Of a DNA stretch of 64,000 bases, positions 1 through 64,000 are shown in pieces. Each line of letters begins with the position of its first letter. Position 1 is the first letter of the stretch. Source of the DNA: Gloeobacterales cyanobacterium (GTDB lineage: Bacteria > Cyanobacteriota > Cyanobacteriia > Gloeobacterales > PMM-0068); the NCBI GenBank assembly GCA_038245785.1, contig JBBRSB010000024.1:1-64000 (forward strand). The letters run 5' to 3'. The notes beneath the pieces were generated by a model. The model made no database searches, had not been told where the DNA came from, and saw only the letters and a list, made by a program, of their open reading frames with translations. A program made the translations under genes and the position numbers.

Positions 1-82
1 GACCCGCCCTTGCTCATACGGGGTCATGGCCCCAAGCGACTGTTCGGGTTCAAGAGCGAGTAAGCGGCAACCTAGGCTCAGC
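1..82 (+). ncRNA. ssrS: probable 3' part of 6S RNA, truncated by the window edge
   Basis: GGGTTCAAGAGCGAGTAAGCGGCAAC resembles the conserved 6S 3' strand (GGTTCAAG...GCGGCA); no ORF here; recognised from memory only. Confidence 0.5.
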
Positions 83-125
83 CACGATATCCAGTATCAA
101 GGGGTTATCGGTTTACCGCTCACTC

Positions 126-796
126 TCAACATACAAGGGGTCGAAAATGTTGCGCCTTAGGTAATTCACCAAAGCGCTCCTGATAGCGAGCTAGTAGCTC
201 TTCAGGAGTTGGAATCAGTCCGCCATCAACCGTGAAGAAGTGCGGCTCTTGTTGATGAATGCCTAGAAACAGCTCTAGCTGATGGCTCCATAGATGTCCC
301 TGGGAGTTAGGTTCTAGGGGCTGATAGGTGCCATCTACGAGGTGGAAGCCTTGAAATTCTAAACTAAAGGGATCAAACCAGAAGTAGTCAGGGGTGCGGA
401 AGATATCTTGATAGAGTTGCTTATTCAACCCTCGGTCCGTATCTGCAGTCTTGTCCGAAAGAATTTCGACAATGATGTCGGGGTATTTGCCCCCTTCTGC
501 CCAAACTACCCAACTTTTGCGTGGTTTACGCTCAGTCCCTAAACGAAAAAGTCTGGGCCTCGAAAATCTCGTGACTTAATCTGCTCTGGATTGAAGTAGA
601 CGGTCAAATTACCAGAAGCATAGAAATCTTGACGCTCTCGCCATAACCATTCCAGCAAGCGAATCAGCAAATCGATTTGTTTACGGTGCAGATCACTTTC
701 CAAGGGAGGCTCGTCACTCCAGAGGTCGCTAGGCGGAAGTACGATATCATCCCATATTTGGTTTTGAACAATATCTAAATCTTTGGCAAGAGACAT
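126..796 (-). pseudogene. Uma2 (DUF820) family endonuclease, frameshifted
   Basis: ...DFRGPDFFV stops at TAG 539-541; another frame continues LGTERKPRKSWVVWAEGGKYPDIIVEILS...LNKQLYQDIFRTPDYFWFDP. Confidence 0.8.
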
Positions 797-993
797 ACAT
801 ACCTCTGATAAGAGGATCTGAGTCTAGTTTAGAGGTAAGTCTTCAGGGAAGGTTATTCGTTCTTATCAATATCCCAAATTTCTTAGCGTGCTGGCGTCCT
901 TATGAAGGACGTATAGGTCTATCGCTGACCAAACCAAGATATCTGGACTCCCTATGTGGTATTTAGGGTGTTCAGCCTACCCAGCAATCCTCT

Positions 994-1983
994 ATGCCCG
1001 TTTATCTCTACTACGGTGAAGATGCCTATTCTCTCGACAAGGCCGTTCATATCTTGCGAACGAAATTGGTGGATGCGGCTTGGGAAGCCTTTAACTACCA
1101 GCGTTTAGGGCCAGAAGAAGGACAAGAAGCCCTAAACATCGCACTCACCCCCGCTTTTGGGCAAGGGAACCGTTTAGTTTGGCTAGAAAATGCCCAGCTT
1201 TTAAAGGAGTGTTCTGACGATCTTTATAAAGAATTGGAGCGCACTCTCCCCCTGCTTCCGCCAGAGAATCACTTGCTCTTGAGCATGGTCGGCAAACCAG
1301 ACAAACGCATAAAGGCGACGAAGCTTATTGAGAAAATTGCTAAAGTCCAAGCATTTGACTTGATTGCTAGTTGGAATGAAGAAGCTATTTTGCATCAGGT
1401 ACAAGCAAAAGCTCAAGCGAAAGGATTAAGGTTGAGTGCTGAGGCCTCTGTCCTTTTAGCTGATGCGGTTGGTAACGATACTCGATGCTTAGAAAACGAA
1501 TTAGAGAAACTTGCTCTGTACACCAAATATAGTGCAATCAATGACTCCAATGAAGTCATTGTGGAGAAAGAAACAATAGAGAGCTTAGTTCCTTCTACCG
1601 CACACAATAGTTTCCAACTAGCTTCTAGTATTCTTCAGGCAAAAACAGATAGAGCCCTAGATATTCTTCAAGAACTCTTAGGCCGAAATGAGCCAGCACT
1701 AAAGATCAGTGCAGTATTAATCAGCCAGTTTAGAACCTGGATTTGGATCAAAGTTTTGAGCGAGAAGGGGGGGAAAGACCCTAAAGAAATTGCAGATATG
1801 GCTGAGATTGGGAACCCCAAAAGAATTTTCTTTTTACAAAGAGAAGTGAAGAGAGTTCAGACTAGACAGCTACTGAATACGTTGGAGGTGCTCTTAGATT
1901 TAGAGGTAGCTCTTAAATCAGGGAATACTAGTAGAGAAGCCTTAGAGATTGCGGTAATTAGGCTCTGTAAAATACTGCAATAA
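994..1983 (+). CDS. holA: DNA polymerase III subunit delta
   Basis: MPVYLYYGED start; ENELEKLALY and EPALKI motifs. Confidence 0.92.
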   Translation: MPVYLYYGEDAYSLDKAVHILRTKLVDAAWEAFNYQRLGPEEGQEALNIALTPAFGQGNRLVWLENAQLLKECSDDLYKELERTLPLLPPENHLLLSMVGKPDKRIKATKLIEKIAKVQAFDLIASWNEEAILHQVQAKAQAKGLRLSAEASVLLADAVGNDTRCLENELEKLALYTKYSAINDSNEVIVEKETIESLVPSTAHNSFQLASSILQAKTDRALDILQELLGRNEPALKISAVLISQFRTWIWIKVLSEKGGKDPKEIADMAEIGNPKRIFFLQREVKRVQTRQLLNTLEVLLDLEVALKSGNTSREALEIAVIRLCKILQ

Positions 1984-2040
1984 ACACCACTATTTTCGAA
2001 GAAGCCGCTATGATAAATCATAATTTCAGATGGTGAGGAC

Positions 2041-2445
2041 ATGGAAGAGTTAAAGGAGATTGAGTTTGATCAGCCTGTTGTTCCTCTTCACGTTTATCGG
2101 GCTTTGGCGACAGAAACCCAGTATCTTCGCAAACAGAACCAGAGATTGACTATCAACCAAGAGGACTTAGCGGAGCAGAATCAAGCTTTTATGGACGAGA
2201 TTTTGCGCCAAGAGCACGAAATCAGTCAGCTTAATATCTATCAGACGGCCTCCAGGAAAAAATCTAAACGATCCGCCCCTTTCAACCCAGACCCCTATCT
2301 AAAGGGAAAAAAGTCTCCTGGCCCCAAACAGAAGGTGGGTATAGAATTAATCATCCTTGTTGCCACCGTAATTTTTTCGGGAGCCGCAGGCTACGGAACC
2401 TTTTATATTGGCCGAAATCTAGTTACTCCGCTGCTTACACGTTGA
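2041..2445 (+). CDS. hypothetical coiled-coil protein with a C-terminal TM helix
   Basis: 134-aa ORF, GAGG upstream, hydrophobic C-terminus. Confidence 0.7.
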   Translation: MEELKEIEFDQPVVPLHVYRALATETQYLRKQNQRLTINQEDLAEQNQAFMDEILRQEHEISQLNIYQTASRKKSKRSAPFNPDPYLKGKKSPGPKQKVGIELIILVATVIFSGAAGYGTFYIGRNLVTPLLTR

Positions 2446-2585
2446 CCATTCTGTAAATTCCCTTACAGGTATTTGGCTTTTTTAGAAAGGGATGGTATTG
2501 TTCTTTAAGATTTTTGTAGTGCTCAATACACGAACTGTAACAAGGGAATGTGCGCGCTCAGAACATATAGAAGAGGAGGCCCAAG

Positions 2586-2885
2586 TTGGCCAGAAGGAAA
2601 AGAAAAAGCCCTAGCCGTTTGCAGGGTAAGAGATTACTCGATTTAGTACCCCGTTTCAAATTGGATTGCGGTGAAGAGAAATCTGTCACTGCGGCAAGAC
2701 AGTACATTCAGGAAAGAGGGATTATTCCCCCAGCGCTCCTGCTTGTGCGTCGCAACGAACACACGATTGACCGTTATTTTTGGGCGCAAAAAGGGTTGTT
2801 CTCTGCGCAGTACGTAGAAGAGAACCATTTCTTGTTCCCTAGCCTTCACGATTTCGTGAACGAAGAGCTTTCTAAGGCTGGTTAG
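2586..2885 (+). CDS. conserved cyanobacterial protein (DUF3155-like)
   Basis: MARRKRKS...RRNEHTIDRYFWAQKGLFSAQYVEENHFLFPSL; GAGGAGG RBS. Confidence 0.8.
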   Translation: MARRKRKSPSRLQGKRLLDLVPRFKLDCGEEKSVTAARQYIQERGIIPPALLLVRRNEHTIDRYFWAQKGLFSAQYVEENHFLFPSLHDFVNEELSKAG

Positions 2886-2897
2886 TCTTCAATACAC

Positions 2898-2932
2898 CAA
2901 AACAGGGGGCAAGTATACTGTCCTTTGTTTTG
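2898..2932 (+). terminator. possible intrinsic terminator hairpin
   Basis: CAAAACAGGGGGCA...TGTCCTTTGTTTTG imperfect stem just after the stop codon. Confidence 0.4.
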
Positions 2933-3137
2933 CTGTATTCACTTTTAGAAGTATCGACATTTTTGCTGAGTAGGAATGCTTAATCCTTCCGTTTATTAAC
3001 GCTGTAAACATTTTCTATCGTTTTGGATTTGCAATTGTCCCTAAGCATCATTAGTGTCCCGCAAAATAGACATGGCCACTGCAATTAAGAGAACGTGGCA
3101 CTTTAACGGCCGTTTTGAAATTTAGTTGTTAAAAGAC

Positions 3138-3222
3138 TGGGAGTGGCGGGACTTGAACCCGCACGTCTCTTACGAAACTTCAGATTTTAAGTCTGATGCG
3201 TCTACCATTCCGCCACACTCCC
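3138..3222 (-). tRNA. trnL: tRNA-Leu(UAA), intron-less
   Basis: GGGAGTGTGGCGGAATGGTAGACGCATCAGACTTAAAATCTGA...GGGTTCAAGTCCCGCCACTCCCA; anticodon TAA, long variable arm. Confidence 0.97.
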
Positions 3223-3333
3223 AAGAGGATTTATTATAAGGCGCGCGTGTCCCTAGTTTTCTAGATTTCCTGACGCAGGCCACCATTATCAGTAAGGCAT
3301 TGCAGTACTACGCCCTTACTCGTAGCGTGAGGG

Positions 3334-3843
3334 CTACTCTAAAGGAGCTTCAGAGACTTCTGCACCTTTAGCCTGTACAACCAACCGACGCTCTGGTTCG
3401 CGGCCTCTGCTCTCGGTTTGAACATCCTCATGGACACTTAAAATCGTGTGCACATAGCGTCGCTCGGCAGAAGACATCGGCTCAAAGATGTATTCCTGTC
3501 CCATAGAACGCACATAGTCTAGGGCCGCATCCGCTAGGTCCCGCAACTCTTGTTGTCGACGCTGACGGTAACCGGCAAATTCAATGGTGTAAGAATGCTG
3601 TTCTTCCTGAGCGGCATGGATATTTAGTAGGGTATTGGCGAGAAACTGGATTGCATCTAGAGAAGAACCTCCAGAACCAACCATTACCTTCTGTTGCTCT
3701 AGGGTAAAGTTCCCCTCTGCTATCCGCAACCACAGGGATTCGGCCTGTTCCTCTTCTAGCGCTTCCACCTCAGCAGGCAAACCCATGAGGGTCAGTACCT
3801 CTCCCACCCATTGCTTGCCCCGTTCCTGCACAGTCATAGTCAT
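3334..3843 (-). CDS. jag: Jag/EloR R3H-domain RNA-binding protein
   Basis: PMSSAERRYVH...SRGREPERRLVV R3H motif; follows yidC. Confidence 0.9.
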   Translation of the reverse strand: MTMTVQERGKQWVGEVLTLMGLPAEVEALEEEQAESLWLRIAEGNFTLEQQKVMVGSGGSSLDAIQFLANTLLNIHAAQEEQHSYTIEFAGYRQRRQQELRDLADAALDYVRSMGQEYIFEPMSSAERRYVHTILSVHEDVQTESRGREPERRLVVQAKGAEVSEAPLE

Positions 3844-3861
3844 CTTACTTTTCTCTGAGGT

Positions 3862-5055
3862 TTATTCTGGTTTCTTGCGGTCTTTGCGCGGCTTACGGTT
3901 ATTGAGACCCGTGTTGCTATTTCCCTTTTCTGTAGCCTGCACATCAATCGTCTTTTTAGCGCGGCGGGAGTTGCCTTCAAAGGGAATCTCCATACCTGTC
4001 CCAGCTTCCTGCATCTGTTGCTTTTGGAGCAGCTGTTCTTTGATTTTTTGAAGATTCTCTGGTAAGGGTTCACGATAGAGAATAATCGTCTGAACAACTT
4101 GGAAGATGTTGGAAATCACCATATATAGCAGGACCCCAGCAGGCAAGGGAAAGAAGATAAACATGGCCGTCAGCAAAGGAGGCGTTATCTTCTGAGTCAG
4201 CTGCTGTTGCTCATTTTGGACGATCATGTTTTTCGAAGTGATCGCCTGGGATACATAGAGAGATAGACCAAAGAAGACAACGAGCGCTAAGACATCCCAA
4301 TGAATTTTATTTTCTGTGAAAACCCCTATATGCCCAATCTTTTCTATAAAGAGGAACCCTTTCTCGGCAGCAATACCTTTTACATGGGCTTCCAGCATGA
4401 CATCGCCTTCTGCCTTAGCCGTCAGTAAGCCTGTATTAGAGATAGAAATTTTATCTGTTCCAGACTTAACGACCCAATTGACAGGAAGCTTAGTAAACGG
4501 CTCACCCTTCGGATCTTCAACCTTGAGCTGGAGAGACTTGCCGACAGGAACTTTCCCGCCAGAAGGTTCTACGTACACCGGCTCATGGGTAGAAGTATTC
4601 AGGTAAATATTATGGGGGCCTGCTTTGCCCTCTACCTGAAGCTGTTCAGTAGCGGGAACCACTTTCAAATTCACGTTGTAAATCTGGTCTGAGAAGGGTG
4701 ACCCTCTCAACGTGGCAAACAGGGCAAACAGAATCGGCATCTGAACCAGTACAGGCAAGCAGCCTGCTAGCGGATTACCAAATTCTTTAAAGAGTTCCGC
4801 CTGGGCTTGCTGAAGCGCTGTCGGGTCATTCTTGAATTTCTGTTGGATCTCTTTTTGCCGCTCTTGCATGATGGGCTGAGAGACCTGCATCCGACGCATG
4901 CTTTGGATGCTCTTGGCGGTGAGCGGCCAGAGAGCGAACTTTACAACCAGGGTGAGTAAAACAATAGACCAACCGTAATCCTGAACAATCTTGAAGAAAA
5001 AATCCAAGATTGGCAGCATCACGTTGTTTGTTAAAAAGCCGACTCCAAAATCCAT
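3862..5055 (-). CDS. yidC: membrane protein insertase YidC
   Basis: NPLAGCLPVLVQMPILFALF and PAGVLLYMVISNIFQ motifs. Confidence 0.95.
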   Translation of the reverse strand: MDFGVGFLTNNVMLPILDFFFKIVQDYGWSIVLLTLVVKFALWPLTAKSIQSMRRMQVSQPIMQERQKEIQQKFKNDPTALQQAQAELFKEFGNPLAGCLPVLVQMPILFALFATLRGSPFSDQIYNVNLKVVPATEQLQVEGKAGPHNIYLNTSTHEPVYVEPSGGKVPVGKSLQLKVEDPKGEPFTKLPVNWVVKSGTDKISISNTGLLTAKAEGDVMLEAHVKGIAAEKGFLFIEKIGHIGVFTENKIHWDVLALVVFFGLSLYVSQAITSKNMIVQNEQQQLTQKITPPLLTAMFIFFPLPAGVLLYMVISNIFQVVQTIILYREPLPENLQKIKEQLLQKQQMQEAGTGMEIPFEGNSRRAKKTIDVQATEKGNSNTGLNNRKPRKDRKKPE

Positions 5056-5088
5056 AACGTGGGCAAGCCCCGTGACATCTCACTCATC

Positions 5089-5502
5089 TTAACGTTTGGT
5101 AGCAGTCTTGTTGCTAATGGTTGACTTTCCAGGGTTAATCATCCGCTCACGGATCCGCTCAGCAATCTCCCGAAACTTAGGCACAGCCTTCAGTTCCAAA
5201 CGCGCGCCGTCCTTCAGTACTAATAGAAGTGTCCCGTAGCCAAACAGGCCACCCACGATAGACGCAGGCACATCTTTCACTTCCACAATCTCTTTGTAGG
5301 TAACATCCGTGCGGTTACGCCCCTGCCAGCCCCCTTCCACGCTCAGGCGCAGGTTGGTGAACCGATACTTCACAAAGATCCAACGAACCAGAGAACCAAT
5401 CCAGATGGGCAGCCAAATGACAGTCACCAGTAGAAACGTATTGACTATCAGATCGCCTGGGTGAATACGGCCCTCATAAATCACCTCTTCCTGAATTGCC
5501 AT
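5089..5502 (-). CDS. bacterial PH-domain membrane protein
   Basis: YRFTNLRLSVEGGWQGR; usual position between rnpA and yidC in cyanobacteria. Confidence 0.8.
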   Translation of the reverse strand: MAIQEEVIYEGRIHPGDLIVNTFLLVTVIWLPIWIGSLVRWIFVKYRFTNLRLSVEGGWQGRNRTDVTYKEIVEVKDVPASIVGGLFGYGTLLLVLKDGARLELKAVPKFREIAERIRERMINPGKSTISNKTATKR

Positions 5503-5833
5503 GCAAAACCCCAGCCTTCATAAGCAGATTATTTAATTTTGACTTAATAATTGAAAATGAGCTACCTACTGCTTCCGTCCGGAGAATCACCACTATATCC
5601 ACGGGAAGCATTTGGGGTATAAATTCTCTGAAGGCTTCTCGCACCAATCGCTTAAGACGGTTACGGATTACGGCTTTACCTACTTTAGTGCTTATGGAAA
5701 TACCGACCCGTGGTTCAGACACTTCATTCTTCAGTACAAGAAGAACCAGAGAAGGACAACTGAACCTGCGGGCTTTTTCATAGACTCGCTTGAATTGCCA
5801 GGATTTACGCAAGCGATAGGGCTTTGGAAGCAC
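5474..5833 (-). CDS. rnpA: ribonuclease P protein component
   Basis: RVGISISTKVGKAVIRNRLKR RNR motif. Confidence 0.95.
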   Translation of the reverse strand: MLPKPYRLRKSWQFKRVYEKARRFSCPSLVLLVLKNEVSEPRVGISISTKVGKAVIRNRLKRLVREAFREFIPQMLPVDIVVILRTEAVGSSFSIIKSKLNNLLMKAGVLHGNSGRGDL

Positions 5834-5853
5834 TTAATTGCCCACATAAAGCA

Positions 5854-5988
5854 CTAGATAGCTAGGCGGTGACGTCCCCGCTTCCGACGAGCATTCAAGA
5901 CCCGACGACCACCTACGGTAAGCATGCGGGCGCGAAAACCGGAGGTGCGTTTGCGCTTGCGATTGGTGCCCCCAAGGGTACGCTTCAT
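5854..5988 (-). CDS. rpmH: 50S ribosomal protein L34 (44 aa, not in the ORF track)
   Basis: manual translation [44 protein letters not shown]. Confidence 0.97.
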
Positions 5989-6269
5989 AACCGTTCCTCA
6001 ATTCCTAATTAATTTGGGGCAAAAAATACCCAAGTCCAAGATCATACGTCAAAACCCGTACTTAAGAATAGAGATTCCCTTTAGGTGGAGGACGGTTAGA
6101 ATGAAACACCCTAACCCAAAGCGTCTGCTCCTCTAAATGGTCCACTACCCATAGGGTTGTGTCCTTGTTAGAACACTATTTATGGTCTCTAGTGCTGGAC
6201 GCATGTCCGGATCATGAGTAGAATTGCCGCAAATTGCCGTTAGCTTTTCCCCTCGGCGGAGTGTCGTAG

Positions 6270-7622
6270 GTGCAACTCACTATCGAAAGCCTTTGGTCTG
6301 AAATTCTGGAGCGTTTACGGATGCGTCTAACGCGTCCAGCGTACGAAACCTGGCTAAAGCCTGCTCGTGTGGAAGCTTTTGATGAAAATCAGCTCACCAT
6401 TCAAACTTCTACTCCCTTTGCTCGTAGTTGGTTACAGAAGCACTACGCAGCAGCAATCGCTGAAGCAGCCCATGAAGTTTTGGGCAAATCTGTAGAAGTA
6501 GCTTTTACTTCCAGTGACTCTTCTGAGGATGAACTCAGAAAAGACCTCATGGAGCATGCCGCACCCAAACCAGCCCCAACGCCCAAATCAGATTTCATTA
6601 TTGGGACCCTGAACTCCAAGTACATCTTTTCGCGCTTTGTAGTAGGAGTGACGAACCGCATGGCCCACGCAGCTTCTCTCGCCGTAGCAGAAGTGCCAGG
6701 AAAAGATTTCAATCCCCTGTTTCTCTGCGGTGGCGTTGGCTTGGGCAAAACCCATCTTATGCAGGCTATTGGTCACTATCGCCTGGAAGTAAACCCACAG
6801 AGCAAAATCTGCTACATCAGTACCGAACGGTTTACGAACGACTTGATAGAAGCAATTAACCGAAATGCGATGCAAGCTTTTCGTGAACGCTACCGAAAGG
6901 TAGACCTACTCATGATTGACGACGTGCAATTTTTAGAAGGGAAAGAATACACGCAAGAAGAGTTTTTTCATACTTTTAACGTACTTCATGAGGATGGCAA
7001 GCAAATCGTTCTGGCTGCAGATCGCCCGCCCCACATGATTTCTGGACTCCAAGACCGTCTGTGCTCTCGTTTTTCTATGGGCTTGATTGCTGATATTCAA
7101 ACACCTGATTTAGAAACGCGGATGGCGATTCTACAGAAGAAAGCAGAAGATGAAGGAAACTACATTCCCAAAGAAGTTATTCAATTTATTGCAACTACCT
7201 ATACCAATAACATCAGAGAACTGGAAGGGGCGCTGATTCGCGCTATCGCCTACGTTTCCATCTCAGGGTTGCCCATGCGGGTAGAAACGATTCGGCCCAT
7301 TCTTTCTCCTCCCCAACCGAAGGGCGAAGTTACTCCAAATTCTGTACTGGACATCGTTAGTGAGGAGATGGGCATTGACCTGGAAGAACTTCGTGGAAAT
7401 TCCCGCAAGCGCGAAATTTCGATCGCGAGACAGATCTGTATGTATCTTCTGCGTAGCCATACAGATTTGAGTCTGCCCAAGATTGGTGCCATTTTGGGGG
7501 GCAAAGACCACACGACCGTGCTCTATGCTATCGATAAAATCAGTGAGCTCAAGAGCCATGATGCCCAGACTACACGCCTACTTCAGCGCATTTCTCAGCG
7601 GCTAATTTCAGAGGCAGATTAA
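6270..7622 (+). CDS. dnaA: chromosomal replication initiator DnaA
   Basis: [25 protein letters not shown] and GGKDHTTV motifs. Confidence 0.98.
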
Positions 7623-7746
7623 GTAACTATGCCATTTCCCCACGTTTCCTTTTCCCCTTCTCTTAAGATAGGCGGGTCAGCTCAATCTTAGAGATTTAGA
7701 ATATGAACAAAAACACACAAAAGAGGACCCAGCGTCATTAAGAGCC

Positions 7747-7957
7747 TGTGGATAACTTGTGGAAAAGCTGTGGATAAACTGGGGATAAAGGGCCTGTTTA
7801 TCCACAGGCAAATATGCCCTGTGGATAACTTCAGACTTATGCACAGATCATTCCACAGGCCTGTGGAATTTCTAGACCATATGCAGAGGCTGTTTCATGA
7901 GTTATCCACATTTTCCACACCCCCTACTACTACTACTAAATAAAATATTTAAAAAAG
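7747..7957. promoter_or_regulatory. oriC: oriC: DnaA-box cluster, DnaA-trios and AT-rich unwinding element
   Basis: TGTGGATAA at 7747, 7769, 7820; TTATCCACA at 7798, 7902; near-matches at 7758, 7780, 7837, 7862, 7911; then CCCC, (TAC)4 and an AT tract; lies between dnaA and dnaN. Confidence 0.92.
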
Positions 7958-8133
7958 ACAGAAGAATACTTCTAGGGGAACCGCTGAAAAATTTCAGATC
8001 CGCAAAGCCAAAAGATCCAGGTCTTTTTTCTCAAGTACTTAGATCTTGAAACCCGAAGCGACAAGACCAACCCCTTGGTAGAATCAACGCCATCACCAAG
8101 CATCGAATCATTGAAAACCCAGAGCCATTCCTC

Positions 8134-9264
8134 ATGAAACTAGTTTGTGGTCAAGAACAGCTGAATCAAAACCTAAATCTGATCAGCAGAGCCGTAGCCA
8201 CCCGGCCAACCCATCCCATCCTGTCCAATATTTTGGTGGAAGCGACCGATGACGGCTTTATGACGCTCACGGCCTATGACCTAGACCTGGGGATTGTCAG
8301 TCGTTTCCCGGCGGAGGTGGCGGTCCCCGGTCGCACCACCCTCCCCGCTAAGTATCTGAGCGATATTGTCTCCAAGCTTCCTGCCAAGGCCCCGATTACC
8401 TTTGCGATGAAGGGCGATGACCTGGTGATGTTGGAATGTGGGTTTAGTGAGTATCAGGTGCGGGCCATGGACCCGGTGGACTTCCCGGCCATTCCTCAGC
8501 TTCCTGAGGCTGATTCCTTTCATCTGGAAGTGCAGGATTTACTCCAGGGCTTAGACTTCACACTTTTCTCAGCCTCTGCCGATGAGACGAAACAGGTTCT
8601 GACGGGGGTTCATATCAAGACCGCTAAAGACAACTCTGAATTTGCGGCCACCGATGGACATCGCTTGGCCGTGGTCCGCACCAATCCCGTAGCGGCTAAT
8701 GGCAATAAAACTGCTCCTACCCTGGATGTCACCATTCCTGTACGCGCCCTCCGCGAACTGCAAAAAATGCTCAGTGCCCATACGGCAGAAACTGTAGAGG
8801 TCAGTCTGGACCGGGGACAGGTGATTTTCCAATTGCCGGACCAGCGGCTTACAACGCGTCTTTTGGACGGGCAGTACCCCAACTATGGGCAGCTGATTCC
8901 AGAAAGTTTTATTCGCAACGCCGACTTGGAACGCAAGTCCTTCTTAAATGCCCTGGAACGCATCTCAGTACTAGCCGACCAGAAAAACCACATTGTCCGG
9001 ATGGACTTCGCTTCTACGGGCATCCTGACCCTCTCTGTGGACGCTCCTGATGTCGGGAGCGGTCGTGAACAACTAGAAATTCGTTATACCGGCGAAGACC
9101 TCACCATTGCCTTCAACGTGAAATATCTCCTCGAAGGCCTCAGAGTAATCCAGGCCAGCGATATCAAGCTCCAGTTCAATGGCCCGGTCAATCCAGCGGT
9201 GCTTAAACCTATTGACGGCAGCGATTTTTCCTACTTGGTCATGCCCGTACATCTGCGGACTTGA
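8134..9264 (+). CDS. dnaN: DNA polymerase III beta clamp
   Basis: AATDGHRLA, GQYPNY, IAFNVKYL and YLVMPV motifs. Confidence 0.97.
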   Translation: MKLVCGQEQLNQNLNLISRAVATRPTHPILSNILVEATDDGFMTLTAYDLDLGIVSRFPAEVAVPGRTTLPAKYLSDIVSKLPAKAPITFAMKGDDLVMLECGFSEYQVRAMDPVDFPAIPQLPEADSFHLEVQDLLQGLDFTLFSASADETKQVLTGVHIKTAKDNSEFAATDGHRLAVVRTNPVAANGNKTAPTLDVTIPVRALRELQKMLSAHTAETVEVSLDRGQVIFQLPDQRLTTRLLDGQYPNYGQLIPESFIRNADLERKSFLNALERISVLADQKNHIVRMDFASTGILTLSVDAPDVGSGREQLEIRYTGEDLTIAFNVKYLLEGLRVIQASDIKLQFNGPVNPAVLKPIDGSDFSYLVMPVHLRT

Positions 9265-9884
9265 TTATTGCGCTCATCTTTCTTCTCCGCCAATATCTGA
9301 AGCAAATGAAAATGAATATCGGACTATGCACGGTACAGATAACTTATCAGTCTAGCCAGCAAGAAACAGCACAGCTTGAACCTGCATCTAAAGCTGATAT
9401 GCCCACTGACTGGGAGTTCGCCTGGCCTGAGTTTTGGCAGAAAACAGACTTTGATAACCACGAAGCCATTGTCAAACTGGCTTACCAGGGGAAAATTTGG
9501 GGACTCGTGCGGTACATCCTCTATCCCACTCGTATTTATGGACCGATAGACCAAATGGAGATTTTACATTTGGAAACCCATCCAGCCTGCCGTGGAGATA
9601 ACCCTCATCGGTTGATACGGCCAGTGGGCATATGGCTAGTCTGGTATGCGGCCCAAGTGGCTCTCCAGTTGTGTAGTCCAGAGCCTGGTGAGCATAACTT
9701 GATTAGACTTTCTTCCCTTGAAGATGCTGCCGATTACTATCGTGATGTGGTGGGAATGAAATTCCTAGGTCTTGACGCAGGAGCTCCAGGGGAGGACATG
9801 TATGCTTTCGCCTTCTCTCGATCACAAGCAACTGACTATTGCTCAAGACACAAGCTCTGCTACCAACCAGAATGGCCTGACTAG
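9261..9884 (+). CDS. hypothetical protein, possibly GNAT-like (true start probably near 9306-9312)
   Basis: long ORF; EILHLE...VGIWL...SLEDAADYYRDVVGM pattern is reminiscent of a GNAT fold. Confidence 0.55.
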   Translation: MIIALIFLLRQYLKQMKMNIGLCTVQITYQSSQQETAQLEPASKADMPTDWEFAWPEFWQKTDFDNHEAIVKLAYQGKIWGLVRYILYPTRIYGPIDQMEILHLETHPACRGDNPHRLIRPVGIWLVWYAAQVALQLCSPEPGEHNLIRLSSLEDAADYYRDVVGMKFLGLDAGAPGEDMYAFAFSRSQATDYCSRHKLCYQPEWPD

Positions 9885-10095
9885 CCTTAAGCTTTTAACT
9901 TCTGTGGTAAAAATTAAGGTCTTAGGGCATGATAGAGAAGCTATGGAAAAAGGGCATGTACTCTTTTCCCTTCTCAAAAGAAGCAAGTAGCCGACTACTG
10001 CTCAAGACACAAGCTCTGCTATACATAACAGACGTACCGAACAAAAAACGGGAGTTCACACATGAAGGCTACTACTCAAGGCAAAAGCTCTGCTA
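9834..10095 (+). repeat. three degenerate 29-bp direct repeats of the upstream gene's 3' end
   Basis: GACTAYTGCTCAAGACACAAGCTCTGCTA at 9834 and 9993; diverged copy at 10067. Confidence 0.8.
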
Positions 10096-10253
10096 CACAT
10101 CAGGATACCCTTACTAGTGTTCAAGTCCGTGTGGGCAGCAAAGAGGTCATGACACGCGCAGAGCGTATCCAGTACCTGAGAAACTCATCTCTGGGTCGCT
10201 TGTATGGAGTTGAACAGACTAAGTAGTTCCTGCGTACTCATCTAAGCTTTTTG

Positions 10254-10288
10254 AATGCCCTTGAAAACTTCAGGGGCATTTGTATTTT
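10254..10288. terminator. hairpin, probable terminator
   Basis: AATGCCCTTGAA-AAC-TTCAGGGGCATT followed by TGTATTTT. Confidence 0.5.
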
Positions 10289-10377
10289 AAACAGCATCCT
10301 GGACCTCAAGTGAGCCGGTCCGTTTCGTGTCCAGAAAAACCCGACACTGAAGCGAAAAGAAAACTTGAGGAAAGAAA

Positions 10378-10677
10378 ATGACTAATTCTACTAATCCCTA
10401 TATCGGTTCTTCTCTTGACGATTTACTAGAAGAAGATGGAATTCTAGCCGAGGTTGATGCTGTGGCTCTCAAACGAGTTCTGGCATGGCAGGTTATCCAA
10501 GAGATGAGAAAAAGAGGGTTGAGTAAGTCCCAAATGGCAGTTGCAATGAAGACGAGTCGCCCCTCTCTTGACAGACTTCTCGATCCTGGCAATGTATCTG
10601 TCACTCTTAAAACAATGGATCGTGCCGCTGCAGTTCTTGGTAAGCGTCTGCGGATAGAGTTAATTGATATTCAATAG
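10378..10677 (+). CDS. XRE/HTH protein (HigA-like antitoxin), orphan
   Basis: IGSSLDDLLEEDG...MKTSRPSLDRLLDPGNVSVTL. Confidence 0.85.
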   Translation: MTNSTNPYIGSSLDDLLEEDGILAEVDAVALKRVLAWQVIQEMRKRGLSKSQMAVAMKTSRPSLDRLLDPGNVSVTLKTMDRAAAVLGKRLRIELIDIQ

Positions 10678-10709
10678 GCTGAAGCTCAATTAGGTAGTCA
10701 GTATTCAAC

Positions 10710-11657
10710 ATGAAAATAGTATTTTTCGGCACTCCTGATTATGCAGTTCCCTCCCTAGCTGCTCTCTTGGCGGAAGCTTCTTTTGATGTGGTGGGTGTCG
10801 TTAGCCAGCCGGACCGTCCTCAAGGAAGAGGCCAAAAAATTGTGCCGACGCCTGTTAAAGCACTGGCTCAAGAAAAAGGTATTCCCGTTTGGCAACCTGA
10901 AGGACTACGGAAAGATGAAAGTACCCTCCAAGCCTTAGATGCGCTCCATGCTGATTTCTTTGTCGTAGTGGCCTATGGCCAAATTCTTTCTCCCCAGGTT
11001 TTAGCAATGCCCGCGAAAGGCTGCATCAACGGTCATGCCTCATTACTCCCGAAATATCGGGGCGCTGCGCCGATTCAGTGGTGTCTCTATCACGGAGAAG
11101 CCGCAACGGGCGTGACCACCATGCTGATGGATGCAGGGATGGATACCGGACCGATGCTGTTGAAGTCTGCTTTCTCCCTGCCCATCGATTGGAACGCTCA
11201 ACAGTTAGCCGACAAACTCTCCGCTCTAACAGCAGAACTGCTTATCCAGACACTCTTAGTCTTCGACCAAATTACTCCAGAGCCACAGGATTCTAGCCAA
11301 AGTTCTTCTGCCCAGCTGATTCGTAAAGAACAGTATTTATTAGATTGGCAGGGGCCTGTACATAACCAAGTGCGAGCCTTTTATCCCTATGTCTATACGT
11401 TTCATCAGAAAGAACGCTTGCGCATTCTAGAAACCATGCCTTATGCCTCGGTCGGTGCGGCTGGTAAGGTTTTAGAAGTGCTCAAAGGCCAGGGCTTTGT
11501 GGTAGGGACTGAAACGGCAGCAGTTTTGGTAAAACAAATCCAACCAGCTAGCAAAAATCCTCAATCAGCCTGGGATTACGCTCGCTCCAAGGGGCTCGTA
11601 ATCGGAGAAGTCCTAGGTGAGATCCCCTCAACCCCCCTTAGTAAGGGGCAGGGCTGA
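10710..11657 (+). CDS. fmt: methionyl-tRNA formyltransferase
   Basis: FFGTPDYA, QPDRPQGRG and HASLLPKYRGAAPIQ motifs. Confidence 0.96.
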   Translation: MKIVFFGTPDYAVPSLAALLAEASFDVVGVVSQPDRPQGRGQKIVPTPVKALAQEKGIPVWQPEGLRKDESTLQALDALHADFFVVVAYGQILSPQVLAMPAKGCINGHASLLPKYRGAAPIQWCLYHGEAATGVTTMLMDAGMDTGPMLLKSAFSLPIDWNAQQLADKLSALTAELLIQTLLVFDQITPEPQDSSQSSSAQLIRKEQYLLDWQGPVHNQVRAFYPYVYTFHQKERLRILETMPYASVGAAGKVLEVLKGQGFVVGTETAAVLVKQIQPASKNPQSAWDYARSKGLVIGEVLGEIPSTPLSKGQG

Positions 11658-11682
11658 TTCATTCTTGGAAAGGCTGTAATCC

Positions 11683-11909
11683 AACCCCTCAGGCCCTTGC
11701 GGGCCAGCTCCCCTTAAGGGGAGCCTTTGCTGCAAAGAGGCTCAAGCTTATGACATGCACCGCACATTGATTCTAGAAAGCTTAGGCATCCAAGCAGTAG
11801 ATAGCGTGGACTATCGCTTGAGTAGTGTTTGCACCCAAATCCAAACTATCTTTCTGCTCCCAGAGGAGGCTCCCCTTAAGGGGAGCTGGCCCGTAGGGCC
11901 TGAGGGGTT
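11683..11909. mobile_element. MITE/REPIN-like element with ~43-bp terminal inverted repeats around a DUF559 remnant
   Basis: AACCCCTCAGGCCCT..CGGGCCAGCTCCCCTTAAGGGGAGCC (11683-11725) and its reverse complement (11868-11909); internal ILESLG..VDYRLSSVCTQIQTIFLLPE. Confidence 0.7.
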
Positions 11910-12106
11910 CAAGACTCAGGAGAATGAATCAACCCCCCTTACACAAGGAGGGCAAAGCCCTTGAAGGATTGGAGTTCTCTTTTGCGCGGGGGGATCGCCT
12001 TTTAAATAGAAAGAGCTCGTGTCGGTAAGAGTTTTGCCTGATCGCTCCGGTCTCTAAATGTTCATCATCTATTAGGAGAATCTACTGCTGTTGAGACCTT
12101 CCTTCG

Positions 12107-12664
12107 ATGAAAGCGCGCCGGGCCAAGGATAAAGCTAAAAAAGTTGAAAAAATTGAAACGACCAATCAAGAAACTCTTTATCCCTCCGAAATGGCTAGGC
12201 CTACGCCTGAGCAAGTCTTTGAAGACCTTACACGTCTTGCCGCAGACCTGTGTAAAGTCCCCTTAGCTTCTGTCAACTTGATCGAGGCTTGTCGTCAGTG
12301 GTTTGGATTAGAAATAGAAGCGACATACGCTGAACCGCTGCAGGATGTGCATGATTTTACTTTGTGTGCTCATGCTCTTTTGCGTAGAGACCTTCTAATC
12401 GTTCCAGATACATTACTCGATGAACGATTTGCGACCAGTACGCTTGCAACCGTAGAACCCCCAATTCGATTTTGTGCCGCTGTGCCGCTGATTACACATA
12501 AAGGACAGGCGCTAGGCGCTCTCTGTGTGATGGACTATGTACCTCGCGAGTTAAACTTAGAGCAGTTGGAATCTTTGAGAACCTTGGGGCTCAAAGTGAT
12601 GACCCAACTGGAGCTCATACGAAGTTTAGCGGAAAAAGAAAGAACGAGTGGCAAGCAAATTTAG
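12107..12664 (+). CDS. stand-alone GAF-domain protein
   Basis: VPDTLLDERFA...IRFCAAVPLIT..GQALGALCVMDYVPREL. Confidence 0.85.
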   Translation: MKARRAKDKAKKVEKIETTNQETLYPSEMARPTPEQVFEDLTRLAADLCKVPLASVNLIEACRQWFGLEIEATYAEPLQDVHDFTLCAHALLRRDLLIVPDTLLDERFATSTLATVEPPIRFCAAVPLITHKGQALGALCVMDYVPRELNLEQLESLRTLGLKVMTQLELIRSLAEKERTSGKQI

Positions 12665-12804
12665 ACAGAACAAGGCAGAGTTGACTCGTAGTGATAAGTA
12701 TCATGAGCAGGTCTTTTTCCCATTTCACGGAATCTGTGCGACAACTGGGAATGTACTGGCTTGTTCTGAACGAACCGTTGCCGACTAGGAGGACCTAGGG
12801 AACG

Positions 12805-15800
12805 ATGGGAAAACCTCTGCGCGTACTTATGGTTGAAGACTCAGAGGACCATGCTCTCTTTCTACGGCACGAACTGCAGCGGGGGGGCTATGAGCTTGTC
12901 TATGAGCGCGTAGATACGCTTGCTGCCATGAAGACAGCCCTTAGAGAGTCTTGGGACCTGATCCTCTCTGATTACGATATGCTTGGTTTCAGTGGCCTAG
13001 ATGCGCTGAAACTAGCTCAGAAGAAGATACCCGATGTACCCTTCATCCTGGTGTCAGGCCAAATCGGTGAAGATAAAGCTGTGGATGCGATGAAGGCGGG
13101 GGCAGATGATTATGTGCTCAAAGATAATTTAAAACGTCTGATTCCAGCGGTAGAGCGTGAGTTGCGGGAGGCAGAGAGACGAAGAGCACGTAGGAAAACC
13201 GAGGAAGAGCTACAGGAATCCAATAAGCGCGTTACTACCCTTCTTGAAAGCATTACCGATGCTTTTTGTGCCTTGGATCATCAGTGGCATTTCACTTATG
13301 CCAATAGCCAAGCCGAACAGGTTTTACAAAAAACACGGCAAGAACTTCTAGGGCATAGTATTTGGGAGGTCTTCCAAGAAGCTATTGGTTCTGTTTTTTA
13401 TGAGCAGTTTCACAAAGCAGCAAATGCACAAGTTACGGTTGAATTCCAAGCTTACTATCCGCCCCTCGATACTTGGTTTGAAATCCGGGCTTATCCATCG
13501 GCTGATGGCCTTGCTGTCTATTTCAGAAATATCAACGAAGCGAAGCACCGGGAAGCAGCGCTGTTAGAGAGTGAATCCCGTTTTCGCAGTATGGCCGATA
13601 GTGCTCCTGTATTGCTATGGATATCGGGAACCGACACACTTTGTACGTTTTTCAATCAGACCTGGCTAGACTTTACAGGCCGGACCTTAGAGCAAGAGAT
13701 GGGGAATGGCTGGGCAGAAGGAGTGCATGCTGATGATTTTCAACGTTGCTTAGATACATACTTGTCTGCCTTTAAGGCTTACCAACCTTTCACCATGGAG
13801 TATCGACTGAGACGGGCAGACGGAGAGTATCGTTGGCTTTTGGATACAGGGACTCCCCGGTTTACCCCCGACGGCAGCTTTGCAGGCTACATTGGCTCCT
13901 GCATTGACATCACTGTAAATAAACAGGCCGAAGAAGCCCTGCAAAAATATGCCGATCAATTCCAAGATCTATATAACCATGCGCCCTGCGGGTATCACTC
14001 TTTAGACAAAGAGGGCAAAATCGTTCTCGTCAATGAGACGGAACTTGAGATGTTTGTGTACACGCGGGAAGAGTTGCTTGGGAAGAAGTTTACTGATCTC
14101 CTCACAACCGAGGGTACAAAGGTCTTCCAGGAGAATTTCCCACAGTTTCAGCAGCGGGGCTGGGTGCGGGATCTCCAGTTTCAAATGATTCGCAAGGATG
14201 GCACCCTTTTGCCCGTGAGCCTGAATTCAACGGCAGTCAAAGATGCTCAGGGGAACTACCTGATGAGTCGGTCCACCATTTTGGATATCACCGAACGCAA
14301 ACGGACAGAAGAAGCATTGCGGGAGAGCGAATGCAAGTTCAGTGCTATTTTCGACCAGACTTTTGAGTTACTCGGTATATTAAGCTTAGATGGGATCGTG
14401 CAGGAAATTAATCAATCAGCCTTAGACTCGATCGCCGCTCAAAAAACCGATATCATTGGCAGTAGTTTCTGGGAAACCCCCTGGTGGACGCATTCTCAGC
14501 AGCTACAGCATCAACTGAGAGATGCCATCGATCAGGCAGCCAGCGGGCAATTTATTCGCTACGAAGTGCCATTTCCTAGTGGTAGTGGCAAGCTCATGAT
14601 TACAGATTTTTCCCTCAAACCTGTTTTCGATGAAGCAGGTCGAGTCGTGATGCTCATTGCAGAAGGGTACGACATCACCGAGCGCAAACAGACAGAAGAG
14701 GCATTACATGCCAGCGAAGAACGATGGAAGTTAGCGCTGCAAGGCAGCAATGACGGCATTTGGGATTGGAATATCAAGACCAATGAAGTCTTTTACTCTG
14801 TCCGCTGGAAGGAAATGCTCGGTTTTGAAGACCATGAAATTGTGAACGAGCGCGATGAATGGACCAAACGGGTTCATCCCGATGATATTAACAAGGTTAT
14901 GCAGATCATTCAGGACCACCTCGCTAAGAAAACCCCGTTTTACACTTCGGAGCATCGTGTCCTCTGCAAGGACGGAACCTATAAGTGGATTCTCGACCGG
15001 GGGCAGGCTCTTTGGGATGAAGCGGGTAATCCGGTGCGCATGGTCGGGTCCCATAATGATGTCACTGATCGCAAACGAGCAGAAGAAGTCCTGCGCGAGA
15101 GTCAAGAAAGATTGAGCTTAGCCCTTGAGGTCGCTCACATGGTCACATGGGATTTTGATATCTTGACCAATCATCTGGTGGCCGCTGGTGCAGTAGATCT
15201 AGTATTTGGACTTCCCCATGGGTCTTCTGTTCCAAGCTATGAGGATTTTTTCAGTTTTGTCCATCCTGAAGACCGCGACTCTGTATTCCGAGCTTTAACT
15301 CGCTCCGTTGAAGAGGGCGCTGAGTATAAGCTTGAATATCGCATGGTCTGGCCCGACGGAACACTGCATTGGGTCGCTGCGGAAGGCCAAGCTTACCGTG
15401 ACGCTACAGGCAAACCGACAAGGGTAGTCGGTGTCGCCATTGATATCACAGAGCGCAAGCGGGCTGAGGAAGCCCTGCGGCAACAGAGCCAACGCTCTCA
15501 GCTCTTTTCAGAGATCACCCTCAATATTCGCCAGTCTTTAAAGCTTGACGAAATTCTGCAAACTACCGTCACCGAAGTACAACGACTACTGCACGCAGAC
15601 CGTGTTCTAGTATTCCAGTTGCTGGCTGACGGTTCAGGACATGTCGTCCAAGAATCTGTGGTCACTGGCTGGCCTGTTACCTTAGGACAAGACCTCTTTG
15701 ATCCTTGCTTCATCGGAGATTTTAAAGATCGATACCATAAGGGTAGGGTTGGTTCCATTGCCGACATAGAGCAGGGAGACGTAGAACAATGCTACGTCGA

Positions 15801-16716
15801 CTTTCTGAAACAGTTTGGAGTCAGGGCAAACCTCGTCGTCCCTATTTTGGTGAAAGAGGACGTCTGGGGACTGCTGATTGCTCATCAGTGCTCCGGTCCT
15901 CGGCAGTGGGAAGTTCTAGAAGTTGAATTGATGCGGCAAATAGGGAATCAAATTGGGATTGCTCTTACTCAGGCCCAACTACTAGAGCAGGAAACCAAGC
16001 AGCGTCAGGAACTGGCCCGCTCCAATGCAGACCTCCAACAATTTGCCTACGTGGCGTCCCATGACCTGCAAGAACCTCTGCGGATGGTGGCTAGCTACCT
16101 GCAACTTTTGGAACGCCGATATAAAGATAGACTCGACGCGGATGCCAACGAATTCATCAACTATGCGGTAGATGGTGCGGGCCGGATGCAGAATCTTATA
16201 AACGATCTGTTGGCCTATTCACGGGTAGGAACCCAAGGCAAGCCCTTTAAATCGACCAACTGTGAGCAGGTTTTCCGTCGGGCCTTGCTACATCTGAAAA
16301 TCGCGATAGAGGAAAGCAAGGCCGTAATCACCCACGATGACCCCTTTCCCGTCGTGCATGCGGATGAGGGCCAGCTGGTGCAGGTACTCCAAAATTTGAT
16401 CAGTAACGCTATAAAATTCCGTGGGGATCAGGCCCCACACATCCATATTGGGGCCCAACACCTTAATGAAGAATGGGTATTTTCTGTTAAAGACCAGGGC
16501 ATTGGTATCGACCCACAGTATAAAGAACGTATCTTCATGATTTTTCAGCGCCTGCACAACCGCACTGAGTATGTGGGTACAGGGATTGGTTTGGCTATTT
16601 GCAAACGAATTGTTGAGCGTCACGGCGGTCGTATCTGGGTGGAGTCAGAACTCGTTAAAGGTTCAACCTTCTATTTCACCATCCCAGATCATCAAGGAGT
16701 AGAAAATCCACAATGA
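12805..16716 (+). CDS. hybrid sensor kinase: REC, multiple PAS, cyanobacteriochrome GAF, HisKA/HATPase
   Basis: N-terminal REC; repeated PAS/PAC (DITERK); GAF with DPCF and [12 protein letters not shown]-box; GTGIGLAIC. Confidence 0.92.
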
Positions 16717-17162
16717 GCGCAACACCCATGGTCAAGCCGATCGAAATTTTACTAGTAGAAGATAACCCCGGTGATGTGAGGCTGAGTATCGAAGTCCTGA
16801 GAGACGCTAAGGTGCACAATCATTTGAATACCGTGGGCGATGGGGTAGAAGCGTTATCTTTTTTGCGCAAAGAAGGGAAGTATGCCGATGCTCCTCATCC
16901 AGATTTGATTTTACTAGACTTGAATCTGCCTAAAAAAGATGGACGTGAGGTGCTTGCTGAGATCAAAGCCGATGATATATTGAAACGAATCCCTGTAGTC
17001 GTTCTAACCACTTCTCAGTCAGAGGAAGATATCCTCAAAGCCTATGAACTCCATGCCAATTGCTATATCTCAAAGCCGGTGAATTTAGATCAATTCATTA
17101 AAGTAGTACAGTCGATTGAGTCTTTTTGGTTAACGATTGTCAAACTACCTGCTGACAGGTGA
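16713..17162 (+). CDS. Rcp1-like single-domain response regulator
   Basis: [25 protein letters not shown]-terminal FWLTIVKLP; overlaps the kinase stop. Confidence 0.9.
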
Positions 17163-19603
17163 GGTCTATGCATACCAAGCCAATCGAATCTAAACCGATC
17201 AAAGTGCTGCTAGTGGAAGATAATCCAGGGGATGCTCGCCTGATGCAGTTAACCCTGGCAGAAGTGACTTCGGTCAAGTTTGAGCTGACCTGCGTTGATA
17301 AACTTCACAGTGCCTTGGACTGTCTTGCAAAGAAGCCCTTTGATGCTGTTTTGCTAGACCTTTCCCTGCCAGATAGTCAAGGATTCGATACCTTCACGAA
17401 GGTCCATAAGCAGTATCCTGAAGTGCCAACAGTGGTGCTTACAGGATTGAACGATGAGACGCTTGCCCTGAGAGCGGTCCAGGAAGGAGCGCAGGATTAT
17501 CTTGTCAAAGGACAGGTGAATGGGGCGGATCTAATCTCTCGCTCTTTGCGCTATGCCATTGAACGGAAGCGGACTCAAGAAGCGCTGCAAGAAAGTGAAG
17601 AGCGTTTCCGGAGTGCTTTTGACAGTGCAGCCATTGGAATGGCTCTCACCAGCCTCGATGGTCACTGGCTGCAAGTGAATCGAGCCTTGTGTGAAATTGT
17701 GGGCTATTCAGAGCAAGAACTACTCGCTACTAGTTGCATGATAGTGACGCATCCAGAGGACCAGGAAGAAACCGATAGCTGTATGTATCAACTGCTCACT
17801 TGTGATATTCGTTGCCACCAAATAGAAAAACGATATATCCATAAACTTGGCCACATCGTCTGGATTTTATTGAATGTTTCCCTGGTGCGTAATGCTCAAG
17901 GTGAACCCTTATACTTTGTCGATCAAATTCAAGACATCACGGTAGCCAAGCATCAAGAAGAAGAGCTAAAAAAACGCGAAGAACAACTCAGATTGGCGAT
18001 GGAAGCAGCCCAAATGGGTACGTGGGACTGGGATATACAGGCGAACAACTCGCCACAGGCCAGCGACCCTGTCTGGACGGTTATCCCGAAAGGTGCTCGT
18101 TACCCGGACTATCAAACTTTTCTTGAATCTATCCATCCTGAAGACCGTACCTATGTCCATAGAGCGATGTTGAAAGCGATAGAGGAAAGGAAAGAGTACG
18201 AATCTGAATTTCGGGTCATCTGGCCTGATGGCAGCTTACATTGGGTCGAAGGAAAGGGACAAGTCCTCCGTAACGGTGCGGACAAGCCTATCCGCATGGT
18301 TGGTGTAGCGGTAGATATTACCGAGCGCAAACAGGCAGAAGAAGTTCTACAGAAGGCAAACGAAAAATTAGAAATACGTGTAGCAGAACGAACAGTAGCA
18401 CTTAGTAGTGCCAACCAACAACTGATTAAAGAAATTGTTGATCGGGAACAGGCCGAAGAAGCATTAAAGCTGAATGAGGAACGTCTGCGCTTGATTGTTC
18501 AGACGATGCCTGTGATGATGAATGCCCTTGATGCAGAAGGAAATATTATTGCTTGGAATCGAGAGTGTGAAGTAGTAACGGGGTATAACGCAGAGCAAAT
18601 AATATATAACCCAAAAGCTTTAGAATTGCTTTACCCAGATGCAGCCGATCAAAGAAAAGCGATCAGTGAGTGGGTTCAACGGGGTAACAATTATCGCAAC
18701 TGGGAATGGAATATCAGATGCAAAGATGGGACTATAAAAACCTTGGCTTGGTCCAATCTTTCTAAGCAGTTTCCTATCCCTGGCTGGGCCTCCTGGGGAA
18801 CAGGTATCGATATTACAGACCGCAAGCGAGCTGAGACAGAAATTCGTAGAGCATTACAGCAAGAAAAGGAACTAAACGAATTGAAGTCTCATTTTGTATC
18901 CATGACTTCCCATGAATTTCGTACTCCTTTGAGTACTATTCTATCCTCCGCTGAGTTGCTGGAATACTATAGTCAAGGCTGGCCTGAAGACCGAAAAAAA
19001 AGACATTTACATCAAATTCAAAGTGCTATTAAGCATATGACACAACTATTGGATGATGTATTGGTGCTTGGACAATCAGGAGCTAAGAAACTTGAGTTTA
19101 TCTCCGAGCCCATAAGTCTCGATGTATTTTGTTTGGAGATCGTTGAAGAGCTCAAGCTCAATATTGATAGCCGATACAAAATAAAGTTTACCCGCAAAGG
19201 AAACTGTGGCAAGGCTATTTTTGATGTGAAAATACTCCGTCAAATTCTGAACAACCTCCTTTCTAATGCTATCAAGTATTCACCGAAGGGTGGCACCATC
19301 CTCTTTAGTCTTTCCTGCAAGGATAAACAGGCAATATTCCATATCAAAGATGAGGGGATTGGTATTCCATCGGAAGACCAACGTTTACTCTTTGAGCCTT
19401 TTCATAGAGGTGCTAATGTTGAAAGTATCGCAGGGACTGGACTTGGGCTAACGATTGTCAAGAATTGTGTGGACCTATATGGAGGCACCCTTACCTTTAC
19501 AAGTCAGCCCGAAAAAGGAACTACCTTTGTAGTCACACTGCCTATAAACTATTCAGACGCCACAACCCTAACTCATGAGCAAAATTCTCGTCATCGAAGA
19601 TGA
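17159..19603 (+). CDS. hybrid histidine kinase REC-PAS-HisKA-HATPase
   Basis: [28 protein letters not shown]. Confidence 0.9.
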
Positions 19604-20663
19604 AGACTTCGTCCGCACCAATGTATCAGAACTCCTCGAAGCTGAAAACTTTGAGGTTATCAGTGCAGAGAATGGTTTGCTGGGCGTACAAGTTGCCAAA
19701 GAGCAAATCCCGGACTTAATCATCTGTGATGTGATGATGCCTAAGTTAAATGGGAATGAGGTCTTAGAAACGCTCCGTAAAGATCCAAAAACGCAGATGA
19801 TTCCATTTATCTTCTTGACAGCAAAGGCAGATAAAACGGATCTTCGTCAGGCTATGGAACAAGGCGCTGATGATTATTTGACCAAGCCCTTCACTCGCGC
19901 AGAATTGCTTGGAGCTGTTCACAGTCGTCTAGAGAAACAAGAAGTAATCATCAAGCATTCCCAGCAAAAGTTAGATAATCTGCGCAGCGGTATTGCCTAT
20001 GCGCTTCCCCATGAAATGCTGACACCTTTGACCTCTATTCTTGGATTTTCGCAGACGATCATCATGCAATACAACTCACTGAAACGGCCCAAAATTTTGG
20101 AAATGGTCGAAAGAATCCATGATTCAGGGGAACGTCTTCATCGAGTGATTCAAAACTTTCTTCTCTATGCGGAATTAGAACTGGCTGCTGTCAATCCAGA
20201 AAAAATTAAAACTATGAGAGCAAACCAGACCAATTCTGCTCGGCGAGTGGTCACAGGAATGGCGAATCAAAAGGCAAAGCAGTTCAATCGGGAAGCTAAT
20301 CTAATTTTAGAACTAAAAGACTCAGTGATCGCTATTTCAGAAATTAGCTTCAATAAGATGGTCGATGAATTGGTGGACAATGCCTTCAAGCATTCTCCTG
20401 CCGGAACTCCCGTGCGCATTGTCAGTAGTGTTCAAAACGGCATGTTTCTTCTGTCTATTGCTAACCAGGGACGCGGTATGACAGCTGAACAAATCGCTAA
20501 CTTAGGGGCTTATGTGCAATTTGAGCGTCGTGTCCATGAGCAACAGGGATCGGGCTTAGGGCTGGTGATTGCTATGCGTTTGGCCGAATTGCATGGTGGC
20601 AGGCTCACTATTGAAAGTGTGCTTGGTGGAGAAACAGTAATTCAAGTTGTACTGCCTACGTAG
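19575..20663 (+). CDS. hybrid REC-histidine kinase
   Basis: ICDVMMP REC; PHEMLTPL; QQGSGLGL. Confidence 0.9.
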   Translation: MSKILVIEDEDFVRTNVSELLEAENFEVISAENGLLGVQVAKEQIPDLIICDVMMPKLNGNEVLETLRKDPKTQMIPFIFLTAKADKTDLRQAMEQGADDYLTKPFTRAELLGAVHSRLEKQEVIIKHSQQKLDNLRSGIAYALPHEMLTPLTSILGFSQTIIMQYNSLKRPKILEMVERIHDSGERLHRVIQNFLLYAELELAAVNPEKIKTMRANQTNSARRVVTGMANQKAKQFNREANLILELKDSVIAISEISFNKMVDELVDNAFKHSPAGTPVRIVSSVQNGMFLLSIANQGRGMTAEQIANLGAYVQFERRVHEQQGSGLGLVIAMRLAELHGGRLTIESVLGGETVIQVVLPT

Positions 20664-20721
20664 TTTGCCACGCCTGTAATAGGACAGTCACAGAACACTG
20701 CTAGCGAGTAAACTGGAAGTC

Positions 20722-22173
20722 ATGAACTTCATCGATAAGTTAAATGGAGCTATTGCCCACAATCAAAGTTTATTATCCATCGCCCTCAATCCAGATCCAG
20801 AGGTTATTCCTGATTGCTTTTCTTTAGGAGAAGGTGACTCTGTTAGGGCCTCAGAAACCTGGCTACAGTCTGTAATTGTCAAAACAGCTGATTTGGTCTG
20901 CGTCTATGAACTAAACTTAGCGTTTTATCTAGCGCTTGGGCCAACGGGGTTAGATTTACTCCATAAAATTCTATCTGCTATTCCTGAATATATTCCAGTC
21001 ATCTTAGATGCTCAGTATAGTGATATCAATACAGCCACTCTTTTTGCCCAAACTGTTTTTCTAGACTGGCAAGTCGATGCTGTGACCTTGATTCCTTATG
21101 CGGGACAAGATCTTGTTGCTCCTTTTCTGGTCTATCCAGAGAAAGCCGTTTTTGTTCTCTGTGCAACGGCGAATTCTTCAGCCTCCGCTTTACAGGAATA
21201 TCCTTCACCAGAATCTCCTCTATATATGCAGATGACTAGGGAAGCCCAAACCTGGGGAACGCCAGAACAACTGGGCTTAGTTGTTGGGGTGGCAGCGCCT
21301 GAATCCTTAGCCCGGATTCGGCAACTGGCTCCTGAGCGGGTAATTCTGTCCTCTACTACTTGGAACGACGAAAGTACGCTCGTCCAAATTCTTGCTGCTG
21401 GTTTGGATGCCAATGGGGATGGCTTAATTATTCCGGTGCCTCAAAGGTTACTAAGTCAGCCGTCTTTGGCTGTAGAGATTGATCATGTACGAGAGCTGAT
21501 CAATCACGAGCGGCAGCGAATCGCTTGTGAAAATCCCACCTGTTTAGTTTGGATGCCTGATGTCTGCTTTTTGGATCATCATCCGCACGAAGATTTGATT
21601 TTGCAGCTCTACGATATGGGCTGTATTGCCTTTGGAGATCATGTCCAATCTTCTGGTTCAACGCTTCCCTACTATGTCGATCTGCGCAAAATCATCTCTA
21701 ACCCTCAGGTCTTTCATCAGATCCTGAGCGCCTATGCCGATATTTTGAAAGACCTGGTTTTTGATCGAATTGCCGGGATTCCCTATGGCTCCCTGCCTAC
21801 GGCGACAGGTTTAGCGCTACGCATGGGCTACCCGATGATTTTTCCCCGAAAAGAAGTCAAGGCCTACGGGGCGCGTAGACTGATTGAAGGAGCCTACGAA
21901 GAAGGGGAAACCATCGTTGTCGTCGATGACATTCTGATTACGGGGAAGAGTGTCATGGAAGGCACGGGCAAGCTTGAGTCTGAGGGGTTAGAAGTTCAAG
22001 ACATCGTAGTCCTGATTGACCACGAAAGCGGTGCTAGAGAAACCCTCAAACAACGGGGCTATCAAGGTCATGCCGTGCTCACGCTCTCCGAAATTGCTGA
22101 AACATTGTATGAGGCAAGACGGATAAATAAAGAACAGTTTGAGGTTCTAGCCGGAACTTCAGAGAGCCACTAG
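20722..22173 (+). CDS. PyrF-PyrE fusion (OMP decarboxylase-like + orotate phosphoribosyltransferase); decarboxylase domain degenerate
   Basis: C-terminal YYVDLR, RKEVKAYG and VVDDILITGKS; N-terminal OMPDC-like barrel has DAQYSD in place of DxKxxD. Confidence 0.85.
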   Translation: MNFIDKLNGAIAHNQSLLSIALNPDPEVIPDCFSLGEGDSVRASETWLQSVIVKTADLVCVYELNLAFYLALGPTGLDLLHKILSAIPEYIPVILDAQYSDINTATLFAQTVFLDWQVDAVTLIPYAGQDLVAPFLVYPEKAVFVLCATANSSASALQEYPSPESPLYMQMTREAQTWGTPEQLGLVVGVAAPESLARIRQLAPERVILSSTTWNDESTLVQILAAGLDANGDGLIIPVPQRLLSQPSLAVEIDHVRELINHERQRIACENPTCLVWMPDVCFLDHHPHEDLILQLYDMGCIAFGDHVQSSGSTLPYYVDLRKIISNPQVFHQILSAYADILKDLVFDRIAGIPYGSLPTATGLALRMGYPMIFPRKEVKAYGARRLIEGAYEEGETIVVVDDILITGKSVMEGTGKLESEGLEVQDIVVLIDHESGARETLKQRGYQGHAVLTLSEIAETLYEARRINKEQFEVLAGTSESH

Positions 22174-22328
22174 TCTCGCTCTACTTCTTCATTGGTTGCT
22201 CCACAGGATGGACAAATCCACTCATTGGAAAGGGTTGCAATAGACGTTTCTGCGGGGATTTCAGTATCTGGATCTTCTGCTTCCAGATCATAGATATAAC
22301 CGCAGCTTGTGCATTTCTTGGGGCTCAT
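22170..22328 (-). CDS. rubredoxin, divergent (52 aa, not in the ORF track)
   Basis: manual translation MSPKKCTSCGYIYDLEAEDPDTEIPAETSIATLSNEWICPSCGATNEEVERD. Confidence 0.8.
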   Translation of the reverse strand: MSPKKCTSCGYIYDLEAEDPDTEIPAETSIATLSNEWICPSCGATNEEVERD

Positions 22329-22399
22329 TTGCGTATCCTCTCAAGCTTGGGATGACAGATCTCCACGGTAGACGAAAGTGCTTAAAGTAGAATCGAAAA

Positions 22400-23206
22400 A
22401 TGACACAAGACAAGTTGCCAGAAAAAGTCTTAGACTGGTGCAAAACAAACGAATGGTCAGAACCATTTCGCCAAGATGGACTGTACTGGGGTTTTGCGCC
22501 TGGCTCAGTTATTCCAATGCCCCTCCCTCTTCCACAAAAATCTCATGAAAGCTACTTCTTAAATCAATACGCAGAATCAATAAAGACTGATCCTACCTGT
22601 AAATTTCTCGCTGAAAGCTTTCCAACGGATTTTGCAGCCTGGTTGCTCAGTGAACGAATAGCCCTAATGCCGCTTGGTTTAAGTGAACTTAGTTCACAAG
22701 ATATTGAAGCGGATTCATCAGTTTTGCTGGATTCAGACAAGGTACTTTTGCACATCGAATTTCATGTCGAACCAGACCCTTGGATTCCTTTCAAGATGAT
22801 AGATTATCGCCTGAGACTCTACCACTGTTTCCCTGAAAAACAAATGCGTCAATTCGTCATATATTTAGCTCCTACAGATTCAGATCTCGTTTATCAAAGT
22901 GTGTTTGAGACTGAGATGATGCGGCACGAATTTCAGGTTATCCGCCTCTGGGAGCAGCCCACTCAGCTCTTTTTGGAATCGACAGGATTATTGCCCTTGG
23001 CCGTGCTCACTCAAACCCAAGACAAAGTGCAAACGCTGAGACAAGTGGCATCACGGATTGATGCAATTCCAGAAATGCGTATTCAGAGTAATGTGGCTGC
23101 GTCTGCCTCGGTTCTTGCGGGGTTAACGCTAGAAAAGGACTTTATTAATCAAGTTCTAGGTCAGGAAATCATGCAGCAGTCTGTGATTTATCAAATGCAG
23201 AGATGA
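22400..23206 (+). CDS. Rpn/YhgA-like (PD-(D/E)xK) protein with an unrelated N-terminal segment; C-terminus truncated
   Basis: DPTCKFLAESFPTDFAAWLL, LHIEF, RLWEQP and GLLPLAVL; stops right after MQQSVIYQ. Confidence 0.75.
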   Translation: MTQDKLPEKVLDWCKTNEWSEPFRQDGLYWGFAPGSVIPMPLPLPQKSHESYFLNQYAESIKTDPTCKFLAESFPTDFAAWLLSERIALMPLGLSELSSQDIEADSSVLLDSDKVLLHIEFHVEPDPWIPFKMIDYRLRLYHCFPEKQMRQFVIYLAPTDSDLVYQSVFETEMMRHEFQVIRLWEQPTQLFLESTGLLPLAVLTQTQDKVQTLRQVASRIDAIPEMRIQSNVAASASVLAGLTLEKDFINQVLGQEIMQQSVIYQMQR

Positions 23207-23263
23207 AGACTGTCAAGAACAAGTCCAAGCCATAGAAAGCGGCTACGGTGCCTGAGCCATGAG

Positions 23264-23578
23264 TTGAGTGAATTAGAACCATTGCTAAGATTCTTTGCTA
23301 GCTTTGTTTTAGATATGGAATTGGTCAGTCAAATTCTCAGGTGGGATATGGCAGTATTACGCGAGTCGCCTTGGTATCAAGAAATCGAACTGACTGGCGC
23401 TCTTCGCGAAGCTCAAGCCCTTATCCACCGCCAGCTCATGCGGCGCATTGGTGAAGTGGCTCCGGATTTGCAAGCCCAGGTTCAAGCCTTGTCGCTTGCT
23501 CAGCTTGAGGCTTTGGGCGAGGCGCTGTTGGATTTTTCGGAACCCGCAGACTTGGTGAATTGGTTGCAGGGGAATTGA
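23264..23578 (+). pseudogene. C-terminal fragment of a DUF4351/Rpn-family gene
   Basis: WDMAVLRESPWYQEI...LEALGEALLDF...LVNWL; N-terminal part absent. Confidence 0.75.
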
Positions 23579-24262
23579 TTGGGCTAAGCGGCATGAAAAA
23601 AGGTTTTGTCGCAAGAAAGCATTTAGGACAGGAAAACAGAATCTTATTAAGGCTCGGTTGGGCTGAATTTGGATATTCTAACCGTAAGTTTGTGGGCTGA
23701 AAGTGCTGATTTCTCATTGTCGGGAATGCCCTCTAGTAGCGTTTTGTAAATAATCAAGTCTCACAACGATCGAAAACACAACGATTGATGGACTCGAATT
23801 TTATATTGCCATGAATTCATGATTATTAATCCACCTTTGGTGAAGGGAATACAAGTTATAAATTGATGCAGAACAAAGCAAAAATATTCGTAGAAATAAG
23901 ACTGTACAAACCTATTCTAAGTATTTTTCTACACGTTAAACTTCATCAAATCTTCATATAACACTCTACTTCTAAGTAGATATACTTTGGATGTTTGGAT
24001 ATTAAGTCAGATATTTAAGAGCCTTGCAACTCTGGTCTGTAACAACTTAGCACCTCAATAGGGCTGCTTTATTGCACACTATAAAGGAGATATACGGAAA
24101 AGTTCCGTGTAATAACAAGCTATTCTACAAACTGTCAGTCAATGAAAATTATTGACGTTATTCGAGGTTTTCTTTAGTAGACAATACGTATTGTAATGGC
24201 GGCATAAAAATGCAGGTGTGCGTTTAAAAAGACAGCTTTATCAAAGGGTTAAACTAAGTGCT

Positions 24263-25072
24263 ATGACCAATCAGAATATTAGTACCAAAGTAGGAACACT
24301 ATCAGACAGAGAGATAGAAGACTTATGCTCAAAAGGTGATCTGATTGTAGATAATTACTCTAAAAAGAATGTTCATCAATCTTGCTATGAATTACGGGCA
24401 AGTCATACTTATTATGATATTGCAGATAATAACAAAAAATATAGCCTCTCAAACAATGAGTTTATTCTAATAAAACCACGGCAACTAGTCGTAGTTATAA
24501 CTATGGAAACGATCTCTTTACCTACCGATGTTCTTGCAAGAATTCTTACCAAAGGGAAACTTTTTTCAATTGGGCTATTGCCTGTTAATACATATGCTGA
24601 CCCTGGATTTTATGGAAATTTGGGAATTGTTTTTCATAATTGCTCAAACAATTATTTGAAAATTTCCCCTGGAGAATCTATTGCAAAAATGGAATTTTCT
24701 CGCCTTATGGTTCCTGTTGAAAAACCCTACAGAGGTCAGCATGGTTATCAAACTAATATATGGACTATTCCTGAAGACATGATATTGTCCGATAAAGAAA
24801 TTCTAAAGGATTCTAGAATAAAGACTCCAGCAGAAGAAATTATATTATCGTATGGTCCAAATATAGGTAAAGTAATCGATAGAGTTTTTAAATTTGAAAG
24901 ATACTTAATACTCGCAGCGCTGTTTTACTTTTTGTTTTCGATGCTAATCATTTATGAAATGCAGGGTAAAAATGATTGGATAACTCCAACAACAAGTATA
25001 GTTCTAGGCGTACTCTCAAATGTTTTTACTAGCTTACTTGTGTATGCAGCTACTAATATAAGCAGGAGATAA
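24263..25072 (+). CDS. dCTP deaminase/dUTPase-fold protein with two C-terminal TM helices; deaminase catalytic residues absent
   Basis: LSDREI, YELR, TMETISLP, ADPGFYG and PGESIAKMEF...PY match the Dcd fold; hydrophobic YLILAALFYFLFSMLIIY and SIVLGVLSNVFTSLLVYAA; ATG 24263 preferred to GTG 24218. Confidence 0.85.
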   Translation: MTNQNISTKVGTLSDREIEDLCSKGDLIVDNYSKKNVHQSCYELRASHTYYDIADNNKKYSLSNNEFILIKPRQLVVVITMETISLPTDVLARILTKGKLFSIGLLPVNTYADPGFYGNLGIVFHNCSNNYLKISPGESIAKMEFSRLMVPVEKPYRGQHGYQTNIWTIPEDMILSDKEILKDSRIKTPAEEIILSYGPNIGKVIDRVFKFERYLILAALFYFLFSMLIIYEMQGKNDWITPTTSIVLGVLSNVFTSLLVYAATNISRR

Positions 25073-25073
25073 A

Positions 25074-25433
25074 ATGGAAATTAAAGATTTAGCTCATATC
25101 CAAAGAGAATTTGACGCTAAACATGGATGGATGCTGGAGTCTGACAACTCCAAGGCAAGGCTCGAAATAATTAACAAGGACTTAATAGGTCTTTTTGGTG
25201 AGATCGGCGAGTTCGCAAATCTTGTTAAAAAGCTGAATATTGATATGGAAAAGTCAAAGGATACATTTGAGTTAAAACTATCTGATTTTCAAGATAGTTT
25301 AAGTGAGGAATTAATAGATAGCTTTATCTACTTATTTAGAATTGCAACCCATTTAGATTTAGATATAGAAAATTCTTACTTGAAGAAGCTTTCTATAAAT
25401 AGGGAAAAATACAGAAAATATGAAGAGCAATAA
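25074..25433 (+). CDS. MazG-like (all-alpha) nucleotide pyrophosphohydrolase
   Basis: GEIGEFANLVKK and EELIDSFIYL give the ExxE...ExxD metal motif; KKLSINREKY tail. Confidence 0.85.
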   Translation: MEIKDLAHIQREFDAKHGWMLESDNSKARLEIINKDLIGLFGEIGEFANLVKKLNIDMEKSKDTFELKLSDFQDSLSEELIDSFIYLFRIATHLDLDIENSYLKKLSINREKYRKYEEQ

Positions 25434-26508
25434 AAAATATACTGCTTCTTTTCGTGTAAAAGACATAGTTATACCCTCTAGGATTTTCCTGGCTCCAATC
25501 AATACTGGTTTTGGTAAGGATGGGAACCCAACCTCAAACCTTATACTGTTTCATACAGCAAGATCAGGTAAAGGAATAGGTATAAGTTATGTTGGAAATG
25601 TAGCCGTCGATCCTGCTTTTGTTACAAACAATAACACGTTGTTTTTTACAAAGAACCTTGATCAGTGGAAGAAGCTTACAGAGGAGATTTGTTCCAATGG
25701 TTCTTTGCCAGGAATTCAAATAGCATGTCGCAATACTGCACTGAAACCTCCAAGACAATGGCTAAATCAAGATGCTAGTTCTTATATTCAAGTGACACGA
25801 CATGAAATAGCTTCATATTCGCAGGAGTTTCTGGGAAAAATAGCCCAAAATTTTATTCGAAGTGCACAAATTGCCTATGAAGTTGGCTTTAAGGCAGTTC
25901 AAATTCATGCTGCTCATGGGTATTTTATTTCTAACTTTTTAAACCCCAAATTGAATGGTCGAAAAGATATATATGGAACCAAGAAAACTTTGCTGCTAGA
26001 GATGATAGTTGAAGGTATTCGTTCGATTTTACCAGATATTATTCTAGATGTTCGCATATCATTGCTAGACGGACTGGGAAATAGAGAAATTGAATTGACT
26101 GAAAAAGAGCCTATCATCTATGATATTGCTGAACTAGACGTTGATATAATTAGTATTTCGAACGGGACATATGATATCAATAAACAGTTGATTTATCCTC
26201 CTGCTGAATGGGGACATAGTGTTTTTATTGACATTGTTACTCCATTTGCTTTAAGACATCCTGGCAAACTATGGAATGTTGCCGGAAATATATGGGACTT
26301 GAATTTGCTGCCTTCTGAACTTCCAGTTAATATATCTTTTTCTGTAGGTCGTTCATTAATAGCTGATCCAGATTTTATTATTAAGTCTGTTAGTGGGCTG
26401 CATGATTCTATCCAGACTTGCACTAGGACTAATTTGTGCCATTACTACTCAAGAGATCTACCAAATATTGCTTGTCCCATGGATAGGCATTTGAGGCAAT
26501 TCATATAA
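25420..26508 (+). CDS. NADH:flavin oxidoreductase (Old Yellow Enzyme family)
   Basis: RIFLAP, QIHAAHGYFISNFL, NGRKDIYG and GRSLIADPDF; C-terminal Cys cluster. Confidence 0.88.
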   Translation: MKSNKKYTASFRVKDIVIPSRIFLAPINTGFGKDGNPTSNLILFHTARSGKGIGISYVGNVAVDPAFVTNNNTLFFTKNLDQWKKLTEEICSNGSLPGIQIACRNTALKPPRQWLNQDASSYIQVTRHEIASYSQEFLGKIAQNFIRSAQIAYEVGFKAVQIHAAHGYFISNFLNPKLNGRKDIYGTKKTLLLEMIVEGIRSILPDIILDVRISLLDGLGNREIELTEKEPIIYDIAELDVDIISISNGTYDINKQLIYPPAEWGHSVFIDIVTPFALRHPGKLWNVAGNIWDLNLLPSELPVNISFSVGRSLIADPDFIIKSVSGLHDSIQTCTRTNLCHYYSRDLPNIACPMDRHLRQFI

Positions 26509-26620
26509 TTATTCAGCTATCCTTTGAGCTTCTACTCAATCAATAATAATGTTGTGATACATTATGGGAGCGCTACACTGAGGGCATCGTTAGAATCTGG
26601 CACCCTAGAGGCATGCCGCT

Positions 26621-26938
26621 ATGACCTACTCGACCACTGACTACAAACATATTCAACTCGATGACAACGGTATTCCTATCATTGAAGGAACCACGATGAA
26701 AGTTGTAGAGTTGATTACCTCCCACCTTACCTATGGCTGGAGTCCTGAAGAACTGCACTTCCAGTATCCTCATATTGCGCTTGGCAAAATTTACTCAGCG
26801 CTGGCCTACTACTGGGATCACCAAAATGCGCTTGATGCAGACATTCAATCCCGATTTAAGAAAGTCGAACACCTCCGTCAGGGTGCCCTGCCCTCTCGCA
26901 TTGCCCAAAAACTTAAGGAACGCGGAATGCTTTCATGA
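26621..26938 (+). CDS. DUF433 antitoxin
   Basis: PIIEGTTMKV...SPEELHFQYPHI...ALAYYWDH. Confidence 0.88.
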   Translation: MTYSTTDYKHIQLDDNGIPIIEGTTMKVVELITSHLTYGWSPEELHFQYPHIALGKIYSALAYYWDHQNALDADIQSRFKKVEHLRQGALPSRIAQKLKERGMLS

Positions 26939-27282
26939 GCATTGCGCTCTACATGGATGAAAACGTCCCGCGTCAGATCACAGTCGGACTACGTCTACGC
27001 GCTATCGACGTGATAACGGTCCAAGAAGATCAACGAACCGGATTGCCAGACCCTCAAGTCCTCAATCGTGCCACCAAGCTCCAGCGAGTCTTATTTTCCA
27101 GAGACGATGATCTTTTAGCAATTGCCCATCAAAGACAGCAAACAGGCAAACTCTTTTATGGCGTGATTTATTCCCATCCTCAAGGCAGCAGCATTGGCAA
27201 TTGCGTCCGCGACTTGGAACTCATTGCCACCTTGTGCGACTCAGAGGACTGCATCAACCAAGTGCAGTACCTCCCTCTATAA
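26935..27282 (+). CDS. DUF5615 PIN-like toxin
   Basis: YMDENV...RVLFSRDDDL; ATGA overlap with DUF433. Confidence 0.88.
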   Translation: MSIALYMDENVPRQITVGLRLRAIDVITVQEDQRTGLPDPQVLNRATKLQRVLFSRDDDLLAIAHQRQQTGKLFYGVIYSHPQGSSIGNCVRDLELIATLCDSEDCINQVQYLPL

Positions 27283-27406
27283 ACAGCATTGAAAATCTTG
27301 TAGGTAAGTAATGAAGGGGTGGTGTATGACCGACGGGAAAAAGAGGCCAAACCTAAAGCCTCTGCTCTAATGGAGATCTGATAGAAGAATTTGACGTAGT
27401 TGAACT

Positions 27407-28081
27407 ATGTGCGGACGTTTTACTCTAACCCAAACCCCTGAAGCGGTTGCTGAAGCTTTCGATCTTGACGAAGACGACATGCCCGATTTCCCCGCCCGCT
27501 ATAATATTGCCCCCGCACAGCCCATAGGGACGATTGTGGAAGACAGGGATTCGAAAAACCGGACATTCCGACTGATGCGCTGGGGCCTGATTCCCTCCTG
27601 GGCAAAAGACCCTTCAATTGGCGCAAAGCTCATTAATGCCCGTTCCGAGACTGTCACCGAGAAACCCTCCTTTCGAGCAGCTTTTAAGTATCGCCGCTGT
27701 TTAATACCAGCTGATGGATTCTATGAGTGGCAAAAGGCTCAGCCCGGCTCAAAACAATCATCAAAACAACCTTTTTACTTTTCCATGGCTGGCAACCGTC
27801 TCTTTGCCCTTGCCGGACTTTGGGAGTCATGGAACGACATAGAGACCTGCATCATTCTGACCACATCGGCCAACAGCCTTTTACAAACCATCCATGACCG
27901 GATGCCCGTTATTTTGAATCGCGAAGATTATGGCCGCTGGCTAGACCCTACAGTACAAGATGCGGAGGTCTTGAAGGATTTACTGCAACCTTACCCGGAC
28001 GAACCTATGCAAGCGATTCCAGTGAGCACAAGAGTGAATTCTGCCAAGTTTGACGATGCCCTTTGCCTTAAACCGCTATAG
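27407..28081 (+). CDS. SOS response-associated peptidase (SRAP/YedK/HMCES)
   Basis: MCGRF, NARSET, DGFYEW and IHDRMP motifs. Confidence 0.95.
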   Translation: MCGRFTLTQTPEAVAEAFDLDEDDMPDFPARYNIAPAQPIGTIVEDRDSKNRTFRLMRWGLIPSWAKDPSIGAKLINARSETVTEKPSFRAAFKYRRCLIPADGFYEWQKAQPGSKQSSKQPFYFSMAGNRLFALAGLWESWNDIETCIILTTSANSLLQTIHDRMPVILNREDYGRWLDPTVQDAEVLKDLLQPYPDEPMQAIPVSTRVNSAKFDDALCLKPL

Positions 28082-28201
28082 ACCACTTGGGGGAATTCCG
28101 CTATACCTCGGACGGTAGATGCATTTGCAGAGGAAGTACGGCCTGATCGTAAAAGCTTCAAATCGATACAGCCTTTCGACAAATTCTACGGAGAATGAAT
28201 C

Positions 28202-29254
28202 GTGAAATATAAGCTATTGGGCAAAAGCGGACTTCGTGTTTCTGAACTTTGTCTCGGTACGATGACCTTTGGCGAAGATTGGGGTTGGGGTGCATCCAAA
28301 GATGAAAGCCGTCAAATCTTTGATACGTTTGTCGAAGCAGGTGGAAACTTTATCGATACAGCGAACGGCTACACCGATGGCAGTAGTGAAAAGATTGTTG
28401 GTGAATTCATTGCTTCGGATCGAGAACGCTTTGTTGTTGCGACCAAGTATTCATTTCCGAATCACATGGGCGATCGTAATGGTAATCCCAATGGCAGTGG
28501 TAATCATCGAAAAAATTTGATGCAATCGCTTGAAGGCAGCTTAAAACGATTGAACACCGATTATGTGGATCTATTTTGGCTGCACGCTTGGGACTTTACT
28601 ACACCTGTTGAAGAAGTGATGCGTGCTTTTGATGACATGGTACACCAAGGAAAAGTGCTTTACATAGGCATTTCCGATACGCCTGCTTGGATTGTGGCAG
28701 AGGCGAATACCTTAGCCCGATGCTATGGATGGACTCAATTCGTGGCCACGCAGATCGAGTACAGCTTAGTTGAGAGAACGCCAGAACGAGATTTGCTACC
28801 GATGGCAAAAGCGTTTGATTTGGCGGTGACACCCTGGTCGCCATTAGCAGGAGGGGTGTTGACGGGGAAATACAGTCAGTCGAATGGCAACAGTCAATCC
28901 ACTTCGCGTGGCCAAGACATTCCTGAGCGCAGCTTAAAGATTGCTCAAGTCGTGGGAGAGATTGCTCAAGATATAGGGCGCTCATCGGCTCAAATTGCCT
29001 TGGCCTGGATTCGTGCCCAGAGCCCGCAGATGATCCCAATTATTGGTGCCCGAAAGCTAGAGCAATTGCAAGATAACCTCAAGTGTTTGGAAGTGACGTT
29101 ATCGCCTGAACAGTTGCAGCGGCTCAATCAAGTCAGTCAGATTGAACTGGGCTTTCCACATGACTTTTTGGGTAGTGACATGATTCACGATCGCTTATTT
29201 GGCGGCACGTTCGAGGCGATTGATAATCCTCGACAAATCATGACGCGCGCCTAA
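28202..29254 (+). CDS. aldo/keto reductase
   Basis: LCLGTMTFG, IDTANGY, ATKY and WSPLAGG motifs. Confidence 0.93.
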   Translation: MKYKLLGKSGLRVSELCLGTMTFGEDWGWGASKDESRQIFDTFVEAGGNFIDTANGYTDGSSEKIVGEFIASDRERFVVATKYSFPNHMGDRNGNPNGSGNHRKNLMQSLEGSLKRLNTDYVDLFWLHAWDFTTPVEEVMRAFDDMVHQGKVLYIGISDTPAWIVAEANTLARCYGWTQFVATQIEYSLVERTPERDLLPMAKAFDLAVTPWSPLAGGVLTGKYSQSNGNSQSTSRGQDIPERSLKIAQVVGEIAQDIGRSSAQIALAWIRAQSPQMIPIIGARKLEQLQDNLKCLEVTLSPEQLQRLNQVSQIELGFPHDFLGSDMIHDRLFGGTFEAIDNPRQIMTRA

Positions 29255-29430
29255 AATATGACTTTGAAGGGGGGATGCTATTTAAAGCTACCAACATCAT
29301 TCATTGTTTCAGACCTCTCCCGTAAAATTATGTTTGGAATCTGGTACTAGGCCCAAAGGACGCATGGGACTGACCCGAAGCCGTGACCAGTTAGGATTAA
29401 GTCCGTTGACCATCTTTAAAGGACCATCGA

Positions 29431-29715
29431 ATGCTGTTCATGATTGTTGAGCGGTTCAAAGATAATGACATGCTGCCAATCTATAAGCGTATTCGTGACG
29501 AAGGTAGAATGTTCCCTGAAGGTCTTAAGTATATTGATAGTTGGATAGAACCAAATTTTAGTAGATGCTTTCAGCTTATGGAGTGTGATGACTTGCGATT
29601 GCTGCAAGAATGGATCTTAAAGTGGCGTGGTTCAGGAGCGACTTTTGAAATTGTTCCTGTAGTTAGTAGCCAAGAAACAAGAGGAGTTGTCGAGCCATGG
29701 CTTGACAACTTGTAG
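29431..29715 (+). CDS. DUF3303-like protein
   Basis: MLFMIVERF...GRMFPEGL...CFQLMECDD...FEIVPV. Confidence 0.8.
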   Translation: MLFMIVERFKDNDMLPIYKRIRDEGRMFPEGLKYIDSWIEPNFSRCFQLMECDDLRLLQEWILKWRGSGATFEIVPVVSSQETRGVVEPWLDNL

Positions 29716-29717
29716 GC

Positions 29718-30772
29718 CATTGACTGATCGTCGTCGACATGCGGCAATTGCGATCAAGTAAATTGCTGTCATGTATAAGGCCACACTGCCTAACAGTGTC
29801 CAACGAGTGCCCACAGACAAAACGCTGTGGGTCGCCGTTTCGATGATCGTCTGCTCGGTCCCTACAGCAACTAATACCAGTTCCATCAGTATCGGTAAAT
29901 GTCCGTAGTTAAATGCATGAACGGACTTAATTCCGCGAATCACAACGGCTGTTTCTAAGAAATTGAAGTAAAGCCACCACAGACAGGCGGCAATGCCAAA
30001 TCCACCAACGGCAGCCAGGGTGGGCAGAATACTCCACGAGCCGCTTGCCGTTGTACTAGAGACGGAGACGATCGATTCGCCCAACACAATCAGCGTGAAT
30101 AAGCCAAATCGTTCTTACAGATGAGAGGGGTGCGCAGGAGTACCCGCGAGGATGCGCGTTCCCAAAATCGGCACCAAAAGTTCGATCATTATAGCGGCCC
30201 CATAGCGGCCCCATAGCGGCCCCCCATAGCCAATAGCGGGTTGGATCTGGAAAAGCGAGTGATCCTAACCACAGGCTGGTACTAGGAATATAGGAGGCAA
30301 GATACAGCTTCAGATTTGGTCGCGCTGCTTGCACATAGCGCGTGGCGCGGAAATACAAACCCAATACAATCGTTCGAATCGTGACATAGGCCAGCACAAA
30401 ACCGACGGCTCCTGTATCAAAAGCATTATGGACATTGGCTGCTAAGAAAATCACAGCTAGCATTCCAGTCAAAATCAACAGGCGATGGGGAGGATCATCT
30501 GTGTTGTAGCGATCGACGTAAAATGTTACCAGCACCCATACCCACCAGCACGGTACAAACGACGCCGTAAACTGGAGAAAACCGATCCAGGAAAGATGCT
30601 GTTCAAGCATGTGGCTGAGTTCAGCAATCACGACAACAAACACAAGATCAAAAAAGAGTTCTATCCAACTCGCGTGATTACTCTCTTCTTCCTCAGAGGC
30701 GACTCGTAGGCGCGGGCTTTTCCAGCGAGATGCAGCGGTTGAAGTTTGGGTAAGGGGCTGAGTCATGGCCAT
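29718..30772 (-). pseudogene. low temperature requirement A (LtrA) family, disrupted
   Basis: ASWIELFFDLVFV; frameshift at a tandem repeat (30191-30223); in-frame TAA in PSHL*ERFGLFTLIVLGE; 3' end looks truncated. Confidence 0.85.
30191..30223 (+). repeat. 11-bp tandem repeat, three copies
   Basis: (ATAGCGGCCCC)3. Confidence 0.9.
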
Positions 30773-30775
30773 AAT

Positions 30776-31033
30776 TTAGATAAATACCTGGTCAACGTAG
30801 CACCAGCGCCAGTTTTCACCGGGTTCGATGGATTGCACAATCGGATGTTGGGTTGCGTGAAAATGCTTTGTTGCGTGTTTATTCTTCGAGGAGTCGCAGC
30901 AACCGATCTGACCACAGATCAAGCACTTACGCAGATGTACCCAAGTGTCGCCCAGTGCCAAACATTCTTCGCATCCGTTCGCACTGGGAGCTACGCTTTG
31001 AATCTGATTAACGTGTCGACAAGTGTTGCTCAT
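30776..31033 (-). CDS. UBP-type zinc-finger protein
   Basis: CEECLALGDTWVHLRKCLICGQIGCCDSSKNKHATKHF; start MSNTCRH. Confidence 0.88.
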   Translation of the reverse strand: MSNTCRHVNQIQSVAPSANGCEECLALGDTWVHLRKCLICGQIGCCDSSKNKHATKHFHATQHPIVQSIEPGENWRWCYVDQVFI

Positions 31034-31119
31034 GATATTTCCGATAATGTAAAGATCGGGTGAAGCCTGCTTCAAAAATTTCATACCGCTGAGCTAAAAC
31101 ATTCATCCATTGATCGACC

Positions 31120-31244
31120 ATGCTTTGTCCAGAATCTGCCCGCACGATCCGAAAGCGAGCACCATACTGCTGTCGTAAATCGCGTGCCACGGCTTGAAGC
31201 ACCTCTGGATCATCATCCACAGTCAAAATGACGGGCTTAGCCAT
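31120..31244 (-). pseudogene. 5' remnant of a REC-thioredoxin-reductase-type gene
   Basis: MAKPVILTVDDDPEVLQAVARDLRQQYGARFRIVRADSG, then similarity ends abruptly. Confidence 0.7.
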
Positions 31245-31285
31245 ATGGAAGAATCCATGCAACTACTTCAGTCTAGAGCAATGAT

Positions 31286-31444
31286 TTAGCTCGGCTCAAA
31301 CTCCTCTTTAGTCGCCCCGCAAACAGGACAAACCCACTCAGCGGGTAAAGCATCAAAGGGGGTTCCTGGCGGTATTCCTGATTCAGGATCTCCTGCCGCA
31401 GGATCATAGGTATAGCTGCAGACGCTGCATTTATGGACTTGCAT
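31286..31444 (-). CDS. rubredoxin
   Basis: [38 protein letters not shown]. Confidence 0.95.
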
Positions 31445-31449
31445 ATTGT

Positions 31450-32271
31450 TTATCCCTTGACGCCACTGCCTGTATCGGTTGGAATGATGAATCGCTGGAG
31501 AAAAACAAAAAATACTAAAATCGGGAGGATAGATATGACCGAGCCTGCCGCCACCAAACGCCAATCTTCAGCAAACGCACTAGATAGATTGGCAACCCCT
31601 AAGGGTAGGGTGTAGAACTTAGGGTCATCCAAGATAATCAAAGGCCACAGGAAATCTCCCCACATTGCAATAAAAGTAAATACCGCTAAAGTTGTCAAGG
31701 CCGGACGGATCGAAGGCAACATTACGTGCCACCAGATGCCCAGACTAGAATAGCCATCTACCCGTGCCGCCTCTTCCAGTTCCTTCGGTACGCCTGCAAA
31801 AGCCTGGCGCAGCAGGAAAATACCAAAGGCCGAAACCATGTATGGAAAAATAATGCCCATATAGGTATTTTTCAGATTGAGCTGTACCGCCAAGATGTAG
31901 AGGGGAATCATCGTGATCTGAAAGGGGATCATGATTGTGCCGATGATCGACCAGAAGACTAAAGTTTTTCCTTTGAAGTCAAAGCGTGCCAGAGGGTAAG
32001 CCGCTAAGGAACAAAACAGCAGATTCAAAATAACCGTGATCCCAGAGACTAAGACACTATTGAATAGATAGCGGCCAAAGGGATTGTTATTCCATACTTT
32101 GCTGAAGTTGCTAAACGTGGGAGCGGCTGGAAGGAGCTGGGGCGGATAGAGAAAAATATTTTCTTGACTCGATTTGAAGGCCGTACTGACCAGCCAAAGT
32201 AAAGGGCCAATCATTAAGAGACCAATGATCAGTAAGAGGATGTATTGAAACGTATTTTTAGCGATGTTCAC
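31450..32271 (-). CDS. carbohydrate ABC transporter permease
   Basis: [13 protein letters not shown] motif; TM helices. Confidence 0.92.
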
Positions 32272-33152
32272 TAGAGGGCTCCTCCCGTTGGGTCAACAGA
32301 ACGGACGCTGAGCACCGAGAGTACAAAAACCACAAGAAATAAGACGACGCCAATAGCAGAGGCATAGCCCATTTCTAAGCTGGAAAATCCCTTTTCATAG
32401 AGATAGTAAACAATCGTTTTAGAACTATTAGCAGGTCCGCCTCGAGACATCACATAGACTTCTTCAAAGACTTTCATTGCTGCAATTGCAGAGATAACGG
32501 TTACTAAAGTAATGTAGGGCTTTAATAGGGGGATTGTGATATCTACATGCTTACGCCAACCGTCTGAGCCATCGATAGCCGCTGCTTCATAGAGGTCTTG
32601 GGGAATGGTCTGTAAACCAGCGAGATAAATTACCATGTAATATCCCAACCCTTTCCAAATGGTGACGGCAATGATCGCGAAAATAGCTGTGCTTGAATTG
32701 GTCAACCAGGGGATTTTTACAGAGCTGAAGATAGATATGAAATAGTTTAGTAAACCATTCTCCGCATAGATCCATTTCCAAGCGATCCCCGCTACTACGA
32801 CAGAGACAATGACGGGGACATAGTAGGCTGCTCGAAAAAATTGAATTCCTCTTAGCTTTTGATTGACCAAAATAGCAAGAAAAAGCGGCAAGATAACCAA
32901 GGAAGGAACTGCCACGACCATATAAATTAGGGTATTGAATAAGACTTTCCAAAAAAGTTGGTCTTTCCAAAGCTGCTCATAGTTTTTGAGTCCAATGAAA
33001 TTGGGAGAGCCGATAATGTCATAGTCTGTGAAACTTAAGTAGATTGCTTGCAGTACAGGCCAGAAAGAAGATACTGCCAAGATTAAGAGGGCAGGCAATA
33101 GAAAAACATAGGGAGTTAGGGTTCTATTGAGCTTCATGCCAGAGCGTTCCAC
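32271..33152 (-). CDS. carbohydrate ABC transporter permease
   Basis: LYEAAAIDG EAA motif. Confidence 0.92.
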   Translation of the reverse strand: MERSGMKLNRTLTPYVFLLPALLILAVSSFWPVLQAIYLSFTDYDIIGSPNFIGLKNYEQLWKDQLFWKVLFNTLIYMVVAVPSLVILPLFLAILVNQKLRGIQFFRAAYYVPVIVSVVVAGIAWKWIYAENGLLNYFISIFSSVKIPWLTNSSTAIFAIIAVTIWKGLGYYMVIYLAGLQTIPQDLYEAAAIDGSDGWRKHVDITIPLLKPYITLVTVISAIAAMKVFEEVYVMSRGGPANSSKTIVYYLYEKGFSSLEMGYASAIGVVLFLVVFVLSVLSVRSVDPTGGAL

Positions 33153-34405
33153 TGTTCTGCAGCACTGGCAATCGCCTGATCGGTTGTCTTTTCTCCGAGC
33201 ATCGCCTGTTGCAGTTCGTCATAGATGAATTTCTGCAACTTATCTACATTTTTGACAGGGGGAACTAAAACTTCTGCTTGTGCCAATTGGGAAGCGCTAA
33301 TTATCCGTGCTTTCGCTTCTACATCAGAGGATAAACTTTGGGCCGCGAAATAGGGGTCTTTGGCCGCTTGAACGGCAGAAGGCAGTTGATTAGCCACCTT
33401 GGAAAAACTCAGCTGGTTCATTGCGTTGGTAAGGAATAGAGCGAATTTGACAGCATTGTCCAGGTTCTTAGAACTGCTAGGAACCACCACATTCATGGCA
33501 CTAGCACTCTTCTTGCCGTTAGGGCCGACAATTTGGGTAGAAACATCCGATATCTTGGCAATATCAGGAGCGTTTAACTTGATTGCCTGCATAAATTCGG
33601 GACCCGTGAGCAGCATCGCCAGCTCCCCTGCCTGATAGAGTTCTACCGCTTTACGATGGCCTTCGGTCAAAATTTCGCGGGGAATGACCTTCTTTTTAAA
33701 TAAATTTACCCAATAGTCAAAGGCGGCCTTTCCCGCTGGATCGTTAAAAGCGGCTTTGCCGTCTGCGGTCAACAGAGGCATGCCCATTTGCACCATCGAT
33801 TCTAAAACCAGCCCTCCATCCATCGTCAAAAGAAACGCATATTTTCCTGTTTTTGCCTTCAATTGTTCTGAAACAGTCGCCAACTCTTGATAGGTTTTAG
33901 GCGCTTGCCTAATGCCTGCTTTCTCAAAAAGTTTGCGGTTGTAGACCGTTATATTCGTCCCTACGTACCAGGGCAGCCCAAAAATCTTATCCCCCAGCTG
34001 ATTGGATTTCCAAATATTGGGAAAATAAAGTGCTTGTTGCTCTTTGGAGAGTGTCTTCTGCATGTCCACAAGGGCATTTTTTTCGGCCAGCTTCGTGGCA
34101 AACTGTGGGTTCAAATTGACTACATCAGGAGCGGTCCCGGCAGAGACAGAAGTCAGGATTTTATTTTCCATATCTGCCCAGGGGACATCCACCCATTCCA
34201 CGGCAACTTGAGGATTCTGCTTGCTAAAATCTTTAACCAGACCGGCCATATAATCATCAAAGGTTGGCTTTAGCTGCATCGTCCAAAAGGTGATTTTGCT
34301 ACCACTGGTACCGGCTGTCCCGACGGATGGACTCTCCTGTTGGCCGCAGGCTGCGAGTAAAAACAGAGCGCCGGAGGAAGCAATAAGGGTTCTTCTGGAA
34401 AGCAT
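33134..34405 (-). CDS. sugar ABC transporter substrate-binding lipoprotein
   Basis: SRR...LAAC signal/lipobox; FWTMQL and APDVVNLNP. Confidence 0.9.
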   Translation of the reverse strand: MLSRRTLIASSGALFLLAACGQQESPSVGTAGTSGSKITFWTMQLKPTFDDYMAGLVKDFSKQNPQVAVEWVDVPWADMENKILTSVSAGTAPDVVNLNPQFATKLAEKNALVDMQKTLSKEQQALYFPNIWKSNQLGDKIFGLPWYVGTNITVYNRKLFEKAGIRQAPKTYQELATVSEQLKAKTGKYAFLLTMDGGLVLESMVQMGMPLLTADGKAAFNDPAGKAAFDYWVNLFKKKVIPREILTEGHRKAVELYQAGELAMLLTGPEFMQAIKLNAPDIAKISDVSTQIVGPNGKKSASAMNVVVPSSSKNLDNAVKFALFLTNAMNQLSFSKVANQLPSAVQAAKDPYFAAQSLSSDVEAKARIISASQLAQAEVLVPPVKNVDKLQKFIYDELQQAMLGEKTTDQAIASAAEQWNALA

Positions 34406-34505
34406 ATGAGATGGACCGTCCCTAGACTTTTCGGATGATTATAGAACCCTGCACGGACGGGCATGTTAAATTTCAACATAATAGACACACCTCCACCAAA
34501 GCCTC

Positions 34506-35648
34506 ATGGCCTCTGTTGACCTCCGCTCTGTATCCAAAGTTTTCGAACAAACCCAAGTCCTCCATGACATCAATCTGACAGTGGAAGACGGCGAATTTAT
34601 GGTTTTGGTTGGACCTTCTGGCTGTGGCAAAAGTACGCTGCTGCGCATCATTGCAGGCTTGGAAACCGTCACTAGTGGCGAAATCTGCTTGGAAAACATC
34701 TGTGTCAATCAGCTGCCGCCTAAAGCTCGTGATATCGCCATGGTTTTCCAAAGTTATGCCCTCTATCCCCATATGACGGTCTATGACAATCTCGCTTTTG
34801 GTCTGCGCCGTCAGCAACAGTATCAATTGGGCGAGAAAATTTTGGGTGGGCTGATCTCCAATCGGCGGGCCATTGACCAGCGGGTACAAGAGGTAGCGCT
34901 TACCCTCCAGCTGGAAAGTTTATTAACCCGTAAACCGAAAGAGCTCTCAGGTGGTCAAAAGCAGCGTGTTGCCCTCGGTCGAGCTATGGCTCGTAATCCC
35001 AAAGTTTTTTTGATGGATGAGCCCCTTTCCAACTTGGATGCCCAACTGCGGGGCGAAACCCGTAGCCAGATTGTCCAGCTCCAAAAGAAGCTGCAGGCAA
35101 CTACCGTTTATGTTACCCACGACCAGACCGAAGCGATGACCATGGGTAGCCGAATTGCGGTGCTCCGGGGAGGCAAGATTCAGCAGGTGGATACGCCCCT
35201 CAATCTCTATCGGCGACCGGCGAACCGCTTTGTGGCAGGATTTATCGGTTCTCCCTCGATGAACTTTTTTCCCGTGACGATGGACGAGGACGGGCTAATA
35301 CAAAGCTCTTGTCTCTGGCACCCGATCGCTCTATCAGAGCATCAGCGGCATAACCTGACGCCTCGTCGTCCTTTAACGCTCGGTATCCGCCCAGAGCAGG
35401 TGCGTCCTGCATCCTTATCCGAAGCGCATATCCAGGCCGTGATCCAGGTTGTAGAAGCGCTGGGTTGTGAAACCAATGTCGTCATGGCCCTGCAGTCGAC
35501 GTCAGGGGGCCACGAGAGCCAACCGCTCCAAGCGAAAGTTGCCCCTGATGTGCACTTCACCGTGAACGAGACCTCAGGCTGGATGATAGACCCTGCCAGC
35601 ATGTATCTTTTTGATCAGGAATCCGGCGAGGTGTTGATGCATCCTTGA
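34506..35648 (+). CDS. sugar ABC transporter ATP-binding subunit (MalK/UgpC-like)
   Basis: GPSGCGKST, LSGGQKQR and DEPLSNLD motifs. Confidence 0.95.
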   Translation: MASVDLRSVSKVFEQTQVLHDINLTVEDGEFMVLVGPSGCGKSTLLRIIAGLETVTSGEICLENICVNQLPPKARDIAMVFQSYALYPHMTVYDNLAFGLRRQQQYQLGEKILGGLISNRRAIDQRVQEVALTLQLESLLTRKPKELSGGQKQRVALGRAMARNPKVFLMDEPLSNLDAQLRGETRSQIVQLQKKLQATTVYVTHDQTEAMTMGSRIAVLRGGKIQQVDTPLNLYRRPANRFVAGFIGSPSMNFFPVTMDEDGLIQSSCLWHPIALSEHQRHNLTPRRPLTLGIRPEQVRPASLSEAHIQAVIQVVEALGCETNVVMALQSTSGGHESQPLQAKVAPDVHFTVNETSGWMIDPASMYLFDQESGEVLMHP

Positions 35649-35756
35649 GCTTTCTTTTAAAAAGTGAAAACCTGTCCCCTTTTTGGTGTAGAACTGAATT
35701 TATCTAAACCAGAATGCCTTGCTAATGAATTTAAGGCCTGAGCGTATCCTAGCTTC

Positions 35757-36452
35757 ATGACGGATTTTTTCGACCCCTGGCAAGAACAACTCTCTCCCCT
35801 GATCCAGAGATTCAATCGAGAGGCACAGTCCGCAGGCAAAGGAATGGCCTGGGATTTTCCAGAAGAGGTGACCAGCTCGACTTTCTACCGAGAATTGGCT
35901 ACCGGAGCTTTGGAAAAGCGTCTGGGGGTTCCTTTTTGGGAACTGACTAAGCCCAAGAAAAATGATCGCTGTCTCGATGTGGCCTGTGGAGGCGATTTCT
36001 TTTTCTATCCCTGGACTGAATGGCAAGCCAATTTTTGGGGCCAAGACCTGAGTCCTGTCTTGGCAAAAGTGATCAATTCGCGTGCGCCTCAGCTCAATTC
36101 CAAGCTTTTCAAAGGGGTGCGGGTGGCTGGTGCCCATCGTATGGACTATGAAGAAAATTTCTTTGACCTGGTACTGGCTTTAGGTCTTAGCTTCTATATG
36201 CCCTTGGATTACTCTGCCCAGGTGCTAATTGAAATTCGCAGAGTAGTCAAGCCTGGTGCGCCTGTGTTGTTTGAGGTAGTAGAGCCCAATTCCCCTTGGA
36301 TCGATGCTTGGGGTCTCATGGAAATGGCCAAAGGTACAGAAGTCTACTTCACTGAACTGGAAGATTGGGAAACGACCTTCAAACAGGTCGGTAGCCAAAT
36401 TCAGACGTCCAAAGCTGGAGAACTTTTTCGCACCTATCACTTGACCTTTTAG
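35757..36452 (+). CDS. class I SAM-dependent methyltransferase
   Basis: CLDVACGG and RRVVKPG motifs. Confidence 0.85.
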   Translation: MTDFFDPWQEQLSPLIQRFNREAQSAGKGMAWDFPEEVTSSTFYRELATGALEKRLGVPFWELTKPKKNDRCLDVACGGDFFFYPWTEWQANFWGQDLSPVLAKVINSRAPQLNSKLFKGVRVAGAHRMDYEENFFDLVLALGLSFYMPLDYSAQVLIEIRRVVKPGAPVLFEVVEPNSPWIDAWGLMEMAKGTEVYFTELEDWETTFKQVGSQIQTSKAGELFRTYHLTF

Positions 36453-36466
36453 CTCGCTGGTCCTAA

Positions 36467-37609
36467 TTAGCAGCGGCGGTACTGCATTCCAGCCACCTGT
36501 TCAGCCCCTCCCTTCAGCTCTAAATTGACGAGGAGTGCAGAGAGAACCCCGGTATCCAAGCCTGATTTTTGGGCGATCTGGTCGAAGGGCTGAGGCTGCG
36601 TCGTCAAAAGTTCCCAAAGGGCCTGTTCCTCAGGGGCTAAATCGAGTGGCTCCGCGCCACTCTTGCTGTCTTTTCGACTACTCTCTCGGCCACCTGCTCC
36701 TAAATCTTTGAGCAGTTGTTCTAGGCCAAGAATCAAATGAGCGCCCCGGTCTATCAACTGCAGGCAGCCCAGGGAATGTTCCATATCCAAACTGCCCGGA
36801 AGCACATACACATCCCGACCATAATCTGCAGCTAGATAAGCGGTAATCAATGCGCCAGAACGTTCTGGTGCTTCCAAGACTAAGGTTGCTTTCGATAGTC
36901 CGGCGACGATCCGATTGCGATGGGGGAAGTAGCCCGGACTGGGTGCTGTTCCCGGTGGGTACTCGCTGAGAATGGTCCCGCCTCGATGGAGAATCGATTG
37001 GTACAGCCGTTGGTGTTGATAGGGATAGGCGATGTCCACCCCACAGCCCAAAACCGCTACGGTCCGACCCTGTGCTTCTAAGGTTGCGCGATGGGCGGTT
37101 CCATCAATCCCAGCCGCTAAGCCAGAAACCACGGTAAAGCCCAAGCGCCCCAGTTCAAAGCCCAATTTCTTAGCCCAGCGCTGCCCATATTCCGAAGCTC
37201 GACGAGTCCCAACAATAGCGACCGCTGGTTCCCAAGGACCTAATTTCCCTCGGTAGTAGAGCAACGGCGGGGGGTCTGCTATCTCCCAAAGTTGTCTGGG
37301 ATAGTCGGGGTCGGCAGGAGTCAGAAAAGTTCCGTATTTTGTTTCCCACTTTTCTAAGATGGACTCAGGTTCTATGGACGCTTTCTGGGAGCGTAGCCGC
37401 TCCACCAGGTTTATGCTAAACCCTGCGATTTCGAGCCACGTGCGTGGATCTGTCTCCCAGGCAATCTGCATTGCCCCCATATGCTCGTAAAGACGCTTCA
37501 GGCGGATTGGTCCCATCCCTTCTAAGCGTGACCAAGCCAGCCAATAGGCTCGTTCTGTTCTATCCTCTGCCACATGATTGCTAAATACGTCGGGGCAGTT
37601 ATAACCCAA
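36467..37609 (-). CDS. dprA: DNA-processing protein DprA
   Basis: AIVGTR, VSGLAAGIDG, FPHRNRIVAGLS and SGALITA motifs. Confidence 0.95.
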   Translation of the reverse strand: MGYNCPDVFSNHVAEDRTERAYWLAWSRLEGMGPIRLKRLYEHMGAMQIAWETDPRTWLEIAGFSINLVERLRSQKASIEPESILEKWETKYGTFLTPADPDYPRQLWEIADPPPLLYYRGKLGPWEPAVAIVGTRRASEYGQRWAKKLGFELGRLGFTVVSGLAAGIDGTAHRATLEAQGRTVAVLGCGVDIAYPYQHQRLYQSILHRGGTILSEYPPGTAPSPGYFPHRNRIVAGLSKATLVLEAPERSGALITAYLAADYGRDVYVLPGSLDMEHSLGCLQLIDRGAHLILGLEQLLKDLGAGGRESSRKDSKSGAEPLDLAPEEQALWELLTTQPQPFDQIAQKSGLDTGVLSALLVNLELKGGAEQVAGMQYRRC

Positions 37610-37627
37610 CGAAAAGTAAAACGGGCC

Positions 37628-38380
37628 TTACAAAACAGTACAAAGCACCACGGTTATGTTGTCTCGACCGCCGTGCTCATTTGCTTTGCGGACTAAGGTC
37701 TCTGTTGCTTGCTGATCATCGGGGCAGGCTGAAAGGGTTTGCGCTATTTCTTGTTCTGATACTTCTCGCGTAAGGCCATCACTACAGAGGAGATAGCGGT
37801 CTCCAGGGGTTAAAGGAATCTTTTGGACCAAATCTACTTCCAGGTCTGAGCGTCCCAAACATCGGCTGAGCACATGGCGGTAGGGATGTTGTTCTGCAGC
37901 CTCCGGGGAGAGACTCCCTTTAGCCACTAATTCCGCCACTAGGGTATGGTCTTTTGTCAAAGCGCCTAGTGTCCTTGCCTGTCCATTCCAGCGGTAGAGT
38001 CGAGAATCTCCCACATGGGTGTACCAGAGACAGGAACCTACGGCCCAGGCAATGACTAAAGTGGTTCCCATATCCCCGTGTTCTATATGCCTTTCAGCGT
38101 CTTCTAAAATATCTTCGTTCGCGATGCGTACGGCTTGTACGAGAGACTTCTCTATATCTAGAGCAGGAGAAGAGGGCCGCTTGCTCTCTAGAAATGAACG
38201 TACAGACTGAATGGCTAAGGAACTGGCGATTTCCCCAGCGGTGTGCCCTCCCATACCATCGGCCAAAATAAAAAGACCGCGATCTGCATAATAGGCGTCC
38301 TGGTTAATACCTCGTACGAGACCAATATTGGTCATCCCTGCCCAGGATAGAGAAAATATAGGAGAAGACCGCTCAGTCAT
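37628..38380 (-). CDS. PP2C-family Ser/Thr phosphatase
   Basis: ADGMGGH, HVGDSRLY, LCSDGL and GGRDNIT motifs. Confidence 0.93.
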   Translation of the reverse strand: MTERSSPIFSLSWAGMTNIGLVRGINQDAYYADRGLFILADGMGGHTAGEIASSLAIQSVRSFLESKRPSSPALDIEKSLVQAVRIANEDILEDAERHIEHGDMGTTLVIAWAVGSCLWYTHVGDSRLYRWNGQARTLGALTKDHTLVAELVAKGSLSPEAAEQHPYRHVLSRCLGRSDLEVDLVQKIPLTPGDRYLLCSDGLTREVSEQEIAQTLSACPDDQQATETLVRKANEHGGRDNITVVLCTVL

Positions 38381-38658
38381 ATCTAATATTGGTGCCTTTA
38401 CAGATGATTCCCTGTTTTATCTTGGTGCCAATATCTTTCTTCATACATCGCCTATTTTTAACTTTTCAAAGAAGCTACGAACCGCACTCTGAAATCTTTC
38501 TGATACCCAAAAAACTTAAACTTTTATCAAGATTTTAGGTGCTTTTGCTTAGTCTTGGCGGGGATCGCTATGCAGAGCATTGTGCCGAATGTATTATTAT
38601 GTATGGAGTTAATAAACAAAGCTTTACATAACTTAAAACAAGAAGGTAACATTTCTTT

Positions 38659-39390
38659 ATGCCGCGTATCTTAGTCATTGATGATGATCCTGCCATCCTA
38701 GAGCTGGTGGAGGTTAACCTCCAAATGGCGGGATACGACGTCACCACGGTTCAGGATGGGGTGAAGGGGCAGGCAATGGTTCTTCAGCTACTGCCCGACC
38801 TGGTCCTCTTGGATCTTATGTTGCCTCAAGTCGACGGTTTTACAGTTTGCCAGCGGTTACGCCGTAACGAGCGCACTTCTGACATTCCCATCTTGATGTT
38901 GACGGCTCTTACCCAAACGAAAGATAAGGTTGAAGGGTTTAACGCTGGGGCAGATGACTATCTAACCAAGCCTTTTGAACTGGATGAGCTTCTTGCTAGA
39001 GTGCGGGCGCTATTGCGACGTACCGACCGTATTCCTCAAGCCGCAAAGCACTCTGAAATCCTCTCTTTTGGTTCACTTACCTTGATTCCAGAGCGGTTTG
39101 AGGCCGTGTGGTTCAGCAAGGTGATCAAGCTTACGCATCTGGAATTTGAGCTTTTACATTGTCTTCTCCAGCGTCATGGTCAGACGGTTTCTCCCGGCGA
39201 AATCTTGAAAGAGGTTTGGGGGTACGATCCTGACGATGACATTGAGACCATTCGTGTTCATATTCGTCACCTGAGAACAAAGTTAGAGCCTGATGCTCGT
39301 CACCCTCAATTCATCAAGACTGTTTACGGCGCTGGCTATTGCCTAGAGCTGCCTTCAGTCCAGAGTCAAGAAATGAGTTCAGCTCAGTAA
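38659..39390 (+). CDS. rpaA: OmpR-family response regulator RpaA
   Basis: [16 protein letters not shown] and [26 protein letters not shown] match RpaA. Confidence 0.9.
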
Positions 39391-39478
39391 TTTTGAAAAC
39401 GGGATCGCTTGCTGGATGAGGGCTTTAACCTTTTCTTCCGCACGCAAACCACCATTGTTGTGTTAGTAGTTACCTTAG

Positions 39479-40507
39479 ATGTCTTTCGAGCAGAACATTC
39501 TAGATGCTCTCCCCTGGGGTTTGGTCTATACAGATCAGGGTGGCTCCGTGGTGTTTTGGAACAAAACGATGGGTGACCTAACCGGAATCAGTGATAAGCA
39601 AGCCAAAGGCAAGCTGATATACCACTGGATTCCTGAATTGAAGGATGTAGCTAGTAATGCCAGCGTGCCCTTCTCGCGCGAAGGGTTTTGGCAAAGTTTC
39701 CTAGTCAACTATCAGGACCATGCAGAGGGCACGCTCTGGACTTTTGCTCCAGAAGACCAACTGGATCGGGTGCAGTCGGATTTTGTTTCTACGGTTAGTC
39801 ACGAGTTGCGCACGCCTCTGACGAGTATTAAAGGCTTTGTCGACACCCTGTTGCGCTCTCGAGGACAATTGCCTGAGCAGCAGCAGATTCGGTTTTTGCG
39901 GATCATTAAAAACCAAGCAGACCGCTTGACCCGTTTGGTAGAAGATATCCTGATCGTTTCCAAGATTCAGTCTGGACAGTTGAGAAATGCGCCCCAGCGG
40001 TTAGACCTATCAGATGTAATCGAACGCGTTTTAGAAAACCTGTCCCAAAAAATGGCCCACCATCAATTAGACCTTGGCCTAAGCGAAGGTTTGCCAGCAG
40101 TATGGGCTGACCAAGACCGTTTGGAGCAAATATTGACTAACCTCGTAGACAATGCCCTCAAGTATTCTCCAAAAAATACAGTGGTTGCTCTAAAAGCCTG
40201 GACGGACCCCCAGATCCCAGGCAAGCTCTCGATTTCTGTAATTGACCAAGGGATTGGTATCCCAGAAGCTTTCCTTGAACAGATCTTTAATCGTTTCAAT
40301 CGTTTAGACACTCCTTTGACCCGAGAACGAGAGGGTACGGGACTAGGGCTTTACATTACAAAGTCATTGGTAGAGAGTCTAGGAGGGCAAATTGAAGTGG
40401 AGAGTAGAGAAGGCTTAGGCTCTACCTTTACTGTTTGTTTGCCGACTGCTCCGGATATCCTGCCTGGACCTATCGTCCAATCGGAGGTCGGAGAGGTCCA
40501 TGCGTGA
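39479..40507 (+). CDS. PAS-domain histidine kinase
   Basis: VSHELRTPL, NLVDNALKYS and GTGLGL motifs. Confidence 0.92.
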   Translation: MSFEQNILDALPWGLVYTDQGGSVVFWNKTMGDLTGISDKQAKGKLIYHWIPELKDVASNASVPFSREGFWQSFLVNYQDHAEGTLWTFAPEDQLDRVQSDFVSTVSHELRTPLTSIKGFVDTLLRSRGQLPEQQQIRFLRIIKNQADRLTRLVEDILIVSKIQSGQLRNAPQRLDLSDVIERVLENLSQKMAHHQLDLGLSEGLPAVWADQDRLEQILTNLVDNALKYSPKNTVVALKAWTDPQIPGKLSISVIDQGIGIPEAFLEQIFNRFNRLDTPLTREREGTGLGLYITKSLVESLGGQIEVESREGLGSTFTVCLPTAPDILPGPIVQSEVGEVHA

Positions 40508-41492
40508 GCGCGAAGAATCTATCCGCAGTCCTATCGACCCAGATGTATTAGAGCTGGAGTTGGGGGAATATCTTAAGGACCGCCAGGACCGAGCCTTGAT
40601 TTACTGTGACCTGCGCAATTTCAGGCTCTATAACCAGCTATATGGAAAAACGCTTGGAGACCGAATGCTCTCTACGCTTTCCCAGTTGTTGTCTCGGTCC
40701 TTGCAGACTGATGAGTCTTACTACCGCATTGGGGGCGATGAGTTCCTGATGATCGTCCGTAGTCCTCGGGCAGAGTCTCTGGCCCAAGGGCTCTGTCAGC
40801 AGTGGCAAACGCTAGGTCCTCAGTTTTATAACGAGCGAGACCAGCACCGACGTTTTTTATTGGGAACTGACCGCCGGGGTATCGGGCGGCGTTGCCCTTT
40901 AGTCGAACTTAATATCGGGGTAGTGCATGCGGCTCCCTATCGAGGCAAAGGCCTGTCGGAAGTTTTTTCCGCAGCGGTAGAGACTAACCTTGCCGCTCGT
41001 AGCCAACCAGGAACTACCTATGTCGTCAATAGAGAAGCCATTCCCCCGCACACGGGGACTGCCAGCGCTCCTTCTGTGCTCGTAGTCGAGCCGGATGCGG
41101 CCTTGGCCTATCTACTCCAAACGGCTTTAGAAATTAATGGCTATCAGGTATGGGTCACCAGTTCTGGGCAAGAAGCCTTCAAATTAGCGTTAACCCATGA
41201 ACCGAAGGTCATCATCCTGGACCTCTACACTTCAGATTTACCAGTAGGACCCTACCTCTGTACAGAATTGCGACGTCAACCGGAGCTAGCCCAAGCTTTG
41301 CTAATTGTCGTTGCGACCAATGCAGACCGCGAGGAATCTCTATCCGCTGGAGCCGATCTGTTTATTCCTAAACCCTTTGAGCTGAGCGATCTTTTGCAGT
41401 GGGTAGACCGCTTGGTTGAAGAGAATGCCAAAGTGGTGGATCTTCCTGGCCTGCTGGAGTCTTTTAATGACTTCCAGACACCACCCCATTAG
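40500..41492 (+). CDS. GGDEF domain + C-terminal receiver domain protein
   Basis: DLRNFRLYNQLYG..GD and RIGGDEF; C-terminal IILDL...KPF. Confidence 0.85.
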   Translation: MREREESIRSPIDPDVLELELGEYLKDRQDRALIYCDLRNFRLYNQLYGKTLGDRMLSTLSQLLSRSLQTDESYYRIGGDEFLMIVRSPRAESLAQGLCQQWQTLGPQFYNERDQHRRFLLGTDRRGIGRRCPLVELNIGVVHAAPYRGKGLSEVFSAAVETNLAARSQPGTTYVVNREAIPPHTGTASAPSVLVVEPDAALAYLLQTALEINGYQVWVTSSGQEAFKLALTHEPKVIILDLYTSDLPVGPYLCTELRRQPELAQALLIVVATNADREESLSAGADLFIPKPFELSDLLQWVDRLVEENAKVVDLPGLLESFNDFQTPPH

Positions 41493-41746
41493 GTTTTTGA
41501 TATCAATCGACCAAGTACACCTATTGGGTGTCTCAATGATCACCGCAAAATGCCTAATCCTGACTCTAGCAGACCACTTTTCAATTATTGCCATTACCTG
41601 GAAATGAAGCAGCCGAACATCTAAGTTGAGCATGTCATTTGCACTAGTAGCATGACCCTCAGTTCCGTGTGCAAGTGCTAGTTAAATATGAGAACCGATC
41701 GTGTTGCATCTCTTCTTTGAATAGTCTGAAAGCCCATCTGATAAGT

Positions 41747-42610
41747 CTATCTCTTTAACGAAATTCCGTTGATGGCGAGTGTGATTGGAGATGGCTGCTC
41801 GTTATTCAGTCTCACGAGAGACATGTTAATACTGAAGCTTTTGGCTTTTGATGATGCTGTTATCCCGGTACAATTATAAAGGCTAATAGTTACTTTTTGT
41901 TTAGATTGTAATCTCGTATAAGATGAGGGGTTTGAGTCACTTCTATACACATTAGTTAAACCCGAAAAGTTACACCCACTCGTTTCACCCGAATCAGAGA
42001 TCACAACAGAGTTTGTGCTGTCATGGGCGATCAGCAAATCTTGAGAAGTCTTGTTCTCGATGACAAGACCTGCCTGAAGTCCACCCCATTGATTAAAAGA
42101 AGTGCCCAGTATATTTGCCTTAATAATATTATCTTCATATGTTAGTAAGCTGGGCTGAGGGTTAGTTTGTTTTATTGGAGAAGTAGTAGGGGATGGGGTA
42201 GGAGCTACAACCGGAGGAAGTGCTGGTAGAGAGCTAACTTCAGATTGACCTGATTTAGTAAATCGTATAATTCTAACTGTGTTCTGATCGTTTGCTAAAT
42301 TAATATTGAAGTCTTGGGCTGGGTAACCCGAGATACTTAAATTGACACGAACATCCCCTCTATTAAAAATCTTTACCTTAGCATAACCGTTGCTATCAGT
42401 ATACTGAGTTTCAGGTGCTCCCTTCGCAAAAACTTGTACCTTTACTCCTGCGAGAGCTTCCCTTGCTTCTGTTTGTGTCACAAGTTCAACTTCTTTTTGT
42501 GATGCAGCACACGTATCTGCAAGCAAACCTATACTACATCTAATTTCTGGGAAAAAGATGGTGGCAATGACTCCCGCTAGTGCAAAAATGATGCCTAGAA
42601 TAGCAATCAA
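41747..42610 (-). CDS. hypothetical membrane-anchored or secreted protein (AT-rich gene)
   Basis: N-terminal TM, beta-rich domain (YTDSNGYA), Pro/Thr linker; start uncertain. Confidence 0.7.
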   Translation of the reverse strand: MIAILGIIFALAGVIATIFFPEIRCSIGLLADTCAASQKEVELVTQTEAREALAGVKVQVFAKGAPETQYTDSNGYAKVKIFNRGDVRVNLSISGYPAQDFNINLANDQNTVRIIRFTKSGQSEVSSLPALPPVVAPTPSPTTSPIKQTNPQPSLLTYEDNIIKANILGTSFNQWGGLQAGLVIENKTSQDLLIAHDSTNSVVISDSGETSGCNFSGLTNVYRSDSNPSSYTRLQSKQKVTISLYNCTGITASSKAKSFSINMSLVRLNNEQPSPITLAINGISLKR

Positions 42611-43178
42611 ATTAAGGGGTTTTCTTTTGTTAATATTCTCACTCCTATGAGGTCATCTTTCAATTACTATTCACACCTGAATTTGTATATTGGAAAGAAG
42701 TTATTATGTCTACCTCCTTAAGATAATTTAGAAGTCTAGAACGAGTTAGATTGAAACTAGTCCGCATCGTACCCCGTTTTAGATGCCTAGGAGAAAACTT
42801 CAATATTTCTTCTAATTCCCTATACTTTCTCTCGTCACTATTTATTAGCTCCAAACCCTGAGGATAAAATACGATCGCACTTTGCCGCGCTTAAAAAATG
42901 ACTCGAAGTGCTTGCCCTATCAACAGCCTTATATTCACAGAACTCTAGGTACTGATAAATAACTATTGTTTAGGCTGAATAGATTCTACATAACATCCCC
43001 AAAAGGGTGATTAGGTAGCCAAATTGTCCATCTAACACCCCTAAACAGGATCTTAGAGGACTTGTTTCAGTGTAACTACCCCTCCCATAGGCTGGAATTT
43101 CCTCGTAAACCCCGCCCAAGAAGGGCTCATGGCTCTGAGAACTTGATACAGTTAAAGTGTCGTGCCCAGAGTCCTTCA

Positions 43179-44000
43179 ATGACTACCTTCCAGCCGACCT
43201 CTATCTATCCAAAGACGCAGCAAAAACCGCTGCCGACGATGTATGACTTGCCTAGCGACAATCCAGAGGACCCAGGTTTGCCGGATGAGTTCCATGATTG
43301 GCAACCTCAGTTGCTTACAGAGACGTTTGTACCTACTACCTATCCTCCTGAGCAGGTTCTTACTGCCAAAGACCTAAACCTCTACTTTGATGTGCAGAGG
43401 CCAGGGCTTTATAAGCGGCCTGATTGGTTTGGAGTAGTCGGAGTTCCCCGCGTAGTGGATGAAGGAAAAGGACGTCGCAGTTATGTGTTCTGGCAAGAGG
43501 GTCGTGCGCCTACAGTCGTAGTCGAACTGCTTTCTCGGAACACGCAAGAGGAAGACCAGGGGCTAACCCCGCGTGGTCAGGATATACCCTCCAAGTGGGA
43601 AGTCTACGAAACAAATCTACGGGTTCCCTACTATGTGGTGTTTGACGGTGCTGGCGATACGCTACGGTTTTTCCAATTGGAGGGAGAAAGCTATAGAGAA
43701 TTGGCAGAGCCGAAGCTATGGATAGAGGGATTACAGATTGGTCTGGAATTGTGGCAAGGGACGTTCGCTAGCGTGGAGCGCCTCTGGTTGCGATGGTATG
43801 ACGCGCAAGGGAATTGGATACCCACCAATGCAGAACGGGCAGCGGAAGAACGGCAACGGGCCGACCGAGAGCAACGGGAGCGGCAACAGGCTGAACAACG
43901 GGCAATAGTAGCAGAGCAGCAGGCTGAGCAAGAACGACAACGAGCAGAGCGCTTAGCCCAGATGCTACGGGACCAGGGCATCGACCCAGAAAACATTTAG
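43179..44000 (+). CDS. Uma2 family endonuclease
   Basis: LPTMYDLPS, RPDWFGV, VVELLS and an ERQRAERLA coiled tail. Confidence 0.9.
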   Translation: MTTFQPTSIYPKTQQKPLPTMYDLPSDNPEDPGLPDEFHDWQPQLLTETFVPTTYPPEQVLTAKDLNLYFDVQRPGLYKRPDWFGVVGVPRVVDEGKGRRSYVFWQEGRAPTVVVELLSRNTQEEDQGLTPRGQDIPSKWEVYETNLRVPYYVVFDGAGDTLRFFQLEGESYRELAEPKLWIEGLQIGLELWQGTFASVERLWLRWYDAQGNWIPTNAERAAEERQRADREQRERQQAEQRAIVAEQQAEQERQRAERLAQMLRDQGIDPENI

Positions 44001-44084
44001 TTTTTAGACAGGAAGCCCACTCTTTCAAGACGGGGAGAAGCTAAAGGGAAAGATTTTACTTTTAATGGGCTATTTTTTCGTTAT

Positions 44085-45782
44085 TCACTCTGAGGGAAAA
44101 GAATCGCTTAACCCTGCCCGTTTGCGGAGGGCTTGAGGGCTATTGTCACAAAGCGTCCAATTCCGTCGGAAGAAGCGAGCTAAGTCACTCTCCGCTAGAG
44201 GCAAATAGATGGGGCGACCGTGGGGACAGGTCTGGGGATTTTGGGTGTTGAGCCAGCGGTCCAAGAGGTTTTGCATATAGGGCAAATCTAAAGGCGTTCC
44301 ATTGCGGACTGCCGTGCGACAGGCCAGACTGGCACAGGCCGCATCTAAGTCCGAGCAGCTACTAAGTTCACGCAAAGCTTCGGCGGCGTCCGATCGTTCG
44401 TGCAAAAAGAGGGGAGCCTGACGGATGGCCCAGACATTCTCTCCAAAGGGTTCTAAGACAATGCCCAGGGCTTCAAGATTTTCCTGCTGACGTTGGCTTA
44501 GGTTCTCAACCAGTAGCACTTGGACTAAGTCGATTAATTCCCAGTCTTTTTGGATCTTTTCAAAAAGAACCCTTTCCTCGGCTACATGTTGTTCTACAAG
44601 CCATAGCCCTTCTGGATGTTCGGCTAGGACGTAGTTGTTGCGAATTTGAGCCAAGGCTTTAAGCTTTAGACCCGTATTGTAGACAGCTCCTTCTTCTTTC
44701 AGCGTCTTGAGCATCGCTGAGCGAAATAACCTGGAGTCTTGACTGGGGAGCGTCTCCGCTAGTACCTGCGCCAGGGTATTTTGGATTTGTTGGATCAGAG
44801 CGGGCTGATCTTGGCATTGGACCGTGGTTTTTGCAGGATGGACATTCCAGTTCAGCCGCTCAGCAGGAAGTTCTAGGTTAACCACACACAGGGGATATCT
44901 GCCTTTAGGCAAAGTGCGTCTAAAGACCTGACTGACCCCTTCAATCAGAGCTTTGTCCTCAATACGACGACCATTGATCGTGAAAATGAGCCAGTCAGGG
45001 CGGGGGCGCGTATAGCGATTCGGTAAGCCAGCGGTGACCGTAATTTTCTCCGTCGGGGTAAACGTCGAACCTTCGGCTAAATCGCTAGGTTCTAGGCGTG
45101 GAAAAAGTTGGAGCAGAATATCCTTGGCACTATTCCCCGGCCAGAGCGAAAGTTTTGGCGCAAGGGCTACATCCTTCTGTCCGTTAGATTCTCCGATATA
45201 AACCTGCCAGGTGACTTGGGGATGCGCTAGAGCCTGATATTTTATCCATTGCAGAATAGCCGCAACTTCCTTTTGCAGGTTGAGAAATCGGCGACGAACG
45301 GGCATCTGACCGAAGACATTGTTGACGGTGACTACCGTCCCCAAACCTGCGCCTTGAGGTTTTTGTTCGATCACCTGACCTTGATGGTCGTAGCGTTGCC
45401 AGGAAGCTAAGGTCTGATCTGAGGAACGGGTCACTAAAACCAAGTCTCCAACCATCGCTAAGGCGTGCAGCCCTTCTCCTCGAAAACCTAAGGTCCTTAC
45501 TTGCCAGAGGTCTGCCACCGACTTGATTTTAGAAGTGTGGTGGGAGAGGGCGCAGACCAGAGCATCTTCTAGAGGCATCCCTCGACCATCATCACTGACT
45601 TGAATGGTCCAGCGCTGAGGCCAAATACAGACGGAAATACGACGCGCGCCAGCATCCAGACTGTTGTCCACCAATTCGCGAACTACCGCAACCAGCGAAT
45701 CTATGATTTCGCCAGCCGCAATCAGGTGAACCAGCTCGGAAGATAAGCTGTGGATAGAGGGAGAGGCCATGGGCAGTGTCAA
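44085..45782 (-). CDS. mutL: DNA mismatch repair endonuclease MutL
   Basis: IAAGE, TLGFRGEGL, EQHVAEER and CPHGRP motifs. Confidence 0.95.
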   Translation of the reverse strand: MTLPMASPSIHSLSSELVHLIAAGEIIDSLVAVVRELVDNSLDAGARRISVCIWPQRWTIQVSDDGRGMPLEDALVCALSHHTSKIKSVADLWQVRTLGFRGEGLHALAMVGDLVLVTRSSDQTLASWQRYDHQGQVIEQKPQGAGLGTVVTVNNVFGQMPVRRRFLNLQKEVAAILQWIKYQALAHPQVTWQVYIGESNGQKDVALAPKLSLWPGNSAKDILLQLFPRLEPSDLAEGSTFTPTEKITVTAGLPNRYTRPRPDWLIFTINGRRIEDKALIEGVSQVFRRTLPKGRYPLCVVNLELPAERLNWNVHPAKTTVQCQDQPALIQQIQNTLAQVLAETLPSQDSRLFRSAMLKTLKEEGAVYNTGLKLKALAQIRNNYVLAEHPEGLWLVEQHVAEERVLFEKIQKDWELIDLVQVLLVENLSQRQQENLEALGIVLEPFGENVWAIRQAPLFLHERSDAAEALRELSSCSDLDAACASLACRTAVRNGTPLDLPYMQNLLDRWLNTQNPQTCPHGRPIYLPLAESDLARFFRRNWTLCDNSPQALRKRAGLSDSFPSE

Positions 45783-45851
45783 GGAGCACCCATTCTGTCT
45801 ATTTTCTATTCTCTTAGATCAGGTTACAGGCCAAGACTAATGAATGCTCCC

Positions 45852-46358
45852 CTAGTCAAAGTAAAACAGGGTCACGATTTTACGCTGCTCTTCCGCCTGT
45901 CTACAGGTTTCTAGTAGGGTTTCAGAGTCATGAAAAGCAAAACAGATCAGTTGCTGACACTTGGCAACGATTTCAGCATTGCAGAGAGTGCTGGCTTCGG
46001 CTAGTGGTAGTTCATCCCGTTCGGGATGTTCTACTAACTGGACTACCTGTTCAAGCTGGTCTTGGGATTCTTTGGGTTGACGGGCTAAACTCTGAGGCAA
46101 AATAACGGTTACGGCATTGGGGTCAGCCCGCATGGCTCCACGAATCACCGCAGCATTCGTTCCACCGGAACCAGAAGTAAGCATTCGGTTTCCGGAAAGA
46201 GCCAAAGCATAGCTTAGTAACTCAATGAGCTGCTGATGACCTAGCGGTAAATGGCGGGAGCCCAGGATAGCTATTTGTTTAGAACCTGTATTTTGGATGG
46301 TGAGGAGTTCCTCTAAAAACTCATCCACAGAAGCGACATTAGTAAAGGAGCGGGTCAA
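45852..46358 (-). CDS. small DprA/Smf-like Rossmann-fold protein (conserved in cyanobacteria)
   Basis: IAILGSRH, TSGSGGTNAAVIRGA and FAFHDSETL. Confidence 0.8.
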   Translation of the reverse strand: MTRSFTNVASVDEFLEELLTIQNTGSKQIAILGSRHLPLGHQQLIELLSYALALSGNRMLTSGSGGTNAAVIRGAMRADPNAVTVILPQSLARQPKESQDQLEQVVQLVEHPERDELPLAEASTLCNAEIVAKCQQLICFAFHDSETLLETCRQAEEQRKIVTLFYFD

Positions 46359-46489
46359 GGTTGCTTTCCTTCAGACTTAGCACAAGACAGTAAGGCAATG
46401 CCCCTAGTCTATCAGGACGTGCTCGGACAATCTCAAACAATCGTTAAGCAAACTAGAGGAATTTTCTAGATTATGGTGAGTTCCCACAG

Positions 46490-47263
46490 TTATGGCAGCT
46501 TGCGCACCTGGGCAAAACCGACGAGTACCAGCTTCCCAGGTTTAATGGACAGCCGAAGAACACGGGCTGTGATGTTTTGCGCCTCTAACTGATTGAGGTC
46601 TACCAATTGATTGACTCCCCCCAAAAATAGGGTGGTCAATTCGGTGGGAACGGGTGTGCCATCTAGGGAAAAGACTGGATTGACAAAGCGGACGGTGGTT
46701 CCACGATCCACTTTGACTCCCGTGCGAAAACGGACTGCCACCGTTTGATCGCTTTGCTCTGGGGTGCTGAGCTTGGCTTGAACTTCGACGATGCCCTCTT
46801 GCAAGGAGATCTTCGGCTCAGAAAAAGTAATGCGCTGTACTTGCCCGGACCCCCCTAAAACACCAGGAATTTCCGCTCGAAGATTCTGAAATGCTTTGAT
46901 TGCTTCCGGACTATTCAGCGTTTTGTTTAAGTCTTCTTCAGTCAATTCCAAGTGAACAGCTGCTTGGAGAGGATTCTTCAAACCGACTTTCGCCCCAGAA
47001 AAATTGAGGCTGACAGGGTCTGTTTCCATCTCCGCTACTGCAACCCGAAAAGGCTGACGAACCACTCCTCGGGCCGCGAACTGGACCCGTTCGACTTCCC
47101 CGTTGACTAACTGATAGTTTGGTCGGCTAACAACCCGTACTTCCAGTCGATCAGCATGGTCCACCTGCTTGAGGAGTAAATCTTTAGCGATTTGTTCGAG
47201 GCTATAACCACCCAAATTACCCAGGGTAGCCAGAAGGACTATTACAGAAACGAGCCAAGGCAT
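46490..47263 (-). CDS. DUF2993/LmeA-family protein
   Basis: QAAVHLELTEEDLNKTLNS pattern; N-terminal hydrophobic segment. Confidence 0.75.
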   Translation of the reverse strand: MPWLVSVIVLLATLGNLGGYSLEQIAKDLLLKQVDHADRLEVRVVSRPNYQLVNGEVERVQFAARGVVRQPFRVAVAEMETDPVSLNFSGAKVGLKNPLQAAVHLELTEEDLNKTLNSPEAIKAFQNLRAEIPGVLGGSGQVQRITFSEPKISLQEGIVEVQAKLSTPEQSDQTVAVRFRTGVKVDRGTTVRFVNPVFSLDGTPVPTELTTLFLGGVNQLVDLNQLEAQNITARVLRLSIKPGKLVLVGFAQVRKLP

Positions 47264-47271
47264 ACCCAGAC

Positions 47272-48252
47272 CTAACGAGGATACTTAACCTTCACGAAGC
47301 CAATCTCATAAAGTTGCTGATAGGCCTGTTTGGCTATAGGGCGGTCGGGTTGTTGAGATTGAACAATGCGGACCAAAAGAGGAACGGCTAGCTCAGGCTT
47401 ATCTTCTGCCCGGTGGACAAGGGCTAACTGATAGCTGGCCTCATCCCGGACAATAGCAGCGGTAAGCGCCAGTTGCTTTTCTTCTTCAGAAATACGGTTA
47501 TCGATGCCAACAAAAGACTTGTTCAAGGCCTGGTGAAAAATAGAGATTTGACTCAGCGTGGTGACGGCTTCTTTCGCTTTACCCACCGCTTGGGGAAACT
47601 TTCGAGCTTGAGCTAAGTCCCCGGATTCTTTTAGGAGATTTTTGGCGGACTCAATCGTCAGAAAGCTGCCAGCATTTTCTATTTGCTTTACCTGGGCATC
47701 AGCAGGATAGACACTTTTGACAAACCCCACGGCATAGAGCTTTTGGTAGGCGGCTTTACCCAAATCTCGGTCAGGTTGTTCTGATTGAACGACTCGGGTC
47801 AAGAGGGGAATTGCTAGCTGGGGTTTGCCGCCGCCGATATGGGCATCGGCCAGCTGGAGGAGCGTCTCATCTCTTTTGACGGCTGCCTGAACTGCTAGTT
47901 CTCTCTCGTTGGCTGAAACTTTGGTATCAATTCCACTAAAGGCTGCTGACAGGGATTGATGAAGATTAGAAAGCTGGTTCAGCATAGTAATTGCTTCTTG
48001 CGTCTTCTGCACGGCTTCGGGAAAACGCTTAGCTTCAAGGGCATCTTTCCCTTGCTTAATCAATTGGTCTGCAGCGGCAGGACTCAAAATGCTACTTTCG
48101 GTCTCCAACTGGCGAAACTGCTGAGCGTCAGGGATGGAAACGGATTCCTTTTCCTTTGGGAGAGAAGCTGCATCCACCGATGGTGCCTTGGTTTGAGCCA
48201 TTGCAGCAGGAGCCAGCAGGAGCAGACAGAGGAAAAGTAAAATGTGCCGCAT
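47272..48252 (-). CDS. exported TPR-like protein with an internal domain duplication
   Basis: signal peptide MRHILLFLCLLLLAPAAMA; two ~125-aa repeats ending AYQxLYxxGFV. Confidence 0.8.
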   Translation of the reverse strand: MRHILLFLCLLLLAPAAMAQTKAPSVDAASLPKEKESVSIPDAQQFRQLETESSILSPAAADQLIKQGKDALEAKRFPEAVQKTQEAITMLNQLSNLHQSLSAAFSGIDTKVSANERELAVQAAVKRDETLLQLADAHIGGGKPQLAIPLLTRVVQSEQPDRDLGKAAYQKLYAVGFVKSVYPADAQVKQIENAGSFLTIESAKNLLKESGDLAQARKFPQAVGKAKEAVTTLSQISIFHQALNKSFVGIDNRISEEEKQLALTAAIVRDEASYQLALVHRAEDKPELAVPLLVRIVQSQQPDRPIAKQAYQQLYEIGFVKVKYPR

Positions 48253-48407
48253 GAGGATACCCAGTAGAATAGTAGACGTGTGCGTTCCGCTCAAACTCCG
48301 CGATTCTATCACGCGGGCAGTCTCTAGATAGAGCTAACCTAGCCGTTCTGACCTTATAATTCGGTCTCAAGCTCAGCCGTATTCTCTTCCTCACTACTTC
48401 CGCACAA

Positions 48408-50810
48408 ATGAATCCTTTTCTGCCTCGAATGCCCCGTGGCAAGCCCTTGCCGACCCCTGCGGCCCTCGTTAAAAAGGTTAATAAGCTTTCGTTCCAAAGG
48501 TCTCTATTTACGGTAGGAGCGATTCTATTGTTAAGTTTGGCCTTAGGCGTGCGCTTCTATAACGAGCCTCAAGTGACTGTGGGCTATAAGGCTACAGAGA
48601 CGATCCTGGCACCGCGCGATGCGACTGTTACGGACCGGGAAGCGACAGAGGTTGCCAAAGAAAATGCCCGTCGCCAGATGATCCAGGTTTATCAGCCTTT
48701 GAGTGAAGTCGATACGCAGGTCAAGGACCGTCTAGCCTCCCTGATCGAACAAGTGAACCGCCTACGTGGCGTTTTGGGCCCTTTCCCCTTTGCTGATACG
48801 AGTTTTCTGACTACTGAAAAGCAGCGCCAGCTGTTGCTCCTCAAAGAGCAGGACTGGCAGTCGTTGCGTTCACAATGGCTGTCTCCCGAGCGTAATCCTG
48901 GCACGGGCACCCCTTTACCTTCCAGCATCGATCGTGCCCCGCTGCAGGTTCGCCAAGCACTAGTTGCCCGCGTTGGGGTCGCTCGCCAGAAGTACCGACA
49001 GGTTCAGGAACTGCTTCCCACGATCAACCCTCTTCTCAGAACGGGAGGCATCATTTCCTTCAATGGCAGCGATCCAGCCCCACTTCTAGACCTATCCGAT
49101 GCTCAATGGCAAGGCATCCGGGCTCAAGCAAAATTGATAACAGAAAGAATTTTAGCCATGGGCGTTCTTCCTGGTGTTCCAGAAGAAATGAAGATACGGG
49201 GGATTAAAGCCCAGATTCCGGTCGATTGGAATCAAGCGGAACGAAGAGTCGTGCTTGTTCTGGTAGAGACGGTTCTTGAGCCCAACTTGAAAGTTGACCA
49301 ATTGGCAACGGTCAGAAAAGTTGAGCGAGAAATTCTTGAAGTAGACCAGGTTGTCTTGCCGATTAAAAAAGGTCAGGTCTTAGTCCAGTCAGGAGAGACC
49401 GTCACTCCCCGATTGTTTAACATCCTGGACCAGCTGGGCCTTACACAGCGGGGCGTCAATTGGCTCGGTTTAGGGGTTTTGACAGCTATTTTGATCTTCT
49501 GTGTCAGTGTTTTCCAGTGGCTCGTTCCCAAAGCCTTACAGGAGTCTTCTCCTGGAGGAAAAAATTTACGCACTCGAGATTTGCGCCGCGAAGACCAAAT
49601 TCTGATCTTGGCCCTGGCTGTGGCTGTGGGGGTGATCGGAGCTGTGTTTTCTCTAGACTGGACCCTATATTTGCCTTTGTCTGCCTTTGGACTACTGGTA
49701 GGGAGTTTTTATGGCACTAATCTAGGTTTTCTGGCGGTATTCTGTTTTCTGCCTCCCTTGATTCAGGGTTGGAACTGGCAGCATCCCTTGTATCTCTTGC
49801 TTCCTACTATCGGCGGTGCTCTAGTGGCGGCTTGGGTTGGCGGTCGCGTTCGTTCGCGGGATGAGATGGCCTTGGGTGGCATCGGGGTGTCCCTGGTCCA
49901 AGGGGGCTTGTATCTGCTGATTGCCTTAGTGTTGTTGGGACGTCCGCTGGATTGGCAACTCCTCCTAGAAGCGACACAGTGCGCAGCCAGTGGACTGCTG
50001 TGGTGTATCGTCGCGCTGGGGGTAAGTCCTTTTCTAGAGAGTCTGTTCGATTTGGTAACGCCCGTGCGCCTGGTGGAGCTTGCGAACCCCAACCGTCCTT
50101 TGTTGAAACGTCTGGCTACAGAAGCACCAGGCACCTATCAGCACACGCTCTTCGTGGCTAATTTGGCTACGGCTGCTGCCCAAGCGGTAGGCGCAAATGT
50201 GGAACTGGTCCGGGCCGGGACGCTTTATCACGATATTGGCAAGATGGTACGGCCGCTGTACTTCATTGAAAATCAGATGGGGCTTCCTAATCCCCACGAT
50301 GAGCTGTCTGCACCCAAACGTTCTGCTCAGATGATCAAAGCCCATGTGGCCGATGGGCTCAAACTCGCCAAAAAGTACAATCTCCCTCAAGCGATTCGAA
50401 ATTTTATTCCAGAACATCAGGGCACGATTCAGATTGCCTATTTCTATCATCAGGCCCGACAACAAAACCCCGAGGCTGAAATTTCAGAAGAGGACTTTAC
50501 CTACGATGGACCGATTCCCCAAAGCCGGGAGACCGGGCTATTGATGCTAGCGGATGCCTGCGAAGCGGCTCTACGCTCCTTGGCCGATACGGGGGAGGAG
50601 GAAGCCTTTGGCATGGTCCGGCGTATTCTCCAAAGTCGCTTGAATGATGGACAGTTAGCGGATTCAGGTATTGAAGAGACAGAATTAGCCCTGATTGCTC
50701 GGGTTTTTGTCAAGGTTTGGAAGGAACAAAACCACACCCGCATCCGCTATCCAGCCCTACCTAGTGGTGCTGGTGCGGCCAAGCGTAGACCAAGAGCCTC
50801 TATTTCTTAG
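48408..50810 (+). CDS. 7TM-HD (HDIG) phosphohydrolase, PgpH-like
   Basis: EAPGTYQH, YHDIGK, YFIENQ, EHQGT and MLADACEAA; TM region. Confidence 0.92.
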   Translation: MNPFLPRMPRGKPLPTPAALVKKVNKLSFQRSLFTVGAILLLSLALGVRFYNEPQVTVGYKATETILAPRDATVTDREATEVAKENARRQMIQVYQPLSEVDTQVKDRLASLIEQVNRLRGVLGPFPFADTSFLTTEKQRQLLLLKEQDWQSLRSQWLSPERNPGTGTPLPSSIDRAPLQVRQALVARVGVARQKYRQVQELLPTINPLLRTGGIISFNGSDPAPLLDLSDAQWQGIRAQAKLITERILAMGVLPGVPEEMKIRGIKAQIPVDWNQAERRVVLVLVETVLEPNLKVDQLATVRKVEREILEVDQVVLPIKKGQVLVQSGETVTPRLFNILDQLGLTQRGVNWLGLGVLTAILIFCVSVFQWLVPKALQESSPGGKNLRTRDLRREDQILILALAVAVGVIGAVFSLDWTLYLPLSAFGLLVGSFYGTNLGFLAVFCFLPPLIQGWNWQHPLYLLLPTIGGALVAAWVGGRVRSRDEMALGGIGVSLVQGGLYLLIALVLLGRPLDWQLLLEATQCAASGLLWCIVALGVSPFLESLFDLVTPVRLVELANPNRPLLKRLATEAPGTYQHTLFVANLATAAAQAVGANVELVRAGTLYHDIGKMVRPLYFIENQMGLPNPHDELSAPKRSAQMIKAHVADGLKLAKKYNLPQAIRNFIPEHQGTIQIAYFYHQARQQNPEAEISEEDFTYDGPIPQSRETGLLMLADACEAALRSLADTGEEEAFGMVRRILQSRLNDGQLADSGIEETELALIARVFVKVWKEQNHTRIRYPALPSGAGAAKRRPRASIS

Positions 50811-50820
50811 CGCTGCTTGG

Positions 50821-52149
50821 CTAACTTCCGCGAGAGGCCACCCCAAGATCTCGAAATAGAATTGCAGGCAATTGAGCAGAGCCAAAGATCCAGGTAGTTT
50901 CTTTGGAAAGTTCTTCCAGGTTGCTAAAGGCTTCAAATAAGTTGCCTGCCACCATCGTATTCTTGACCCGACCGACGATCTTTCCCTGCTCGATCTTGTA
51001 GCCAAGATCCAAATTGACAGAAAATTCTCCCTGGAGTTGGTTGGATTGCCCAGCACCCAAAACCTGGTCTACGATCAGGCCCTCTTTGATACTGGAGACC
51101 AATTCATCAAAGCTGGCCTGGCCTCCATCCATGCAGAGATTCACCACACTAGGGGATGGTCTGGAAAGACCACTCCGAAAGCCGTTGCCTGTGGACTGGA
51201 CTCCTCCGCGAGCGGCCCAAACCCGGTCCCAGTAGAAGTTCTGGACTACTCCATCCTGGATAAAATGTTTCGCTTGGGTCGGCGTACCTTCATCATCCAC
51301 GGGCGTGTGGTTGATCCCCCTCGTCGGGTCTTCGTATAGGTTAAGGCGGGGATCAAATAGATGGAGCCCTTCTTTCCCTAACAAGGGAGAAGCTTTCTGG
51401 ACCACCATTTGACCGTTAAACGCTGTTCTAAATAAGCTTCCCAAGACAAAAGCGGCAGCCCGTGGCGTAAAAATGACCGGTAGTTTTCCGCTTTGAACAG
51501 AGGCCATGGAGCTCGCTCGCTGATACTTTTCAATCAGTTCAGTAGCCAGTGCGGCGTAATCTGGTTCACCGTCGCGCTCTGTGGCGTAGCTATAAATCTC
51601 CAGAAAATCCTGGCCCCGAACTAAATTGCCCGATAGAGAGGCGGAGACCACGGTGCTTGTTTCTTTGGCAAAGGCTCCTCCAGTTGTGGCAATGGCAGAA
51701 TGCGCCTTTTTGACGGTGAATCCTGCACTGACCAAAATATCGGGGTTGAACTGGTGCATCTTTTCAATCAGGGCTTCTCCCCGCTGAACTAGCGCGTTCG
51801 TGCTTGGAGGGGCGTAGGAGGACGGCTCAGTGTGAAAAGTGCTTGACTTGGCAAACTCGAATTCTGCTGGATCGCCAATGGCAGCCGTCGCAATCGCTGC
51901 ATCCACGAGTTCTTCCATTCGGGAAAGGTCTGTAGAAGAGGCAAAGCCCACACGGCCTTCATGAATGACCCGTAGGGCTACTCCTTGAATCGCTTTGGTG
52001 GTCAAAGATTTCAGACGATTGCTCTCAAACTCTACGGGCGTTTCAGCTCGGTCCAGATAATAGACTTCTGCTTCCACCTTTCGCGCACGGGCCATGCCCA
52101 GCAATTTTTCTACCAGGGGTGCCGATACTATGGGAAGCACTTCTGTCAC
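50821..52149 (-). CDS. TldD/PmbA family protein
   Basis: DDEGTP, GEFSVN and GRVKNTMVAGN motifs. Confidence 0.9.
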   Translation of the reverse strand: MTEVLPIVSAPLVEKLLGMARARKVEAEVYYLDRAETPVEFESNRLKSLTTKAIQGVALRVIHEGRVGFASSTDLSRMEELVDAAIATAAIGDPAEFEFAKSSTFHTEPSSYAPPSTNALVQRGEALIEKMHQFNPDILVSAGFTVKKAHSAIATTGGAFAKETSTVVSASLSGNLVRGQDFLEIYSYATERDGEPDYAALATELIEKYQRASSMASVQSGKLPVIFTPRAAAFVLGSLFRTAFNGQMVVQKASPLLGKEGLHLFDPRLNLYEDPTRGINHTPVDDEGTPTQAKHFIQDGVVQNFYWDRVWAARGGVQSTGNGFRSGLSRPSPSVVNLCMDGGQASFDELVSSIKEGLIVDQVLGAGQSNQLQGEFSVNLDLGYKIEQGKIVGRVKNTMVAGNLFEAFSNLEELSKETTWIFGSAQLPAILFRDLGVASRGS

Positions 52150-52191
52150 AATGGTCTCTCCAAAGGTCCTGCTTCCCAGTGTAGGTCAGGG

Positions 52192-53163
52192 GTGGATAGT
52201 CATCTGCGTGTCAGCAACTTATGGGGAATACTTCTGAGCTTATTAGGGTTCTACCTAGGGGCTTGTAGTGTCATTCCAGACAGGTCTTTGATAGAACGGA
52301 CCAAGCAGACTGTCTTAGACAAACCGACGTTTGGACTGGAGACCTCGGACCTCTACTATCCTGATTGGTTTTTGGGCCGTTGGCAGGTGGTTGCTACGCT
52401 TGAATCTTTTGAAGCTCCCCAAGGACAGTATGGGGACCGAGCCAGCATAGAGCAGGCGATCAAAGAGCAGGGGCGTTCGGTACGCTATCCGGTGCGTTTT
52501 TATAGAAATGAACAAGGCAAAGTTATTGCAGACCGTGCTTTCAATGCTAAATCGATTACTGAAGCCTACCTAGGTCCTAAAACGGTCCGTGAAGTCATCT
52601 TTGACCCCCAGCGTCCAGACCGGCAGACGGTTCTTTTGCTCAGTGGCAGCAGAGGAGAGCTTTATATTACCCAGCGTCGCAGTGAGTCTCCTGAGCCTTC
52701 CCAATTTAATACGTTAGAGTTTTATCGTCAGGTTTTGGGGACCTTAACGGGTGTGCCCAAAACTAAAGATATTGAGGCGGTGACGCTCTATCGCCGCAGC
52801 TCAGACCCGAAAAAATTTCAGGCTCTTCAGCAAACGGCTGTTTTCCTGGTGCCCACAGACCCAGCCTACTTCCAAAGTCAAAATAAGGCGGTCACCCTCT
52901 ACCGATATCGTCTTGATTTTAGCAGGAACCCCTCCCCTAGCCTCTTAATCTCAATTCCACCCCTCAGTCCCTACGGGACAGCTCCCCACCCTTCGGGAAG
53001 GCTTCGCCTACGAAGGGGGAGCCTTTTCTGGAAAGAGAAAGCTTTGGGGGCAGGGATAGAACGGAGGGGATGCGAGAACACTATACGAACAAGCCCATCT
53101 CTAGAGCACGCAAAATGCGTGGTAGCCCTACTACCTCCGAGCGTAAGCTCTGGTACAAATTAG
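52192..53163 (+). CDS. conserved cyanobacterial protein (DUF6816-like) whose C-terminus reads through a repeat element
   Basis: DLYYPDWFLGRW, VIADRAFN and DPAYF...LYRYRL; start uncertain. Confidence 0.7.
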   Translation: MDSHLRVSNLWGILLSLLGFYLGACSVIPDRSLIERTKQTVLDKPTFGLETSDLYYPDWFLGRWQVVATLESFEAPQGQYGDRASIEQAIKEQGRSVRYPVRFYRNEQGKVIADRAFNAKSITEAYLGPKTVREVIFDPQRPDRQTVLLLSGSRGELYITQRRSESPEPSQFNTLEFYRQVLGTLTGVPKTKDIEAVTLYRRSSDPKKFQALQQTAVFLVPTDPAYFQSQNKAVTLYRYRLDFSRNPSPSLLISIPPLSPYGTAPHPSGRLRLRRGSLFWKEKALGAGIERRGCENTIRTSPSLEHAKCVVALLPPSVSSGTN

Positions 53164-53347
53164 TGATCTCAGAAAGTTTAGGTTTCCGCGTAGTCCGTTT
53201 CACAAACGATGAAGTGACCTATCGCTTTGGCAGCGTCTGTAGCCAAATCCGAGCCATCCTTCTCCTCCCAGAATAGGTTCCCCTTCGTAGGCGAAGCCTT
53301 CCCGAAGGGTGGGGAGCTGTCCCGTAGGGACTGAGGGGTGGAATTGA
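52951..53347. mobile_element. MITE/REPIN-like element with ~68-bp inverted repeats around an internally deleted DUF559 gene
   Basis: TCAATTCCACCCCTCAGTCCCTACGGGACAGCTCCCCACCCTTCGGGAAGGCTTCGCCTACGAAGGGG and its reverse complement ending at 53347. Confidence 0.8.
53070..53276 (+). pseudogene. DUF559 (Vsr-like endonuclease) remnant with an internal deletion
   Basis: N-terminal RARKMRGSPTTSERKLWYKL joined directly to C-terminal ESLGFRVVRFTNDEV. Confidence 0.8.
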
Positions 53348-53398
53348 TGGCCTGCGTAGCGGTGGTAAAATTGTGGCACCCATGCTTCAGGGCCATCC

Positions 53399-54055
53399 AT
53401 GGTCCATACGTTTCGAGAGCGCTATCCCACTGGAGGTATTCTGACCGACCTGCTGAGAGTCGAGCAGGGGCTTTTTGTGGTGCGGGCGGAAGTTCGAGTA
53501 GATGACCGTACGATTCTTGCTACGGGCCTTGCCGCCGCCGCAGACCTGGAAAAGGCTGAAGAAAGAGCGATCGAACGGGCCTTTGAGCATTTGGGGATGC
53601 AAACTCGCTCGAGAACAGGCTGGAGCCCAGAGCCCTCCCTGGCCTCTGAGCGAAAAATTGAGTCAGGACCTCTCCGTCGTTCTCTGAACGGTTCTTTTAA
53701 AGGAAGTGAGATTGGCTCTTCCCTTTCCTTGAGCGAGGAATTGGATAATCTGGAGCCTGATTCTAGTGCATCCATTTCACCGGGTTCATCGAGTCCGTCA
53801 CGCTTAAATAAAAACTTTTCCAAAGATCTCCCTGAACAAGAAATCTCGATGGACCTCTCTGAGCTGATCGCCCAAACTAATGTTGAGATGAAGCGCATTG
53901 GTTGGATGGCCAAACAGGGGCAAGACTACCTGCAACGTACTTTTGGCAAGCGTTCTCGCCAGCAGTTAGACGAAGAAGAACTCGCAGAATTTTTAGAATT
54001 TCTCAAAAATCAGCCCACCCAAATGGCTAATCGTAGGCCCCAAGCCCCTTTCTAA
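53399..54055 (+). CDS. conserved cyanobacterial hypothetical protein
   Basis: FRERYPTGGI...ATGLA...AEERA N-terminal domain; GW...GQDYLQRTFGKRSRQQL C-terminal domain. Confidence 0.8.
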   Translation: MVHTFRERYPTGGILTDLLRVEQGLFVVRAEVRVDDRTILATGLAAAADLEKAEERAIERAFEHLGMQTRSRTGWSPEPSLASERKIESGPLRRSLNGSFKGSEIGSSLSLSEELDNLEPDSSASISPGSSSPSRLNKNFSKDLPEQEISMDLSELIAQTNVEMKRIGWMAKQGQDYLQRTFGKRSRQQLDEEELAEFLEFLKNQPTQMANRRPQAPF

Positions 54056-54066
54056 CAGTCTGTAGG

Positions 54067-54489
54067 CTAAGAGTCTTCAGGCACTCCGGCAGCGCGACTA
54101 CGGGTCACCGTCAACAATACAGCCATCAATTCATCGGGGTCCCAGGGTTTAGCCAGAAAGTATTCTCCCCCACTCTCATAGCTCTGCACACGATTTTGCA
54201 CATCTGCGTAGCTCGAGATGAAGACGACAGGCGGTGCTTTGGAACCGTAGGTTTCTTTCAAAGACCGACTAAAAGCAAAACCATCCATGTCAGGCATACT
54301 GATGTCCGTCACAATCGCTTCCACCAATGCAGGATGCGTCTGAAGAAATAGCAACCCCTCATGGCCGCTACCCGCAGTAGACACAAGAAAACCTCGGTTT
54401 GTCAGATATTTTTCTGCAATCCGCCGCTGAAAAGGATCGTCATCCACGACGAGAATCTGTTTAGCCACAAGAATATTCCGCGTTCTCAA
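54067..54489 (-). CDS. single-domain response regulator
   Basis: ILVVDDD, TDISMPDMDG and KPW. Confidence 0.88.
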   Translation of the reverse strand: MRTRNILVAKQILVVDDDPFQRRIAEKYLTNRGFLVSTAGSGHEGLLFLQTHPALVEAIVTDISMPDMDGFAFSRSLKETYGSKAPPVVFISSYADVQNRVQSYESGGEYFLAKPWDPDELMAVLLTVTRSRAAGVPEDS

Positions 54490-54867
54490 TTAAGACTATT
54501 ACTGTTCTACCTTCCCTGTCTCCGTAGTACTACGTACAAAGCCATTCAGGAGTTTAAAGAGTGTATGAAGTTTGTGTGTCATTTTAGTTAATTTAAGCGG
54601 CTTTGAGCCCTCGAAAGTTTCCTAGGCTTAATTTTGAGCGCTATCCATAATGTTCTGCGTGTTTGTACCAGGAGAGACTCGTGACTTTCATAATTGCTCT
54701 TGAAAAAGTTTTGTCAAGATCGAAATGATACTTCTAGCAAAATAGGGAGCAAAGTGACTCTTTAAAATCCCAGTATGGAATTCTCCATCTTCACTACAAA
54801 TGCTACAAAGAGCGCGGTGTGCCAGGAGCAATGGCAAGATAAGAGGAGCTTAAGATAATCACGGGTT

Positions 54868-56394
54868 ATGGACGCAGACGTCATTGTAATCGGAGCAGGT
54901 ATCGGAGGATTGGTTACAGCAGCGCAATTGGCTGCTGGGGGGATCAATGTTTTGGTCCTGGAAAAGTATCTGATTCCAGGCGGTAGTGCCGGTTATTTTG
55001 ATCGGGCAGTACCTGAAGGCCACTATCGTTTTGACGTAGGGGCATCAATGATCTATGGCTTTGGTACAGAAGGGACAACAAACCTATTGACTCGTGCTCT
55101 AGAGGCTGTAGATGAACGTTTAGAGACCATCCCTGACCCTGTGCAGATCAGTTACCATCTGCCCAAAGGCTTAAACCTACGGGTGCATCGAGACTATAAA
55201 GAATTCTTAGAGGAATTAGGTTCACATTTTCCAGAAGAGAAAGCGGGAATTCGTGCTTTCTATGACGAAGCCTGGAAAGTTTTCAACTGTTTGAATGCTA
55301 TCGAATTGAAATCGTTAGAAGAAATTCGCTATCTAACCCGTGTGTTTTTCCAAAACCCTCTGGCCTGTCTGCGGTTGGCCCGCTATCTTCCCGTAAATGT
55401 TGGCAGCGTGGCTCGGAAATATCTAAAAAATCCTGACCTCCTCAAATTTATTGATATGGAATGCTACTGCTGGTCCGTGGTGCCTGCGGATCAGACGCCG
55501 ATGATTAATGCAGGCATGGTTTGGGCAGACCGCCACTATGGGGGGATCAACTATCCTCAGGGAGGTGTAGGCCGTATTGGGGAAGCTTTGAGCCGTGGGC
55601 TGACGAAGAAAGGAGGCCGCATTCGCTATGGAGCACGGGTTACCAAAGTTCTGGTAGAACGAGGCCGCGCTGTGGGCGTCCAACTCGCCACAGGAGAAGT
55701 TCTGAAGGCAAAGAAAGTAATTAGTAATGCCACCCGTTGGGATACATTTGGTCGGATGATCCCTGAAACAGACATTCCTCCATCAGAAATTCGTTGGCGC
55801 AAGCGCTATGAGCCCTCTCCCAGTTTCCTCAGCCTGCATCTTGGCGTGAAGCATGAAGTCTTGGCACAGGAAACTGATATGCACCATGTTGTCTTGGAAG
55901 ATTGGCAACGGCTGACCGATGAGCAGGGGACTATCTTTGTGTCTATCCCCACGATATTGGACCCGACGCTTGCTCCGGTCGACCGTCATATTATTCATAC
56001 CTTCAGCCCCAGCTCTATGCAGTATTGGCAAGGACTCAATCCTGCAGACTATGCCCAAAAGAAAAATCAAGATGCCCAACGCTTGATAGAGCGGCTGAGT
56101 AATCTATGGCCAGGCTTAACAGACGGTATTACCTTTATGGAAATAGGAACTCCACGCACCCACCGACGATTTTTGGGGAGAGTCGGTGGTACCTATGGCC
56201 CTATTCCTGCGGGGATTCCTCTTGGACTCTTGGGAACTCCTTTTAATCGAACAGCCATCAACGGACTCTATTGTGTGGGGGATAGCACATTCCCAGGGCA
56301 AGGATTGAATGCTGTTGCTTTCTCTGGAATCGCATGTGCTCATCGGGTTGCCGTAGACCTTGGGTTAACCTCTGGTATACCTATAAAGATCTAA
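54868..56394 (+). CDS. crtH: carotenoid isomerase
   Basis: FDVGASMI, FIDMECYCWS, DRHYGGINYP and STFPGQGLNAVAFSG. Confidence 0.93.
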   Translation: MDADVIVIGAGIGGLVTAAQLAAGGINVLVLEKYLIPGGSAGYFDRAVPEGHYRFDVGASMIYGFGTEGTTNLLTRALEAVDERLETIPDPVQISYHLPKGLNLRVHRDYKEFLEELGSHFPEEKAGIRAFYDEAWKVFNCLNAIELKSLEEIRYLTRVFFQNPLACLRLARYLPVNVGSVARKYLKNPDLLKFIDMECYCWSVVPADQTPMINAGMVWADRHYGGINYPQGGVGRIGEALSRGLTKKGGRIRYGARVTKVLVERGRAVGVQLATGEVLKAKKVISNATRWDTFGRMIPETDIPPSEIRWRKRYEPSPSFLSLHLGVKHEVLAQETDMHHVVLEDWQRLTDEQGTIFVSIPTILDPTLAPVDRHIIHTFSPSSMQYWQGLNPADYAQKKNQDAQRLIERLSNLWPGLTDGITFMEIGTPRTHRRFLGRVGGTYGPIPAGIPLGLLGTPFNRTAINGLYCVGDSTFPGQGLNAVAFSGIACAHRVAVDLGLTSGIPIKI

Positions 56395-56429
56395 GTGTGT
56401 GCACACTAGGCAAGAGGGGTCGAGTCGCA

Positions 56430-57599
56430 ATGGCAGAAAACAAAATCCTGATTGTTGATGATGACCCTGCCCTGTGTAAGGTCCTTGCCATGTATTTAGA
56501 GAAGCAGGGGTATCGAGTTTTAACGAGTGGAGACAGTGTCCAGGGATTGGAAAAATTTAAACAGGAGCGCCCTGGCTTAGTGATTGCCGACTGGACTATG
56601 CCTGGCATGGATGGGGTAGAGCTTTGTCGTCAAATTAAAAAAATAGATTCCACTGCCTATTTCATCTTCCTCAGTGGCCGTGGTGCCATCCATGACCGAG
56701 TGGCTGGTTTGGATGCGGGGGCCGATGATTTTTTGTCTAAGCCTGCCGATACCAAGGAATTATTAGCTCGAATCCGGGCTGGATTTCGACTCTACGAAGT
56801 CAGTATCGAACTGCAAGCCGTCAACTGCCACCTGGAAAATACATTGGCCCAAGTGCAAACGCAGCAGAGATTGATGGACCGGGACTTGAAGAGCGCTGCC
56901 GAATTTTTGCAATCCTTGCTTCCTGAGCCTTTTTTCTCAACCCGCATTAAAGCGCATTGGCGTTTTTTGCCTTCTGCTGTCTTAGGTGGCGACTACTTTG
57001 ACTACTTCTGGCTAGATGATCATCGTCTGGCTCTCTATCTCTTGGACGTGACGGGGCATGGCATTGGCTCTGCCCTACTGGCTGCCTCGACTGGTTATTT
57101 ATTACGGGCAGAACCCTCTGCCGCAGGCGACCGCAGCAAACCGGAAACCGTTTTAACCTCGCTCAATCACAACTTAGTAGCGAGTGAATCTGACCTCTTC
57201 TACACCATGTGGTATGGTGTCTGGGATTTGGAGGGAGGCACTTTGACCTACGCCTGTGCAGGTCATCCCAGCCCAATCTTGTTTTGTAAAGAAGGACTCG
57301 TCCCGCTAGAAGGCGGGTCTTTACCGATTGGCGTGATTGTTGATGCCGAATACACGGCTTATCAAGTAAATCTTCAGCCAGGAAATAGGCTTTATTTATT
57401 TAGTGATGGTATCTACGAGATTTTCGGTGCGAATAAACAGCTTCTAGCAGAAAAAGATTTTATGGACTGGTTGGCAGAAGCGAGTACGCTCCCCTTTGAA
57501 CAAAGTTTGGATGAGATTATTGCCTGCGCTTGGGCTTTCCAAGGACATACTCATTTTCCTGATGACGTTTGTTTAGTCGCTCTAGAATTGTCTCTCTAG
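56430..57599 (+). CDS. REC + SpoIIE/PP2C phosphatase (RsbU-like)
   Basis: ADWTMPGMDG; LGGDYF, DVTGHG, SDGIYE and DDV. Confidence 0.9.
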   Translation: MAENKILIVDDDPALCKVLAMYLEKQGYRVLTSGDSVQGLEKFKQERPGLVIADWTMPGMDGVELCRQIKKIDSTAYFIFLSGRGAIHDRVAGLDAGADDFLSKPADTKELLARIRAGFRLYEVSIELQAVNCHLENTLAQVQTQQRLMDRDLKSAAEFLQSLLPEPFFSTRIKAHWRFLPSAVLGGDYFDYFWLDDHRLALYLLDVTGHGIGSALLAASTGYLLRAEPSAAGDRSKPETVLTSLNHNLVASESDLFYTMWYGVWDLEGGTLTYACAGHPSPILFCKEGLVPLEGGSLPIGVIVDAEYTAYQVNLQPGNRLYLFSDGIYEIFGANKQLLAEKDFMDWLAEASTLPFEQSLDEIIACAWAFQGHTHFPDDVCLVALELSL

Positions 57600-57604
57600 A
57601 TTTA

Positions 57605-58408
57605 CTAATCTTCTAAAAAATCATCTGAATATATTTTACAGCTACTGAAACTTTCTTGGGCAATAGCTAAATTTTTATCATGGGCCCAATCAATCTCGGG
57701 CATCTCATCAAAAGCTTTCTGTAGCGCACCTTCCCAATACTGACGGATCTCCATAAGATAGGGATCTCGCTGATTTAAACGCATTTTATTATTTATTTCA
57801 AAGGTGTCCACACAGTACATAATCATCTGAATAGGAGGACCCACGGAAATATTTGATTTCATAGTGGAGTCAATAGAAAGCAAGGCACACCTAGCTGCCT
57901 TCTCAATGGGAGTTGTATGTCGCAGTACTCTGTCTAATATGGGTTTCCCATATTTGGTTTCCCCTGTTTGCAAGAAGGGTGTTTCTGGTGTTGCTTTGAT
58001 ACAATTTCCTTGGGTATAGACTAGGTAGAGTTCTGGTTCTTCTCCTTTGATTTGTCCCCCGACTAAGAAACTAGCGTGATAGTCAATCCGGTCTGCATCT
58101 AAACTAGCTCGGTCCAGTTTTTGTATTTCTCGCTGTTTACTGCCCACATATCGGGCCACATCGTACATGGTGGGAAGATTGTGGATATTGACCTGATCCA
58201 TCGTATGGAGATCTTTTTTTAACCAGGCGATCACTCCTTGCGTGATCGATAAGTTGCCGGAAGTTGTAATGACAATGACTCGTTCTCCAGGGTTAGAGAA
58301 GTCAAACAGCTTTTGGTAAGTAGATACATGGTCCACTCCGGCATGAGTCCGGGAGTCGGAAGCCATCACGATTCCCGATTGGGTAATAATGCCCAGGCAG
58401 TAAGTCAT
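57605..58408 (-). CDS. proteasome-type protease (Anbu)
   Basis: MTYC...SDSRTHAGVD, GETKYGKPILDR and DSTMKSNISVGPP. Confidence 0.92.
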   Translation of the reverse strand: MTYCLGIITQSGIVMASDSRTHAGVDHVSTYQKLFDFSNPGERVIVITTSGNLSITQGVIAWLKKDLHTMDQVNIHNLPTMYDVARYVGSKQREIQKLDRASLDADRIDYHASFLVGGQIKGEEPELYLVYTQGNCIKATPETPFLQTGETKYGKPILDRVLRHTTPIEKAARCALLSIDSTMKSNISVGPPIQMIMYCVDTFEINNKMRLNQRDPYLMEIRQYWEGALQKAFDEMPEIDWAHDKNLAIAQESFSSCKIYSDDFLED

Positions 58409-58503
58409 GGTGATTTACTAAGGGTAGCGAGGATAATTGATGAACTCTAAAATAGTGTATCGGTAATCTGCCTTTATCGCAGTAGACCTCATACACTGGA
58501 TAG

Positions 58504-60264
58504 ATGACTCGCCAAGCCGCTCCTTCTTCCCTGCAGGTACTTCTGGAGTACCTCAGGCCTCATCAAAAAGAATTCTGGACTGGTGTCTTCTTTCTTCTGT
58601 GCACCACGCTGCTAGGGGCAACGATCCCTTGGTTCATCAAAAATGCGATTGATGATCTAGGCAAAAATTTAGATTATCGGCAGCTCCTGCTCTATGCCGG
58701 GGCGATTCTCGGTCTGGCTACAGCCATGCTGGTGATTCGTGTCATTTCTAGAATTTATCTATTCAGAATTGGTCGGCAGGTGGAATTTGACCTGAAGGGC
58801 CGAATATTTGATCACCTACTCCTAATGCCGCCTTCTTACTTCTCGATCAATCCCGCCGGAGACTTGATCAGTAGAGCCACGAGTGATGTGGATAATATCC
58901 GCCGTCTGCTTGGATTCTCGGTGTTGAGTATCCTCAATGCTATTTTTACCTACGTTTTGACCGTGCCTTTTATGTTGGCGATGGATGTCGAACTAACGCT
59001 CTTGTCCCTGTCTGTTTATCCGATTATGTTTGGGGCGGTAGCTTTGTTTGGTGGTCAACTCCGCAATCAGCAAATGGACGTTCAGCAAAGGCTTAGTGGC
59101 TTAAGCACGCTTTTGCAAGAAGACCTTAATGGCATTGCCTTGATCAAGGTTTATGCCCAGGAAGAAAATGAAGAGGCCGCTTTTGGTCGTCAAAATCAGC
59201 AGCTCCTGGAAGCTAACCTGAAGCTGGCACGGACGCAAAATACACTTTTTCCCTTGTTGGGAGCTCTGGCTGGAGTGAGTCTTTTGGTTCTCCTGTGGGC
59301 TGGGGGGCCAAAGTTAGCAGAAGGCTCGTTGAGTATTGGGGAATTAACTGCGCTAACGGTCTATATTGCCCAGCTCATTTTTCCTACGGCACTTCTTGGT
59401 TTCACGATCACTTCTTTCCAAAGAGGGCAGGTCAGTATTGAACGAGTGGAAAATATTCTGGCTACGACTCCTGCCATTGCAGACCCACCCGATGCCATTG
59501 CCTTCCAAAATCCTAAAGGAGATCTAGCGGTGAGTGGTTTGACTTTTAGCTATCCCAACGCTAAAGTTCCCACGCTAAAGGATATTCACCTGCAGCTACC
59601 TGCAGGGAGCACGGCTGCTCTAGTAGGACCTGTGGGCTCGGGCAAGACGACCCTGGCGAATGTTTTTCCACACCTGCTTGAAATCGCTCCCAACCAAGTC
59701 TTTTTAGATGGTGAGGACATTACGCATATCCGTCTTAAAGATGTGAGAAAGGCTATTGCCATGGTTCCTCAAGAAAGTTTTTTGTTTAGCACTACGGTAG
59801 CCGATAACATCCGCTACGGAAAACCAGACCTTGATTTGGAAGCTGTGATTGAAGTTGCAAAGACAGCCCGTGTGCACGAAGAAATCATGTGTTTTCCTCA
59901 GGGTTATCAAACCCTCGTTGGAGAACGCGGTATTACCCTTTCTGGGGGACAGCGTCAGCGTCTAGCCTTAGCCCGCGCCTTGCTCATGGATGCTCCCGTT
60001 TTGATTTTGGATGATGCTCTTTCAAGTGTGGATAATGAAACTGCCGAGGCTATCCTCGATAACTTGAAGCGTCGCCAGAAAAAAACGGTTCTTCTGATTA
60101 CCCATCGCCTCAGTGCCTCTGCGCGAGCTGATTTGATTGCCGTCATGGACCAAGGCCACATAGTCCAACAGGGCAGTCATTATGAACTTCTGCGTCAGGA
60201 AGGACTGTACCGGAAGCTCTGGGAACAGTCTCAGATGACAGAAGGCGTCAGTGGCGCTCTGTAA
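58504..60264 (+). CDS. ABC exporter, fused permease/ATPase
   Basis: GPVGSGKTT and [14 protein letters not shown]. Confidence 0.93.
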
Positions 60265-60275
60265 GGCAGGGCATT

Positions 60276-60422
60276 ATGGCTGAAAAGAAACGCTATACCA
60301 AGAGCAATCTTCCCAGCAAAGTCTGCCCAGCATGCAATCGCCCTTTCGAATGGCGAAAAAAGTGGGAGCGCTGCTGGGATGAGGTGAAATACTGCTCTGA
60401 ACGGTGCCGCCAGGCACGCTAA
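60276..60422 (+). CDS. DUF2256 small Cys-rich protein (48 aa, not in the ORF track)
   Basis: manual translation ...[35 protein letters not shown]. Confidence 0.9.
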
Positions 60423-60748
60423 GCGTCGAGATGTCTCTCTAAAGTTGTGGCGAGGGTCGTTTTTGGAACCGCTCCAACTACCATGTCGACGCGCGTTCCC
60501 CCTTTGAAAACCATCAAAGTAGGAATAGAACGAATTCCATAGGTAGAAGCAACCTCAGGATTCTCATCTGTGTTCATCTTGACTACTTTGATTCTGCCAG
60601 CATATTGCTGAGAAATTTCATCTACGACAGGGGCAACCATCCGGCAAGGTCCACACCAAGGGGCCCAGAAATCCACAAGAACGGGTAGTTCAGAATCCAA
60701 AACCTCATCTTTGAAGGTTGCATCAGTAACAGGGTGTGCGGAGGACAT
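60419..60748 (-). CDS. trxA: thioredoxin (m-type)
   Basis: [13 protein letters not shown] and YGIRSIPTL. Confidence 0.96.
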
Positions 60749-60835
60749 GCCTAAGAAACTCCTAGCTGGAAAAAGGAAGTCATGTGGCTATGATCCTACC
60801 TCATGGCTGTCCTGTGCTGTATATCCTTAAGCCAC

Positions 60836-60904
60836 AAAAAAAACCGCCTAGATCGCTCCAGGCGGGTCATGGTGTGAGGAGTGAACGGAAACATGCGTCT
60901 CCGT
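60836..60904 (-). ncRNA. yfr1: Yfr1 small RNA
   Basis: ACGGAGACGCATGTTTCCGT hairpin, ACTCCTCACAC motif, terminator CCGCCTGGA..TCTAGGCGG-T8; upstream of trxA as in other cyanobacteria. Confidence 0.93.
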
Positions 60905-61295
60905 CATCTCCATGATAGGGGATGGACCCAAAAACTTCTGCCACAATTTACTCGATATTTTATATTTGTAAAGCCTTTGATGGAAAGAGTCTTCTGTCTT
61001 TGACAGAATGTGAAAAAGAGAGCGCAAGACTGTCCTTGTTGCGTCCTGCCCTCTCTTTTCCCGCTCACTCCTCACTTGGCTGCAGTATAGACAGATTTTC
61101 ATAAGGTGTAAAGATGGGGGCTCAACCGCTGTATCTGCCTTGTAATCTTTATTCTGAGTTTGTCGGACCTTTAGGCTCTATTCGTTAGGGTCGACTTGAG
61201 CTCATTAAACTTTCATAAACCTTGATACTCAATCAGGTAAGAGCTTAGAGCCTTCTGTACTAGCATAAAGGCCCTATCGACCACAGAAAATCCTT

Positions 61296-61336
61296 GTATC
61301 TCACGTTACCTTTAGATAGTTCATGGGTAATATACT
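61296..61336 (+). promoter_or_regulatory. candidate NtcA-activated promoter
   Basis: GTA-TCTCACGT-TAC (61296-61309), 21-nt gap, TATACT -10 box. Confidence 0.45.
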
Positions 61337-61672
61337 TCAAAATGTTGCTAAAAACAGGGTCATTTTTAGAGGGAAAAGAGTAGGTTATGGAAGAGACTGG
61401 TCTGTCGGATTTTACATTAATGTCTTCGCTTATGACTTCACACTGGCTCGGTGAGAGGATGACTAACTTTTATGCAGATCTGGAATTGGAGCAAGAGGGT
61501 AGTAGCGAAGAAAATGTAGCCGCTTTGTCTGAGCAGCATGTGGCAGCCTAGCACTTGATCGCAAGATTCCGGTCCTTAGGTCAAGAAAGTAGCAAAGGAA
61601 CAGGCTAAAGAAACATCTTCAAGTCCTCTTCCATTAAGATTAAGGAGTGCCTATCTCCTTTTCCCAACTCCC

Positions 61673-63298
61673 ATGAAGAACGTTGAACGGTTGATTGTTT
61701 TCGACACTACCCTCCGCGACGGAGAACAATCTCCTGGAGCTACGCTTAATACGCAGGAAAAACTCGAAATCGCCCGTCAACTAGCTCGACTAGGAGTGGA
61801 TGTCATTGAAGCAGGGTTTCCCTACGCAAGTCCTGGTGATTTTGAAGCGGTGCAGCTTATCGCCCGTGAGGTAAAGGGTGTAACGATTTGCGGTCTGGCA
61901 AGGACCCTGCCACAGGATATTGACCGCTGTGCAGAAGCGCTCCAAGACGCTGAGCGGGCGCGTATCCATACCTTCATTGCCACCTCTGACCTCCACATGC
62001 AGTACAAGTTGCGCAAATCTCGTGAAGAAGTCTTGGCGAGTACCCAGGAAGCGGTTACCCACGCTTGCAATAAATTGCGGGAATTGAGGGGAGACCGTTT
62101 TTGGGAAGTGGAATTTTCTCCAGAAGATGCTGGCCGTTCTGATGAAACCTTTCTCTTTCAAGTGATTGAGACGGCGATTCGGGCTGGAGCAACCACGATT
62201 AATATTCCAGATACCGTTGGTTATACAACGCCCAGTGAATTTGGTGGCTTGATTGGTCGTATCCGCGAGCATGTCCCCAACATTGACCAAGCCGTGATTT
62301 CTGTTCATTGCCATAATGATTTGGGCTTGGCTGCAGCTAACTCTTTAGAAGCTGTTAAGAATGGTGCCCGGCAAGTTGAATGTACGATTAATGGAATTGG
62401 TGAACGGGCAGGCAACTGCTCGTTGGAAGAGATTGTAATGACGCTATTTGTGCGAAGACCTTATTTCAATCCTTATTTCGGTCGTCCGGCAGAATCAGAA
62501 GAGTCTTTAACTAATATCAAAACCACAGAAATTTACCGAACTTCTCGCTTGGTTTCAACCCATACGGGCATGCTAGTCCAGCCGAACAAAGCGATTGTTG
62601 GAGCGAATGCTTTTGCCCATGAGTCAGGGATTCACCAAGATGGTGTGCTCAAGCACAAACGCACCTATGAAATTATGGATGCAGAAAGCATTGGCCTTGC
62701 TGAAAACCAATTAGTGCTGGGCAAGCTTTCTGGCCGGAATGCTTTTCGTTCCCGGCTTCAGGAATTAGGCTTTTTCCTCAGTGAGACAGACCTGAACCGT
62801 GCTTTCTTGCGCTTCAAAGACTTAGCCGATAAGAAGAAGCATGTCACCGATTGGGACTTGGAGGCGATTGTCAACGATGAGGCCCGCCAGGTATTTGAAG
62901 CTTATCAACTGTTGCAGGTCCAAGTTTCTTGTGGAGACCAAGGGCTTCCCACCGCTACGGTCAAGCTCTTAGTTCCTCAGGGCGAAGAGCTGGTTGATGC
63001 AGCTGTAGGGACGGGACCTGTGGATGCAGTTTATAAAGCAATTAATCGGATGATTCAGTTACCTAATGAGCTGATCGAATTTTCTGTGCAGTCCGTGACT
63101 GAGGGTATTGATGCTTTAGGTAAAGTGACTATCCGTTTACGTCATGAGGGTAAAACCTTCACCGGACATGGTGCTAACACAGACATCATCGTTGCTTCTG
63201 CCCGCGCCTATATCAATGCTCTAAATAAGCTCCACAACGCTCTATCTCATCCTGAAATCTTGACCAATCAGGAAGAAATTGCTGGACAGAAAGTATGA
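61673..63298 (+). CDS. leuA: 2-isopropylmalate synthase
   Basis: [22 protein letters not shown] and HESGIHQDG motifs. Confidence 0.96.
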
Positions 63299-63370
63299 AG
63301 ATAGAACAAAGATTACGTAACGTAACATTAAATCCTGTTATGTTGTAGACATCCTGTCCGGTGTGCTACC

Positions 63371-64000
63371 GTGCTCGAACTTCACTGCCATACTACCTGT
63401 TCAGATGGTACCTATACTCCGACAGAGCTGGTTCATGCGGCTTATGAAAGCGGGGTGCGTGCTCTGGCTATTACCGACCATGACACGATGATTGGATGGG
63501 ACGAGGCGATAGAAGCAGCCGATAAGCTGGGCTTAGAAATTGTCCCTGGCCTTGAACTGAGTACTACCCACAATAATTGCTCTCTCCACGTATTAGCTTT
63601 TTATCCAGACCGGGAAAAGCTTGCTGCTTTTCTTGATGAGCGACGCCTGGGTCGGATTCGTCGGGCAGAGACGATGGTTAGCAAATTGAATGATTTAGAC
63701 ATTCATATTGACCTGCCGCAGGTGGCAACGCCCGGTCGTCCTCATATCGCGCGCGCTTTGGTCAAAGCAGGCTATATCACCCGAGAACAAGAGGCTTTTG
63801 ATCGGTACTTAGGCGATGGAAAACCTGCCTATGTTCCCTATGATCGTCTGAGTGCCGTAGATGGTATTGCCATGCTCCGTTCCTGTGGTGCGGTTCCTGT
63901 GTGGGCACATCCCTATCTTTTCCAAGGTGGGCCTGTTGCCGAGGTGCTGCCGGAGCTTGTTAAAGCCGGATTGATGGGTTTGGAAGTTTATCATTCTGAT
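63371..64000 (+). CDS. PHP-domain phosphoesterase (TrpH/YciV-like), runs off the window
   Basis: manual translation MLELHCHTTCSDG...AITDHDT...GLELST...GRPHIARAL...WAHP. Confidence 0.9.
   Translation, partial: MLELHCHTTCSDGTYTPTELVHAAYESGVRALAITDHDTMIGWDEAIEAADKLGLEIVPGLELSTTHNNCSLHVLAFYPDREKLAAFLDERRLGRIRRAETMVSKLNDLDIHIDLPQVATPGRPHIARALVKAGYITREQEAFDRYLGDGKPAYVPYDRLSAVDGIAMLRSCGAVPVWAHPYLFQGGPVAEVLPELVKAGLMGLEVYHSD

Follow-up and report, generated by a model that had tools for sequence, protein, structure and literature searches.

A predicted membrane-anchored DCD/dUTPase-fold protein paired with a flavoenzyme: a candidate mobile anti-phage module based on pyrimidine nucleotides

As described in two reports, the Kongming system consists of the adenosine deaminase KomA, the HAM1-like KomB and the SIR2 protein KomC; a base-modifying enzyme and nucleotide kinases generate a non-canonical dNTP, the signal being dITP, and variant operons carry other nucleotide-metabolism genes (bioRxiv 10.1101/2024.12.20.629578; PMC13454610). 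According to the preprint, the sensor has the fold of a HAM1 house-cleaning NTPase that has lost a catalytic residue and kept its pocket (bioRxiv 10.1101/2024.12.20.629578). The operon analyzed here lies in a window of 64,000 nt (the whole stretch of cyanobacterial DNA examined) and resembles Kongming in logic alone: it has three genes and a deaminase-inactive house-cleaning fold as the proposed sensor. It differs in that (i) the pyrimidine-specific DCD/dUTPase beta-fold takes the place of HAM1, (ii) a flavin reductase stands where Kongming has its deaminase, and (iii) the presumed effector is the sensor's own transmembrane (TM) hairpin, not SIR2. Pfam and NCBIfam analysis of the operon revealed no KomA, KomB HAM1-like or KomC SIR2 domain, and no component is homologous.

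In CBASS, Pycsar and Thoeris, the membrane effectors (Cap15 and PycTM were the named examples used for comparison) have an N-terminal ligand-binding-type domain followed by about two TM helices, as predicted for the product of gene 1 (DCD-TM), which is likewise encoded beside an enzyme presumed to control the ligand. Two DCD-TM relatives additionally carry a fused N-terminal PNP domain; that of L020 matches the CBASS "Effector PN-superfamily" model (5.5e-34). Unlike these systems, the operon contains no cyclase, CD-NTase or TIR gene, and none of their PADLOC models match. Neither a CD-NTase nor a pyrimidine cyclase was found in the operon or among the Pfam-scanned neighbors, a scan that covered 30 genome loci and a few viral or plasmid loci (the 70 metagenome loci were scanned with custom HMMs only). 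Some relatives also recall the pVip-Vak arrangement, since a thymidylate-kinase-like (Tmk-like) gene stands beside a candidate nucleotide-modifying enzyme in defense contexts and matches VakA (viperin-associated kinase) at 1e-11. In contrast to viperins, the radical-SAM enzyme is absent, and the kinase occurs in 13 of 95 loci and is missing from the window.

The genes, domains and flanks are listed in Table 1. The ORF coordinates agree with the tight coupling originally described: a single base separates the TAA stop codon of gene 1 from the ATG of gene 2 (1-nt gap), and gene 3 starts 14 nt ahead of the gene 2 stop (14-nt overlap). An alternative GTG for gene 1 is located at position 24218, but homologs begin at the ATG instead. 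The trio is also, as had been noted, more AT-rich than its surroundings, with a GC content of 0.343 versus a window mean of 0.475 (sd 0.034, 2246-nt windows), and is the block of lowest GC across the 64 kb. The low-GC region (0.33–0.38) begins at about position 23700 with a leader presumed to contain the promoter. In this leader no ORF with a homolog, no terminator-like site and no Rfam match was found, and promoter-like sites were no commoner than in shuffled sequence. The Rpn remnants and toxin–antitoxin pair described earlier for the flanks were recovered as a split Rpn-like/DUF4351 region and a DUF433/DUF5615-PIN-like pair.

Table 1. Features of the three-gene module and its flanks (positions in the 64-kb window).
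Feature	Position	Strand	Size or residues	Comment
Split Rpn-like gene	22400-23206, plus DUF4351 piece 23264-23578			Upstream flank
AT-rich leader, presumed promoter region	23700-24262	+		5' of gene 1, part of low-GC inserted block; putative function
Gene 1 (DCD-TM)	24263-25072	+	269 aa	ORF call
DCD/dUTPase-fold domain	24299-24754	+	residues 13-164	
Two predicted transmembrane helices	24905-25054	+	residues 215-233, 246-264	
Gene 2 (MazG/DCTPP1-like pyrophosphohydrolase)	25074-25433	+	119 aa	ORF call
Gene 3 (OYE-family FMN enzyme)	25420-26508	+	362 aa	ORF call
OYE active-site motif H163-A-A-H166-G-Y168	25906-25923	+		
C-terminal Cys motif C334-x5-C340-H-Y-x9-C352	26419-26475	+		Homologous to FadH 4Fe-4S motif region
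DUF433 / DUF5615-PIN-like pair	26621-27282			Downstream flank

The product of gene 1 is predicted to begin with a dCTP-deaminase/dUTPase-fold domain, to continue with a helical linker and to end in a membrane hairpin of two helices. It matches Pfam DCD (PF22769; E 5e-17), and its score against the NCBIfam Dcd model TIGR02274 (86.8 bits) lies under the curated cut-off of 92.8. The AF2 model (pLDDT 83.4) has the dUTPase-like beta fold of Dcd: Foldseek matched it to E. coli Dcd (1xs4) with an E-value of 5.6e-14 and a probability of 1.00, and to Dcd and archaeal dUTPases in general with E-values of 5.6e-14 to 6.6e-13 and target-normalized TM-scores of 0.69–0.89. The predicted TM helices reach Kyte-Doolittle values of 2.18 and 1.83 in 19-residue windows, the AF2 model contains long helices at residues 199–235 and 242–268, and hydrophobic helices are maintained through the family despite variable sequence. 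PF22769, Foldseek and hydropathy agree on the Dcd fold with two C-terminal hydrophobic helices that had been proposed.

The catalytic residues of E. coli Dcd are Ser111, Arg115 and Glu138. In the alignment all three are replaced in gene 1 (S111 by G98, R115 by S102 and E138 by V123), and these substitutes are invariant in 29 family members, as are the DPGF motif and the YxGQHG arm. The complete family-invariant pocket (alignment of 29 sequences) comprises K97-G98, S102, N109-T-Y-A-D113-P-G-F116, V123, K142, E144 and the arm Y156-x-G-Q-H-G161. E138 variants appear among the PDB titles matched by Foldseek. The protein shares its fold, the DPGF motif and the C-terminal Tyr/Gly/Gln arm with E. coli Dcd and archaeal dUTPases (Pyrococcus P45, 9ln0/9ln3; Thermococcus pacificus, 8y1w). 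Unlike both, it has an extra 100-residue linker and the predicted TM hairpin; it departs from Dcd in the G/S/V replacements and in the sub-cut-off NCBIfam score. The solved sequences nearest gene 1 are active archaeal dUTPases (9ln0, sequence E 2.2e-16), themselves without the Glu. In comparison with 9ln0, the phosphate-binding R-S-S is K97-G98-K99 and the motif-4 Gln is K142, while the motif-3 Asp is kept as Asp113. The original description of gene 1 as catalytically dead is borne out for deamination only: since its nearest solved relatives are active enzymes lacking the Glu, a hydrolytic activity of the DCD domain is still conceivable.

Gene 2 falls under the Pfam threshold, its sole hit being dUTPase_2 (18 bits versus 22.9), and PF03819 gives no match. 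Its product aligns with DCTPP1/RS21-C6 in the PDB (E 9e-5) and matches pyrophosphatase (3.6e-5) and MazG-like (9.3e-5) PHROG families. The metal-binding EXXE/EEXXD residues characteristic of all-alpha NTP pyrophosphohydrolases (E43, E46, E78/E79 and D82) are kept in 42–44 of 44 sequences, in line with the claim of intact MazG core motifs. Because of these motifs and matches, it is assigned as a predicted MazG/DCTPP1-like all-alpha NTP pyrophosphohydrolase and an optional accessory of the module. Unlike DCTPP1/MazG themselves, it scores below the Pfam thresholds, is bound in an operon to DCD-TM and an Old Yellow Enzyme (OYE), and is replaceable by NUDIX.

Gene 3 encodes an OYE assigned to the FadH/NCR/BaiCD (Fe-S) branch that consists of the TIM barrel only. 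It matches PF00724 (E 6.8e-21; 75.3 bits versus a threshold of 27) and, in NCBIfam, BaiCD across residues 9–353 (3.7e-28) as well as the bilirubin-reductase N-domain. The top query-normalized TM-scores of its AF2 model (pLDDT 95.5) were obtained with 2-naphthoyl-CoA reductase (0.80) and FadH (0.78); the others listed, single-barrel OYEs, gave 0.68–0.74. The active-site motif aligns with HAAHGY of YqjM. Among 28 partner OYEs, A165, H166, G167 and Y168 are invariant, H163 and A164 occur in at least 90%, and Q100, R212 and R311 are invariant too. The FMN-contacting Gln/Arg residues and the His-x-x-His plus Tyr signature of OYEs are therefore present, and the core motif (H163, H166, Y168) is as intact as was predicted.

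The C-terminal Cys motif corresponds to the 4Fe-4S motif region of FadH. FadH has its motif Cys at positions 335/338/342/354, which presumably ligate the 4Fe-4S cluster. BLASTP places C334-T-R-T337-N opposite C-I-G-C-N of FadH, the second Cys being Thr337 here; C334, C340 and C352 are taken as FadH Cys 1, 3 and 4, Cys 1 and position 337 having been aligned directly and the rest matched by spacing. These three Cys are invariant (28/28 partners) and H341 nearly so (27/28); position 337 is Cys in 8/28, so that the four-Cys motif is complete in 8 of the 28 partners and gene 3 has three of the four. The order of FMN TIM barrel followed by Cys motif is shared with FadH, 2-naphthoyl-CoA reductase, BaiCD and bilirubin reductase, the best NCBIfam matches being BaiCD and BilR. 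Unlike these enzymes, gene 3 stops after the motif (362 aa, ending 10 residues past the last Cys and without FAD/NAD(P)H domains, compared with 672 aa for FadH), the second Cys is absent in 20/28 partners (gene 3 included), and the gene is paired with DCD-TM instead of CoA-ester or bile-pigment metabolism genes. For an Fe-S-type OYE, the lack of the usual NAD(P)H/FAD domains bears on the electron donor and counts against the explanation preferred below.

Homology searches identified 622 homologs of gene 1, and E≤1e-30 was attained by 140 clusters formed at 50% identity. Of the 79 distinct loci whose length allowed a judgment, 75 have a flavoenzyme gene adjoining DCD-TM, the partner being an OYE in 71 cases and Flavin_Reduct (PF01613) in four (L028, L030, L104 and L119, a distant clade in which this family, non-homologous to OYE, replaces it). 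Four loci depart from this pattern: in L027 and L029 the gene is a fragment, in L094 it is frameshifted, and in L009 it is intact and accompanied by dNK and NUDIX; decayed copies comprise L027, L029, L056/57 and L094. Pairwise distances of DCD-TM and OYE are correlated (Spearman 0.44 over 49 pairs; reached in 0/999 permutations). MazG lies between or beside the pair in 46 of all 95 distinct loci and can be replaced by NUDIX. The remaining accessories are Tmk-like (13 loci), NUDIX (3), dNK (1) and HAD (1); the Tmk-like proteins have an intact P-loop and DRY motif and match, besides VakA, PADLOC PDC-M51B (up to 2e-19). Co-occurrence in other genomes, the lack of which had been set beforehand as refuting, was thus found for the pair, and the trio of the original prediction has to be narrowed: the conserved unit is DCD-TM plus flavoenzyme, with MazG as an optional third gene.

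No ortholog was found in 40 relatives, where three weak matches (E≥1e-6) correspond to other Dcd-fold genes. The module is scattered very patchily over more than 12 phyla, and the copy in the window shares 47–57% identity with those in Bacillota, Actinomycetota, Planctomycetota, Bacteroidota, Acidobacteriota and others. Because of this absence, the identity across phyla and the lowest GC, the block 23700–26508 is predicted to be a horizontally acquired copy of a mobile module. Conjugative plasmids of S. meliloti carry the trio beside ORC-CDC6-like, calcineurin-like phosphoesterase and Dam genes and IS elements, and P. megaterium plasmids carry it as well. It is also present in three prophage contigs, in two of them between the primase/CI region and the integrase. 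The Flavin_Reduct version sits between GpA and the portal gene of a P2-like element, a site that one report describes as the main P2 defense hotspot (PMC13586616). Full-length copies were detected in 0 of 50,697 cultured-phage genomes.

PADLOC matches within 6 kb were found at 14 of 30 genome loci (a raw count, without background comparison). They include LmuB+GajA+GajB upstream and DruE downstream (Gabija and Druantia; L018), PD-Lambda-5 A/B (L009), PDC-M02A/B (L016), PDC-S28 (L019), type I RM (L007) and SIR2 with a DRT-type RT (L028). No recognizable defense neighbor lies within 6 kb at the other 16, of which two are contigs shorter than 3.4 kb without flanking genes and most others stand beside housekeeping genes (ValRS, FtsZ/FtsA, biotin ligase and succinate dehydrogenase). 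The context, comprising plasmids, prophages and PADLOC neighbors, is nevertheless mobile or defensive far oftener than metabolic, as the defense hypothesis anticipated. The three proteins themselves match 0 families each in PADLOC-DB v2.0.0 (HMMs, E≤0.01); matches are limited to the accessories and fusions of relatives, where the Tmk-like proteins gave VakA and PDC-M51B and the PNP fusion gave the CBASS PN effector. A full-text literature search found no published description of the module, in agreement with the earlier remark that no described system with this trio was known.

The core is, on this evidence, a predicted membrane-anchored, deaminase-inactive DCD/dUTPase-fold protein with a flavoenzyme, and the nucleotide-pool enzymes are optional. 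We consider the module most likely to be an anti-phage abortive-infection system with a pyrimidine deoxynucleotide as its ligand (rough probability 0.45), and we infer the following mechanism. Upon infection an unusual pyrimidine nucleotide would appear or accumulate, and the flavoenzyme would make this ligand (e.g. by reducing C5=C6 in a nucleotide of uracil or thymine) or control its level; Tmk-like kinases of the module, or those of host or phage, would bring it to the triphosphate. The presumably trimeric DCD-fold domain, with pocket and C-terminal arm kept and catalysis presumably lost, would bind it, and closure of the arm would act through the linker helix on the six TM helices that a trimer would contain, resulting in membrane damage. 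The fused PNP nucleosidase of some relatives may act too, while MazG (NUDIX elsewhere) would hydrolyze the triphosphate and so set a threshold against self-activation.

A sensor role of the DCD domain is suggested by two features: the deaminase residues have given way to G98/S102/V123, which do not vary, and DPGF and the YxGQHG arm persist. The sensor-plus-TM proposal also gains support from the PNP-DCD-TM fusions, with their CBASS effector-type domain, and from the dead-fold sensor of Kongming, although its premise of a catalytically dead protein is good for deamination only. The nucleotide theme shared by MazG, Tmk-like, NUDIX, dNK and HAD accessories likewise favors a nucleotide ligand. We know of no precedent for an OYE acting on nucleotides; since OYE and Flavin_Reduct interchange, generic flavin reduction may be what matters, not specific ene-reduction. 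Further points that weigh against the preferred reading are the conceivable hydrolase activity of the DCD domain, the 16 genome loci lacking a defense neighbor, the core proteins' lack of PADLOC matches and the absence of full-length copies from the cultured-phage genomes. A bolder and rather unlikely version is that the reductase makes a reduced or redox-modified pyrimidine deoxynucleotide (e.g. of the 5,6-dihydro-dUTP/dTTP type) as an immune second messenger. The dead dCTP-deaminase/dUTPase trimer would read it and gate its own membrane hairpins, killing the infected cell; MazG/NUDIX would be the off-switch, Tmk-like or phage kinases would finish the synthesis, and sister clades would use other flavoenzymes, e.g. 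Flavin_Reduct.

The same parts may be read as a viperin-like factory producing a poisonous dNTP analog that blocks phage replication, which we regard as improbable. MazG/NUDIX would convert a pyrimidine dNTP to dNMP, the flavoenzyme would modify the base of this monophosphate, and Tmk-like, host or phage kinases would re-phosphorylate it; DCD-TM would be catalytic or self-protective, e.g. a membrane-tethered hydrolase, rather than a gated effector. Nucleotide modification usually proceeds in this way, from a pyrophosphatase through modification of the dNMP to a dedicated kinase, as in the T4 hm-dC pathway, and the intact Tmk-like motifs and their VakA/PDC-M51B matches, the invariant catalytic residues of MazG and the closeness of gene 1 to active archaeal dUTPases all fit. 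Kinases and MazG, however, occur in only 13 and 46 of the 95 loci, so that the constant core is DCD-TM plus flavoenzyme; moreover, the K-G-K of gene 1 stands in place of the R-S-S phosphate motif of active dUTPases, and the conserved TM hairpin and PNP-effector fusions are left unexplained. The least probable reading makes the flavoenzyme the effector: DCD-TM would sense a phage-disturbed dNTP pool, and the flavoenzyme would drain NAD(P)H or make reactive oxygen at the membrane, leading to death or arrest. It is consistent with the exchange of OYE for Flavin_Reduct, as NAD(P)H-dependent flavin reduction is common to both families, and with NAD+-depleting effectors, described in the literature as frequent among defense systems. 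Against it, an OYE of the Fe-S branch is normally fed via a separate NADPH/FAD domain, absent in gene 3; the invariant His/His/Tyr, which serve in substrate binding and protonation, suggest a real ene-type substrate, and it is the TM hairpins and PNP fusion of the DCD protein that resemble effector parts.

It is also quite doubtful that the module is non-immune, either a mobile metabolic or house-cleaning unit (e.g. one that sanitizes or salvages, at the membrane, pyrimidine nucleotides that have been damaged or reduced) or an addiction module of plasmids or prophages. Every part does come from a metabolic enzyme family, the defense database models fail to match, and 16 of the 30 genome loci (two of them the short contigs) have no defense gene nearby, their neighbors including the housekeeping genes named above. 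Its absence from the 40 relatives, the very patchy distribution with about 50% identity across phyla, the location of copies on plasmids, in the cargo slots of prophages and at the P2 defense hotspot, the decayed copies and the lost enzyme residues of gene 1 speak in the other direction.

If the module acts in defense, two protein families not known to have been linked to immunity before, a DCD/dUTPase-fold membrane-tethered receptor and an OYE/flavin reductase, would join it, and base-modified nucleotide messengers would be extended from purines to pyrimidines and redox chemistry. Should the second-messenger version hold, it would represent a second, pyrimidine- and redox-based branch after Kongming. 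The size of the family (622 close homologs in many phyla), together with the tractable S. meliloti and P. megaterium plasmid copies, makes the hypothesis directly testable. Even without a role in immunity, the strict coupling of an Fe-S-type OYE to a predicted nucleotide-binding membrane protein would point to an unknown nucleotide redox chemistry.

The conserved unit to which the three genes belong is a pair rather than a trio, and the window carries its commonest three-gene form. Gene 1 encodes a dCTP-deaminase/dUTPase-fold protein with a transmembrane hairpin (DCD-TM), gene 2 a MazG/DCTPP1-like protein and gene 3 an Old Yellow Enzyme (OYE). The operon is built as originally predicted: one base separates the stop codon of gene 1 from the ATG of gene 2, and the start of gene 3 lies 14 nt ahead of the gene 2 stop codon. 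The predicted AT-richness was also found, since the block around the trio (approx. 23700–26520) has a GC content of 0.342, compared to 0.475 for the 64-kb window (sd 0.034, 2246-nt windows), and is the stretch of lowest GC within it. The flanks proved to be as described, with a split Rpn-like gene, probably disrupted, on the 5′ side and a DUF433/DUF5615 (PIN-like) pair, which looks like a toxin-antitoxin-type pair, on the 3′ side, followed by a SRAP (YedK-like) gene. No direct or inverted repeats marking an insertion were found flanking the block, no tRNA lies within positions 15000–35000, Rfam gave no match in 22000–28500, and promoter- or terminator-like sites were not in excess around the operon. 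Two small ORFs with paired CxxC motifs, judged by eye, look like rubredoxin-type proteins.

Positions of features in the window and in loci with DCD-TM homologues elsewhere (L numbers)
Feature	Sequence	Position	Strand	Properties
Small paired-CxxC ORF	window	22170–22328	–	...CTSCGY...CPSCG...
Split Rpn-family/PD-(D/E)XK-like gene	window	22400–23578		
First part	window	22400–23206		268 aa; TIGR01784 (1.7e-10), slr1957-like N-terminus
Second part	window	23264–23578		104 aa; DUF4351
Gene 1 (ORF), DCD-TM	window	24263–25072	+	269 aa
Gene 2 (ORF), MazG-like	window	25074–25433	+	119 aa
Gene 3 (ORF), OYE	window	25420–26508	+	362 aa
DUF433 + DUF5615/PIN-like pair	window	26621–27282		105 aa and 115 aa; 4-nt overlap
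SRAP (YedK-like) gene	window	27407–28081		
Small paired-CxxC ORF	window	31286–31564	–	
Upstream-placed Tmk-like kinase	L005	5200–5976		Cys-rich extension
Upstream-placed Tmk-like kinase	L006	5196–5975		Cys-rich extension
Upstream-placed Tmk-like kinase	L011	345–1124		Cys-rich extension
~150-aa protein	L010	8553–9002		
~150-aa protein	L013	8497–8970		
~150-aa protein	L016	2588–3037		
~150-aa protein	L055	7572–8033		
~150-aa protein	L070	7552–8013		
PNP_UDP_1/DCD-TM fusion	L020	2946–4568		
PNP_UDP_1/DCD-TM fusion	L092	889–2284		
Decayed high-GC copy	L057	1308–3277		
ORC-CDC6-like protein	L012	9546–12519		PF24389
ORC-CDC6-like protein	L115	9074–12078		PF24389
DCD-TM + Flavin_Reduct	L119	3974–5466		307 aa and 190 aa

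Homologs of gene 1 are numerous: 622 were detected at E≤1e-3 in a 90%-clustered collection, with approx. 50% identity to proteins from, among others, Bacillus, Lysinibacillus, Staphylococcus pseudintermedius, Marinobacterium and Acrocarpospora. When 1.84 billion representatives were searched with a profile, 11,323 matched at E≤1e-3 (ordinary Dcd included) and 140 at E≤1e-30. From the protein atlas came only automatic “dCTP deaminase-like” names. Since a search of genome contigs with the single gene 1 protein found nothing, the genome loci were obtained with an alignment-based search. In all, 104 loci (30 from species-representative genomes, 70 from metagenomes and 4 from viral contigs) were reduced to 95 distinct loci by removal of 8 duplicates and one locus containing only a gene tip.

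Analysis of these loci revealed that a flavoenzyme gene directly adjoins DCD-TM in 75 of the 95, encoding an OYE in 71 cases and a Flavin_Reduct protein (PF01613) in 4. Sixteen contigs were too short to judge, and only four loci have room but no partner: two fragments (L027, L029), a frameshifted copy (L094) and one intact copy (L009) followed by a deoxynucleoside kinase-type gene. DCD-TM precedes OYE in most loci and follows it in several. Pairwise distances of DCD-TM and OYE are correlated (Spearman 0.44; 0 of 999 permutations as high; 49 pairs), which is indicative only, the pairs being related to one another. The predicted co-occurrence of three genes therefore held for DCD-TM and the flavoenzyme but only in part for MazG, which is present in 46/95 loci; the conserved unit is the pair, with a nucleotide-centred accessory shell.

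Other members of this shell are a thymidylate-kinase-like (Tmk-like) protein (13/95 loci), an unknown 150-aa protein (5/95) and NUDIX (3/95), and one locus has a second MazG type together with a HAD gene. The Tmk-like kinases retain an intact P-loop and DRY motif. Those placed upstream carry a C-terminal Cys-rich extension of approx. 50 residues with the motif C-x-K-D-Y-G-C-D-D ... C ... C, absent from those placed downstream. The ~150-aa protein, encoded directly 3′ of the Tmk-like gene in loci lacking MazG, has no Pfam or PADLOC match and may be a further component of this variant; the three genome loci containing it (L010, L013, L016) belong to Bacteroidota as named in the records. In the high-GC loci L056/L057, a decayed copy comprises a NUDIX gene and an N-terminal OYE remnant (~150 residues, out of frame) frameshifted into an intact-looking DCD-TM. 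In two loci, a PNP_UDP_1 nucleosidase domain is fused to the N-terminus of DCD-TM; that of L020 matches the PADLOC CBASS model “Effector PN-superfamily” (5.5e-34), and the candidate system PDC-M65A/B then adjoins.

The predicted Dcd fold with two C-terminal hydrophobic helices was borne out for gene 1. Residues 13–147 match the Pfam DCD domain (PF22769; E 5e-17), and the score with the NCBIfam dCTP-deaminase model (86.8 bits) is under the cut-off (92.8). The AlphaFold2 model (pLDDT 83.4; 29 homologs as input) comprises a beta-fold, a disordered arm, helices at residues 177–197 and two long helices (199–235 and 242–268); by Foldseek, its fold groups with that of E. coli Dcd (E 5.6e-14), with the Dcd-dUTPase of mycobacteria and with the P45 and T. 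pacificus dUTPases of archaea. Hydrophobic windows at residues 215–233 and 246–264 form the predicted membrane hairpin. Complex prediction for DCD residues 1–200 with the OYE gave a score of 0.00, which speaks neither for nor against an interaction.

The protein had also been called catalytically dead. Since S111, R115 and E138 of E. coli Dcd are replaced in the alignment by G98, S102 and V123, all three invariant across the family, deamination is excluded and a functional dCTP deaminase was rejected. The claim is proven for this reaction only, because the solved structures closest by sequence are active archaeal dUTPases, which naturally lack the Glu. Compared to these enzymes, gene 1 has K-G-K in place of R-S-S and Lys in place of the motif-4 Gln; on these sequence grounds, nucleotide hydrolysis is doubtful. 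Two further motifs do not vary across the family, N-T-Y-A-D-P-G-F in the pocket and Y-x-G-Q-H-G in the arm, which would fit a pocket that still binds nucleotides.

For gene 2, alignments were obtained with DCTPP1/RS21-C6 (E 9e-5) and with phage pyrophosphatase PHROGs. The MazG core motif is retained, with E43, E46, E78/E79 and D82 conserved in 42–44 of 44 operon-linked homologs, and the product is probably active as a (d)NTP pyrophosphohydrolase.

The OYE core motif is likewise present in gene 3 (PF00724, 75.3 bits; AlphaFold2 pLDDT 95.5): H163-A-A-H166-G-Y168, Q100, R212 and R311 are conserved among 28 partner proteins (OYEs adjoining DCD-TM). The top NCBIfam models were BaiCD and bilirubin reductase. 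The best query-normalised TM-scores were obtained with 2-naphthoyl-CoA reductase (0.80) and FadH (0.78), the remaining listed matches, all single-barrel OYEs, giving 0.68–0.74. In a BLASTP alignment with E. coli FadH, C334-T-R-T-N lies opposite C-I-G-C-N. The FadH cysteines at 335, 338, 342 and 354 presumably ligate a 4Fe-4S cluster; in the partner OYEs, C334, C340 and C352 are invariant, H341 is near-invariant, and position 337 is Cys in 8/28 and Thr in gene 3. The protein ends ten residues past the last Cys. Because of the TM-scores, the Cys alignment and this early C-terminus, gene 3 is assigned to the Fe-S flavoenzyme branch as a predicted barrel-plus-Cys-motif module without the NAD(P)H/FAD domains. 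The Cys-rich C-terminal tail alone gave only chance matches in the PDB.

The distribution of the module is that of a mobile element. Orthologs are absent from all 40 relatives searched, of which 2 share the genus, 11 the order and 27 the class; three weak matches (E≥1e-6) are other Dcd-fold genes. Carriers belong to at least 12 phyla as named in the records. Full-length copies are present in two Priestia megaterium plasmids; in two plasmids of Sinorhizobium meliloti and one of Rhizobium, copies were matched over the soluble part. Annotation of pSmeRU11d gives the order hypothetical, MazG, hypothetical; IS elements flank the operon, and on its 3′ side are genes for an ORC-CDC6-like protein, a calcineurin-like phosphoesterase and Dam. 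ORC-CDC6-like proteins adjoin the module in two unrelated hosts (L012, L115), with PRTase-CE or with a wHTH-carrying calcineurin-like phosphoesterase, and appear to be another conflict-system neighbor. The P. megaterium plasmid pB1.1 carries an intact Rpn-family gene approx. 6 kb from the module; a gene of this kind is also present in the window.

The module was identified in three viral contigs, two of which have an S24 repressor/CII/VapE-primase block on one side and PrtN/integrase on the other; no MazG ORF was detected in one viral contig (L032). A P2-like element (L119) contains a distant DCD-TM and a Flavin_Reduct gene between the replication protein GpA (PF05840) and portal/terminase. 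This location is the classical hotspot for defence genes in P2; the GpA–GpQ interval is described as a hotspot holding many P2 defence systems (PMC13586616). Searching the E. coli genomes for distant DNA relatives of the L119 pair found nothing, no named E. coli member was listed by profile searches, and E. coli K-12 lacks ThyX, a flavoenzyme that binds dUMP. None of 50,697 cultured phage genomes contains a full-length gene 1 copy, and tblastn of cultured phages recovered ordinary Dcd/dUTPase genes only.

For each of the 30 genome loci, the surrounding 6 kb were searched for defence genes with PADLOC models, both of named systems and of candidates (E≤1e-10). Generic matches (subtilase, mad2-like methyltransferases, a LeoA-like GTPase, a MutY-like “nicking” match and HTH_VI) were left out, as were Tmk-like or PNP parts belonging to the module itself. 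Counted without a matched background, 14/30 loci have such a neighbor: type I RM, with an Abi_alpha domain also found by Pfam (L007), Schlafen/pAgo-associated (L008), PD-Lambda-5 A/B and PDC-S68 (L009), DpdF/PsyrT-like (L010), MTase and PRTase_III-A (L012), MTase and DpdB (L013), PDC-M02A/B (L016), LmuB, GajA, GajB and DruE (L018), PDC-S28 (L019), PDC-M65A/B (L020), a weak RT-Toprim (L021), two MTases (L022), type II REase (L024), and SIR2 with a DRT-type RT (L028). The other 16 loci gave no such match within 6 kb; L001 and L011 among them are contigs of <3.4 kb without flanking genes, and the rest have housekeeping or unknown neighbors. Enrichment of defence genes near the module is thus an impression and not a statistic.

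The module would fit a signal-and-effector design resembling that of Kongming. In that system, a base-modifying enzyme and kinases are described as producing dITP, which is sensed by a dead HAM1 fold (bioRxiv 10.1101/2024.12.20.629578); here, the modifying enzyme would be the flavoenzyme and the dead nucleotide fold the DCD. The flavoenzyme may produce an unusual pyrimidine deoxynucleotide or govern its level, the DCD trimer would act as its receptor, the trimer's six TM helices would then damage the membrane, and MazG may set the activation threshold. This design is proposed because the C-terminal arm of a nucleotide-binding fold without catalytic residues continues directly into a linker and membrane hairpin, because DCD-TM is occasionally fused to a CBASS-type nucleosidase effector, because the flavoenzyme neighbor is obligatory and its catalytic residues appear intact, and because the accessory shell consists of enzymes raising or lowering the phosphorylation state of deoxynucleotides.

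The exchange of OYE for Flavin_Reduct weakens the specific suggestion that a pyrimidine C5=C6 bond is reduced, and keeps alive a redox effector, in which killing would be done by the flavoenzyme itself. Further rivals of the signal-and-effector design are a viperin-like pathway yielding a “poison nucleotide” and a metabolic, non-immune role of the module.

The statement that no such system has been described agrees with our searches: no PADLOC-DB v2 model matches any of the three window proteins at E≤0.01, and full-text searches found no paper joining anti-phage defence with old yellow enzymes, or with dCTP deaminase in combination with an old yellow enzyme, a flavin oxidoreductase, or a transmembrane part and MazG. 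None of the terms dCTP deaminase, flavin, dUTPase, MazG and oxidoreductase occurs in the main text of the DefensePredictor preprint, the P2/P4 hotspot paper or the Kongming preprint, and neither does “old yellow” in the first two or “transmembrane” in the third; the supplements of all three could list the pair as an untested candidate. Taken as a whole, the original observation is confirmed and its interpretation has partial support. The module is real, it is both widespread and mobile, and no description of it exists in the sources searched; as a candidate for a new defence system based on nucleotides it is attractive and can be tested directly.
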